Shown here piece after piece: positions 1-43,180 of a DNA stretch of 43,180 nt (the stretch's first letter is position 1; each line of letters opens with the position of its first letter). The translations under genes were made by a program, and so were the position numbers. Source of the DNA: Candidatus Avigastranaerophilus faecigallinarum (GTDB taxonomy: Bacteria; Cyanobacteriota; Vampirovibrionia; Gastranaerophilales; Gastranaerophilaceae); assembly GCA_018716565.1 (NCBI GenBank), contig DVJT01000106.1, positions 1 to 43,180 on the forward strand, read 5' to 3'. The notes under the pieces were generated by a model. It was given only the letters and a program-made list of their open reading frames with translations, was not told the DNA's origin and ran no database searches.

Positions 1-2
1 AT

Positions 3-293
3 GAAGTAACAACTGTTGGATCATTACTTGGTACGAAATTTGTATTGAACGAAGCAATTGCATTTACTGATTTAACAGCTATTAAAGGAATTTTATCTGA
101 AAAAAGCTTTATAATTACAACTTTTGCATTATCAGGATTTGCAAATTTTTCTTCTGTTGCAATCCAAATTTCCGGTATTGGAGAAATAGCGCCAAATCAA
201 AGAAAAAATCTTGCAAGAATGGGAATCAGAGCATTAATCGCAGGTACACTAACATCATATATTTCTGCATGTATGGCTGCAATGCTACTGTAA
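3..293 (+). CDS. nupC: Concentrative nucleoside transporter (NupC family), C-terminal fragment; 5' end lies outside the window
   Basis: The frame is open from the window edge (track ORF 45..293 is its tail). GFANFSSVAIQISGIGEIAP...GTLTSYISACMAAMLL resembles the conserved NupC C-terminus (FANFSSIGI in E. coli NupC). Confidence 0.8.
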   Translation, partial: EVTTVGSLLGTKFVLNEAIAFTDLTAIKGILSEKSFIITTFALSGFANFSSVAIQISGIGEIAPNQRKNLARMGIRALIAGTLTSYISACMAAMLL

Positions 294-297
294 AAAA

Positions 298-750
298 CTA
301 AATTTTTAGATTTAATTTTTGTGCAACTTCATCGTTTTTGGCAGATTCTTGGTTTGGACCATATTCATTTGTTACAAATTTATCTTTTACAAATGAATGT
401 ATAATTTTTATTCTATTATTTAATTTTGATTTCGGAGATAATGTTGCATAATTAATATAATGTAGTTCCTGAAACGGCAAAGTAGTACAAACTTTACAAT
501 CTCTTATTTTATACTTTGGTGTATCTTCTGATTCATCAATATATGCTTCTGTATTCTTATCAATTACAGATTGTATTTGTTCAGGAGTTTCATCATTAAA
601 AGGATAATAATAACATACTTCTTCAACTTTTGGAATACCTAACACCTGATCAAAATCAGAGCTTCTGGACGTTTTTCCCCAAAGACCTTGAAAAGATTGC
701 TTATTTGCAACATTTAAATTTTCAAAACTATTGAATAATGGAATATTCAT
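298..750 (-). CDS. Hypothetical protein (150 aa)
   Basis: A single long ORF fills the gap between the nupC fragment and the recombinase gene. No motif recognised. Confidence 0.5.
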   Translation of the reverse strand: MNIPLFNSFENLNVANKQSFQGLWGKTSRSSDFDQVLGIPKVEEVCYYYPFNDETPEQIQSVIDKNTEAYIDESEDTPKYKIRDCKVCTTLPFQELHYINYATLSPKSKLNNRIKIIHSFVKDKFVTNEYGPNQESAKNDEVAQKLNLKI

Positions 751-828
751 TTTACACCCTATATACTAATTTTCTACATGTAATAAAATACATAAAGGAA
801 AATGTTGCTAACTTTGTTAAGATTTTTA

Positions 829-1695
829 TCATTTATTAATAGAAAAATATATTTCTTTTAAACGTTTTTTGCTTATATGCGTATATAATTGCGTTGTTGA
901 AACATCACTATGACCTAATAATTCTTGAACAACCCTAAGATCAGCCCCATTTTCTAATAAATGCGTCGCGAAAGAATGTCTTATTGTATGTGGAGATATA
1001 TCTTTATTTATATTTTTACCAATTCCACGTATGAAAACATATACATCTTGTCTTGTTATTTTTTTTCCATTGTCTTTAATAAATAAATATTTTGTATTTA
1101 AATTAAATTTTTTTAATATATACTCGCGTTCTTTTAAATATTTCTTTATTGCAATACAAGCTTTATTACCAATAGGAACTATTCTTTCTTTTGAACCTTT
1201 ACCTAAACACCTTATATATTTTGCATTCAAATCAATATTATTGATTTGAATATCAGATAACTCTGAAACTCTTAAACCTGCAGCATATAGCAACTCTAAT
1301 ATTGCCTTTTCCAATATTGACATATTTCTATCTAGAAGCTCTGTAATTTCTTTCATTGATAAAACCTTCGGAAGTCTTTTAGGCAATTTGGGTTGTTCTA
1401 TTGATAAAGCGGGATTGTGTTTAATAATATCATTTATACTTAACCACTTAAAAAAACCTTTTATTGATGCAATTTCTCTAGTAATACTTCTTGGTGTATA
1501 TTTTTTATCATAAAGATTTTTTATATACATATTTATATGTAATCTTTGAATTTTATTATAATCATCAATCCCCTCCTTTTGAAGGAAATCAGATAAAGAA
1601 TAAAGATCACTCCTGTATGCAAATAGAGTATTTAAAGCTAATCCACACTCTACTTCCAAATATTCAATATACTGAGAAATATAATGAATCAACAT
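829..1695 (-). CDS. xerD: Tyrosine site-specific recombinase, XerD/XerC-like
   Basis: Catalytic C-terminus HTIRHSFATHLLENGADLRVVQELLGHSDVSTTQLYTH and N-terminal SAM-like domain (YIEYLEVECGLALNTLFAYRSDL). Confidence 0.85.
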   Translation of the reverse strand: MLIHYISQYIEYLEVECGLALNTLFAYRSDLYSLSDFLQKEGIDDYNKIQRLHINMYIKNLYDKKYTPRSITREIASIKGFFKWLSINDIIKHNPALSIEQPKLPKRLPKVLSMKEITELLDRNMSILEKAILELLYAAGLRVSELSDIQINNIDLNAKYIRCLGKGSKERIVPIGNKACIAIKKYLKEREYILKKFNLNTKYLFIKDNGKKITRQDVYVFIRGIGKNINKDISPHTIRHSFATHLLENGADLRVVQELLGHSDVSTTQLYTHISKKRLKEIYFSINK

Positions 1696-1730
1696 AAAAC
1701 GATTTTATCATTTATTTAGTAAAAAGTTAA

Positions 1731-3860
1731 TTATAAATATTTTTTTGATGCTTCAATAACTCTGTCTGTGCTTTTCAAAATAGCATCAACTTTAGCTTGT
1801 ATTTCCTCTGAATTATCAGGAATAACAACTGGTTCAATAGAGGGAATATAACGGGAATTATTTTCAGTTTTTTCCTTTTTAAATATATTCAAAGCAGGAA
1901 TGTTATCATCCTTTTGAGGTTTTAGTGGTTGAGAATCTGATGGATTAGCATTTACAAGAGAAGTTGAAGAAATCTCTGATGGTATACCATTATTCTCATT
2001 ATGATTAATTACATTATCTTCAGGCAACGCAGGCTGAGTCCATTTCTTTATTAAATTTGTCTCGGTTGAATCACTGATTTTATTTTGTTCATTTTGTGAA
2101 GCTTTATTTGCTTGGTTATTATTTTCAGCATTTTGTTTTGCTAAATATGTTTTAGGTTCACCAAAGATTTTATGAAATAACTTAGTAAGTGGCTTTTGTA
2201 TAAGAGGTTGAATAATGAACATTATTATAGCAAACCTTCCAAAACCACCAATAAATCCTTTTAAAGTTGGCTGCGGTATTTTTTTCAATCCTAATTTTGG
2301 AAAGTTTATATATTTAGGTTTTTGCATTTTATCTAATCCCATTGACAATATAGAACCCATAAGTTTCAATGGTTTTTCCCAGAATTTTAATTTAGCACCT
2401 TCTTTTTTTAATGATTTAGCAATAATTTTTGCCTGTTCAAAACTTTTACCAGCTAAATCAGCAACTTTATCTTTATCTACACCTTTTATTAACAAATCTC
2501 TTTGAATTTTTGCAACCTTTAAAGCATCTTTTGTCAGATTCACATCTGCATTAGTATTTTTTATTAATGTTTTTAAAGCTTCCCTGGCTTCAACAGTCAT
2601 TCCTCTGTATTTATTTCCACCAAGCTTATACATCAAACTAATACTTGGTTGGAAAAGAATCATACCTAGATATTGTTCTGATAAAACATGCATAAATGTA
2701 GCTTTTTTTTCACCTTCAGGTGCTTCTTTTGCAGCTTTAACTGAATTATATATAGCACTTGCCATAAAGAACATTGAAATAAGTCCGCCACCATATGTCA
2801 CAATGTCCTTTGTTTTTAAAAAACCTTTAGAAAATAACTTACCTAATAAAGTATTTCCTACTTTTGAATCCGCAGCGCTTAACTTATTTCTTGCAATAGA
2901 TAATTTATCGGAACCACTTAGCTCAATACCTTTTGCAGCAAAATCATCAACAGCAGCAAGTATCTGATCTTTGGAAAAAGTCTTGTCAGAAACCGTTGCT
3001 AATACATCTAAAGCTTCTTTTGAAAGATTAACCGATTTATCTTTTAATAAATTCTTATGAGCTTTATCACTAAATCTAACAAAAAGCTCAGCTATTTGTT
3101 CAGAAAGAGCTTTTTCAGAGATATCATCAGCCCCAGAAAGAAACTTTGTAATATTATCCTTTAAAGCAACTATAAGTTCCTTATCTTTTACACCTACAGT
3201 TTCTAGGTGTTTTTCTGCGACCCCTGTAAGTTCTGTTAGTGTATTAGATACTGATGCTAAATAGTCACCTGTCAATCTGTTTTTTAACGGACCAACATCT
3301 TGTATAAATTTTATAGTTTGAGGCGATAAAACGCTCTCTAATTGTTTCATTATTTCTTTATTATACTTCATTGCAGCAAAATCAGGAATCAATTTTTGAG
3401 TTTGTTCATTTAATTCTCTTAAATATTTTTCCGCTAAAGATTGACTTTGAGCTAATGATGACTTTGGTATGGCCTTATATTCATTTGTAAAATATTTTGT
3501 AAATCTGTTTTGCTTTAAAAATTTAGACAATTTAGAAACTTTTTCTTCAGAAAAAATATTTTCCAAATGGAAAAATTCTGATATCTTATCCCCGAAAGAT
3601 GCAACTTTTCCTAAGGAACTTTTTTCTATTGAACCACCCATTCTATTATCAACAATCTTATCTAAAAAGTATAAGAAAGGTACCAAACTGATTGATTTAC
3701 TCATAGAATCAGATCCGCCCGTTGCTGTACTTAATGTTTTAACGGCAGAATTGCTCTCAAAATTATCAGAAACCAATTGTTTAGATTTAGCAATTTTATC
3801 TTGTACATTATCACGTTGTAATAATTGTGAATTATTAAAAGAATTTACCCTGTTTACCAT
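1731..3860 (-). CDS. Large hypothetical membrane-associated protein (709 aa)
   Basis: Long ORF with central hydrophobic helices (GGGLISMFFMASAIY, YLGMILFQPSISLMY, FGRFAIIMFIIQPLI) and an N/Q/S-rich C-terminal tail. No family recognised. Confidence 0.6.
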   Translation of the reverse strand: MVNRVNSFNNSQLLQRDNVQDKIAKSKQLVSDNFESNSAVKTLSTATGGSDSMSKSISLVPFLYFLDKIVDNRMGGSIEKSSLGKVASFGDKISEFFHLENIFSEEKVSKLSKFLKQNRFTKYFTNEYKAIPKSSLAQSQSLAEKYLRELNEQTQKLIPDFAAMKYNKEIMKQLESVLSPQTIKFIQDVGPLKNRLTGDYLASVSNTLTELTGVAEKHLETVGVKDKELIVALKDNITKFLSGADDISEKALSEQIAELFVRFSDKAHKNLLKDKSVNLSKEALDVLATVSDKTFSKDQILAAVDDFAAKGIELSGSDKLSIARNKLSAADSKVGNTLLGKLFSKGFLKTKDIVTYGGGLISMFFMASAIYNSVKAAKEAPEGEKKATFMHVLSEQYLGMILFQPSISLMYKLGGNKYRGMTVEAREALKTLIKNTNADVNLTKDALKVAKIQRDLLIKGVDKDKVADLAGKSFEQAKIIAKSLKKEGAKLKFWEKPLKLMGSILSMGLDKMQKPKYINFPKLGLKKIPQPTLKGFIGGFGRFAIIMFIIQPLIQKPLTKLFHKIFGEPKTYLAKQNAENNNQANKASQNEQNKISDSTETNLIKKWTQPALPEDNVINHNENNGIPSEISSTSLVNANPSDSQPLKPQKDDNIPALNIFKKEKTENNSRYIPSIEPVVIPDNSEEIQAKVDAILKSTDRVIEASKKYL

Positions 3861-3942
3861 TATAAAAAACCTTACTTATATATAATAATAAAAACAAATA
3901 AAAAAAATAATTGCGTTTTATTCTTTGTAAATTCTTTTTATT

Positions 3943-3977
3943 AAAAAACGATGCTTAGCCATTGCAAGCATCGTTTT
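3943..3977 (-). terminator. Intrinsic terminator downstream of the 247-aa gene
   Basis: Stem CGATGCTT / AAGCATCG (3949-3956 / 3966-3973, extendable by A:T pairs), followed on the minus strand by a T6 run. Confidence 0.6.
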
Positions 3978-3996
3978 AAATTTCTATAAAATGGAA

Positions 3997-4740
3997 TTAG
4001 CCGTCAGAGAATAAACCAAAAGTTCTATCGACATTGCTACTAATAACTTCTTTTACAGATTCATATTCTTTCATAATTGCTTCATGCTGAGTTTCCAACT
4101 GTTGTAACTCCATATCTAGCTGATTATCCTGCCTTGAAATTCTTGCTGTTTCACACTCATATTTACTTTGAGCTTCAGCATCATCAGAAGTATCAAGTAC
4201 ATATTCCATATCAGTTTCTGATTGTAACATGGTTAAAGATATACCTGTTTTTAAATCAGATGTATCCATTACAAACAACAATCCATTTATTATTGCATCT
4301 TGTAAAACATTTTTATTGGACAAATATGTTCCACCATCCAATATATCATATGTTGTTTCTGTATCATCACCAATAGTTGCTTTACCATCAGAATTAATAG
4401 TAAGAAGAGGTTTCCCGTCTAAATCTGTTGGAATAATCCACTCACCATTTTCATCTTTTTGAAGATAAATCTCCATATTAGCATTTGTTACTAAATATCC
4501 CATAGATGTCATATTATTATATGTAACATCCTCTTTTCTATATCCTTTATCCTCCGAAGGATCAGTAACTTTTATTTGCAACTTATAATTACTAATAGCT
4601 TCATTATACTCTGTTGCTGCTTTTTCACTTTCCCAAGCCAAAGTATTTTGTCGTTGAGAAATCATAACTTCACCAAGCTCTATATCACTTAGCCTAGAAG
4701 TCAACATTAAGAGTCTGCCTTGTGAAGAAGATAATCCCAT
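3997..4740 (-). CDS. Hypothetical coiled-coil protein (247 aa)
   Basis: Helical N-terminus (MGLSSSQGRLLMLTSRLSDIELGEV) and C-terminus (DNQLDMELQQLETQHEAIMKEYESVKE) flank a D/T/G-rich middle region. No family recognised. Confidence 0.6.
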   Translation of the reverse strand: MGLSSSQGRLLMLTSRLSDIELGEVMISQRQNTLAWESEKAATEYNEAISNYKLQIKVTDPSEDKGYRKEDVTYNNMTSMGYLVTNANMEIYLQKDENGEWIIPTDLDGKPLLTINSDGKATIGDDTETTYDILDGGTYLSNKNVLQDAIINGLLFVMDTSDLKTGISLTMLQSETDMEYVLDTSDDAEAQSKYECETARISRQDNQLDMELQQLETQHEAIMKEYESVKEVISSNVDRTFGLFSDG

Positions 4741-4834
4741 TTACTTTCTCCAATCTTTATTCTACATCCTTTATATCGGCATTTTATTATTTAAACTTAA
4801 ATAGGAGAAAAACTATATTGACATTTCTTAACAA

Positions 4835-6400
4835 TTAACGATTTTTAATATAATTTGAAATATCAATAACATTATTAACTTCCAGTGGGATATAATACTG
4901 GCAAGATGACCAAAGAAGTGTTTCAGGAAATTCAGCACAATTTGCATCTTCAACAGCTCTTTGATTACAATAACCTTTTACCATATTATTTGTACCATCA
5001 ATTTTTGGTGAAAAATAAGCGCAAGATTGACAAATTTTCATCCTAAAACCATGCTGTTCAAGAATATCCGAAATATTTTTAACGGCATCACACATTCTCA
5101 CATAACTTTGAACTGTTTCCTGCTTTTTATTCTTATATCTGAATACTGCCTTTTTAAAACCACCTTCAGATATCAAATCCATCGTACAGGAAAATACATT
5201 TCGTCCATTAGTTACATTTACCGGAACTGTTACTTTTTCAATTTCAACTTTTTGATTCCTTTTTGTTGACTTAAATATCTTCTTAAATATAGAAAGACTA
5301 AATATAACATCAGACAATGTATAAAATGGACATGCAATTAAGTAAAACAATGGTTTTATATACAGATTCGCTTTATAAATAGAGAAACCGAATGCAAGAG
5401 CTAAAACAACTGCCAAAAATACAGACCATGGAAAGTCAAACAAAAAATAATAATTGAAAGAATACGTTCCAACCACCACTAGCATTGCAATTAAAATGAT
5501 AGGATTTGGTTTAAAAAGAGAAAATAAAAATTCTGCAAATTTTAAATTCAATATTGATTTTAAACTTATGCAATGCGAAAATAATGACATTTTAAAACTG
5601 AAATCAGGTCTTCTCAATTCGTAATCTATGGAAGAAACATATGTTTTAATCTCAGGTACAAACTTAGGAGGGAAGTGTAAACTTGTTAACAAGAATGAAT
5701 ATTTTAATTCAGAATTAGCATCTTTAAAATCAATACACTGAACTTTTTCCAATACTTCATGCTTTATTGCTGTAATATCAGAGTCGATAGGAACAGCCAA
5801 ACCCAATCTTGAACGTCCTAGTTTCATAATATTTGAATTGTACTCATTAACATTTGACCAAACTTTTTCATAATAATCTGCATCTTCTAAAAAGATTTCT
5901 GTAGAACCAACAACAACATCATTAATTTGTAAAGCATCATTAATTTTGGCTAAAAAATCTGATTTAACAAGTCTGTTTGCATTTAAAAAGACATAGCCAT
6001 CAACTTTTTTAAAAGACATAAGATTTTCAAGAAGCCAAGAAATTGCTTTATCTCTTCCTAATGGAGAATCGTCTGTTAGTCTCCATAATTTAGCTCCACC
6101 TACAAATTCCAGTTTATTTGATGAATCATCAGTACAATTATCCAAAATTATATGTGTCTGATAATTTCCTTTTGGATAATCCTGTTTATTTAACTGTTCC
6201 AAAAGATTTACGATTGTTTTTTCATTATTATGAGAATAAATTATAACTATCAGATTTTTATATTCTCGCTTTAATTGAGAATCAGACTTTTTTGTAAAAT
6301 TAAAAAAGCTCGCTATAACTATCACAGTGAAATAGATTGTAAACACTGCTACGTATATGAAAAATATCAATAATAAAAAAATTGATATATTATTTAACAT
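4835..6400 (-). CDS. Membrane-embedded family-2 glycosyltransferase (processive synthase-like) with a Cys-rich C-terminal domain
   Basis: N-terminal TM helix, then a GT2 core (LIVIIYSHNNEKTIVNLLEQLNKQDYP...ILDNCTDDS), then several TM helices, then a ~145-aa soluble tail with CxxC and further Cys. RBS GAGGTGGG precedes the ATG. Confidence 0.7.
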   Translation of the reverse strand: MLNNISIFLLLIFFIYVAVFTIYFTVIVIASFFNFTKKSDSQLKREYKNLIVIIYSHNNEKTIVNLLEQLNKQDYPKGNYQTHIILDNCTDDSSNKLEFVGGAKLWRLTDDSPLGRDKAISWLLENLMSFKKVDGYVFLNANRLVKSDFLAKINDALQINDVVVGSTEIFLEDADYYEKVWSNVNEYNSNIMKLGRSRLGLAVPIDSDITAIKHEVLEKVQCIDFKDANSELKYSFLLTSLHFPPKFVPEIKTYVSSIDYELRRPDFSFKMSLFSHCISLKSILNLKFAEFLFSLFKPNPIILIAMLVVVGTYSFNYYFLFDFPWSVFLAVVLALAFGFSIYKANLYIKPLFYLIACPFYTLSDVIFSLSIFKKIFKSTKRNQKVEIEKVTVPVNVTNGRNVFSCTMDLISEGGFKKAVFRYKNKKQETVQSYVRMCDAVKNISDILEQHGFRMKICQSCAYFSPKIDGTNNMVKGYCNQRAVEDANCAEFPETLLWSSCQYYIPLEVNNVIDISNYIKNR

Positions 6401-6583
6401 GTCCCACCTCTTTACATGATTTTATAAAAAAAAGACTTTTTTTTCCAGTAAAGAACTAAAAATAAAATCAAGGCAATGTAAATTTTTATTAAAATAGGAA
6501 ACAAAAGTATAAACATTTTGTCAAAAGTGAATTATTATATTTGTAACAAATCCCCAAATCTCCTCCCAAGATTATTAAGTATT

Positions 6584-6606
6584 AGCTGCAGTGCAGCTTT
6601 TTTTTT
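6584..6606 (+). terminator. Orphan plus-strand intrinsic terminator upstream of the tRNA
   Basis: AGCTGC-agt-GCAGCT hairpin followed by T9. There is no annotated plus-strand gene upstream. Confidence 0.5.
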
Positions 6607-6671
6607 GTATACTAAATTGAAATTTTACTTGCTAATATAAATTTATGATGTAATATATATAATAATAGCCT

Positions 6672-6745
6672 TGTGCCTGTAGCTCAGCTGGATAGAGTGT
6701 TTGGCTACGAACCAAAAGGTCGGGGGTTCGAATCCCTCCAGGCAC
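6672..6745 (+). tRNA. tRNA-Arg (anticodon ACG)
   Basis: Cloverleaf folded by hand: acceptor GTGCCTG/CAGGCAC, D-arm GCTC-AGCTGGATA-GAGT, anticodon arm TTTGG-CTACGAA-CCAAA (anticodon ACG), variable loop AGGTC, T-arm GGGGG-TTCGAAT-CCCTC, discriminator G. No encoded CCA. Very similar to E. coli tRNA-Arg(ACG). Confidence 0.92.
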
Positions 6746-6811
6746 GTTTTAATAAAGATAAGGGTTTTGATATTTTTTGAAGCTCTTTTTTAATGTCAAA
6801 AAAAATGGTGT

Positions 6812-6832
6812 TTGTGCAACTTTTGTGCAACT
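6812..6832. repeat. Two direct copies of TTGTGCAACT spaced 11 bp apart (candidate integrase arm-type sites)
   Basis: TTGTGCAACT occurs at 6812-6821 and 6823-6832, between the tRNA and the int stop codon. The spacing is one helical turn. Confidence 0.4.
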
Positions 6833-8087
6833 AATTATTTTTTTTAGGTTTGCAAAATAAATCATCCAACTTAGTAGCTGCAATTTGATCTGCTTTTTTT
6901 ATAATATGTGAATATATGTCTGTTGTTGTTGAAACACTTGCATGACCCAATCTTTTACTTACTGTTACAGGATCGAGTCCTTCATATAATAAAATGCTTG
7001 CTTGAGAATGTCTAAATGCATGAGGATTAATATGAGGTAATTTTTTTAGTTTATCTTTTTTATTTAAAGTTTTATTTTTCTCTTCTATTAATTTATTATA
7101 TTTTTTTTCAAATTTTGAACAATAATCTGTTATTGAATCAGGATGCATTGGCATACCGTTTTCTTGAGTTAATAAATATCCTGTATCATTCCACTTGTTG
7201 CCATATTTTAATATATTCTTCTTATTTTCCATAACAAGCCTTTTTACAATTTTCATTATTCTTTCAGGAATAGATACAATACGAATAGATGTTTCTGTTT
7301 TTGGACTATCTTCATAAATTCCTTTATCTCTTGAATATAAAAGATTGTTTTTTATATTAATTCCGCAATTTTTAAAATCAATGTTTTTAATCTTTATTCC
7401 TGCTATTTCTCCCCTTCTACATCCAGTATAAATTAGTAAATTCATTACAACTTGCCATTTCAAGGGTTCATTGTCTAAATAACGAAGAATATTTTGTATA
7501 TCCTCAATCTCAATAAATTTGGCTTCCTTCTTTTTATTTGTAGGAGGAGTTGCCTTATCTGCTGCATTATACTGAACTAACATCTCTTTATCGGCTTGTT
7601 TTAAAATAGTGCGAATCAGGCGATGGTGTTCTAAAATCGTTTTGGAACTTAAAGCCTCTCCTGTTATCAAGTTTGATCCTTCTTGCCCTAGCATCGTATA
7701 AAATTCATTCAAATGTTGAGGTTTTAAATCAACAAGTTTTATATGTCCAATTGCAATATTTATTCTTTCAAGAAGACTTCTATAAAAAATCAATGTTTTA
7801 TGTTTAATTTTTCCATTTCTTTCTTTCAAATTAAGTACATATTCTGCATATTCTTTAAATGTTTGTTTATTTTCTATAATTTTTCCGTTTTGACAATCTT
7901 TTTCAAATAAAATTGCAAATTTTTGTACTTCTTTTTCACTTCTTTCTTCGCTCCAATTTTGTTTGGGTTTAAAAGATGTTGTATAGGGTTTCAAATTCTT
8001 TCCGTTTTCATCTTTTCCACGAAAAACTCTGATTGTAAAAGATGTAATCTGACCTTTTTTATTTTTTCGGGGATAAATATTTGCCAT
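6831..8087 (-). CDS. int: Phage tyrosine integrase
   Basis: 418 aa. C-terminal HAFRHSQASILLYEGLDPVTVSKRLGHASVSTTTDIYSH (tyrosine recombinase signature). Lies adjacent to the tRNA. Confidence 0.9.
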   Translation of the reverse strand: MANIYPRKNKKGQITSFTIRVFRGKDENGKNLKPYTTSFKPKQNWSEERSEKEVQKFAILFEKDCQNGKIIENKQTFKEYAEYVLNLKERNGKIKHKTLIFYRSLLERINIAIGHIKLVDLKPQHLNEFYTMLGQEGSNLITGEALSSKTILEHHRLIRTILKQADKEMLVQYNAADKATPPTNKKKEAKFIEIEDIQNILRYLDNEPLKWQVVMNLLIYTGCRRGEIAGIKIKNIDFKNCGINIKNNLLYSRDKGIYEDSPKTETSIRIVSIPERIMKIVKRLVMENKKNILKYGNKWNDTGYLLTQENGMPMHPDSITDYCSKFEKKYNKLIEEKNKTLNKKDKLKKLPHINPHAFRHSQASILLYEGLDPVTVSKRLGHASVSTTTDIYSHIIKKADQIAATKLDDLFCKPKKNN

Positions 8088-8108
8088 TTATACTTTAAAA
8101 CCTTTTGT

Positions 8109-8597
8109 TTAATACACAACTTCCATCATATCATCTAATAGTTTTTGATTTATTCTCGAATAACCATCATCATGATTTGTTATAGGCTCTCTATTTGTTC
8201 TTCCATCACTCATACCTGAAGATTGAAATGCATAGTCATTTATAGAAAATATCATTCCAATAGAATTTATATCATTCGTTGCCCATATTGCATTATAAAT
8301 TTGATCATTTTTTTTAACTAAAGTTCCAACAAAATAAACTTTTGCAAAATCTTTTGATTGAGTATAATAAAATTTCTTTTTATCAACAATTGTATAGCCA
8401 CTATTCATAATACTTGAAAACAAATTTACATAATTTTCAGAAGCCTCTAACACAGGATTATTACTTACTGCAATTACTTTATTTTTATCAGTAACTGTTG
8501 TTGTTTCATTTGAATTTGTACATCCACTAAATAACAACGAGAAAAATATAACAATGCCAATTAACAATAGTTGGTTCATAATTTTTCCTTTAGGCAA
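8109..8597 (-). CDS. Prophage-encoded putative lipoprotein (162 aa)
   Basis: Signal peptide with a lipobox-like LLFSGC (MNQLLLIGIVIFFSLLFSGCTNS). Located between int and the repressor. Confidence 0.65.
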   Translation of the reverse strand: MPKGKIMNQLLLIGIVIFFSLLFSGCTNSNETTTVTDKNKVIAVSNNPVLEASENYVNLFSSIMNSGYTIVDKKKFYYTQSKDFAKVYFVGTLVKKNDQIYNAIWATNDINSIGMIFSINDYAFQSSGMSDGRTNREPITNHDDGYSRINQKLLDDMMEVVY

Positions 8598-8754
8598 TTT
8601 AATTCACTTAATTATTTAATTATCATAAATTGAATAAGAAAAAAACATAAAATATAATTATGTTAAGAGAAATGATTAAATTTAAGTTTTTTGATGATAG
8701 TTGAAATAAGTGTTCTCATGTAATTTTAGTATATTTTTGAAAGGAAAAAGAATA

Positions 8755-8994
8755 ATGGAAGAATTTACAAAAATAATAAAAAATCTATTTAGAGAAAAAA
8801 TAAACATAGTGATATTTTTATTAATTGCAATAATCGGATTAAATGCTTATCAAATTATTGATAATAAAATCAATTATACAAAAATAAGAAAAAGAATAGA
8901 TTTTAGATATTTTAATTTAACAAAATCAATGGAAGATATACACTTTATTGAAATTGATACAAAAACAGGTGAGAAAAAAACATCTAGGAATTAA
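8755..8994 (+). CDS. Small membrane protein (79 aa from the ATG at 8755)
   Basis: AAGGA RBS precedes the ATG at 8755. One TM helix (INIVIFLLIAIIGLNAY). The track ORF begins earlier at a GTG with no RBS. Confidence 0.45.
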   Translation: MEEFTKIIKNLFREKINIVIFLLIAIIGLNAYQIIDNKINYTKIRKRIDFRYFNLTKSMEDIHFIEIDTKTGEKKTSRN

Positions 8995-9538
8995 AATTTT
9001 TTGCTAATTTTTTTAAAATATTAATTTCTTCATTGCTCAAGGTTAGAACTTCTTCTTGACTTTGAGCATTTTTACATGTTGTTCCAAAAAGAAGCCAATC
9101 AATAGAAACATCAAAATTCGATTTTAATGCAATTAAATCATCTATAGATGGCATTCTTTTTCCAATGCCTAATTTCTCGATTTTACTTTCTGAAATTCCG
9201 GTTAATTTGGATAATTCAAGATCATTAAGATTATTTTCTTTTTGAAGTTGATTAAATCGTTTATGAAAACTATCCATACCTTTTAGAACATTTGTATTAT
9301 TGCACTTTTCAAGAGTATTTTCTCCAGAAGAAATGAACATATCTCCGTTATCTGTCAATAACCAATTAAGATTTACTTTTAATTTTTCACTTAATAATGT
9401 CAAAATTTCGGTGGGAAGTCCTCTTGTTTCATATTCATAGCCTCTATATGTCCGAACATTTATATTCAATTTTTCTGCAATTTCTTCTTGTGTATATCCC
9501 AATGTTACACGAATTTTTTTTAGGTTATCTCGTAACAT
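8984..9538 (-). CDS. CI-like repressor with two XRE-type HTH domains
   Basis: LRDNLKKIRVTLGYTQEEIAEKLNINVRTYRGYE and LNDLELSKLTGISESKIEKLGIGKRMPSIDDL are two Cro/C1 HTH repeats. The start was moved to MLRDNL (GGAAAGG RBS upstream). Confidence 0.8.
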   Translation of the reverse strand: MLRDNLKKIRVTLGYTQEEIAEKLNINVRTYRGYEYETRGLPTEILTLLSEKLKVNLNWLLTDNGDMFISSGENTLEKCNNTNVLKGMDSFHKRFNQLQKENNLNDLELSKLTGISESKIEKLGIGKRMPSIDDLIALKSNFDVSIDWLLFGTTCKNAQSQEEVLTLSNEEINILKKLAKNFNS

Positions 9539-9736
9539 ACAAAAGCCTTTCCACACTTTTGAAATATTTTTTTGACACAAAATGAATAAATTATTCTTGA
9601 CTTTTTACACAATATGTGTCAATATAATTTTCGTTAATTTATTTAATCACTTAATTAATTATTTAACACAAAAACACGAAAAGGACAAAGATTGCCCTCT
9701 ATATCGTGCTGATTGTGTTACAGAAAAGGAGTACAA
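9539..9736. promoter_or_regulatory. Divergent early promoter/operator region
   Basis: Perfect palindrome ACACAATATGTGT (9607-9619) is nested in TTGAC...GTCAA. Back-to-back -35-like hexamers TTGACT (+, 9597-9602) and TTGACA (-, 9617-9622). TATAAT at 9623-9628. Extra ACACAA half-sites at about 9575, 9666 and 9713 (the last inverted). Confidence 0.5.
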
Positions 9737-9904
9737 ATGCAAACACAAAAAAATCAAGAACTTTCAGAAATTCAAAGACAAGTTTCAATAGGATTACCTT
9801 TATCTATCATTTTTGAAATCGATAAGAAAAGAGGTCCTATTGCGAGAAGTGAATATTTAAGAAAATTTATTATTTCTAATTTTACAAAATTAAAGGAGGC
9901 ATAG
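9737..9904 (+). CDS. Small ribbon-helix-helix-like early regulator (cro-position gene)
   Basis: AAAGGAG RBS precedes the ATG at 9737. ...GLPLSIIFEIDKKRGPIARSEYLRKFI resembles CopG/Arc RHH proteins. It is the first rightward gene opposite the repressor. Confidence 0.45.
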   Translation: MQTQKNQELSEIQRQVSIGLPLSIIFEIDKKRGPIARSEYLRKFIISNFTKLKEA

Positions 9905-10189
9905 ATGGGTGAAATTAAAATGTTCAAACTTCCAACAATGGCAACTATTAAAGAAACATGGGAGTTCTTAGAAAAACAAGCAAAAGAAAACAATACTAAA
10001 AACAATTTGACAGAGTATAGGTTAAGGCAATTAGCTCTTAATAATCAGATAGTACATATAAGAGCCGGTAAAAAAATTTTAATTAACATAGACAAATTAA
10101 TTGATTTTCTTAATATCGGTTCAGTATCAATGCCGGATATTCAGGAGTCGAATTCAAAATTCCACACAATTAAAAAGATTGTTGTTTAA
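9905..10189 (+). CDS. Excisionase-family / MerR-like HTH DNA-binding protein
   Basis: LTEYRLRQLALNNQIVHIRAGKKILINIDKLIDFL resembles excisionase-type HTH proteins. AGGAGG RBS. Confidence 0.45.
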   Translation: MGEIKMFKLPTMATIKETWEFLEKQAKENNTKNNLTEYRLRQLALNNQIVHIRAGKKILINIDKLIDFLNIGSVSMPDIQESNSKFHTIKKIVV

Positions 10190-10198
10190 GGAGAAATC

Positions 10199-10576
10199 AT
10201 GAGTAATATTCTATATTTTCCTATGAAAAAAAGGAAACAAAACGTAATACTTGAAAAAATAAACAAGTTTTTGAAGAAATATCAAGAGTATAAAGAAAAA
10301 ACTTACAAAATAAAAATAGAAGTTTTATTTGATGAAACCTATAAGTTTTATTTAAAAAAAGTGTTAAAAAGAGAGACTCTTGATTTACCTGATTTTTTTT
10401 ATTTCAAAAATTTAGCTGTTCATAATGAGGCAAAATTACTTGCAGAAAGAGCTATTTTAAATGCTGAACTTTTAGGGGAAAAACATATAAATAAATGTTA
10501 CCAAAAATTAATTAATAAAAAATTAAATCACCTGGATCATAAGAGCAAGCTGATTATAAAACGATTGTATATTTAA
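10199..10576 (+). CDS. Hypothetical protein (125 aa)
   Basis: ORF with a GGAG RBS in an operon context. No motif recognised. Confidence 0.5.
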   Translation: MSNILYFPMKKRKQNVILEKINKFLKKYQEYKEKTYKIKIEVLFDETYKFYLKKVLKRETLDLPDFFYFKNLAVHNEAKLLAERAILNAELLGEKHINKCYQKLINKKLNHLDHKSKLIIKRLYI

Positions 10577-10590
10577 AGAGGCATTTGAAA

Positions 10591-11463
10591 ATGGGAAAAG
10601 CTGTTGAAATAAAAGAACAAAAGACGGCAACGTTTGTTCGTGTAGTAAAAAATAAAAACTATACAACAATGAGCAATATTCATCTCTTTAATAAAAATCT
10701 TTCATTAAAGGCAAAGGGGTTGATGTCAATATGTTTAGCTTTAAAGGAAGATTGGAAATATTCAATTGCCGGATTAGTATCATTATCAGATGATGGCAGA
10801 GATAGTGTTATTGCCGCTTTAAAATCACTCAAAGAAGAAGGATTTTTACAAATAAAAAAAGAACGTGATGAAAAAGGGCTTTTTAAAACCATTTATACAT
10901 TTTTTGAAAATCCCGAAGAAAATCCAAGTTATGAGCCTGTTTCATCCATTACGGAAAATCCGTTACGGACTTCTATCCATAACGGGTTATCCGATACGGA
11001 TTATCCGATACGGTTTAACCGAAGCGGGTTATCCGATACGGAAAACCCCCAACTATTAAATACTAATAATCAAATACTAAAATTAAATACTAATATAAAT
11101 ACTCATGTAAAATCGGAATCCGATTTTACGGCTGCAATGTTATTTCTTTTGTATAAACAAATTTGTATTAATTTCCCTCAACCAAGCAAACTCACTTATA
11201 AACGGATAAAAAAAGCAGAAATGAGGATAAGAAGCCATCCGAAAAAAGAATTTTGGGAAAAGGTTTTGAAAAATGCAGAAAAATCAAAGTTTATTCGAGA
11301 AAGCAGCTTTTTTAATTTTGATTGGATTATAAAAAATGATGATAATGCAGTGAAAGTATTTGACGGCAATTATAACAAAGAAGAAATTATTGAAGATATT
11401 TCAATAAAAGATTATTCAAACAGCAGCACAACAGGTAAATATTCAAGCTGTTACAAACAATGA
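10591..11463 (+). CDS. Phage replication initiator / replisome organiser with an internal origin
   Basis: N-terminal winged-helix region (YTTMSNIHLFNKNLSLKAKGLMSICLAL...DGRDSVIAALKSLKEEGFLQI) is typical of phage replication proteins. DNA iterons lie inside the gene and a DnaC-like loader follows. The start was moved to the ATG at 10591 (AAGAGG RBS). Confidence 0.6.
   Translation: MGKAVEIKEQKTATFVRVVKNKNYTTMSNIHLFNKNLSLKAKGLMSICLALKEDWKYSIAGLVSLSDDGRDSVIAALKSLKEEGFLQIKKERDEKGLFKTIYTFFENPEENPSYEPVSSITENPLRTSIHNGLSDTDYPIRFNRSGLSDTENPQLLNTNNQILKLNTNINTHVKSESDFTAAMLFLLYKQICINFPQPSKLTYKRIKKAEMRIRSHPKKEFWEKVLKNAEKSKFIRESSFFNFDWIIKNDDNAVKVFDGNYNKEEIIEDISIKDYSNSSTTGKYSSCYKQ
10958..11041. repeat. Five iterons, consensus ATCCGaTACGG (candidate phage replication origin)
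   Basis: Copies at 10958-10968, 10975-10985, 10989-10999, 11003-11013 and 11031-11041. Three are exact (TTATCCGATACGG). Start-to-start spacings are 17, 14, 14 and 28 bp. Confidence 0.6.
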
Positions 11464-11470
11464 GGAAAAA

Positions 11471-12259
11471 ATGGCAGATAGTAAAATTTTTAAAGATATT
11501 CTAATTGAAAATATCGGTTATAGAGTAAAAGACGGTAAATGTTTTTTTTGTAAAGCAAAACTTATTCCCGGTGAATATTGCACTTGTAAAAATGCAGAAA
11601 AAATTAACAAGTATTTCAGGAAAATTAACAGTCATCTTGAAAAAGTTGAAACATTTAATAACTTTTTTGAAGACAAACAAATCCTTGCTGAACTAAAAAA
11701 GAATGCAAATACTCCGGATTTATTCAACGGCTATGATTTATCTTTCTATGAAATTGAGAACGAATCACAAAAAAAAGGATTTGATATAGTATCTGATTAT
11801 TATAAAAATGCGGTTAAAAACTTTTTATTCGGTACAAATTTAATAATACTGGGGAATTACGGTACAGGTAAAACCGCTCTGATATCGGTATTGTGTAATT
11901 TGTTGACTGAAAAATTTTTATTTGATTGCAGATTTGTCAATATTGTAGATTTATTCGACATTGTAAAAGCCTCGTTTAGCAGCTTATCAATAGATACATT
12001 GAAATTAATTGAAATTTATAAAAAGGCTGATTTTTTGTTCCTGGATGACATTGATAAAAAAACTCCTACAAATTATGCAAAAGAACTGGTATATTCAATT
12101 GTCAATTCAAGAGTTGAAAATGAATTGCCTACAATTATTACAGCTAATCATGATCTTGAAGATCTTGATAAGAATTTTTATGGAGAAGCTACTATATCAA
12201 GACTTATTCATAAGTCCAAAATAGTTCTTTTTACTCACAAAAACAAGAGGTTTATTTAA
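11471..12259 (+). CDS. DnaC/IstB-like AAA+ helicase loader
   Basis: Walker A ILGNYGTGKTALI and Walker B FLFLDDID. Position is after the initiator. Confidence 0.8.
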   Translation: MADSKIFKDILIENIGYRVKDGKCFFCKAKLIPGEYCTCKNAEKINKYFRKINSHLEKVETFNNFFEDKQILAELKKNANTPDLFNGYDLSFYEIENESQKKGFDIVSDYYKNAVKNFLFGTNLIILGNYGTGKTALISVLCNLLTEKFLFDCRFVNIVDLFDIVKASFSSLSIDTLKLIEIYKKADFLFLDDIDKKTPTNYAKELVYSIVNSRVENELPTIITANHDLEDLDKNFYGEATISRLIHKSKIVLFTHKNKRFI

Positions 12260-12260
12260 T

Positions 12261-12821
12261 ATGTCTGATAAAATTAATTATTCAACAAATAAAGAAATAA
12301 ACGGGAGAGCATATTTTAATAGTCCTGCTCAATCTTTAGCCGATTTTGTATGTAAAAAAGAATATGATAGTTATAGATTTAGCAATAGAAAAGGGTTTTT
12401 AAATTCAGAAATATTTATTGAAAAAATACTTCAAAAAGGCTCTATTTATACTCCTACAAAATACGATATAAAAAGAAATATTGGAAATCTACAATACGAC
12501 CTGGAAAAAAATATAATTATCTTTCAAAGAAGAATCGAAAAACCAAATAAAAAAGAATTTAAAACTGATTTTGACTGTCTGTTGTACTTCTCTATTCAAT
12601 ACGAATTTTATCAATATCTTAGAGATTTTGATTTAATAGAAATTTATACAATAGAGAGAAAAATACGGCATAAAACAAATTATAAATACACAATAAAGAA
12701 GTGTGCTGCCGATAAAAACGGACTTAAAAAAGAAATACCGGGTTATGGAATATTATTTTTCATACCTCGTAATGATTTTCACTGTCTTGAAATTGAACAT
12801 AAACGAAAGGTGAGAAAATAA
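12261..12821 (+). CDS. Hypothetical protein (186 aa)
   Basis: ORF in an operon context. No motif recognised. Confidence 0.5.
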   Translation: MSDKINYSTNKEINGRAYFNSPAQSLADFVCKKEYDSYRFSNRKGFLNSEIFIEKILQKGSIYTPTKYDIKRNIGNLQYDLEKNIIIFQRRIEKPNKKEFKTDFDCLLYFSIQYEFYQYLRDFDLIEIYTIERKIRHKTNYKYTIKKCAADKNGLKKEIPGYGILFFIPRNDFHCLEIEHKRKVRK

Positions 12822-12822
12822 G

Positions 12823-13059
12823 TTGCCGAGTAAATTATGTCCGAAATGCTTTAAAATTGTTTCTTGTAATATGGTTCCTAATTACTGTGCCTGGGGATGC
12901 GGTTCTTTAATAAATGAGCCGCTTATGCCTGAATTTAAGACATATGAAGAAAAATTAGATTACATAGAAAAACGAAAAAAAGAAATACAAAATCCTGATC
13001 ATGTAACAAATAAAAGTTATGAGGTTGAACCGGGGAAATTTCAAATGAGGTTATTTTAA
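12823..13059 (+). CDS. Small Cys-containing protein (78 aa, TTG start)
   Basis: CPKCFK...YCAWGC, a possible zinc ribbon. GGTGAG RBS. Confidence 0.4.
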   Translation: MPSKLCPKCFKIVSCNMVPNYCAWGCGSLINEPLMPEFKTYEEKLDYIEKRKKEIQNPDHVTNKSYEVEPGKFQMRLF

Positions 13060-13541
13060 TGGCACGAGAAAAGAAATTTAAAGATAGTCAATTGGGAGCC
13101 GGAGATTATATGAAAAAATTTATAAGAGAAGCGACACAGCTTACTCCGGAAGAAGAAAAATTCTTTCAAGAAAGAAAAAAACAATACATGAAAGAACTAA
13201 AAAAGTATGAAAAATTAACAGAAGATTCATATGTTGGCTTTGGAAGAAGCATATATATTTCGGAAAAGACATCAGATAGAGAAAATAAAATAATTGAACT
13301 TCTTTGCATCGGTTATAACTACAAAGAAATTTCTCAAATGGAAAATGTTACTCTTTCGACAGTTAAGACACACGTTAATCACATTTTTCAGAAAAAAGGA
13401 GTTTCTTCTTTGCAGGAACTAATCGTTCTTTCTCTTACAAATCAATTAAAGGGTAAAAGTTTGTTAGAAATTCAACCAAAAAAAGAAGAAACAGCAACAA
13501 AAAATGATGAATTAGATTTTTTAAGTGAACTTTTAGGATAG
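13059..13541 (+). CDS. LuxR / sigma-70 region-4-type HTH transcriptional regulator
   Basis: ELLCIGYNYKEISQMENVTLSTVKTHVNHIFQKKGVSSLQELI is a GerE/LuxR-type HTH. Confidence 0.65.
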   Translation: MAREKKFKDSQLGAGDYMKKFIREATQLTPEEEKFFQERKKQYMKELKKYEKLTEDSYVGFGRSIYISEKTSDRENKIIELLCIGYNYKEISQMENVTLSTVKTHVNHIFQKKGVSSLQELIVLSLTNQLKGKSLLEIQPKKEETATKNDELDFLSELLG

Positions 13542-13549
13542 GAGGTCAA

Positions 13550-13825
13550 ATGAGCAATAATTTACAGGATTTGAACAAATATTTGTTCGAGCAAATCGAA
13601 AAATTAAGTAATGAAGATTTGGATGAAAAACAAACAGAATTAGCAATTAAAAAAGCTGAAGCAATAACCGGAGTATCTGAAAAAATTATCAAAAATGCAG
13701 AATTAGCTTTGAAAATTGCCATTGTAAAAAACAAAATGGGTAATTTCTCTTTGAGCGGAGAAATTCCGGCTCTAACTAAAAAGATAGAACAAAAGGCATT
13801 ACCAAACAATGAAAAAATTCAATGA
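13550..13825 (+). CDS. Hypothetical protein (91 aa)
   Basis: GGAGG RBS. No motif recognised. Confidence 0.45.
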   Translation: MSNNLQDLNKYLFEQIEKLSNEDLDEKQTELAIKKAEAITGVSEKIIKNAELALKIAIVKNKMGNFSLSGEIPALTKKIEQKALPNNEKIQ

Positions 13826-14594
13826 AGAACATGCAAATTTTATAAGAGAAAATGCTGTCGGGATTTCATCAGAAGAATTAACAAATCGTTTAAATGCTGC
13901 TTTTGGAACAAATTACAGAAAATCACAAATTCATGCATATAAATCAAATCACAAAATAAGAAGCGGTTATATTCATAAAAAACCTGATGAAAAAAGGTTA
14001 TTCCCAAATCATATAGTTAACTTTATTCAGGAAAAGGCAAAAGGTTTATACAATAAAGAACTTACTGAGCTTGTCAATTTCACATTTAGAACAACTTATA
14101 CAGAAAGTCAAATTGACAGCCTTAAGCATCGTTATCACATCTCAAGCGGATTAACAGGGCATTTTACGAAAGGTCATGTTCCTAAAAATAAAGGTAAAAA
14201 AATGACAGCGGCAGTATATAAAAAATGTGCTGTAACAATGTTTAAGAAAGGTCATATTCCTAAAAATTACAGAGCAGTTGGTTCAGAAAGAATATCAAAA
14301 GACGGTTATACAGAAATAAAAATTGCAGATCCAAACAAATGGAAACTAAAACACATTTTTATTTGGGAAGAAAAATATGGTCCAATTCCGGAGCATCACT
14401 GCATTATATTCTTAGACGGCAATAAACAAAACTTTGATTTAAGCAATTTGAAATTAATTACAAGAAATGAAAATGCAAGATTGAATCAAAAAAATTTGAG
14501 AAGTGAGTTCAAAGATGTTACTGAAGCAAATATTTCAGTTGTTAGACTAAAAGCGACAATAAGAAAAAGGAGAAAAAATGAAAGAAACGCTTGA
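13809..14594 (+). CDS. HNH homing-type endonuclease with a duplicated N-terminal DNA-binding module
   Basis: C-terminal HNH_3-like HHCIIFLDGNKQNFDLSNLKLITRNENARLN. Two N-terminal repeats (FIRENAVGISSEELTNRLN / FIQEKAKGLYNKELTELVN) and a repeated KGHxPKN motif. Confidence 0.8.
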   Translation: MKKFNEEHANFIRENAVGISSEELTNRLNAAFGTNYRKSQIHAYKSNHKIRSGYIHKKPDEKRLFPNHIVNFIQEKAKGLYNKELTELVNFTFRTTYTESQIDSLKHRYHISSGLTGHFTKGHVPKNKGKKMTAAVYKKCAVTMFKKGHIPKNYRAVGSERISKDGYTEIKIADPNKWKLKHIFIWEEKYGPIPEHHCIIFLDGNKQNFDLSNLKLITRNENARLNQKNLRSEFKDVTEANISVVRLKATIRKRRKNERNA

Positions 14595-14877
14595 AATTCT
14601 AATTGATAAAGATTTAGAAGATTTATTAGAAGCTCAAAAAAAAGCAAACGAATTGTTAAATGAAGAAAAAAGACCAAATCTTTTAATTGATGAAGTTGCC
14701 AATGCATTCTTTGCATATCGGCGAGTTAAAGAGGGCTTTTTTCTTGAACACAAATTTGGAGGTTATACAATCGGCGAAATTTATCTTTTTGTAATTGATT
14801 TGATAAATAAGCATATTAAATACTCTGATAATCCGAATAATTCAGATGTTATACCGGATTGGTTAAGGAGAAAATAA
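14578..14877 (+). CDS. Hypothetical protein (99 aa)
   Basis: ORF in an operon context. Confidence 0.45.
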   Translation: MKETLEILIDKDLEDLLEAQKKANELLNEEKRPNLLIDEVANAFFAYRRVKEGFFLEHKFGGYTIGEIYLFVIDLINKHIKYSDNPNNSDVIPDWLRRK

Positions 14878-14878
14878 T

Positions 14879-15175
14879 ATGAGCTATATTGTAAAAAATT
14901 GCCCGGCTTATTGGGGAAATTCTTTTTTTAGCTGCCATGGAAGGGAACAAAATATTTTAAATAATTGCAATTGTGAAGAACATAAAAACTGCATAACAAA
15001 ACAAACAATTGAAGATTTAAAAAAAATTATTACAGATGATGACAGTCCGGCTTGCTATGAAAACGATGATTGTCCGATTAACGGAGGATATGGCTTTGAT
15101 AATCATTGCAATATGAATTGTCCATTATTAATAGCAAAACTGGCATTAAAGAAATGGGAAATAGCGGAGTGTTGA
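14879..15175 (+). CDS. Cys-rich hypothetical protein (98 aa)
   Basis: About 11 Cys (CPAYW..SCHG..NCNCEEHKNC..ACYENDDCP..HCNMNCP). Confidence 0.45.
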   Translation: MSYIVKNCPAYWGNSFFSCHGREQNILNNCNCEEHKNCITKQTIEDLKKIITDDDSPACYENDDCPINGGYGFDNHCNMNCPLLIAKLALKKWEIAEC

Positions 15176-15178
15176 ATA

Positions 15179-15256
15179 ATGATTGAAATCTTAACTTTTA
15201 TTTTAATTACTTACATTCTAAGAATTTACTCATATATACAAAGGGGGAAAGATTAA
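15179..15256 (+). CDS. Possible 25-aa hydrophobic peptide (MIEILTFILITYILRIYSYIQRGKD)
   Basis: GGAG lies 9 nt upstream of the ATG. It fills an otherwise empty 83-nt gap. Below the ORF-track length cutoff, so speculative. Confidence 0.25.
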   Translation: MIEILTFILITYILRIYSYIQRGKD

Positions 15257-15258
15257 GT

Positions 15259-16146
15259 ATGTCTACAAAAATCGAATGGACAAATCAGACATGGAATCCT
15301 GTAGTCGGATGCACAAAATATTCAGAAGGTTGTATAAATTGTTATGCAGAAAAAATGCACAAAAGACTTTCTGCTATGGGACATAAAAAATATAAATTTC
15401 CTTTCAATAATGTATTATTTCATTACGATGAATTGAATAAACATTTTGGACAAAAAAGGAAAATGATTTTTGTTAATTCAATGTCAGATTTATTTCATCA
15501 AAGGATTAGCTTAGAACAAATTTCAAAAGTTCTTGAAGTATGCAAAAATAATCAACAACATATATTTCAAATACTTACAAAAAGACCTGAACGACTTTCC
15601 GCTTTTTCTTATCCCCCAAATGTTTGGCTTGGAGTTACAGTAGAACATCCAAAATACAAAAACCGCATTGAGTATCTTAAAAACACTAATGCGAAAATAA
15701 AATTTTTAAGCTGTGAACCTCTTTTAGCTGATTTAGGAGAGCTTGATTTGAGGGGCATTGATTGGGTTATTGCAGGTGGTGAATCCGGTTCTAAAGCAAG
15801 ACCCATGCATCCTGATTGGATTCGCAATATTCAAAAACAATGCCGGGAACAAAATATTCCGTTTTTCTTTAAACAATGGGGTGAGTGGGTAATAGCTAAG
15901 CAAAAGCCGCCGTTTAAAATAGAAAATCCGATTTACTCTAAACTATCGTCTAAAATTATGCTAAATAACGGAATAATAATTGACGGAATTTTTCCCAATG
16001 ACGTTAAAAAATGGGAAAAACAAACAGGTAGTTCAATAGATAATAAAAATGCCGTAATTATTTTAAAAGCAGGAAAAGCAAAATCAGGAGCATTATTGGA
16101 CGGAAAAGAATATAAAGAATTTCCTGTAATTATAGAAGCTGAATAA
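15259..16146 (+). CDS. Phage Gp37/Gp68 family protein (DUF5131, three-Cys motif)
   Basis: N-terminus MSTKIEWTNQTWNPVVGCTKYSEGCINCYAEKM is the hallmark of this family. GGESG...PMHPDWIR...FFFKQWG is also typical. Confidence 0.85.
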   Translation: MSTKIEWTNQTWNPVVGCTKYSEGCINCYAEKMHKRLSAMGHKKYKFPFNNVLFHYDELNKHFGQKRKMIFVNSMSDLFHQRISLEQISKVLEVCKNNQQHIFQILTKRPERLSAFSYPPNVWLGVTVEHPKYKNRIEYLKNTNAKIKFLSCEPLLADLGELDLRGIDWVIAGGESGSKARPMHPDWIRNIQKQCREQNIPFFFKQWGEWVIAKQKPPFKIENPIYSKLSSKIMLNNGIIIDGIFPNDVKKWEKQTGSSIDNKNAVIILKAGKAKSGALLDGKEYKEFPVIIEAE

Positions 16147-16162
16147 TTTAGAGGTTTAAGTT

Positions 16163-16678
16163 ATGAAAGAAGAAATATCAAAATATAATTTTGAACAAAA
16201 AAGAAGCGATTACTTGACCCCGCCTTGCGTGATTTCTAAAATATTTGATTTATTAAAAGAGTTGAATATTGATTGTGATAACATTTTTTCTTTAGATACA
16301 TGTTGCAGCAAGAATAATATTCCTGCCCGTTTTAGGTACTACGAAAAACAATTTGACGGGCTTTTAATGAATTGGTTTGGAATAAGCTATTGCAACCCTC
16401 CATATAAAGAATGTGATAAATGGGTAAAAAAAGCATATTCCGAGTTCAAAAAAGGTGTTATTTGTGTTCTTTTAATTCCGGCAAGAACAGAAACTGCTTA
16501 TTGGCATAAATATTTGTTAGAAGATGGAATGATTAACAAACGCAATATTTATATAAAATTTTTGCGTAAAGGTTTAAAGTTCTTAAATCCTGATGATGAT
16601 TCAGAAATGGGAGTTTTTAAAAACTCGCTTGCTATAGTGGTAATGAATGGTGAAAATGAGGTTAAATATGATAGATAA
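16163..16678 (+). CDS. Phage-type DNA N6-adenine methyltransferase (Dam-like, small)
   Basis: Catalytic motif YCNPPY. Size and layout match the phage N-6-adenine-methyltransferase family. Confidence 0.75.
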   Translation: MKEEISKYNFEQKRSDYLTPPCVISKIFDLLKELNIDCDNIFSLDTCCSKNNIPARFRYYEKQFDGLLMNWFGISYCNPPYKECDKWVKKAYSEFKKGVICVLLIPARTETAYWHKYLLEDGMINKRNIYIKFLRKGLKFLNPDDDSEMGVFKNSLAIVVMNGENEVKYDR

Positions 16679-17219
16679 TAAAATAATAATATGTGATTTA
16701 GACGGTTGTCTTATTGATAGTGCCTGGATATGGGAAGTAATAAAATTACAAAAATTTGAAAAAAATATTGTATTTGATTTTTTTAATCGAAATGCAAACG
16801 CTGAAGCTAATAATATTGATTTAGTTTTATATAAATATTTATGTTTTAAAGCCTCCGGCGGTTATAAAATACATTTTCTTACCGCAAGAAGCGAAGAAAT
16901 AGAAATTCAAACTATAAATTTTATCCAGGAAAAAACAGGTTTATTATTTGGTAAAGAATTTACTATAAGTTTCAGACCATTTAATGATTTTTCTTCTGCT
17001 GCTGAAAGCAAAAAGATAAGACTTGAGCAAATGATTGCAAACGGAAAAAATATTATTCTCGCTATTGATGATGATGAAGAAATTATTGATATGTATAAAA
17101 CAAAAGGAATTCCAACTCTGCAATGGAAAATAGGTTATATACCGGCTTGTGTTGCATTGGAATTTGGCGGTAATTTGAGTCTTTTAATAAATAAGAATGA
17201 ACCTGTTTCTCTAAATTAG
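16668..17219 (+). CDS. HAD-superfamily phosphatase-like protein
   Basis: Motif I IIICDLDGCLIDS and a distal LAIDDDEE acidic motif. The start was moved to the ATG at 16668 (GAGG RBS). Confidence 0.6.
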   Translation: MIDNKIIICDLDGCLIDSAWIWEVIKLQKFEKNIVFDFFNRNANAEANNIDLVLYKYLCFKASGGYKIHFLTARSEEIEIQTINFIQEKTGLLFGKEFTISFRPFNDFSSAAESKKIRLEQMIANGKNIILAIDDDEEIIDMYKTKGIPTLQWKIGYIPACVALEFGGNLSLLINKNEPVSLN

Positions 17220-17233
17220 ATGGCGGATAGTAC

Positions 17234-17536
17234 ATGGGGAAAGTAAAAAAAGAAGCCAAAGATGCAATTATTAAACTAATGCTTCAGGAAGTTTCAACTG
17301 AAGATATTGCAAAAAAACTTAATTATTCTGTAGGAACGATACGAAATGTTTTTGAAGAACTCAGGGAAGAATACGGGGTTTCTTCAAAGATGGGTATTAC
17401 TACTGCTTATTTGAGGTCCGAACTTGAAAAAGTGAACAACCAATTAAACAGGTTGTTTAAAATTATGGATAATTGCGATTTTGAGAAAAAAAACAGTTGT
17501 TTTAGTAAAAAATATAAAAGAAAACATAAAAAATGA
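17234..17536 (+). CDS. Small HTH regulator (sigma region-4 / LuxR-like)
   Basis: VSTEDIAKKLNYSVGTIRNVFEELREEYGV. Confidence 0.5.
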   Translation: MGKVKKEAKDAIIKLMLQEVSTEDIAKKLNYSVGTIRNVFEELREEYGVSSKMGITTAYLRSELEKVNNQLNRLFKIMDNCDFEKKNSCFSKKYKRKHKK

Positions 17537-18639
17537 ATATTGTTAATGAAGAAGATCTTTTGAAAAAAACAAGCGAAAATAATTTCGTACATTGTCAATT
17601 ATGCGGCAAAGAATTTTATACAAAAACTCCAAAAAAGGCTAAATACTGTCCTGAATGCTTGATTAAAAGCCGCAGAAAAGAGTTTATAAATATAATTTCA
17701 AATAAGGATTTTAAAATTCTTTATAAACAATTTTTTCCTTACATAAAAAAATGTACAAGAAATTATATATCTTCTGACTCAGACTTGTTTGATTTTGTGG
17801 TAGAACAATCACTTGTTAATATATGGATTAGATGGGTTGCTATGATTAATAATGGTATGACCGTCAATGAACTTCAAAAAATTACAAAAACAGAGTTGTT
17901 CTATTGCGTTAAATATAGTTATTATGCGGTTATAAGAGCAAGGGATTTACCTCCGACATTACATTGTCATAACAAAAAAATAGCCGAGGAAGAATTAAAT
18001 GTATTAAGATTAGATATGCCAAAGTCTTCGGATATCGATAGCCCGGATAATCTTATTGATTATATAGTCGATTCAAAACCACCAATAAGTAAAATATTAG
18101 ATTTTAAAAAAATATTAAATCAAATAATGGTTGAGAGTATTTTAGATTCAGATGTTAAAGCGGCTATTATAAGAACAGAATTAACTGATATAAATGTTAA
18201 AACATCTATATCTGAAAAAGAAAAGGTTAGTTTGATTAATAATCAATACAACTTGAAAATAGATAACTTAAAGCAGTTAAAATCAAAAGCTCAAAATGGA
18301 ATAAAAAAACTTTATAATGCTTACTCTCCGGAACTAAAAGAAATTTTAGAACTTTGCGATAATGATTTTAGATTGGACACTAACAGTAAAGAATTAAAAA
18401 AACATTATTTGTATAATCCAATAAAAAGATGCGTAGTATGTAACAAAGCATTTATCAGTAGAAATGATGCTCTTGTATGCAGCAGGGAATGTGCAAAAAA
18501 AAGAGCTGAACAAAACAAACTCAAATTACAGTATAGAAACAAATTAAATGAGCTTTTTAGCAAAGCATATAAATCTAATACGATGGAAGAATGCTCAATT
18601 TTTCTTTCCAAAATGGAAGAATTTATTAAAAAGTTATAG
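17533..18639 (+). CDS. 368-aa protein with N- and C-terminal zinc ribbons; candidate late-gene regulator
   Basis: CQLCGKEF...YCPEC at the N-terminus and CVVCNKAF...VCSREC at the C-terminus. It is the last gene before the early/late non-coding junction. The function is inferred from position only. Confidence 0.45.
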   Translation: MNIVNEEDLLKKTSENNFVHCQLCGKEFYTKTPKKAKYCPECLIKSRRKEFINIISNKDFKILYKQFFPYIKKCTRNYISSDSDLFDFVVEQSLVNIWIRWVAMINNGMTVNELQKITKTELFYCVKYSYYAVIRARDLPPTLHCHNKKIAEEELNVLRLDMPKSSDIDSPDNLIDYIVDSKPPISKILDFKKILNQIMVESILDSDVKAAIIRTELTDINVKTSISEKEKVSLINNQYNLKIDNLKQLKSKAQNGIKKLYNAYSPELKEILELCDNDFRLDTNSKELKKHYLYNPIKRCVVCNKAFISRNDALVCSRECAKKRAEQNKLKLQYRNKLNELFSKAYKSNTMEECSIFLSKMEEFIKKL

Positions 18640-18783
18640 GTGTTAAATTACACCATGGGGAAAAACGCAATGAGATTTGAATTTTAATGTGAAAAATATA
18701 CTAAAAGGAAGGAAGAAATAAATTTAAGAAAATTTGATTTAAAGGCTAAATAAATTAATGGTTTTAATGTATAAAAATTTGAT

Positions 18784-18818
18784 TAAAAAAAAGGTGTTAA
18801 ATAACACCTTTTTTTTTG
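18784..18818. terminator. Bidirectional intrinsic terminator
   Basis: A8 run, then AAGGTGTT-aaat-AACACCTT (18791-18810), then a T9 run. Confidence 0.7.
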
Positions 18819-18840
18819 TTCAAAAAATGTTAATGTGTAA

Positions 18841-18869
18841 ATGTTCGCAAGTTTCCTTAATTGGGAGGA
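18841..18869 (+). promoter_or_regulatory. Bipartite box ATGTTCGCAA-N9-ATTGGGAGGA (second copy at 42745-42770 with N6)
   Basis: Two exact 10-mers occur in the same order at two late-region intergenic sites. Confidence 0.45.
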
Positions 18870-18876
18870 GTTACTG

Positions 18877-19166
18877 AGTGAACCTAAGTAAAGCAATTTA
18901 CATAATCTAGTGTCGCAGCCTGCCGCCGGCTGTCTTGAAATTCCTTTTCGCTCCAAGCGTATCGCCTACGGAGCTTTGCTCTTGCCGGCTTTTGCTTGTC
19001 GCTTACCACGCTTCGCGAGTCCGGAATTTCGCTCCTCGCCGCCGTCTTACTGCTCACCTTTTCAAAGTGCCACTCTCAAAAATTCACTCACACCTTCGGC
19101 TTACCGTGAATTTTTGTTCGGACAACTTAAAATATGTAAATTGCCGCTTAGTCTTTAGTTTTCACT
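18877..19166. other. GC-rich non-coding island closed by an interrupted inverted repeat (candidate structured RNA, leader or cos region)
   Basis: AGTGAA/CTAAG/GCAATTTACATA (18877-18904) pairs with TATGTAAATTGC/CTTAG/TTCACT (19133-19166). Internal helices: 18937-18944 with 19023-19030, 19081-19087 with 19106-19112, and 18916-18920 with 18928-18932. No credible ORF. Confidence 0.55.
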
Positions 19167-19173
19167 TAAACTG

Positions 19174-19199
19174 GGAGTTCATTTTGAACTCCTTTCTTT
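19174..19199 (+). terminator. Hairpin plus U-rich tail immediately upstream of the first late-region gene
   Basis: GGAGTTC-atttt-GAACTCC followed by TTTCTTT. It ends 14 nt before the ATG at 19213. Confidence 0.5.
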
Positions 19200-19212
19200 C
19201 CGGGAGTTAGTT

Positions 19213-19689
19213 ATGAAATCCTTTATTGTTCTTGATTGCTGTGCTTATGAAGTTAAAACACATACTAAAACTTTTGAATATATTGACTGTTTCAAAACAA
19301 AAAGAAACAAATATTTTAGAAAAAAACTTTCAGATGGAAGACTTATAAAAAAAGAGTTATTACTCATGACAACATGCCCTGTCTGCAAACATTTAATTTT
19401 AAAATATTTATGGTATGCAAATCCTATGAGCCGTTTTCAAGATTGGGATGATGAAAAAATAATAAGAGGAGCAAAAGCAGATGAAATATTTTCTCGCCGA
19501 TGTGAAGATTATGAATCAATGGAACTTCCCAATCCTTTTAAACCTCAAAAAGAGCCTAAATTTACAAAGAAAATACCATTAATTTATTATAAAAATATTG
19601 ATGGTTATTCTCAAATTCCCCGTTATATTAATGAAGCAGATGATGCCGGATTAAAAGTTATATGTCCAGTCAAAACAATAAAATTTTAA
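19213..19689 (+). CDS. Hypothetical protein (158 aa) with a CxxC motif
   Basis: GGGAG RBS. TTCPVCKH motif. No family recognised. Confidence 0.5.
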   Translation: MKSFIVLDCCAYEVKTHTKTFEYIDCFKTKRNKYFRKKLSDGRLIKKELLLMTTCPVCKHLILKYLWYANPMSRFQDWDDEKIIRGAKADEIFSRRCEDYESMELPNPFKPQKEPKFTKKIPLIYYKNIDGYSQIPRYINEADDAGLKVICPVKTIKF

Positions 19690-20369
19690 TAAAAAACCTC
19701 TTAAACAAAATAACTTTGGGTGATTGTTTTGAAATAATGAAACAACTTCCTGATAAGTGCATAGACCTTGTATTAACAGATCCTCCATACGGGTCTGGGG
19801 GGGGGGGATTTTGGGAAACAAAGAAGAGAAGTCGTTTCGGGGGTTTGTTTGACAAATATGAGATAAAAAGAACAGGCGGAACCTGGAATGAAAAATACGG
19901 TAAAAAAATTCAACACTGGGATGTTGCTCCAACTAAAGAAGTTTTTGATGAAATTTTCAGAATATCTAAAAACCAAATTATTTGGGGTGGAAATTATTTT
20001 TCACTGCCGCCGACAAGATGTTTTCTTGTATGGGATAAATTAACTATTTCTGATAAGTTTTCTATGGCAATGTGTGAATATGCCTGGACAAGTTTTAACC
20101 AAAATGCAAAAAGATATGAAATAGCTCCTCAAGACAAATACAGATTTCATCCGACTCAGAAACCGTTAAAATTAATTGAATGGTGTGTTCAAAACTATTC
20201 TAATGAAAATGAATTAATATTGGATTGTTTCTCGGGAAGTGCGACAACGGCGGTAGCTTGCCATAATTTAAACAGGAACTTTATTTGTATAGAAAAAGAT
20301 CCTGAATATTATGCAAAAAGTGTTCAACGATTAAATGAAGTTAAAGCTCAATTGAAATTTCTGTTGTAG
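19662..20369 (+). CDS. DNA methyltransferase, beta-class N6A/N4C (motif IV DPPY N-terminal, motif I C-terminal); no cognate endonuclease recognised
   Basis: ITLGDCFEIMKQLPDKCIDLVLTDPPY ... HPTQKPLKLIEWCVQNYSNENELILDCFSGSATTAVACHNLNRNFICIEKDPEY. Confidence 0.85.
   Translation: MSSQNNKILIKNLLNKITLGDCFEIMKQLPDKCIDLVLTDPPYGSGGGGFWETKKRSRFGGLFDKYEIKRTGGTWNEKYGKKIQHWDVAPTKEVFDEIFRISKNQIIWGGNYFSLPPTRCFLVWDKLTISDKFSMAMCEYAWTSFNQNAKRYEIAPQDKYRFHPTQKPLKLIEWCVQNYSNENELILDCFSGSATTAVACHNLNRNFICIEKDPEYYAKSVQRLNEVKAQLKFLL
19797..19807 (+). repeat. G11 homopolymer inside the methyltransferase CDS
   Basis: Counted directly: ctGGGGGGGGGGGatt, encoding GSGGGGF right after DPPY. It is the only G or C run longer than 5 that I found in the window. 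Confidence 0.95.
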
Positions 20370-20427
20370 CAAGTCTAAAACTTGTCGTATTAAAGTGAAA
20401 ATTCAACAATTATAAGAAGAAAATCTA

Positions 20428-21222
20428 ATGTTCAATATTGATGGAAAAGATTTCAAACAATTTGAAGAAAACCTAAAAAATACACATAAATATGCTGTTC
20501 CTGACACTGTAAGAAAAACATTAACTACTCTTGCATATAAAGCTCATGCTGAATATAAGAAAAACGTATCAAAAAATCTTGTATTAAGAGGCGGTAAAAA
20601 TAATAATATTGTTACTAAATCGATCCATTGGGAAAAAGCCCAATATAAAGAAAAAAATATTGATAATATGTATTCTTTAGTCGGGCAGTTAAATACTTTC
20701 TATGGCAAGGAAACGGACCAATTAAGAAAACAAGAATTCGGAGAAACGCTGGTTGCTAAATCAAAACATATAACAAAAGCAACAAAATATACAAGGGGAG
20801 GAAGCTACAGAAAATTAGTTCCTAAAGATAAATTAATTGCAAAAACCAATGTAAAAAGAATAAAGGATCTTGTAAAATATCCTGCAACAGGAACAACAAT
20901 GCAATTTAAACAGGCTATTGCAGTGGCACACAGACAGCACAAGACAATAAATTTTCTTCCTGAAACTGAAACTTCAGGACATAAATTCGGAATATTTCAG
21001 TTTTGGGATTCCGGTACAAAATATGATAAAAACGGCAAACCGCATGCGAAAGGTAAAGCTGCAAAATTACTTTATTCTTTTAAAGACAAAACTCAAAAGT
21101 TAGAAGCAAAGCCAATGCTTAGTCTTGCATCACATAAAGTTGGCATACAAAGTAAAGAAATTTTTAAAAAAGAAGCCGAACGGAGAATTGCAAAAGAAAT
21201 GTCAAAAAAATTAAAGAAATAA
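20428..21222 (+). CDS. Hypothetical Lys-rich protein (264 aa), possibly virion-associated
   Basis: The N-terminal region faintly resembles HK97 gp10-type morphogenesis proteins (VPDTVRKTLTTLAYKAHAEYKKNV). Weak. Confidence 0.4.
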   Translation: MFNIDGKDFKQFEENLKNTHKYAVPDTVRKTLTTLAYKAHAEYKKNVSKNLVLRGGKNNNIVTKSIHWEKAQYKEKNIDNMYSLVGQLNTFYGKETDQLRKQEFGETLVAKSKHITKATKYTRGGSYRKLVPKDKLIAKTNVKRIKDLVKYPATGTTMQFKQAIAVAHRQHKTINFLPETETSGHKFGIFQFWDSGTKYDKNGKPHAKGKAAKLLYSFKDKTQKLEAKPMLSLASHKVGIQSKEIFKKEAERRIAKEMSKKLKK

Positions 21223-21223
21223 A

Positions 21224-21254
21224 AGAGTAAATATTTCATATAGGTATTTACTCT
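21224..21254 (+). other. 10-bp perfect hairpin between the MTase cassette and the small terminase gene
   Basis: AGAGTAAATA (21224-21233) pairs with TATTTACTCT (21245-21254). There is no U-tract, so terminator function is uncertain. Confidence 0.35.
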
Positions 21255-21273
21255 TTCAAAAAGAGTTGCCATT

Positions 21274-21828
21274 ATGATTTTATCAAGAAAAGAATTTCAA
21301 GAAAAATACAATTATAAGCATATTCAGGCTGTTCATAGATTAGTAAGAGAAGAAAAAATTGATATCAATGATAAGGGTATGATTGATACCAATACAGCAA
21401 AAAATAAAGATTTTTGCATAAAGCGGGAAAAGAAAATAAACAAACTGAAAAAAACAAAAAAAACGGAAACTCAGAAAATTAAAAATTTAAAGTCTGAAGA
21501 ACAATTGGGTTTGGATATTGATATTTTAAATGCAAAAGTTGAAAGAACTTTAAAACAAAACGAACTGTTAGGTATAAAAATTGCAAAAGAAAAAGGAGAA
21601 CTTATTGAATCTGATTTATTAAACAAAATTATAGTTAATATTTTTGATTCATTTTTTCAGGCACTTTGCAATTACCCTAATATTAAAGCTGATGAAATTA
21701 TAGATTTAATTAAGTCAAATCAAAATCCAAAAGAAGAATTAATTAAAAATCTTACTGATGATATCATCTCCATAATAAAAGATGCTCTTGAAACCGCAAG
21801 AAAAATAACAAAGAAATATATAAAATAA
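21274..21828 (+). CDS. Terminase small subunit, Nu1-like
   Basis: The N-terminal HTH (LSRKEFQEKYNYKHIQAVHRLVREEKIDINDKGMID) parallels lambda Nu1 (NKKQLADIFGASIRTIQNWQEQGMPV). A coiled-coil tail follows. The gene is directly upstream of TerL with an ATAATG overlap. Confidence 0.55.
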   Translation: MILSRKEFQEKYNYKHIQAVHRLVREEKIDINDKGMIDTNTAKNKDFCIKREKKINKLKKTKKTETQKIKNLKSEEQLGLDIDILNAKVERTLKQNELLGIKIAKEKGELIESDLLNKIIVNIFDSFFQALCNYPNIKADEIIDLIKSNQNPKEELIKNLTDDIISIIKDALETARKITKKYIK

Positions 21829-23774
21829 TGAATATATTAACAAAAGAAGTACAAATTGATAAGATTTTTGATAATATATATAAAATTCTTCCTCGGGATG
21901 TTTTGATAAGCTGTTCTCAATGGGCAGAAGAAAACAGATTTATGAATTCCAAAATTACCGGAAGAAGCGGCAAGTTCAGTTTTAAGAATGCCCCGTATTG
22001 CAGAGAAATTGTTGATTGTTTTTCAAAGAACAATAACATACAAGAAATTGCAATAATGAAGGGTGTTCAACTGGGATTAACAACATCTGTTATAGAAAAT
22101 GTTATAGGATATTCAATTAATTTGGATCCTTGTCCGATGATGTTTGTTTTTCCAAATGAAAAGGAAGCTGAAAAATATAAAAAATTAAAAATTGATAATT
22201 TAATAGATAATTCTCATTTAAGAAGTAAAATTACAGCAGAAACTGAGGACAGAAACACAAGACGAACGGGTGATACTGCTTTAATGATTGAGTTTCAAGG
22301 AGGTTTTTTAACTTTTGCTTCTGCAAGAAAAGGAGTACAATTACGTTCAACTCCAATTAAGAAATTATTTCTTGATGAGTTAGATGCTTATCCCGATAAG
22401 ATAAAAGATGAGGGGAACCCTATTGATATAGCTTCAAAAAGAACAGACAGCTATATTAAATTCGGAAGAAAGATTTGTTATAATTCAACCCCTCTTTTAG
22501 CACATAAATCAAAAATACATGAACAATACAAAAAGGGAGATTGCAGAAAGTTCTTTGTTCCTTGTCCTTGTTGCGGTCAAAAACAAGAACTTGTTTTCTA
22601 TAAATCTGATGGAGGCGAATATTCTGATGAAAAGGCAATAATAAAAGGGCAGACAAAAAGCAAACCTTACGGGCTTTTATTTGATGTAAATGCATGTAAA
22701 AACGGAGATTATTCTTCTGTCCGATACAGATGTAAACATTGCGGCGGAGAATTTAAAGATTATCATAAATACGCTATAGAACAAGACGGAGAATGGATAC
22801 CAACTCAAAAATCCATAATCCCTTATTTCCGTTCTTATCATATATCTGCTCTGTATTCGTTAACGAAGCCCTGGGAAAATATAGTATTGGAATTTATAAA
22901 TGCAGGCAATAATCCTGATAAATTACAATCTTTTTATAACTTAAATCTTGGCTTGCCGTTTGAAGACAGAACAGGAGGGCTTGAATATCAAAAAGTTCAC
23001 CGATTAAAAGATGAAGATATGGAAAATAATATTCTGCCAAAGGAAGCATTATTTCTAACTTGTGCTGCCGATGTACAGCGTGACAGAATTGAATGTGAAA
23101 TAAAAGCCTGGGGCGATCGTTACCGGTGCTGGGGTATAGATCACAGAATTTTTAAAGGTAATGTTTACGATATTTACGACCCTTGCTGGAATAGTTTTTT
23201 AAAAATTAAAGATGAAGTTTTTAAATATGCAGATAAAATAAAACAAAACGGAATGCAAGTTGAGTTAATGGCAGTCGATTCCGGCGACGGAGAATTAAGA
23301 GATGTAGTTTATAATTTTTGTGATACATTCGGCGACGGATTAATAATGCCGTTAAAAGGTTTTGTTTCCACAACAAGAACAAGAGAAAAATTTAAAATAG
23401 TTCCTATTAACGAATTTGAAACTATTTCTCTTATAGAAATATATACGGATTTGTACAAAAATTCGCTTTCTCGTTATCTTTCACAGGAAGAAAGAATTGA
23501 TGATGATTATCCTGACGGATGGTTTACTTTTGCAAAAGGATATTCTGATGAATATTTCAGACAGCTTACAACAGAACAAAAAGTAAAGGTACAAACCCCG
23601 GGCGGATTAACTGCTATCAAATGGGTTCAACATGGCAGAAATGAAGCCTTTGACTTAAATGTTTACAATATGGCACTTGCCGACATTGTTATTTATCAAC
23701 AATCGGTTTTGTATTTAGGACTTGACAGTTCTAATGCAAGAGCTGTTTTTGAATTAATGAAAAAGAGGAAATAA
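21828..23774 (+). CDS. Terminase large subunit, lambda GpA family
   Basis: 648 aa. Walker B-like LFLDELDAYP, the CPCCGQ...CKHCGG zinc motif characteristic of GpA, and a C-terminal nuclease region. Confidence 0.88.
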   Translation: MNILTKEVQIDKIFDNIYKILPRDVLISCSQWAEENRFMNSKITGRSGKFSFKNAPYCREIVDCFSKNNNIQEIAIMKGVQLGLTTSVIENVIGYSINLDPCPMMFVFPNEKEAEKYKKLKIDNLIDNSHLRSKITAETEDRNTRRTGDTALMIEFQGGFLTFASARKGVQLRSTPIKKLFLDELDAYPDKIKDEGNPIDIASKRTDSYIKFGRKICYNSTPLLAHKSKIHEQYKKGDCRKFFVPCPCCGQKQELVFYKSDGGEYSDEKAIIKGQTKSKPYGLLFDVNACKNGDYSSVRYRCKHCGGEFKDYHKYAIEQDGEWIPTQKSIIPYFRSYHISALYSLTKPWENIVLEFINAGNNPDKLQSFYNLNLGLPFEDRTGGLEYQKVHRLKDEDMENNILPKEALFLTCAADVQRDRIECEIKAWGDRYRCWGIDHRIFKGNVYDIYDPCWNSFLKIKDEVFKYADKIKQNGMQVELMAVDSGDGELRDVVYNFCDTFGDGLIMPLKGFVSTTRTREKFKIVPINEFETISLIEIYTDLYKNSLSRYLSQEERIDDDYPDGWFTFAKGYSDEYFRQLTTEQKVKVQTPGGLTAIKWVQHGRNEAFDLNVYNMALADIVIYQQSVLYLGLDSSNARAVFELMKKRK

Positions 23775-24022
23775 TGCTTTATACAAAAAAAGAGTTGGAA
23801 GAAATACTTGCAGTTTTAAAATCTGCATATATAAGAGCTGCCGATTCCGGAGGCGTAACATCATATTCTATTAACTCAGGACAAGGCACTACAACTGTTA
23901 ATCAAGCCTCAATGGCTTCAATCAGAGCCGAAATAGAACATTACGAAGATCTGTTAAATGAGATTACAGAAACTGAATCAGGCTCTCATTGTATATCAAT
24001 ACAAGGTATAGGATTTATGTAA
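23774..24022 (+). CDS. Head-tail joining protein, gpW-like
   Basis: Size, position between TerL and portal, and ELEEILAVLKSAYIRAA...TTTVNQASMASIRAEIEHYEDLL parallel lambda gpW. Confidence 0.55.
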   Translation: MLYTKKELEEILAVLKSAYIRAADSGGVTSYSINSGQGTTTVNQASMASIRAEIEHYEDLLNEITETESGSHCISIQGIGFM

Positions 24023-25621
24023 ATGAATTTTTTACAAAAATTATTTAATATAAGGAAACAAGATGAACCGCAAGCCAGAGCATATCCTCTCGGCAGTTTA
24101 TTTGGTTTTACTTTTGACGGCGAACTTGAACCCGGAGCTTTAAGTTCAACATATCTTTATGATGTAGACTATTATAAACTTGCCGAAAGAGCTTATACTC
24201 TTGTTGCTACAAATGAGTTTGCTCAAATTTTAGTTTCAAGGTTAACTGAATTTGTAGTAGGTACCGGGTTGAGATTATACCCTCAACCTATGAAAGATTT
24301 ACTTACACGCAAATTTAAAATAAATCTGCCCAATAATTTTACAAAGCAAATACAAGACATATGGAACTTAATTGAAGAAGATAAAAATATTTCAATTACA
24401 AAAGATCAAAACATACACTCTTTAGCTAAAACAGTTTATTATAACGGTTGGATAGCCGGTGATGTTTTAATAATAAAAAGAGTAGTTGACGGAAATATTG
24501 AACTTCAAGTCGTAAACGGACTGGCAGTAAGGTCAAGTTCTCCATATGCTAAAGGCTCAAATAATAAAATAATCGACGGTGTGGAAATTAACAAAAATGA
24601 AGAACCAGTTGCTTATTATGTTATCGACAAAGATGGTAAAGAACAAAGAATACCGGCAAGAGATAGCAAAGGAAGATTAATATCCTGGCTTGTTCCTATC
24701 GGAATAAAACGACTGAACACAACAAGAGCTTATTCAAGATTCGGAGTTATACTTCAAAAACTTCATAAAATCGGGCAATATTCAAATTCTGAAATTATTG
24801 CAGCTGAAACAAATTCTAAATTTGCCGTTGTTGTAGAACAGGAAAAAGAATCATCAGGTGTAAATCCTTTAAAAAATCTCCCCGGATTTTCAAGAAGTAT
24901 TCAAAATGATCTTTCAAATGTTCCGATTAACAGCACAGAAGATAAAAAAGCCGTTCATGATTTTAAAATGAATTTAAAAAGAGTTGCTTCCGCATTATCT
25001 ATATTTCTTCCTAAGGGGCAAAAATTATCGTCTTTTGATACAAAAAGACCTAATACAAACTATACGGCATTTGTTGACGGCTCAATGAAATATATTTGTG
25101 CTGCCTGCGAAATACCGTTTGAAGTTGCATTAATGACATTTTCAAATAATTTTTCTGCCTCAAGAGCTTCATTAAAAATGTTTGAAGTAATTCTTGAATA
25201 TGTAAGAAAAAATACCATTGTAGATTACTTTTATCAAATAGTTTATTCTCAAATTTTTGAAATTGCCTGCCTTCAAGGGTATATTCAGGCTCCTAAATAT
25301 CTTGAGTTAAAAAATGACAAAGGATTTATGGATAATGCATATACAAAAGCAAAGTTTGTAGGTGTAAAAATACCGCATATTGATGAAGTAAAAGAAGTTA
25401 ATGCTGTACTTTCAAAATTAAAAGGCGGTTTAACCACGTTTGAACAGGCTCTTGAAACTCTCGGGATTTCAATTGATTTTGATTCTTTAATAGAAACAAG
25501 ACAACGTGAAGAACAAAGAATAAAAGAATCAGGATTGAAATTTGAAACACTATTTGCTCCCGATAACGGAGGATCAAGTGATGATGACACAGAACCCGAT
25601 CAAAAGCGAGTTAAAAATTAA
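24023..25621 (+). CDS. Portal protein, lambda family
   Basis: 532 aa. Position is after gpW, with lambda-B-like layout and an acidic C-terminus. Confidence 0.8.
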   Translation: MNFLQKLFNIRKQDEPQARAYPLGSLFGFTFDGELEPGALSSTYLYDVDYYKLAERAYTLVATNEFAQILVSRLTEFVVGTGLRLYPQPMKDLLTRKFKINLPNNFTKQIQDIWNLIEEDKNISITKDQNIHSLAKTVYYNGWIAGDVLIIKRVVDGNIELQVVNGLAVRSSSPYAKGSNNKIIDGVEINKNEEPVAYYVIDKDGKEQRIPARDSKGRLISWLVPIGIKRLNTTRAYSRFGVILQKLHKIGQYSNSEIIAAETNSKFAVVVEQEKESSGVNPLKNLPGFSRSIQNDLSNVPINSTEDKKAVHDFKMNLKRVASALSIFLPKGQKLSSFDTKRPNTNYTAFVDGSMKYICAACEIPFEVALMTFSNNFSASRASLKMFEVILEYVRKNTIVDYFYQIVYSQIFEIACLQGYIQAPKYLELKNDKGFMDNAYTKAKFVGVKIPHIDEVKEVNAVLSKLKGGLTTFEQALETLGISIDFDSLIETRQREEQRIKESGLKFETLFAPDNGGSSDDDTEPDQKRVKN

Positions 25622-25647
25622 TTGTTTACAGATAGGAGATTAAAATT

Positions 25648-26112
25648 ATGGCACAACTTAAAGTTTCTGATTTATCAAAAGAGGAACAGGAAAAAATTTT
25701 ACGGGATGCGGCAGACGTAGGTTTAAAAGGTGTATTTGACAACTGGGGAGTAGAAAAATTAAAAAAGAGAATTGAGGCAATGAAAAATATACAAAATAAA
25801 GACAATTCAGAAAACACAGATAAAATTCCTGTCGAAAACAAAGAAGAAAACGTTTCTGAAAATGCCGGGGATGATTCTGAGGAAAACAAAGAAGAAAACG
25901 CTTCTGAAAATGCCGGGGATGATTCTGAGGAAAACAAAGAAGAAAATACTTCTGAAAATGCCGGGGATGATTCTGCTGAAAATAAAGAAGAAAATACATA
26001 TGAAGAAAATCTTAAACCTGAAAAGCCCGAGAAGGCAGGAATATGTCATATTTGCCGAAGCAAAGTTATAAACGGCAAATGCAGCGGTTGCGGTTATCAA
26101 TGGAGAATTTAA
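25648..26112 (+). CDS. Acidic tandem-repeat protein with a C-terminal zinc ribbon (154 aa)
   Basis: Three and a partial copies of ENKEENxSENAGDDSE, then CHICRSKVINGKCSGCGY. GGAG RBS. Confidence 0.6.
   Translation: MAQLKVSDLSKEEQEKILRDAADVGLKGVFDNWGVEKLKKRIEAMKNIQNKDNSENTDKIPVENKEENVSENAGDDSEENKEENASENAGDDSEENKEENTSENAGDDSAENKEENTYEENLKPEKPEKAGICHICRSKVINGKCSGCGYQWRI
25834..25998 (+). repeat. 48-nt tandem repeat, three full copies plus a partial copy, in-frame
   Basis: Units at 25834-25881, 25882-25929 and 25930-25977, with a partial unit after that. Copies differ at 1-3 nt. Confidence 0.9.
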
Positions 26113-26115
26113 GTA

Positions 26116-26763
26116 ATGGCAATTAAAATAAAAGGTGTTATTGGCTATGATGTTGTCGGCAGTGAATTTTCCGATCGAATTTCAAAACTGACGGGAGATA
26201 TTGAATTTGAAATAGATTCACCCGGCGGTAGTGTTTTTCATGGGATATCAATATACAATGCCATAAAAAACTACAACAGAGGGAAATGCACAATGCATGT
26301 AGTAGGTGATTGTTCTTCAATGGCAGCTTATATCATGTTAGCAGGAGACGGTCCTGTTTTGTTTGAACCGAATTCTATTGTAATACTTCATAATCCTTGG
26401 AGTTTTGCTTCAGGAGATTATAGAAGAATGCAAAAAGAGGCTTCTGTTTTAGAGCAGCTTTCCGCACTTTATGCAAAAGCATTTGTAGAAAGAGAATTGT
26501 TTGAAGAAAAAGAAATCCGACAGATTATGGATAACGAAACCTGGTTTATCGGAGCTGAAAAACTTAAAAAACTGGGTAAGGTTCTTGGTACTTCAAATAA
26601 TGCATCAGATGATGGAATGATTTCCGAAGAAATAAAAATAGCAGCTTGCAGAGAAAGAATTGAAGATGCAAAAGCTGTTATCAAGTCTTTAAAAGAAGAA
26701 AATATTGAAAAAATAGCAGCATTAATACCAAATATAGAATTGAAGCAGGCTAATAAAATTTAA
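26116..26763 (+). CDS. ClpP-like (S14) head maturation protease
   Basis: IDSPGGSVFHGISIYNAIKNY ... GDCSSMAAYIMLAGD ... ILHNPW. Confidence 0.8.
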   Translation: MAIKIKGVIGYDVVGSEFSDRISKLTGDIEFEIDSPGGSVFHGISIYNAIKNYNRGKCTMHVVGDCSSMAAYIMLAGDGPVLFEPNSIVILHNPWSFASGDYRRMQKEASVLEQLSALYAKAFVERELFEEKEIRQIMDNETWFIGAEKLKKLGKVLGTSNNASDDGMISEEIKIAACRERIEDAKAVIKSLKEENIEKIAALIPNIELKQANKI

Positions 26764-26811
26764 AAAATATATAATCCGATAATTTCAAAACAACAAAAAG
26801 GAGAAAATAAA

Positions 26812-27207
26812 ATGTTTAAAACAATTGACGAATTTAAAGCCCAATGCCCCGAAATTTACAACGGAGTAAAAGATGATGGTAAAAATATCGGGATTCAAGA
26901 AGAAAAGACAAGAGTTAATTCTCTCATTCCTTTTCTTGATATCGATAAAAAAGCAACTATTACGGCAATTATCAATGGAAAAACAATAGCAGATCAAGAA
27001 TTTCAATCTGCTATTCTTATGGCAAAAGTTAAAAGTCAAGAAATTCAAACAATGCAGCAGGAGAATCCGCCGTCAATAGACCCAAAAGCAGAAACACATG
27101 CTCCTGAAAGTCCAAAAGAAGAATTAAATGCAGAAATTGAACAAAAACAAAAAGAAAAAGAAGAAAAAACAGTGAACAATATTCTTGCACGTTTAGGATT
27201 AAAATAG
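26812..27207 (+). CDS. Putative scaffolding protein (131 aa)
   Basis: Position between the protease and the decoration/capsid genes. Helical, charged C-terminus. Confidence 0.4.
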   Translation: MFKTIDEFKAQCPEIYNGVKDDGKNIGIQEEKTRVNSLIPFLDIDKKATITAIINGKTIADQEFQSAILMAKVKSQEIQTMQQENPPSIDPKAETHAPESPKEELNAEIEQKQKEKEEKTVNNILARLGLK

Positions 27208-27208
27208 C

Positions 27209-27321
27209 GTAATTGCGTAGAGTGAGCGAAGCGAAACTCGAAAAGGCAACAACCCGACGAAACGGAAAAAGCCAATAGGCTTTTGAAGTAGAGTTGCAGG
27301 GGGTGTGCCTGAAGCAATTAC
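27209..27321. other. Purine-rich, GC-enriched non-coding island closed by the 8-bp inverted repeat GTAATTGC / GCAATTAC
   Basis: 27209-27216 pairs with 27314-27321. Internal hairpin AAAAGCC-aata-GGCTTTT (27267-27284). Direct repeat GTAGAGT at 27217 and 27288. Confidence 0.4.
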
Positions 27322-27355
27322 AAGATATCGAAATCGTTCATCTAATATACAAACC

Positions 27356-27378
27356 GAGGGCTTTGCCCTCTTTTTTTT
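27356..27378 (+). terminator. Strong intrinsic terminator inside the head-gene operon
   Basis: GAGGGC-ttt-GCCCTC followed by T8. It ends 18 nt before the decoration-protein ATG. Confidence 0.75.
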
Positions 27379-27395
27379 AATTGAAAGGAAAAAAT

Positions 27396-27821
27396 ATGAA
27401 AGTTGATAATTCAAAAATATTTTATAACGGTCAATACGCAGAAATTGATATTGTAGTTCCTGCTAAAACAACTTATAAAGCAGGAACTGTTTTAGGTCGC
27501 AGATCAGACGGAAAACTTACTGCATTTACAACAGATAACAATATTGCAGCACAAGAAGAAGACGGAGAAACACCGGCAGTAGCGGAATTTAAAACACAAC
27601 CGCTTTATATACTTGCTCAAACGGTTACTAATGAAGAAACATCAGAAGCAGAGCTTCCAATGGTAAGAGTTTTTGATGGCGGTGAAGTCAATAAAAATAA
27701 ACTTATATTCATTAAAGAAGCTGATGCATCAGATAACAATGTTCTTGATGCACTGCATACAAATGGTTTTTCTCTTGAAAATGTTGTGGATTTATCTGAA
27801 GACACTTGCTTACAGGAATAA
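27396..27821 (+). CDS. Head decoration protein, gpD-like
   Basis: Position immediately upstream of the gpE-like capsid gene. Size is ~141 aa. YKAGTVLGRRSDGKLTAF motif. The start was moved to the ATG at 27396. Confidence 0.5.
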   Translation: MKVDNSKIFYNGQYAEIDIVVPAKTTYKAGTVLGRRSDGKLTAFTTDNNIAAQEEDGETPAVAEFKTQPLYILAQTVTNEETSEAELPMVRVFDGGEVNKNKLIFIKEADASDNNVLDALHTNGFSLENVVDLSEDTCLQE

Positions 27822-27840
27822 TAAAGAAAGGAAATAAAAA

Positions 27841-28905
27841 ATGGATTCAGTATTAAGAAAAGTTGTTGATATTGGCTTTGATAAAAAAATCGAACCATCT
27901 ACTTTTTTGGCAAATTTTTATGAAGTAGAAGAACTCGATACTTTAGAAGTAGAAATTCATGGAAGAAGTGTAAAAAACACTTATTCAGTTGATGTTGAAC
28001 TTGGAACCGGCGGTCGAAAAGTAGAAATGGGTTCTTTTGACCGTAAATCTTTTGTTGTTCCGGAGTATAATGATTATACGGTTATTACAGAAAAAGACCT
28101 TGCAAAAATTAATTTCGGACAATCCCCTTATGATATATATATGGCAAGATTAGCCGATATGATTCTTTACCGTCAAAGTATTATTTCACTGATGCATAGA
28201 AATGCCGAAGAAAAGCAGGCTTCTGACGGTTTATTCTACGGACAAATTGCATGGTCTGACGGAACTAAAATTGAATTAAACAAAAAAGAAAGCCATTCGA
28301 TTGGTGTTACAAACAAATGGGGAAGCAGTGATTCGGATCCTGATGCAGATATTGAAAATGCTTGTAAAATTGCCATTACAGACGGCAGTCTTTCAGATTC
28401 TCAATTTAATCTTATTATGGAAAGCAGTGTATGGAGTGCTTATAAATCTAATGAAAAAGTTAAAAACTCCTCAAATTGGAATAACGGAATTAAAAGAACA
28501 GATATTAATATGCCGGAAGAAAAAACACCCGGAGCATTCTTCCATGGTCAAAAATCTTGCGGTTCTTATACTATAAATTTATGGACTTATGAAAAAGCAT
28601 ATGAAATCCCCAAAGGTTTCGGATTTGACAATGAAGGTAAAAAACAAACATATATCCCAAAGGGCGGAGCTCTTTTATTGCCGATGAAACCCGAGTTTAA
28701 AAGATATTACGGTGCAATTAATGACACAAATGTAAAATCAAATATTCCCGGGGCTTTGTTAAACCTAATGAAAAGACAGCAGGTTCCTTATGCTTACGAT
28801 GTTTTGAAAAAAGGAAGTGCGTTCATTGAAGTAGGTGTTAAATCAAGACCTCTTTTAATTCCTTGTGATATGGATTGTTTTGTAACATTTAAGGATTTAA
28901 CTTAA
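27841..28905 (+). CDS. Major capsid protein, lambda gpE family
   Basis: 354 aa. N-terminal ...PSTFLANFY and C-terminal ...PLLIPCDMDCFVTFK parallel lambda gpE (DPLFLRLFF ... PLMLLADPDEFVSVQ). Confidence 0.72.
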   Translation: MDSVLRKVVDIGFDKKIEPSTFLANFYEVEELDTLEVEIHGRSVKNTYSVDVELGTGGRKVEMGSFDRKSFVVPEYNDYTVITEKDLAKINFGQSPYDIYMARLADMILYRQSIISLMHRNAEEKQASDGLFYGQIAWSDGTKIELNKKESHSIGVTNKWGSSDSDPDADIENACKIAITDGSLSDSQFNLIMESSVWSAYKSNEKVKNSSNWNNGIKRTDINMPEEKTPGAFFHGQKSCGSYTINLWTYEKAYEIPKGFGFDNEGKKQTYIPKGGALLLPMKPEFKRYYGAINDTNVKSNIPGALLNLMKRQQVPYAYDVLKKGSAFIEVGVKSRPLLIPCDMDCFVTFKDLT

Positions 28906-29279
28906 TGCATGATATTCATCAATTGTTAAATCATCATAAGAATACCGTATTTTTTGAAAAGGGTAATGCCTCGGTTGATTGTAAATTAAGACCTCCCTCT
29001 TATGAAAATGAATATCCGATGAAAGGTTTTACATCTTTCATCGGATTAACAATTACAGAATCAGGGATGGGAGTTTTTGCTGATAGTTTTGAACTTACCG
29101 TAAACATTGATGATGTTTTAAAATACACTTCAAAATTACCGGCAAAAGGCTGGGGCATTTCTGTTAAACTTCCACAGCTTCAATATAAAGAATATTCTTT
29201 TTATGTTGAAAGTGCTGCCATAGACAGAACAATCGGAATATGCCTGCTAAAATGTTCACGAAGCAATAAAGGTATATAA
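28905..29279 (+). CDS. Hypothetical head-tail connector region protein (124 aa)
   Basis: Assigned by position only. Confidence 0.4.
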   Translation: MHDIHQLLNHHKNTVFFEKGNASVDCKLRPPSYENEYPMKGFTSFIGLTITESGMGVFADSFELTVNIDDVLKYTSKLPAKGWGISVKLPQLQYKEYSFYVESAAIDRTIGICLLKCSRSNKGI

Positions 29280-29282
29280 TTT

Positions 29283-29966
29283 ATGGCTATTCAAGAAATA
29301 ATAAGACCTATGAATAAAGTTCTTGTTCGTGATGCAATTTGTGAGATGATTGCAAAAGAACGGGATAATCAAATAGAGATATACAGCAGCAAACTTTCCT
29401 CTGATTTCAACGAATCAGAGGAATTAAATTATTTCATAGAACAAAATGTAAATTTTAATATTTACCCTAAACGTTTTCGTTTTCCTGAAATAAATGAACT
29501 GCCCTGTGTATTTGTTTATTTTAACGAAGCTAAAATTCCTCCTGAAGAACAAAATCTTTATGAAAATTTTTTCAATTATAATCTTCAGGTTGAATATTAT
29601 ACAGGCGGTATTAATGAAGAAGATGAAGATATGCTTTTATATACTGCCGACGAAAAAGCATCAGACAGGTTTGATTATTTAACCTCACAATTATATAACA
29701 TATTATTTTCTGAACCTTCAAATGTCTATAATTCTACAGATAATCTCGTTAAGAAATGGGAACTATCGGAATGGAAAAGAGTTTTTCAATCAAGAGATGC
29801 GAATTCTTCTGAAAGCATACTGGGAGGAATGTTTATTGTTAATGTCGGAATTGAAGAACCTACATTTTATCAAAACACATTTTCCATAAATGAATTTTAT
29901 TCAAAATTGAAAATAAGAGATGAATTTTGTCATCAAATTCTTAATGTAATACAAAAGGAGATTTAA
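29283..29966 (+). CDS. Hypothetical head-tail connector region protein (227 aa)
   Basis: Assigned by position only. Confidence 0.4.
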   Translation: MAIQEIIRPMNKVLVRDAICEMIAKERDNQIEIYSSKLSSDFNESEELNYFIEQNVNFNIYPKRFRFPEINELPCVFVYFNEAKIPPEEQNLYENFFNYNLQVEYYTGGINEEDEDMLLYTADEKASDRFDYLTSQLYNILFSEPSNVYNSTDNLVKKWELSEWKRVFQSRDANSSESILGGMFIVNVGIEEPTFYQNTFSINEFYSKLKIRDEFCHQILNVIQKEI

Positions 29967-29970
29967 TATT

Positions 29971-31497
29971 ATGACAATAACAACTTCACTTGAACCGGGA
30001 GCAATTGCATCTGCAACAAGTGTATCGGTAAAACAAAAGAACGAACAAAACACAGCAAATTTAAGACCTGAAATTATCGTTGCAATAGGACAGGCTCAAA
30101 CGGGGAAAACAGTTACAGAAAATAAATTATTTTATGCCTCGGGGAATGCAGATGATATAGGTGTAACCTGCGGATTCGGTTCACCTTTGCATAGAATGGC
30201 AAAAAAATTATTTCCAAAAGCCGGAAACGGTTCTAAAGTCGACACTTATTTCATTGTTTTAGAAGCCCCTTCAACTGCAAAAGAAGAAATTAAAACATTA
30301 ACGGTTAAAGTCCAGGAATCAATAAAAAAATCATTTAACGGATATTTTATCTTAAATGATTTAATCTTTGAAGCGGCTGCCGATGTTGCTGCTAAAGTCG
30401 CAACAAACGCACATAACAATCCGGCAAAAGCTCCGAGAGGTATTGTACTGAATTCTTTTGAAAAAACTTACATTCCGTTTAATTTAACAAAAGGCATGAC
30501 GGCAAAAGAAGCAGCAGAAGCATTAAAAGAAGCACTTGAAGATTATATTGAGCTTCCTTTTGAAACAGCATTGGGAGAAACAGACGGCAGTCTTGTTCTT
30601 ACTGCGAAATGGAAAGGTTCTGATTCTTTTTTTGAATTTAATATCACAAACGAAGATGAAGAAAACATTGATGCTTCAATTTACGGAGTTTCTTTTGAAA
30701 CGGTGAGAACGCAAGAATCATCCGGTATCGGTTCTGTTACCGATGAAACTCTTGCTTTATTAAATAAAGAACTCGGAGTTACAAGGGTTATCTCTCAATA
30801 CGCAACAACAACAGTACTTGATAAATTACAAGAACATTTTGATGCATTCCATGATGGACTTATAGCTCAATATGTAATTTGCTATTCTGCAATACAAGCT
30901 CCTGAATCTGAAACAAATAAAGGAACATGGGATATTACAAAACTTGTTGAAGAAGGCAATAAAAGAAAAGATGATTTCGTAAACGTACAATTGGTAGGTG
31001 ATTTTAAAAATTTAAGAAAACTTGAATACAGAGAAATCAACAAACTTGTAAAGGCAGGTTATTCTTATCTGCTTCAAAAAGCAGACGGTTCTTATAAAAT
31101 AATGGATTTAGTTTCATTTTATCATCCGGATAATAAAACAAATCCACTGTTCAGATATGACAGAGATATTACTGCAATTGGAAATATAACATACCACTTT
31201 ATGAAAATGAAAGAAGATGAAGAATGGGAATCAATAATTTTAGTAGGCAAGAATGATCTTACCACAAATCCTTATGCTAGGACTTTAGATGATATAAAAG
31301 CAAAAATTAACAGCGGTATAAGTTATTTAGGACAAGCAGGTTTAATTGCAAATTACGCTGAAGCACAAAAGAATACAAAATTGGAAATTGATTCAATAAA
31401 TCCAAACAGAATAAATATTAATCCGGACTTTGATTTAACAGGCGTCGGAAGAATATATGATTTAACGAATTTTATCGGATTTAACACAAAAGGATAG
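29971..31497 (+). CDS. Putative contractile tail sheath protein
   Basis: 508 aa, directly upstream of a ~125-aa tube-sized gene, the chaperone and the tape measure. A Mu-like baseplate lies downstream. Confidence 0.6.
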   Translation: MTITTSLEPGAIASATSVSVKQKNEQNTANLRPEIIVAIGQAQTGKTVTENKLFYASGNADDIGVTCGFGSPLHRMAKKLFPKAGNGSKVDTYFIVLEAPSTAKEEIKTLTVKVQESIKKSFNGYFILNDLIFEAAADVAAKVATNAHNNPAKAPRGIVLNSFEKTYIPFNLTKGMTAKEAAEALKEALEDYIELPFETALGETDGSLVLTAKWKGSDSFFEFNITNEDEENIDASIYGVSFETVRTQESSGIGSVTDETLALLNKELGVTRVISQYATTTVLDKLQEHFDAFHDGLIAQYVICYSAIQAPESETNKGTWDITKLVEEGNKRKDDFVNVQLVGDFKNLRKLEYREINKLVKAGYSYLLQKADGSYKIMDLVSFYHPDNKTNPLFRYDRDITAIGNITYHFMKMKEDEEWESIILVGKNDLTTNPYARTLDDIKAKINSGISYLGQAGLIANYAEAQKNTKLEIDSINPNRININPDFDLTGVGRIYDLTNFIGFNTKG

Positions 31498-31505
31498 GAG
31501 GCAGA

Positions 31506-31883
31506 ATGCGACTTGGTGATGCAATATCATTAACTATTGACGGAACAAAATTTGCGATTCCGAAAGATACAGAACCTATGATTTCTGAAGGAGGAGAAGT
31601 TATAACTGAAACACAAACTTACGGAGACGGCAGTGCAGACGCTTATGTTTCAATCGAACTTGCAAAAATTACAGGATTAAAAGTAAAACTTAACGATTTA
31701 AACAGAGATATTTTTAAAGAAAAGAGGGGAAAAACCGATATTCCTTTTGTTCTTCAATGTGTTACCGGCACATTTGAAATAACAGGCTGTATTGTCGGCG
31801 ATACCGGCTATTCTGCAACAAAAGCCGTAACTGACGAATTTGAAGTACATTGTACTGACGGAACCGGCATTAGAAGGTCATAA
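31506..31883 (+). CDS. Putative tail tube protein
   Basis: Size and position after the sheath gene. Confidence 0.5.
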   Translation: MRLGDAISLTIDGTKFAIPKDTEPMISEGGEVITETQTYGDGSADAYVSIELAKITGLKVKLNDLNRDIFKEKRGKTDIPFVLQCVTGTFEITGCIVGDTGYSATKAVTDEFEVHCTDGTGIRRS

Positions 31884-31896
31884 AAGAGGTAAAACA

Positions 31897-32337
31897 ATGA
31901 CAGAAATAAGAAAAATAATGGAAAAAGAAAATGCCTTAAAGGTCATTGATGAAATTAAAAATAAACTTTTTCAAGTGGATTTAGATGATATCTGCGAAGA
32001 AAAAATAGATGTTGAAGAAAAAAATAATAAAGCCAAAATTTTTAAATACCTTATTCAAGGTGTTATGACAGGTTTGGTTTATTATGACGATGAAAAACAA
32101 TGTCTTGTTCAAAAACTTATTCATCCTTTGATTTCAGGCGATATTAAAAAAGAGGCTTTATATTACAAAAATGATATTACTCTTGAAGATTCAAAAAGTT
32201 TTAATGCTGAAAATCAAGCCGACTTAATGATACATTCAATAGCACATATCACAGCAAACGGAACACAGGTAATAGGACAGCTTAAAAAGAATGATTTAAA
32301 TATTGCTGCTGCATGTACAAGTTTTTTCGACAAATAG
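31897..32337 (+). CDS. Tail assembly chaperone (short form)
   Basis: AAGAGG RBS precedes the ATG at 31897. Acidic ~146-aa protein located before the tape measure. A slippery heptamer lies near its 3' end. Confidence 0.55.
   Translation: MTEIRKIMEKENALKVIDEIKNKLFQVDLDDICEEKIDVEEKNNKAKIFKYLIQGVMTGLVYYDDEKQCLVQKLIHPLISGDIKKEALYYKNDITLEDSKSFNAENQADLMIHSIAHITANGTQVIGQLKKNDLNIAAACTSFFDK
32322..32328 (+). other. Candidate -1 programmed frameshift site T_TTT_TTC; the -1 frame stays open to the TAA at 32484-32486
   Basis: An X_XXY_YYZ heptamer lies in the zero frame 3 codons before the stop. The -1 frame encodes RQIALFIGLYYSDILLQNGWETVTGANKLTISDLVIHGNRCKKINTKLNQMK. Confidence 0.45.
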
Positions 32338-32468
32338 CATTATTTATCGGACTTTATTATTCTGATATTCTTTTGCAAAACGGTTGGGAAACGGTTACAG
32401 GAGCCAATAAATTAACTATAAGTGATTTGGTTATACATGGAAATCGGTGTAAAAAAATTAATACAAAA

Positions 32469-32912
32469 TTAAACCAAATGAAGTAAATTTAACAAATTGG
32501 AAGCAATCTCAAAATCATTCTTGTTTAATTTGTTAATAATATTATCATTACAAGCAAAAAGAAATGATAAATATCTTTTATCATTTTTCTCTAAATCTGT
32601 TTCATTTTTATATTTATCTATAAGGTCAAGAGTTATAATATTTTGCATATATAATCGGTCAATTACCCCAATATCGGTTTTAACCGGAACAGACAAATAT
32701 AAAACAGGGCAATTTGATACTTTATCATAATTAAGCTGTTTATTATCAATTGCATAAACAAGATTATTTATTATTTCTTTTTGTCTTTCTTTTGTATAAA
32801 AATTTCTAAAATTATCTGATAAATACCAACATGCAGTATTACAGTCAGAACTTAATATTTTGTCTGATATACAAGCACAAATATTTTTAAAAATCTTTTC
32901 AACAGTGTTCAT
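32469..32912 (-). CDS. Reverse-strand cargo gene (147 aa, Cys-containing, unknown function)
   Basis: It almost exactly fills a ~600-nt gap that has no plus-strand ORF. It is the only minus-strand gene between 19213 and the window end. No SD is visible. Confidence 0.5.
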   Translation of the reverse strand: MNTVEKIFKNICACISDKILSSDCNTACWYLSDNFRNFYTKERQKEIINNLVYAIDNKQLNYDKVSNCPVLYLSVPVKTDIGVIDRLYMQNIITLDLIDKYKNETDLEKNDKRYLSFLFACNDNIINKLNKNDFEIASNLLNLLHLV

Positions 32913-32941
32913 ATTTTAAGTTTAACATATAAAGGAGAAAA

Positions 32942-34768
32942 ATGGGAGCTTCCGATTACAGCGTTGTAACATCATTTAAAGCACACGATGGTGTTTCCCC
33001 TGCTCTTGATAACATTACAAAGAAAACAAACATAGCCGATAAACTGTTTGATAAATTGAATTTGAGCGGAAAAGGTTTAGGTTCTTGTTTTCAGGGAACA
33101 ATGCAAAAAGCAAATCTTTTTATGACTGCAATAGCAGGTAATTATGCAATTAAAGCATATCAGGCGGTTAAAGATAATATAGGTGTTTGTGTTGATGCAG
33201 CTTCTGATTTACAAGAAACAATAGGAAAAACAGGAGAAGTATTTAAAACCAATACGGAAGATGTTTTAAACTGGTCTAAAACAAGCATTAAAACTATGGG
33301 ATTATCAAAACAAACTGCTCTTGATACAGCTTCCTTATACGGGGATATGGCTACCGGTATGGGAATGAGTACAAAAAGAGCAGCTGAAATGTCAACAAAT
33401 CTTACTCAATTAAGTGCCGATTTAGCTTCATTTAAAAATATCTCACAGGAAATAGGGAAGAATGCTCTTAAAGGTATTTTCACCGGGGAAACTGAGGCTC
33501 TAAAAAATCTCGGGGTAGTTATGAATGAAACAACTTTAAGTGAATATGCGAGAAGTATTGGTATAAGAAAAAAATTAAAAGATTTATCACAGGCTGAAAA
33601 AATAGAACTCAGGTATAGTTATGTTTTAGATAAAACAAAAAATGCACAGGGTGATTTTTTAAGAACAGGCGGAGGATATGCAAACCAAAAAAGAATTTAT
33701 GAAGAACAAAGAGTTGAACTTAAAACACAATTAGGTAATATTATATTGCCTAAACAAACTCAAATTATGGTTTCTCTAAACAAAAAACTAACACAATATA
33801 CTCCTGTTATTGTTGAAAATTTTTCAAAAATGTTTAAGGCTTTTGAATCCGGATTAAAAATAGTTTCACCGTTATTTACAAAATTTATGGATTTAATGAA
33901 ATACTTAAAAGATCATTTACTGCCTGAAATTATAAATTATATGCCGTTAATAAAAACAACTCTTGAAACTGTTATTGTGCCTGCTGTTTCTTTTGTATTA
34001 GATAGCGTAAATGTACTATTTAGAACAATTGATAAAGGATATAATATTCTTAAAACTACATTTCAAATAGTAAAAGATAACTGGCTTCCTATACTTTTAA
34101 TTCTTCCTGCTTCAATACTTGGTGTACGATTTGCAATAGATATGCTGAGGTTAAAAATTGCACTTGCAAAAATGGAAAGTTCCTTATTTGCCGCTATATT
34201 AAATACAAATATGATTACAGCTTTAAAAAGTTTTACAGGTGTAGTTTGGAGAAGTGTTGCAGCTTTACTTGCACAGGCTGCTGCTTTTGCGGTTACCCCT
34301 TTAGGTATGATTACAATAGGAATTACCGCATTAATAGGTGTTGTTATTTTATTATGGAAAAATTGGGATAAAATAACACAAACAGTTACTAACTGGTGGA
34401 ATGTTACCGTTAATGCTTTATCATCTTTTTGGGAGAAGAGCAAAAGTATTTTTTCACAAATCGGAACGTTTATTAAAGAAAATTTTGTAGATATTTTATT
34501 TTCCTGTTTAGGTCCTATCGGATGGATTATAAAAGGTATTGTTCTTGTCGGACAATCACTTTCATCTCTAAAAAGAGGCGGAGGTGTTAATTTGAAGGCA
34601 GGAAACAGTAATGAAGAAATAAAAAATAAAATTTTTGTAAAAGATGATTCCGTAAAAAAAGGAATAATTAATGTCGGAATTACGGTAGATAATAAAACCG
34701 GATTTGAAACAACCGATACATTGGAACTTGAAGATACTAACGATTTAAAATTAAAACCGGCGGCATAA
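32942..34768 (+). CDS. Tail tape measure protein
   Basis: 608 aa. TMP core-like LSKQTALDTASLYGDMATGMGMSTKRAAEMSTNLTQLSADLASFKNI...GETEALKNLGVVMNE and C-terminal hydrophobic helices. Confidence 0.85.
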   Translation: MGASDYSVVTSFKAHDGVSPALDNITKKTNIADKLFDKLNLSGKGLGSCFQGTMQKANLFMTAIAGNYAIKAYQAVKDNIGVCVDAASDLQETIGKTGEVFKTNTEDVLNWSKTSIKTMGLSKQTALDTASLYGDMATGMGMSTKRAAEMSTNLTQLSADLASFKNISQEIGKNALKGIFTGETEALKNLGVVMNETTLSEYARSIGIRKKLKDLSQAEKIELRYSYVLDKTKNAQGDFLRTGGGYANQKRIYEEQRVELKTQLGNIILPKQTQIMVSLNKKLTQYTPVIVENFSKMFKAFESGLKIVSPLFTKFMDLMKYLKDHLLPEIINYMPLIKTTLETVIVPAVSFVLDSVNVLFRTIDKGYNILKTTFQIVKDNWLPILLILPASILGVRFAIDMLRLKIALAKMESSLFAAILNTNMITALKSFTGVVWRSVAALLAQAAAFAVTPLGMITIGITALIGVVILLWKNWDKITQTVTNWWNVTVNALSSFWEKSKSIFSQIGTFIKENFVDILFSCLGPIGWIIKGIVLVGQSLSSLKRGGGVNLKAGNSNEEIKNKIFVKDDSVKKGIINVGITVDNKTGFETTDTLELEDTNDLKLKPAA

Positions 34769-34769
34769 T

Positions 34770-36074
34770 ATGGAATTATTAAAAGATAATCAAGGGGTAA
34801 TTTGGACTTCTCCAAATAATGAGGTATTTTATTTAAAAACCCTTACAAATGAATATACCAAAAAACACATAGGAGAAATTAAGGAAAATCCGAAACCTAA
34901 AAATTCAAACAGAAAAAAAATTCAAGATTCAAACGATACGTTTACGGATTTTGGTGTCGGAGGAAAAGATATACCCCTTGAGTGTTATTTTATAGGTGAA
35001 GATCACGCACAAAAAGCAGAGGAATTTGCGAACGCTCTTTGTTTAACAGGAAAATCAAAACTTAAACTTGTTTATGAAGATGAAATAACAGTTAATGTTA
35101 TAAGATTTTCCCGAAAAAATGACCTGATAAAAAACATTAACTGTACCATTATTAATGTTGATTTTCATGAAACCTCAAATACGACATATCCCGAAAGTAC
35201 AACAAGTAAAACAAAAGAAATAAAAAATATTTCGGAAAATGCGAGAGCCGGTATTGCCGAAACTTTAAAAGAACATATTGAAACTATAACAGATACTGAC
35301 ACTCTTGAAAGTTTTTCGGAAAGTTTTTCTTCCGCTCTTGATAAAATATCAAATGAACTTTCTTTAATGAATAATGTTTCATTAAATTCAATTATGACGG
35401 ATATTTTAACTCAAAATCCCGTTAATAATATTTATACAATAACTTCACAACTCGGCATTGTGTTATATAAGGCTGCCTTATTAGCCAATAAAACAAAAAA
35501 TACAATTACTGATTTTTCAATAGAAGATTATATAAATGATAATTCCGGAAATTGGTCAAGTTTAATATCTAATCTTATTTCTTTTTCCGATATATCAAAA
35601 GAAACATTGACTAAAGAAGAAATTAATAAACTCATTATTAATGATTCGATTGCTTCTATGGCAATTATTTCTTATGGAGAATCTTTACTTGAAAAAGAAT
35701 ATGATAATCGTTCCGATGCAGTTGAAGCAGCTAAAACTTTAAAAGATTTTGAAGTAAACTGGACCGGGTTTATTGAAAATCAGTATTCTAAAATTGATAA
35801 TCTTGAAGATGTAATTAATAACTATATTGAACTTACAAATATTATTAATTTAACTGCAAGCGAGATTTTGGAACGTTCCTACAAGCTGAAAGTTGAGCAG
35901 ATTATTACATTATCTGAAGATACAACACTTGTTGATATTGCTTATAAATATTATTATGAACAGTTCAAAGAAAATCCTGATGAAACAATAGATTATCTCA
36001 TTGCTACAAACGGACTTGAAGATGATGAAATATTCCTGCTCCGTAAAGGAAAAGAGATTAAAATTTATGTATAA
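34770..36074 (+). CDS. Mu gpN-like DNA circulation protein
   Basis: 434 aa directly after the TMP. The N-terminal region (...FTDFGVGGKDIPLECYFIGEDHAQKAEEFANAL) resembles the DNA-circulation N-terminal domain. Confidence 0.5.
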   Translation: MELLKDNQGVIWTSPNNEVFYLKTLTNEYTKKHIGEIKENPKPKNSNRKKIQDSNDTFTDFGVGGKDIPLECYFIGEDHAQKAEEFANALCLTGKSKLKLVYEDEITVNVIRFSRKNDLIKNINCTIINVDFHETSNTTYPESTTSKTKEIKNISENARAGIAETLKEHIETITDTDTLESFSESFSSALDKISNELSLMNNVSLNSIMTDILTQNPVNNIYTITSQLGIVLYKAALLANKTKNTITDFSIEDYINDNSGNWSSLISNLISFSDISKETLTKEEINKLIINDSIASMAIISYGESLLEKEYDNRSDAVEAAKTLKDFEVNWTGFIENQYSKIDNLEDVINNYIELTNIINLTASEILERSYKLKVEQIITLSEDTTLVDIAYKYYYEQFKENPDETIDYLIATNGLEDDEIFLLRKGKEIKIYV

Positions 36075-36075
36075 A

Positions 36076-36242
36076 AAATAAATAATAGAATTTTCTTTCC
36101 GTTCATGAATCATGATTTTCTTAAACTCAATAAAAAAGCACGGCTAACTCGCTTCCGCTCAAACAGAGCCGTGCCGTGTCATATGTTTCGCTAAAGAAAA
36201 TTATATGATTCCTTCAAGTCTTTCAAATTCTATTATTTATTT
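36076..36242. repeat. 167-nt extended imperfect hairpin with perfect 18-bp terminal inverted repeats
   Basis: AAATAAATAATAGAATTT (36076-36093) pairs with 36225-36242. GAATCAT 36107-36113 pairs with 36205-36211. ATTTTCTT 36115-36122 pairs with 36194-36201. GCACGGCT 36138-36145 pairs with 36167-36174. Confidence 0.75.
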
Positions 36243-36261
36243 CAAAAATATGGATTAAAAA

Positions 36262-37419
36262 ATGTATAAAAAAGTCATTAAAGAAAAAAATACAAGTTAT
36301 GATGATATTTCAAGACAATATTACGGTACAACAGAAAAATCAGGTGATATTGCAAAATTAAATAACAATATTGAAGAAGGAGAAATATTAATTGATGTTG
36401 AAGAAATAAATATAACTCCCGAAAGAAATAATAATCTTGTTACTTTAATTGTAGAAAATCAATCTTATGAAAATTTTTCGGAAAACTCTTTAATTGACGG
36501 TTTAAATTCAGTTAAAGGAGCTGTTTTTATATTTAATAAATCAGATACAAATTATTCGTTTAAAATAGGGCAGAATGTACAAATATATGATTCTGAGGGA
36601 TTATTCCTTAACGGGAAAATTTTTAATACAAAAAATATTTCCAATACAAAGGCACGTTGGAGTCAGGTTGAAATAAAATCAAATGCCGGTATTCTTATAA
36701 ACAGTGATGTTCCTTATCCATTGCAATTTTCAAACTGTTCAAGGAAAGAAATTTTAACCGAAATTGCAAACTATTTTAATGTTAAAATTACATTTTCGGA
36801 CGAAAAGGAACTAGATGAAGTTTTTGTCAATGAAATTGGCAGCTCTTATACTGCCGGCATCAATGAAAAAGCATTTTATTTTATGCTAAGGATTTGTAAA
36901 TCGGCAGGATTGTTAATAACAGATACAGGAGACGGATTATTTATCGGAAGATATAAACCAAATACAAAAGAAAAATTAAATCTTATACAAAATGAATGCC
37001 GGGGATTACAAGAAATGAGATGGCAAATCACTGCCGATGGACTTGCAAGGTATTATGAGTTTAATTCACAGTTTCCTCAAACTGCAACGGCGAAAGTTCA
37101 AATCCCTGTTCCTATTCCAATAACACAACGTATTAATTCAAACGATTTCAATGCTTATGATCTGCAATCGGCAGGAGAAAGGTTTGTTTGCAGCGAAATA
37201 GGAAATCATTTTAATTTAATAGCCGTAATAAATGAAAACCTTCCAATAAAAAGCGGTTCTTTTGCTGTTGTTTACAATCCCGATGTAAATATAGATGAAG
37301 AAACTGATTTCATAATAAAAAATGTTATAAGAAAACATCCTGATAAAACAATATTAACAATGACACTTCCCTGTGCATATACCTTTGAAATACCGAAAGA
37401 ATTACCGTTATGTTCTTAA
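36262..37419 (+). CDS. Baseplate hub protein, Mu gpP (gp44)-like, with an N-terminal LysM-like segment
   Basis: Position in Mu N-P-Q-V-W-R order. N-terminal YDDISRQYYGTTEKSGDIAKLNN. Confidence 0.5.
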   Translation: MYKKVIKEKNTSYDDISRQYYGTTEKSGDIAKLNNNIEEGEILIDVEEINITPERNNNLVTLIVENQSYENFSENSLIDGLNSVKGAVFIFNKSDTNYSFKIGQNVQIYDSEGLFLNGKIFNTKNISNTKARWSQVEIKSNAGILINSDVPYPLQFSNCSRKEILTEIANYFNVKITFSDEKELDEVFVNEIGSSYTAGINEKAFYFMLRICKSAGLLITDTGDGLFIGRYKPNTKEKLNLIQNECRGLQEMRWQITADGLARYYEFNSQFPQTATAKVQIPVPIPITQRINSNDFNAYDLQSAGERFVCSEIGNHFNLIAVINENLPIKSGSFAVVYNPDVNIDEETDFIIKNVIRKHPDKTILTMTLPCAYTFEIPKELPLCS

Positions 37420-37856
37420 AAGCAAGCATTCAAAAAGTTTTAATTGATTTACATAAAAGATTTTTTCAGGCAAATTTATATACGAATCAAACAGGAAATT
37501 TTCTTCAATATCACTCGGGCGGTGATGATTATTCTCCTGCTCTGGATTGCGAGGGATTAGGAGGAACAATAGGAAATAATCCTGCTAACGGTTTTATTTT
37601 TGCCTGGAAAGACAATATTTTAAAAAAATCACAACCCGGAGAAAAACGAATTTATTCAGTTAAAAACGGAACTGAAGTTGCAGCTGAAATTTATCTTAAA
37701 AATGACGGCAATATTGAAATAACAGGTTCTGAAAATGTAGAGGTAAATATAAACGGCAGTATTACCGCCTTACATGTTAATGCTTCGGATGGTGTTACGG
37801 GAACGTTTACAAACAGCATAACAGTTAAGAATGGTATTGTTATAGGGGGCAGCTAG
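37410..37856 (+). CDS. Baseplate spike / assembly protein, Mu gp45-like
   Basis: 148 aa. The order, and a C-terminal beta-rich ...NGSITALHVNASDGVTGTFTNSITVKNGIVIGGS. Confidence 0.55.
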   Translation: MFLKASIQKVLIDLHKRFFQANLYTNQTGNFLQYHSGGDDYSPALDCEGLGGTIGNNPANGFIFAWKDNILKKSQPGEKRIYSVKNGTEVAAEIYLKNDGNIEITGSENVEVNINGSITALHVNASDGVTGTFTNSITVKNGIVIGGS

Positions 37857-38263
37857 TGGATTTATTATTGGAAGATTCAATTAAAGGCGGTAAATTAACT
37901 CTTGAAAACGGAGATATAAAAACAGATAATACCCTTTTTACGGCTGTTTATCTATCTTTATTTAACGGTGATTGTTTTTACAACATTTATGAAAAATATA
38001 AAACAACGGGAGATTTTCAAGAATCTTTAAATCTGCCTATTACAAAACAAAATCTAGATAGAGTTGAGCAATGCGGTAAAAATGCACTGTTATGGCTGAT
38101 TAGCGAGGGTATTGCAAAATCGGTGGATATTTTTGCTTACGGAGATAAAAACAATAAAATTAATGCAGACATAACCATTAGAGAACCTGATGATGTCAAT
38201 TATTTATTCAGTATTATATGGGCAAATGAAAGGGCTGTTTTAATAAATGGCAAACTACACTAA
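37856..38263 (+). CDS. Baseplate protein, GP46 family
   Basis: DLLLED...GDIKTDNTLFTAVYLSLFNGD matches the GP46 hallmark (LeTAVliSLFtD). GTG start overlaps the previous stop. Confidence 0.7.
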   Translation: MDLLLEDSIKGGKLTLENGDIKTDNTLFTAVYLSLFNGDCFYNIYEKYKTTGDFQESLNLPITKQNLDRVEQCGKNALLWLISEGIAKSVDIFAYGDKNNKINADITIREPDDVNYLFSIIWANERAVLINGKLH

Positions 38264-39455
38264 TAAAACTATACAAGACATATTTAATTCATTTATTGCT
38301 GAGTTTAATGTACTTAGAAATAAATATAATGATAAAAGTCCTATCCTTGAAAAATCAGTAATTAAGAGTATAGGATTTTCTTTATCTTCTTTAGTCGGTA
38401 CATTATGGAAGCAGGCAAAATATATATTTAAGCAATGCTTTCCTCAAAGCTGCTCGCTTAAAATTTTAAAGTTATGGGGCAATCTTATCGGGGTTGATTA
38501 TAAATACGGACAGTCCGCAATATTACAAATTGAACTTACAAATGTAACTGCTGATTCTTTGCCTTCTGCTACTGTATATAAAGATTTATCTTCAGGTTTA
38601 ATTTATAAAACCAATTCTCAAGCATATATGTCAAACGGAAATATAACTGCAACTGCTGTATGCAGCCAAACAGGGAGCAGCGGAAACATTCAACCCGGTA
38701 CAATTTTAAATATTGCAAATCCCTATACCGGCATTCCGTCAACTGCCGCAGTAAAACAAATTTTAACAGAAGGAAGTGAAGATGAAGCGGTTGAAACCTA
38801 CAGAAAAAGGGTTTTATACAGATTCAGAAAAAAATCACAAGGCGGAAGTTCGCTGGATTATTACAACTGGGCAATGGAAGTTTCAGGCATAAACGATGCA
38901 TTTCCTTATGTGCTTGAAGAAGGAGTTATGACATTATTTATTGTTGCAAACGGATCGGGTAAAAACAGAGATCCTTCAGGCAAAATTACTCCTAATCCGT
39001 TTCCCAAATGGGAAAATGGTATATTTCAAGATTTTGAAGGTTCGGGACAATTTTTACAGGTCGCAAATTCTATTGAGGGAAGCAGTTTAAATACACATGA
39101 CAGAAGACCGGCTACGGATAAAGTAAATCTGTTAAAACCGAATTATACAGGCTTCTGTGTTAAAATAACAGGTTTAACGGATATTTCATATGCCGAAAAG
39201 ATAAAAAATGTCTTAATAAACACCATGGATGCAAAAAGACCTCATATAAAAGTTTTAAATTATAAAGCATCTAATGCAAAAATAAATAAATTAAGTCTTT
39301 CTGCTGATATTTCTTCTGTAATCGATGATCAAACCTTTACCGATTTTGAATTAATTGATGATAACGGAAACAGCATAACAGAGGCAACTTTAGGAATAGG
39401 ATGTCTTGCTTATCTTAAAGAACTTTATATTAACGGCTCAAAGGTAACTTTATAA
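38247..39455 (+). CDS. Baseplate J-like protein (Mu gp47-like)
   Basis: SGNIQPGTILNI...TEGSEDEAVETYRKRVLYRFRKKSQGGSSLDYYNWAMEVSGINDAF is the Baseplate_J signature. Confidence 0.85.
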   Translation: MANYTNKTIQDIFNSFIAEFNVLRNKYNDKSPILEKSVIKSIGFSLSSLVGTLWKQAKYIFKQCFPQSCSLKILKLWGNLIGVDYKYGQSAILQIELTNVTADSLPSATVYKDLSSGLIYKTNSQAYMSNGNITATAVCSQTGSSGNIQPGTILNIANPYTGIPSTAAVKQILTEGSEDEAVETYRKRVLYRFRKKSQGGSSLDYYNWAMEVSGINDAFPYVLEEGVMTLFIVANGSGKNRDPSGKITPNPFPKWENGIFQDFEGSGQFLQVANSIEGSSLNTHDRRPATDKVNLLKPNYTGFCVKITGLTDISYAEKIKNVLINTMDAKRPHIKVLNYKASNAKINKLSLSADISSVIDDQTFTDFELIDDNGNSITEATLGIGCLAYLKELYINGSKVTL

Positions 39456-40207
39456 TGGATATTCTTACTAAAACATTTATAAAAAATCTTGGAAAAGGCA
39501 GAGCCTGGTATGCTGCTGATTCTTTTACTCAGGATTTCTTCTCTGCAATTATTTCTCCATTTAAAGAAATAAAAAAATATTTAACGGAACTTCAATATGT
39601 ACACTTCCCTCAAAAAGTTTTGAAAGAAGAAAATGTCATAAACGGGGAAAATTTATTTGATATTTCACCTGAAGGTGATCTTGAATCAAGAGCAAATAAT
39701 GTTGCTATTGAATGGTTAATGCTTGCCGGCAATTTAAGTTATAAAACAATAGAAAAAGCACTTAATCAAGCAGGATATAAAGTTATCGTATATGAAAATC
39801 CTGAAACTGATAATTTTAATCTCGGAACAACATTTTATTACGGTTCAAATGTTTACGGGGGTGTAAATAATTCTGATGATAAAGTTCCTATTCAATACGG
39901 AGCACATTCGGCAAGATTAATCGGCAACGGACTTCTTAATATAGAGGGAACAAATCAGGAACCCGTAAAACTGAAAAACGGCAAACATACATTTTATGTT
40001 CTTGGCAGATTCACCCCTTCCGATAAAGATTGGGAAGAAATAACGAATATTATTTTAAAAATGAAAAGAGGAACTTCTGTAGCAATTTGCCAAATTGAAG
40101 AAAGAAAAATTATTGATAATGATTATTACAATGTTCAATCTTTTGCCGATTATTGTGATGGAGGAACACCCTTTACTACAGATTGGTTTGAAAAAATTAA
40201 CAGTTAG
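39455..40207 (+). CDS. Baseplate/tail protein, Mu gp48 (DUF2313)-like
   Basis: Follows the J-like gene. N-terminal LGKGRAWYAADSFTQDFFSAIISPFKEI pattern. Confidence 0.5.
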   Translation: MDILTKTFIKNLGKGRAWYAADSFTQDFFSAIISPFKEIKKYLTELQYVHFPQKVLKEENVINGENLFDISPEGDLESRANNVAIEWLMLAGNLSYKTIEKALNQAGYKVIVYENPETDNFNLGTTFYYGSNVYGGVNNSDDKVPIQYGAHSARLIGNGLLNIEGTNQEPVKLKNGKHTFYVLGRFTPSDKDWEEITNIILKMKRGTSVAICQIEERKIIDNDYYNVQSFADYCDGGTPFTTDWFEKINS

Positions 40208-40216
40208 GAGATAAAT

Positions 40217-41065
40217 TTGAAAAAACTTGAATCATATGAAAAAACGTTGAGTTCTACAACAGATTTAATATACGGAGCATTTAAAAATGAAAGTTCGCCG
40301 TCAGCTAAAGACGGTACTGATATAGTTGCAGAACATATGCAGGATTTATATTATCCTCTTTATCAGGTTTTACAGCTTGCAGGAATACAGCCGAACGGCT
40401 CTCTTGAAAATTGTTCAAATACAAAACAATTCTTAAACTCCCTCGCAAATATAGCCCCTTTAATATACGATTCTTCATTAACTTATGCCAAAAATGCAAT
40501 TGTTATAAACGTTTTTAATAATGAAATCAACATTTATCAATCAAAAAAAGCAGATAATAAGTTAGTATTGAATGATACTTCCTCTTGGAATTTGCTTGCA
40601 AAAATTAATGCTTCAGGTGTATTTAGCAATATAACACTTAATTCCCCGGTTTTAACAGGGATTCCGACAGCTCCTACGGCTGCTGCGGGTACATCAACAA
40701 ACCAGCTTGCAACAACAGAATTTGTAACAAGCCAAATAATTGCAAATTTTTTAAATTCTTTTTATTCAAATATTGAAATTGACGGAACAAATTTTTGTTT
40801 GGAATTTTACACTGACAACAAAAAACAAAATAGAGTTTTTATGATCCAAATAGGTAAATCAACAGGCTTTTCAACAGTTAGTTATAAAAAACAATTCAAA
40901 GCGGTATTTGGAGTATTTGCTCAGGTTATCACAAGTGAAACTTGTGTAAGTGCCGCAATTAGCAATGTTAACGTATCAAACTTTTATCTTACAGACGGCA
41001 CGCATGGCGGAAAACATGAAGATCGTTACGGATTAAGTAATTATTGGATAGCTTTTGGAACATAG
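40217..41065 (+). CDS. Tail fibre protein (TTG start)
   Basis: LNSPVLTGIPTAPTAAAGTSTNQLATTEFV is the widespread fibre motif. AGGAG lies 6 nt upstream of the TTG. Confidence 0.65.
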   Translation: MKKLESYEKTLSSTTDLIYGAFKNESSPSAKDGTDIVAEHMQDLYYPLYQVLQLAGIQPNGSLENCSNTKQFLNSLANIAPLIYDSSLTYAKNAIVINVFNNEINIYQSKKADNKLVLNDTSSWNLLAKINASGVFSNITLNSPVLTGIPTAPTAAAGTSTNQLATTEFVTSQIIANFLNSFYSNIEIDGTNFCLEFYTDNKKQNRVFMIQIGKSTGFSTVSYKKQFKAVFGVFAQVITSETCVSAAISNVNVSNFYLTDGTHGGKHEDRYGLSNYWIAFGT

Positions 41066-41077
41066 AAAGGAAATACC

Positions 41078-41785
41078 ATGGCAACATTAATTCAATTACG
41101 GCGTGGATTGGACGAACAATGGCGGCAGGTAAACCCCGTTCTTGCCGAAGGCGAACCCGGATTTACTTTTGATACCGGAGAATTAAGAATAGGAAACGGA
41201 ATAAATCCATATACAGAATTAGAACCGGTCTTTACTATCGGCTATATTAAACAAATAGTAACAGAAGCTCTCGGGAAAATAGATATTGCTTATCAAAATG
41301 CTGTTGAAATGCTTAATACAATGGGAAGCGGTTATCCACGTTTTTGTGTTAATTCTGCTAGTGTTGATGATAATGGAGAACCTGATTTTTTAATCTACAA
41401 CAATACTCAGAACTTGTTAGTTGCGAAAGCTCCTGTTATTTATACAACAGCTTCCGGCATTACAAGGGATGTTTCTTCTGATATATCATTAAATTTAGGA
41501 CTTTATTCTCCGGGAGCATACAATGTTTACATTAATTATGATGATAATTTCAATTTTGAATTAATCCTTCTTCAAAATTCGATATATAAACAAAAAGCAA
41601 AACCGCAGCAGGCATCAGAAGGTGATATTTGGGTAAATACTTCAGTTTATCCAAATTCATCTTACATATTAAATGAACAAAACGAATGGATAGAAACGGA
41701 ATATGTCCCGATAGGCGATATTGTCATAGAAGTGCAAACTCCTGATGCGGATGAACCAATAGAAGAACAACAGCCCGAATTATAG
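41078..41785 (+). CDS. Second fibre / receptor-binding protein with an Mtd_N-like (major tropism determinant N-terminal type) N-terminus
   Basis: TLIQLRRGLDEQWRQVNPVLAEGEPGFTFDTGELRIGNG is the conserved QLRRG...NPvLaaGEpG...tg.lKiGDG motif. Confidence 0.6.
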   Translation: MATLIQLRRGLDEQWRQVNPVLAEGEPGFTFDTGELRIGNGINPYTELEPVFTIGYIKQIVTEALGKIDIAYQNAVEMLNTMGSGYPRFCVNSASVDDNGEPDFLIYNNTQNLLVAKAPVIYTTASGITRDVSSDISLNLGLYSPGAYNVYINYDDNFNFELILLQNSIYKQKAKPQQASEGDIWVNTSVYPNSSYILNEQNEWIETEYVPIGDIVIEVQTPDADEPIEEQQPEL

Positions 41786-41793
41786 GAGAAATT

Positions 41794-42186
41794 ATGAAAA
41801 TAAATATAAATCCATACAACTATGGAAGTTCTCAAATTACAAAATTAAGTGATTTGGATAATGATATAGGTTTTATTGTCGGTATTCACAAATCTAAAAC
41901 AACTCAGTTGTTATTTGAAAAATGGAATATAATCCGCAAAAAAGAGTATCAAAATCTCCCTAACTTAAAGAAAATATGGATTCCGAAAGAACTTACATTA
42001 ATTGAAGCTGATAATGCAGACCAAGCCCCCTTTTTGGGTTGTTCTTCAGATTGTGTAATTTATACCGATGTCGAAAGCGAAAGTGAACTGCCTTCAACCT
42101 GGAGTTCCTTTTTTAATAATTACTCAGAAACTCAAAAATTAACAGTAAAATACGGCTCAAACATTAATTCATATAAAAGTAAATAG
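41794..42186 (+). CDS. Hypothetical protein (130 aa) with one BspA-type LRR-like segment
   Basis: IWIPKELTLIEADNADQAPFLGCSSDCVIY resembles a single LRR_5 unit. Weak. Confidence 0.4.
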   Translation: MKININPYNYGSSQITKLSDLDNDIGFIVGIHKSKTTQLLFEKWNIIRKKEYQNLPNLKKIWIPKELTLIEADNADQAPFLGCSSDCVIYTDVESESELPSTWSSFFNNYSETQKLTVKYGSNINSYKSK

Positions 42187-42195
42187 GAGAATATT

Positions 42196-42708
42196 ATGGT
42201 AAAATCAAAAGTTTCAAACATTCAAGATAAGCAGTTGGAAAAAGAATTCCCCGGATTTATTTATAAAATTCAAATCGATAAAAAAACGGATATTCCAAAT
42301 ATTGAATATGTTATGAATAATGATAAAAACGAAAAAACAATTAGTTTAAAGGGCAAAGAAAAGCCTCTTGATTCGTTTTTAAAAGCAATGCAGGATTTAT
42401 CGGAAATCTTTTGTGAAATTTGCGAAATTGAAGATAAAACTGATGAAACACTTGTTACAACAGTAAATTTTTCAGAAAAAGGCGGTGTTATTATCTCAGG
42501 ACAGGTAAATCTTACAAAAAACGGAATTCCACAGCCTTTATGTATGAATACACCTCATGTATTAATTGAATACAATGAGAAATCTTATAATTTGCCTGAA
42601 TATGCACAGAAACAAATAAAAGAATTAAAAAAACAGGCAATTTTATACATAAAAGGTGAAGTAGCAGAAAAACAAAACGGCTTATTTGATGAAGAAGCCG
42701 TTAACTAA
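42196..42708 (+). CDS. Hypothetical protein (170 aa)
   Basis: AGGAG RBS. No motif recognised. Confidence 0.45.
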   Translation: MVKSKVSNIQDKQLEKEFPGFIYKIQIDKKTDIPNIEYVMNNDKNEKTISLKGKEKPLDSFLKAMQDLSEIFCEICEIEDKTDETLVTTVNFSEKGGVIISGQVNLTKNGIPQPLCMNTPHVLIEYNEKSYNLPEYAQKQIKELKKQAILYIKGEVAEKQNGLFDEEAVN

Positions 42709-42744
42709 TAAAAATATTCTTGTATGGGAGAGTTAGTTGCGGAG

Positions 42745-42770
42745 ATGTTCGCAATAATTCATTGGGAGGA
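42745..42770 (+). promoter_or_regulatory. Second copy of the bipartite box ATGTTCGCAA-N6-ATTGGGAGGA
   Basis: Both 10-mers are exact matches to 18841-18850 and 18860-18869. Preceded by GGGAGAGTTAGTT (42726-42738), which resembles GGGAGTTAGTT at 19202-19212. Confidence 0.45.
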
Positions 42771-42823
42771 ATGGGAGGGCTTTTGCCCGTTTTTAGTACT
42801 AAAAATTATGAAAGGAGGATGAA

Positions 42824-42970
42824 ATGGCTGTTTCTTTTGTTGACATTCTTGCGTTTTTGAAAGAATTAATTACAAATCAAGAAAAACTTGGTAAATTCAA
42901 AGAAATTATTTCTGATGTAAAAGAATTAATAAAAGATATTAAAGATGTAATTGCTTTAATTAAATGTTAA
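42824..42970 (+). CDS. Small amphipathic helical protein (48 aa)
   Basis: AAAGGAGG RBS lies 5 nt upstream. MAVSFVDILAFLKELITNQEKLGKFKEIISDVKELIKDIKDVIALIKC. Below the ORF-track cutoff. Confidence 0.45.
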   Translation: MAVSFVDILAFLKELITNQEKLGKFKEIISDVKELIKDIKDVIALIKC

Positions 42971-42974
42971 TTAT

Positions 42975-43000
42975 AGGGGCTTTATGCCCCTTCTTATTTT
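42975..43000 (+). terminator. Intrinsic terminator
   Basis: AGGGGC-tttat-GCCCCT followed by TCTTATTTT. Confidence 0.55.
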
Positions 43001-43037
43001 ATCAGGATGACTTTCAATCAGAAAATTAGAGTTAATA

Positions 43038-43180
43038 ATGGAAAACTTAAATCATTTTATCGAATATGCACCTATACTTATAGTTATTTTATTGTTTCTT
43101 TGGCAAAACAATCTTTTTGTTAAACCCGAACACTTAGAAAGAAAACATAAAGAAATTATTGAAGAATTTGACAAAAAACT
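43038..43180 (+). CDS. Single-pass membrane protein, N-terminal fragment (possible holin or lysis-associated protein); runs off the window
   Basis: MENLNHFIEYAPILIVILLFLWQNNLFVKPEHLERKHKEIIEEFDKK: an N-terminal TM helix then a charged helix. Position is after the fibre genes. Confidence 0.45.
   Translation, partial: MENLNHFIEYAPILIVILLFLWQNNLFVKPEHLERKHKEIIEEFDKK

Follow-up and report, generated by a model that had tools for sequence, protein, structure and literature searches.

A G11 tract behind the catalytic motif of a temperate-phage orphan methyltransferase as a candidate slipped-strand switch

Does an uninterrupted run of 11 G residues inside a prophage methyltransferase gene act as a hypermutable ON/OFF switch, or is it an accident of codon choice, neutral drift, or assembly? 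The question arises in a stretch of 43,180 nt with a GC content of 30.2% (hereafter the window, meaning the whole of the DNA analysed), where this homopolymer occupies exactly 19797-19807 of the plus strand and reads ...GATCCTCCATACGGGTCT GGGGGGGGGGG ATTTTGGG... We consider that the G11 tract is probably a contingency locus at which slipped-strand mispairing would toggle an orphan methylase of a temperate phage ON and OFF.

The tract, the gene, and the prophage

The features of the gene and of the tract are as follows, with the basis of each.

19662..20369, plus strand: orphan beta-class N6/N4 amino-DNA-methyltransferase gene, 235 aa, in frame (ON); Pfam, PHROG, PADLOC, PDB neighbours, alignment
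19757..19852, plus strand: short alternative-frame ORF with a GTG start, running through the tract; ORF list
19779..19790, plus strand: catalytic motif IV codons D-P-P-Y, residues 40-43, ending 6 nt ahead of the tract; sequence, alignment A1
19788..19922, plus strand: Gly-rich insert of variable length and low model confidence (residues 43-87), from motif IV to the conserved W86-D87 core, with the tract at its start; AlphaFold2, alignment A1
19797..19807, plus strand: G11 homopolymer, the proposed slipped-strand switch; presence, uniqueness, and G10-G13 length variation among copies
20223..20249, plus strand: motif I (SAM binding) D-C-F-S-G-S-A-T-T, residues 188-196; alignment A1

The protein belongs to Pfam family PF01555 (N6_N4_Mtase; 91.5 bits against a cut-off of 26.7, E=9.8e-26) and to PHROG 67 DNA methyltransferase (2.9e-55), is labelled MTase_II/oMTase by PADLOC, and has DpnA, M.MboIIA, and CcrM as sequence neighbours in the PDB (E=7e-18 to 1e-15). 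Its motifs follow the permuted order IV...I, with DPPY at residues 40-43 and DCFSGSATT at residues 188-196, and we take DPPY rather than SPPY to suggest N6-adenine as the target. In motif I, D188, G192, and S193 are invariant in the homologue alignment A1, but position 194 is alanine in the window methylase and glycine in at least 90% of homologues; with this departure, the ON allele is predicted, not proven, to be active. The insert behind motif IV has AlphaFold2 pLDDT values below 50 across residues 43-87 and corresponds to variable, gap-containing columns of the alignment; the protein should therefore accommodate the gain or loss of whole codons there.

The tract begins at nucleotide 136 of the coding sequence, 18 nt past the first base of the DPPY codons, and encodes Gly46-Gly49 as GGG GGG GGG GG-A in the context TDPPY-G-S-GGGG-F; codons 46-49 thus hold the kind of coding-region SSR of hypermutable length that marks a contingency locus. 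A preliminary description had placed the run inside this gene directly after motif IV, had read the gene as in frame, and had called the run the only one of G or C longer than 5 in the window; the sequence and its translation, the complete 235-aa ORF, and a homopolymer census agree on each point. Under a first-order Markov model of the window the expected number of G runs of at least 11 is about 8e-4, and G8 is likewise confined to the G11 site, with 0.09 expected per shuffle and the observed count reached in 0 of 100 shuffles. GGG is the rarest glycine codon of the prophage (9.1% of 547), three of them in succession have a chance of about 8e-4 at prophage codon usage, and the two other glycine triplets in prophage proteins use mixed codons. 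Given the run statistics and the rarity of GGG, we reject chance or codon usage as the source of the tract.

Tract variants computed from the window gene yield full-length proteins of 234-236 aa for G8, G11, and G14, products of 62-63 aa for G9 and G12, and products of 67-68 aa for G10 and G13, all of the short products stopping far upstream of motif I. Among computed variants, therefore, repeat number abolishes and restores the full-length product, as at a contingency locus, and the earlier claim that one G more or less truncates the methylase before motif I holds for G10 and G12 (62-68 aa). In alleles one base shorter, the alternative-frame ORF at 19757..19852 is fused to the C-terminal frame of the methylase, and gene callers annotate the fused frame as a 203-aa chimera without DPPY; the chimera proteins P0123 and P0124 start MHRPCINRSS(I/V)RVGGGGFWETKK.

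The surroundings of the gene comprise the following features.

6672-6747, plus strand: tRNA-Arg(ACG); left prophage junction
6831-8087, minus strand: tyrosine integrase adjoining the tRNA-Arg gene, the two together spanning 6672..8087
16163..16678, plus strand: second prophage methyltransferase, Dam-like PF05869; family matches, and a homopolymer census that found no repeat tract
18785..18817, unstranded: bidirectional intrinsic terminator-like hairpin A8-GGTGTTAAATAACACC-T9; sequence
19213..19689, plus strand: 158-aa ORF without a family match, sharing its last 28 nt with the start of the methylase gene, in the same operon; Pfam, PHROGs, PADLOC
21274..23774, plus strand: genes for the small (184 aa) and large (648 aa, GpA type) terminase subunits; PHROG 57 TerS, GpA annotation, tblastn

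The tRNA-Arg gene and the integrase next to it identify the element as an integrated temperate phage; a cI-like repressor lies at 8984-9580, and an attR copy of the tRNA end was not found within the window. The hairpin closes the preceding gene block and lies upstream of a block made up of the 158-aa ORF, the methylase, and the terminase, from which it is separated by a 400-nt leader. Downstream, a 264-aa ORF on the same strand stands between the methylase and the terminase genes; an identical gene annotated GpA_ATPase/GpA_nuclease in related contigs identifies the large subunit. The position of the terminase puts the methylase at the head of the packaging/late block, and the Dam-like enzyme at 16163..16678 gives the same phage a constant methylase. 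Shine-Dalgarno-like motifs precede 30 of 43 genes, a share from which we assume that the phage host is probably not Bacteroidota-like. A diversity-generating retroelement, suspected from an Mtd_N-domain protein, was rejected, no template/variable repeat being present in 40000-43180.

A search for a restriction-modification endonuclease in the neighbours at 17533-18639, 19213-19689, 20428-21222, and 21274-21828 (Pfam, PHROGs, PADLOC) found none, and the scan yielded a weak HNH-like match alone, in a 368-aa protein. Two genes upstream and two downstream thus match no restriction-endonuclease model, in line with the earlier remark that no cognate endonuclease is recognisable nearby, and among these neighbours no adjoining cognate enzyme places the methylase in a restriction-modification system. 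All family scans likewise agree with orphan status. Restriction enzymes are difficult to recognise from sequence, however, and the apparent lack of a nuclease partner is not proven.

Tract length in copies of the prophage and repeats in the methylase family

Comparison of the tract in homologous prophages had been set beforehand as a test of the switch, and length does vary, from G10 to G13, with both ON and OFF alleles represented. Close copies were found by look-ups of the methylase protein and of the neighbouring 158-aa ORF (an exact-pattern scan of JGI metagenome contigs and IMG/VR for the tract-upstream AACAGATCCTCCRTACGGGTC gave no match); each is the consensus of a short-read metagenome assembly, and contig names put the coverage of some at roughly 3-5x (cov 3.1-5.4). 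Among nine resolved assemblies of the same prophage, in-frame alleles have T+G11 or G12 and out-of-frame alleles have G10, G11, or G13; in the other haplotype, a synonymous TCT-to-TCG change lengthens the run and keeps Ser-Gly4. Relative to the in-frame length the natural alleles are off by -2, -1, and +1 nt, and the C-terminal parts of the OFF alleles are identical to the ON protein.

These copies are 95.5-100% identical to the window, and the tract is the sole indel in the coding sequence of 19213-21828. Three of them, with 0 mismatches over 6,612, 4,329, and 4,330 nt, differ just by having G11, G12, or G13; the matching 6.7 kb of the window contains 21 A/T runs of 7-9, none of which varies between the three. 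Two further assemblies break at the tract, one with a scaffold N gap and one in a contig that stops inside it, and another contig, L096, has obvious errors at its end near the tract. Short-read consensus sequences thus display the length polymorphism, with natural ON and OFF alleles, that is expected of a contingency locus.

The wider family was surveyed in 137 distinct homologues from genomes and IMG/VR, with a repeat defined as a G/C run of at least 7 or a dinucleotide repeat after motif IV. Such a repeat is present in 59 of the 137 (about 40% of the sampled relatives), and the reading frame is broken in 34 of these 59 (58%) as against 5 of the 78 homologues without one (6%; Fisher p=2.7e-11). 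A change of one repeat unit restores 32 of the 39 broken homologues, which points to a single lesion at the repeat rather than to decayed pseudogenes. Among repeat carriers the ON fraction is 42%, not different from the 1/3 expected under unconstrained length drift. Within the 162 nt that start at DPPY, the density of G/C runs of at least 7 exceeds that of the flanks 24-fold in genomes and 42-fold in IMG/VR.

Repeat type differs by lineage (G7-G10, C12, A8, (AG)n, (CA)n), as does the offset, from 12 to about 40 nt, and P0002, the closest relative outside the 90% cluster of the window, is without a repeat; together these differences indicate repeated independent origin. The linker of P0002 is GGT GGT GGA, so that the outcome named in advance as refuting, a non-repetitive glycine linker in homologues, does occur in some relatives, while many others carry repeats. 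A relative at 71% identity has G10, placed at a different offset, and two independent assemblies both show its gene OFF. A Gly-rich linker is seen across the family in alignment A1, and many repeat-bearing relatives come from GC-rich genomes. The scan of genome contigs returned relatives of at most 71% identity from many phyla, the same prophage being absent, and phage GenBank records held no close relative, the DNA-level matches being limited to short methylase motifs, and TerL reaching at most 35% identity (tblastn). Tract-length variation and the family scans together support the original reading of the gene as a phase-variable orphan methyltransferase.

Mechanism and role of the proposed switch

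In the mechanism that we propose, polymerase slippage during replication would add G's to the tract or delete them. The enzyme is of the permuted class, with the catalytic DPPY loop N-terminal and the SAM-binding motif I C-terminal; a gain or loss of one or two G's right after DPPY would separate the catalytic loop from the remainder and leave a null product of 62-68 aa (OFF), while a change of three G's would mean one glycine gained or lost in a disordered, length-tolerant linker and an enzyme still ON. The gene could in this way switch stochastically between ON and OFF without additional damage. At the level of predicted products, the sequences show both steps of such toggling, truncation and tolerated changes of three G's.

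Gene order, with the methylase behind a terminator and at the head of the terS/terL block, indicates that the enzyme is probably expressed in lytic growth, although in a relative at 71% identity the gene belongs to the early recombination module instead. With lytic expression, the progeny of every burst or lineage would be mixed, some genomes carrying the methyl mark and others lacking it. Such a mixture could hedge against two kinds of host, one in which methylation blocks the restriction-modification systems and one in which modification-dependent (Type IV-like) nucleases attack methylated DNA. Bet-hedging through phage DNA methylation is accordingly the role that we consider likely for the switch, and the position of the gene suggests a phage-side role rather than that of a phasevarion. 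It is unlikely, in our estimate, that the switch acts mainly in the lysogen, whether as a prophage-borne phasevarion or by variable protection of host DNA. The element is an integrated prophage with its integrase, tRNA-Arg junction, and cI-like repressor, regulon-controlling phase-variable methylases are well documented for Type I/III systems (PMC5909438, PMC7383803), and the prophage methylase PamA alters host traits (as cited in PMC13076061). However, a terminator, a 400-nt leader, and a single block shared with terS/terL make up the position of a lytic-cycle gene, and no promoter signal above chance was found (6 sites against 7.9 expected); the structured leader upstream of the gene matched no Rfam family. 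The ON fraction of repeat carriers is as neutrality predicts, with no sign of selection in the lysogen; a value near 1/3 also fits a gene under no selection in that state. SSR-carrying prophage orphan methylases of Bibersteinia, moreover, are silent in their native host (PMC4996451).

The same ON fraction could be turned against any function at all. The tract might be a neutral by-product of a GGG-coded glycine linker, mutable without purpose, with the out-of-frame copies decaying; the family-wide Gly-rich linker lets G runs arise at no protein cost, many of the repeat-bearing relatives have GC-rich genomes, and the proportion of ON alleles is not different from neutral drift. We regard this as improbable. 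In a phage of 30% GC where GGG makes up 9% of glycine codons, three in a row have a chance of about 8e-4; other lineages have repeats that do not encode glycine, (AG)n, (CA)n, C12, and A8, in the same region; runs are 24-42-fold enriched over the flanks of the same loci; and the out-of-frame copies do not look decayed, 32 of 39 carrying a single repeat lesion and being intact elsewhere, and the C-terminal parts of the OFF alleles of the prophage matching the ON protein exactly. Many relatives show this arrangement too, with repeats of other types, and such recurrence speaks for selection of mutability at this site and against accident.

An artefact had been a concern from the start: the length differences could be short-read homopolymer or assembly errors, the true tract having one constant, in-frame length. 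Base calling is difficult in G runs of 11-13, several contigs have coverages of 3.1-5.4, and the end errors of L096, the N-gapped scaffold, and the contig that stops at the tract are of the kind such errors would leave, although heterogeneity among reads also yields contig breaks at a tract. Miscalls are possible for individual low-coverage lengths, but lengths vary across assemblies from at least four studies and assemblers, with the 21 A/T runs of 7-9 and all other bases identical between the compared copies. In the family, 58% against 6% out of frame is far above the consensus error rate, and the out-of-frame carriers include G7-G8 and (AG)n/(CA)n repeats, which short reads call reliably. 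A fixed tract is thus very unlikely.

RNA-polymerase slippage can occur on long homopolymers, and out-of-frame alleles are common and intact elsewhere, but that programmed ribosomal frameshifting or transcriptional slippage expresses them, with the tract tuning dose, is the least credible of these explanations and hardly the main one, as no single programmed shift corrects natural alleles at -2, -1, and +1 nt, slippage is best documented on A/T runs, and either process would supplement variation at the DNA level, not replace it.

With slipped-strand switching for phage-side hedging retained as the preferred reading, a wider claim can be put forward tentatively: it is possible, though we would not yet favour it, that a widespread family of temperate-phage orphan methylases in Clostridia, Bacteroidales, Spirochaetes, Gastranaerophilales, and other gut-lineage prophages has acquired frame-shifting repeats (polyG, polyC, (AG)n, (CA)n) repeatedly and in independent events, at a homologous position in the disordered linker behind motif IV, and that these form a conserved epigenetic bet-hedging device on the phage side. 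Every phage population would thereby maintain methylated as well as unmethylated genomes to meet hosts whose defences are blocked by methylation or depend on it. Within that family-wide reading, lysogens may acquire prophage-driven methylome heterogeneity in commensals. If true, stochastic switching of DNA methylation would be common in temperate phages of gut commensals, in one methylase family and at a fixed structural position, and would provide a concrete example of phages hedging their bets against restriction-modification on one side and modification-dependent defences on the other. 'Broken' prophage methylase genes in genome and MAG annotation might then be OFF rather than dead, and switching methylases could confound methylation-based host-phage linking and MAG binning. 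Further switches could then be sought by a simple criterion, namely PF01555 genes with a repeat no more than about 60 nt downstream of DPPY. Phage contingency loci have been described experimentally only recently, and the literature that we found names few examples.

Comparison with known systems

Phase-variable methylases are textbook material for Type I and Type III systems of a few pathogens. In the phasevarions of Type III (mod), Type I (hsdM/hsdS), and Type IIG (C. jejuni cj0031) systems, a coding-region SSR shifts the frame by slipped-strand mispairing, the result is heritable, reversible ON/OFF methylation, and polyG is typical in Campylobacter (PMC4889913, PMC5909438, PMC7383803). The prophage gene shares with them a frame-shifting SSR inside the methyltransferase coding region. 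Phasevarions, in contrast, are chromosomal restriction-modification components of host-adapted pathogens, with a role in regulon control or defence, whereas the window gene is a small orphan PF01555 methylase, with no nuclease partner detected, on a temperate phage from animal-gut metagenomes, with the repeat placed in a disordered linker that follows motif IV directly.

Hypermutable homopolymers in phage genes are known from virulent phages. Fletchervirus phages of Campylobacter have polyG tracts in receptor-binding genes (Sorensen 2021, as reported secondarily), and genes of T2/T4, including agt, have A-run SSRs, the one in T2 agt switching a phage DNA-modification enzyme between escape from TgvAB and escape from McrBC (Gomez, Barrick and Waters, bioRxiv 10.1101/2025.10.21.683753). 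In these phages, mixed progeny serve as bet-hedging, and the agt trade-off between defences that act on modified and on unmodified DNA is, by analogy, the logic that we propose for the window methylase. The genes concerned there encode receptor-binding proteins or, with A9 runs, a glucosyltransferase; the window, in contrast, has a temperate phage, a methyltransferase gene, and a G11 tract, and repeats recur at one homologous position in a protein family that spans many host phyla.

Closest in kind are two orphan methylases of phages or prophages with an intragenic SSR that was noted but left unexplained: M.Btr192IV/M.Btr189ORF5700P of Bibersteinia trehalosi, with (CAAG)12 in a prophage orphan methylase (PMC4996451), and a methylase gene of Bordetella phage BPP-1 with a polyG tract (Liu 2004, through a secondary citation). 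The Bibersteinia enzyme belongs to a different methylase lineage (Hia5-like, promiscuous), the BPP-1 case is known via citation only, and both are single observations, in Pasteurellaceae and in Bordetella, for which neither length polymorphism nor a family-wide pattern is reported. Ordinary phage orphan methylases (Dam-like, Hia5/M.EcoGII-like, PamA) are likewise solitary in the phage genome and are generally regarded as shielding phage DNA against restriction or as modifying the lysogen (PMC13076061, PMC4996451). Unlike the gene with the G11 tract, however, they have no repeat and are constitutively intact, as is the example at 16163-16678 in the window itself.

A G11 tract in a prophage methylase gene

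Positions 19797-19807 hold 11 G residues without interruption, with GATCCTCCATACGGGTCT directly before and ATTTTGGG directly after, and the run lies where the preliminary description had placed it, inside a methylase gene and right after catalytic motif IV (DPPY). A homopolymer census bears out that it is the sole G or C run longer than 5 nt in the 43,180-nt, AT-rich window (GC 30.2%): a first-order Markov model predicts about 8e-4 such runs, and even G8, with 0.09 expected per dinucleotide-preserving shuffle, is absent elsewhere. The gene matches methylase models in three collections:

19662-20369 (+): methylase ORF, 235 aa; Pfam N6_N4_Mtase 91.5 bits (cut-off 26.7), PHROG 67 'DNA methyltransferase', PADLOC Type II/orphan methylase models

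By sequence, its closest solved structures are DpnA-type, M.MboIIA and CcrM enzymes, and the family alignment places DPPY (residues 40-43) near the N-terminus and the SAM-binding motif I, DCFSGSATT (188-196), near the C-terminus. This motif order, the family matches and the nearest solved relatives together indicate a beta-class amino-methyltransferase. At codon 194 of motif I (20241-20243), a position that is Gly in at least 90% of aligned relatives (FSGSGTT), the gene and all near-identical prophage copies have Ala (F-S-G-S-A-T-T); GSA is also found in one distant relative, the protein P0074.

The tract begins 18 nt past the first base of DPPY and codes for Gly46-49. It is not an accident of codon usage; GGG makes up 9.1% of the glycine codons in the prophage (n=547), whose other glycine triplets use mixed codons. 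The sequenced allele, T+G11, is in frame, as first described, and encodes 235 aa. Computed from this allele, a tract of G8, G11 or G14 gives a product of 234-236 aa, G9 or G12 one of 62-63 aa, and G10 or G13 one of 67-68 aa, so the expectation that one G more or less truncates the methylase before motif I holds for both G12 and G10. An out-of-frame (OFF) allele is predicted to be a true null, because in this permuted enzyme a frameshift after DPPY leaves the catalytic loop without motifs V-VIII, the target-recognition region or the SAM pocket. In-frame changes only add or remove glycines where residues 43-87 begin, a segment with gaps and variable columns in the family alignment and with pLDDT <50 in an AlphaFold2 model whose core is confident (mean pLDDT 70, pTM 0.70); on this model they should be tolerated. 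The tract thus appears to occupy a place where a repeat is free of cost to the protein and a frameshift does the greatest harm.

Tract length among copies of the same prophage

Clustered at 90% identity, this methylase falls in a group of five protein sequences: the window's own gene call (217 aa), one full-length protein (235 aa), two of 203 aa whose N-terminus, MHRPCINRSS(I/V)RVGGGGFWETKK..., is the upstream alternative frame joined to the normal downstream frame, and one of 174 aa whose start lies past the tract. We fetched the DNA of the cluster members, together with copies found through the identical upstream ORF; all represent this one prophage, sampled in at least four studies, and all are short-read metagenome consensus sequences.

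Tract following ...TACGGGTC in copies of the prophage
T+G11: in frame; the window, plus an assembly that matches it at every base over 4.3 kb
G12: in frame; one sample
G11: out of frame; three samples
G10: out of frame; one sample
G13: out of frame; two samples
N10 gap directly after G12: frame not readable; one scaffold, L095 (about 2058-2110)
Contig ends inside the run: frame not readable; one contig, L097 (end of locus)

In the second haplotype the serine codon before the run is TCG, not TCT, a synonymous difference that lengthens the run by one G. Error-like A substitutions lie just 3' of G13 at the end of contig L096, and assemblers break at the tract, as expected from read heterogeneity and equally from poor polyG sequencing.

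The comparison across homologous prophages that had been proposed therefore yields variable length, with in-frame and out-of-frame alleles both present, and it supports the phase-variable reading of the gene. Over the coding sequence 19213-21828, copies 95.5-100% identical to the window have no indel other than the tract, so that natural ON and OFF alleles, as assembled, differ in frame through the repeat alone. Three copies from different samples align over 6,612, 4,329 and 4,330 nt with 0 mismatches, but their tracts are G11, G12 and G13, and they are invariant at all 21 A/T runs of 7-9 nt in the window's matching 6.7 kb. Either the tract changes far faster than other sites or it is the sole site miscalled by short reads. 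That individual length calls are assembly artefacts is possible for some of them, given the short-read consensus data; it does not account for the pattern, since the family-wide repeats described below include dinucleotide repeats and G7-G8, which short reads call reliably.

The prophage and its terminase block

Judged by its gene content, the window carries an integrated temperate phage, since a tRNA-Arg(ACG) and tyrosine integrase are accompanied by a cI-like repressor, replication and regulatory genes, and a terminase and structural block.

Features of the host flank and prophage
829-1695 (-): XerD, host flank
4835-6400 (-): protein with a weak, sub-threshold GT2 glycosyltransferase model match, host flank
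6672-6747: tRNA-Arg(ACG), adjoining the integrase
6831-8087: tyrosine integrase
8984-9580: cI-like repressor
In the prophage: replication and regulatory genes, HNH protein, DUF5131 protein
16163-16678: second methylase, Dam-like (PF05869), orphan, without any repeat

The host flank and prophage junction (1-8087) also include two large proteins without a family match, ahead of the tRNA. No second copy of the tRNA 3' end occurs anywhere in the window, which puts the right prophage end beyond 43180. TerL is at most 35% identical to that of sequenced phages, to which the prophage is only distant kin; several metagenome studies supplied related contigs, and Shine-Dalgarno-like motifs precede 30 of 43 genes.

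After a terminator-like hairpin and a non-coding leader of about 400 nt, the gene order is ORF158 (a 158-aa ORF), methylase, ORF264 (264 aa), TerS and TerL (GpA type), followed by structural genes including a Baseplate_J-family protein; the first 28 nt of the methylase gene lie within ORF158. Restriction-endonuclease models of Pfam, PHROGs and PADLOC match none of the methylase's neighbours, in agreement with the earlier remark that no cognate endonuclease is recognisable there, and so far as sequence methods show the methylase is an orphan. The tract is an apparently hypermutable homopolymer in a functional-looking orphan methylase gene, and together with the repeat-less Dam-like enzyme it would give the phage one constant and one switchable methylase.

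The non-coding leader ahead of this block spans 18640-19212 (~570 nt) and matches no Rfam family. It contains a strong bidirectional terminator-like hairpin (~18785-18817, A8-GGTGTTAAATAACACC-T9), then a GC-richer stretch of ~250 nt that is polymorphic among near-identical copies (102-nt and 225-nt deletions, a 1-nt change in an A run) and a second hairpin (19173-19193) immediately before the ORF at 19213. The predicted RNA structure of 18880-19212 (+) scores z=-4.5 relative to shuffled sequences; candidate roles for the region are those of a late-operon leader, an antitermination RNA or an sRNA. Upstream, a DNA-modification-type cluster (15259-17219) includes the DUF5131 (Gp37/Gp68) protein, matching PADLOC candidate defence components PDC-M30B/M41B (E ~1e-95), the Dam-like methylase and a HAD/PNKP-type phosphatase. 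A 368-aa protein (17533-18639), which contains multiple CxxC pairs and weakly matches an HNH-like PHROG, has an in-frame 3-nt indel between copies (~18459) and is highly divergent in the copy L004. A 235-aa protein at 41078-41785 has an Mtd_N (major tropism determinant N-terminal) domain (E=8e-13), a hallmark of diversity-generating retroelement targets; 40000-43180 holds no template/variable repeat, the contig ends shortly after the gene, and any reverse transcriptase or repeat would lie past that end.

Recurrence in the methylase family and the proposed switch

Homologues form at least 7,948 database clusters at E <=1e-10, and in most the linker after DPPYG is glycine-rich and length-variable. 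For 80 loci from species-representative genomes and 80 from IMG/VR, we scored the simple repeats lying between DPPY and the conserved HPTQKP motif and asked whether these two motifs are in the same frame. The 162 nt from DPPY onwards have G/C runs of at least 7 at 24 times (genomes) and 42 times (viral contigs) the density of the remaining ~400 kb of these loci. Among 137 pooled, de-duplicated genes, 59 carry a G/C run >=7 or a dinucleotide repeat of at least 5 units. For 40 of 71 repeats the distance to DPPY is at most 60 nt. Repeat carriers are out of frame in 34 of 59 cases (58%), against 5 of 78 genes without a repeat (6%; Fisher p=2.7e-11), and 32 of the 39 out-of-frame genes become full-length again after a change of one repeat unit, which points to a single lesion at the repeat and not to decaying pseudogenes. 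The design thus recurs across the family. Repeats differ by lineage (G7-G10, C12, (AG)5-17, (CA)8-10, A8), as do their offsets, a pattern that repeated, independent acquisition of mutability would give. Six homologues (L032, L099, L100, L103, L114, L127) have two G runs, one just after DPPY and one ~60-170 nt downstream near a conserved RFGG motif, where the window has G5 only (19839-19843); two tracts would allow more complex switching.

A phasevarion acting in the lysogen is disfavoured by the position of the gene and by the fraction of in-frame carriers, which at 42% looks neutral, being indistinguishable from the 1/3 expected under free length drift. The proviso that homologues might carry a non-repetitive glycine linker applies to the closest relative outside the cluster (74% identity; GGT GGT GGA) and not to the 59 repeat carriers; a 71% relative has TAT-G10 at a different offset, out of frame in two independent assemblies. 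Codon usage, the non-glycine repeats and the single lesion seen in broken genes speak against the tract being a neutral by-product of such a linker. Programmed frameshifting as a rescue of OFF alleles is unlikely, as it would need to rescue -2, -1 and +1 alleles alike.

We consider it probable that the tract is a genuine mutational ON/OFF switch. Length would change reversibly by slipped-strand mispairing, and the ON enzyme, presumably expressed with the late/packaging block, would methylate DNA, probably at N6-adenine given DPPY. Methylation could shield the phage from restriction-modification systems but expose it to modification-dependent nucleases, and bet-hedging between these is a tentative proposal for the benefit, plausible rather than probable. 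In phage T2, experiments on the contingency locus agt, a DNA-modification gene, have shown the same trade-off (bioRxiv 10.1101/2025.10.21.683753).

Recent reviews assign phase-variable methylases to restriction-modification systems of Type I and III and discuss orphan and phage methylases apart from them. Phage contingency loci have been described in receptor-binding genes of Campylobacter phages and, in 2025, in T-even phages (bioRxiv 10.1101/2025.10.21.683753). Repeats were remarked on without follow-up in Hia5-like methylases of Bibersteinia prophages ((CAAG)12; PMC4996451) and, according to a secondary citation, in a methylase gene of Bordetella phage BPP-1 (a polyG tract). In a full-text literature search of incomplete coverage, no account turned up of a phage methylase family with a repeat hot-spot behind motif IV, or of tract polymorphism in a gene of such a family. 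The locus works in the same way as the phase-variable mod, hsdM/hsdS and cj0031 genes, but it is not one of them: its methylase is of another class, is phage-borne and has no detected nuclease partner. Taken alone, the locus belongs to a well-known kind; what makes experiments worthwhile is that the repeat returns across a family of orphan methylases of temperate phages, at a fixed structural position.
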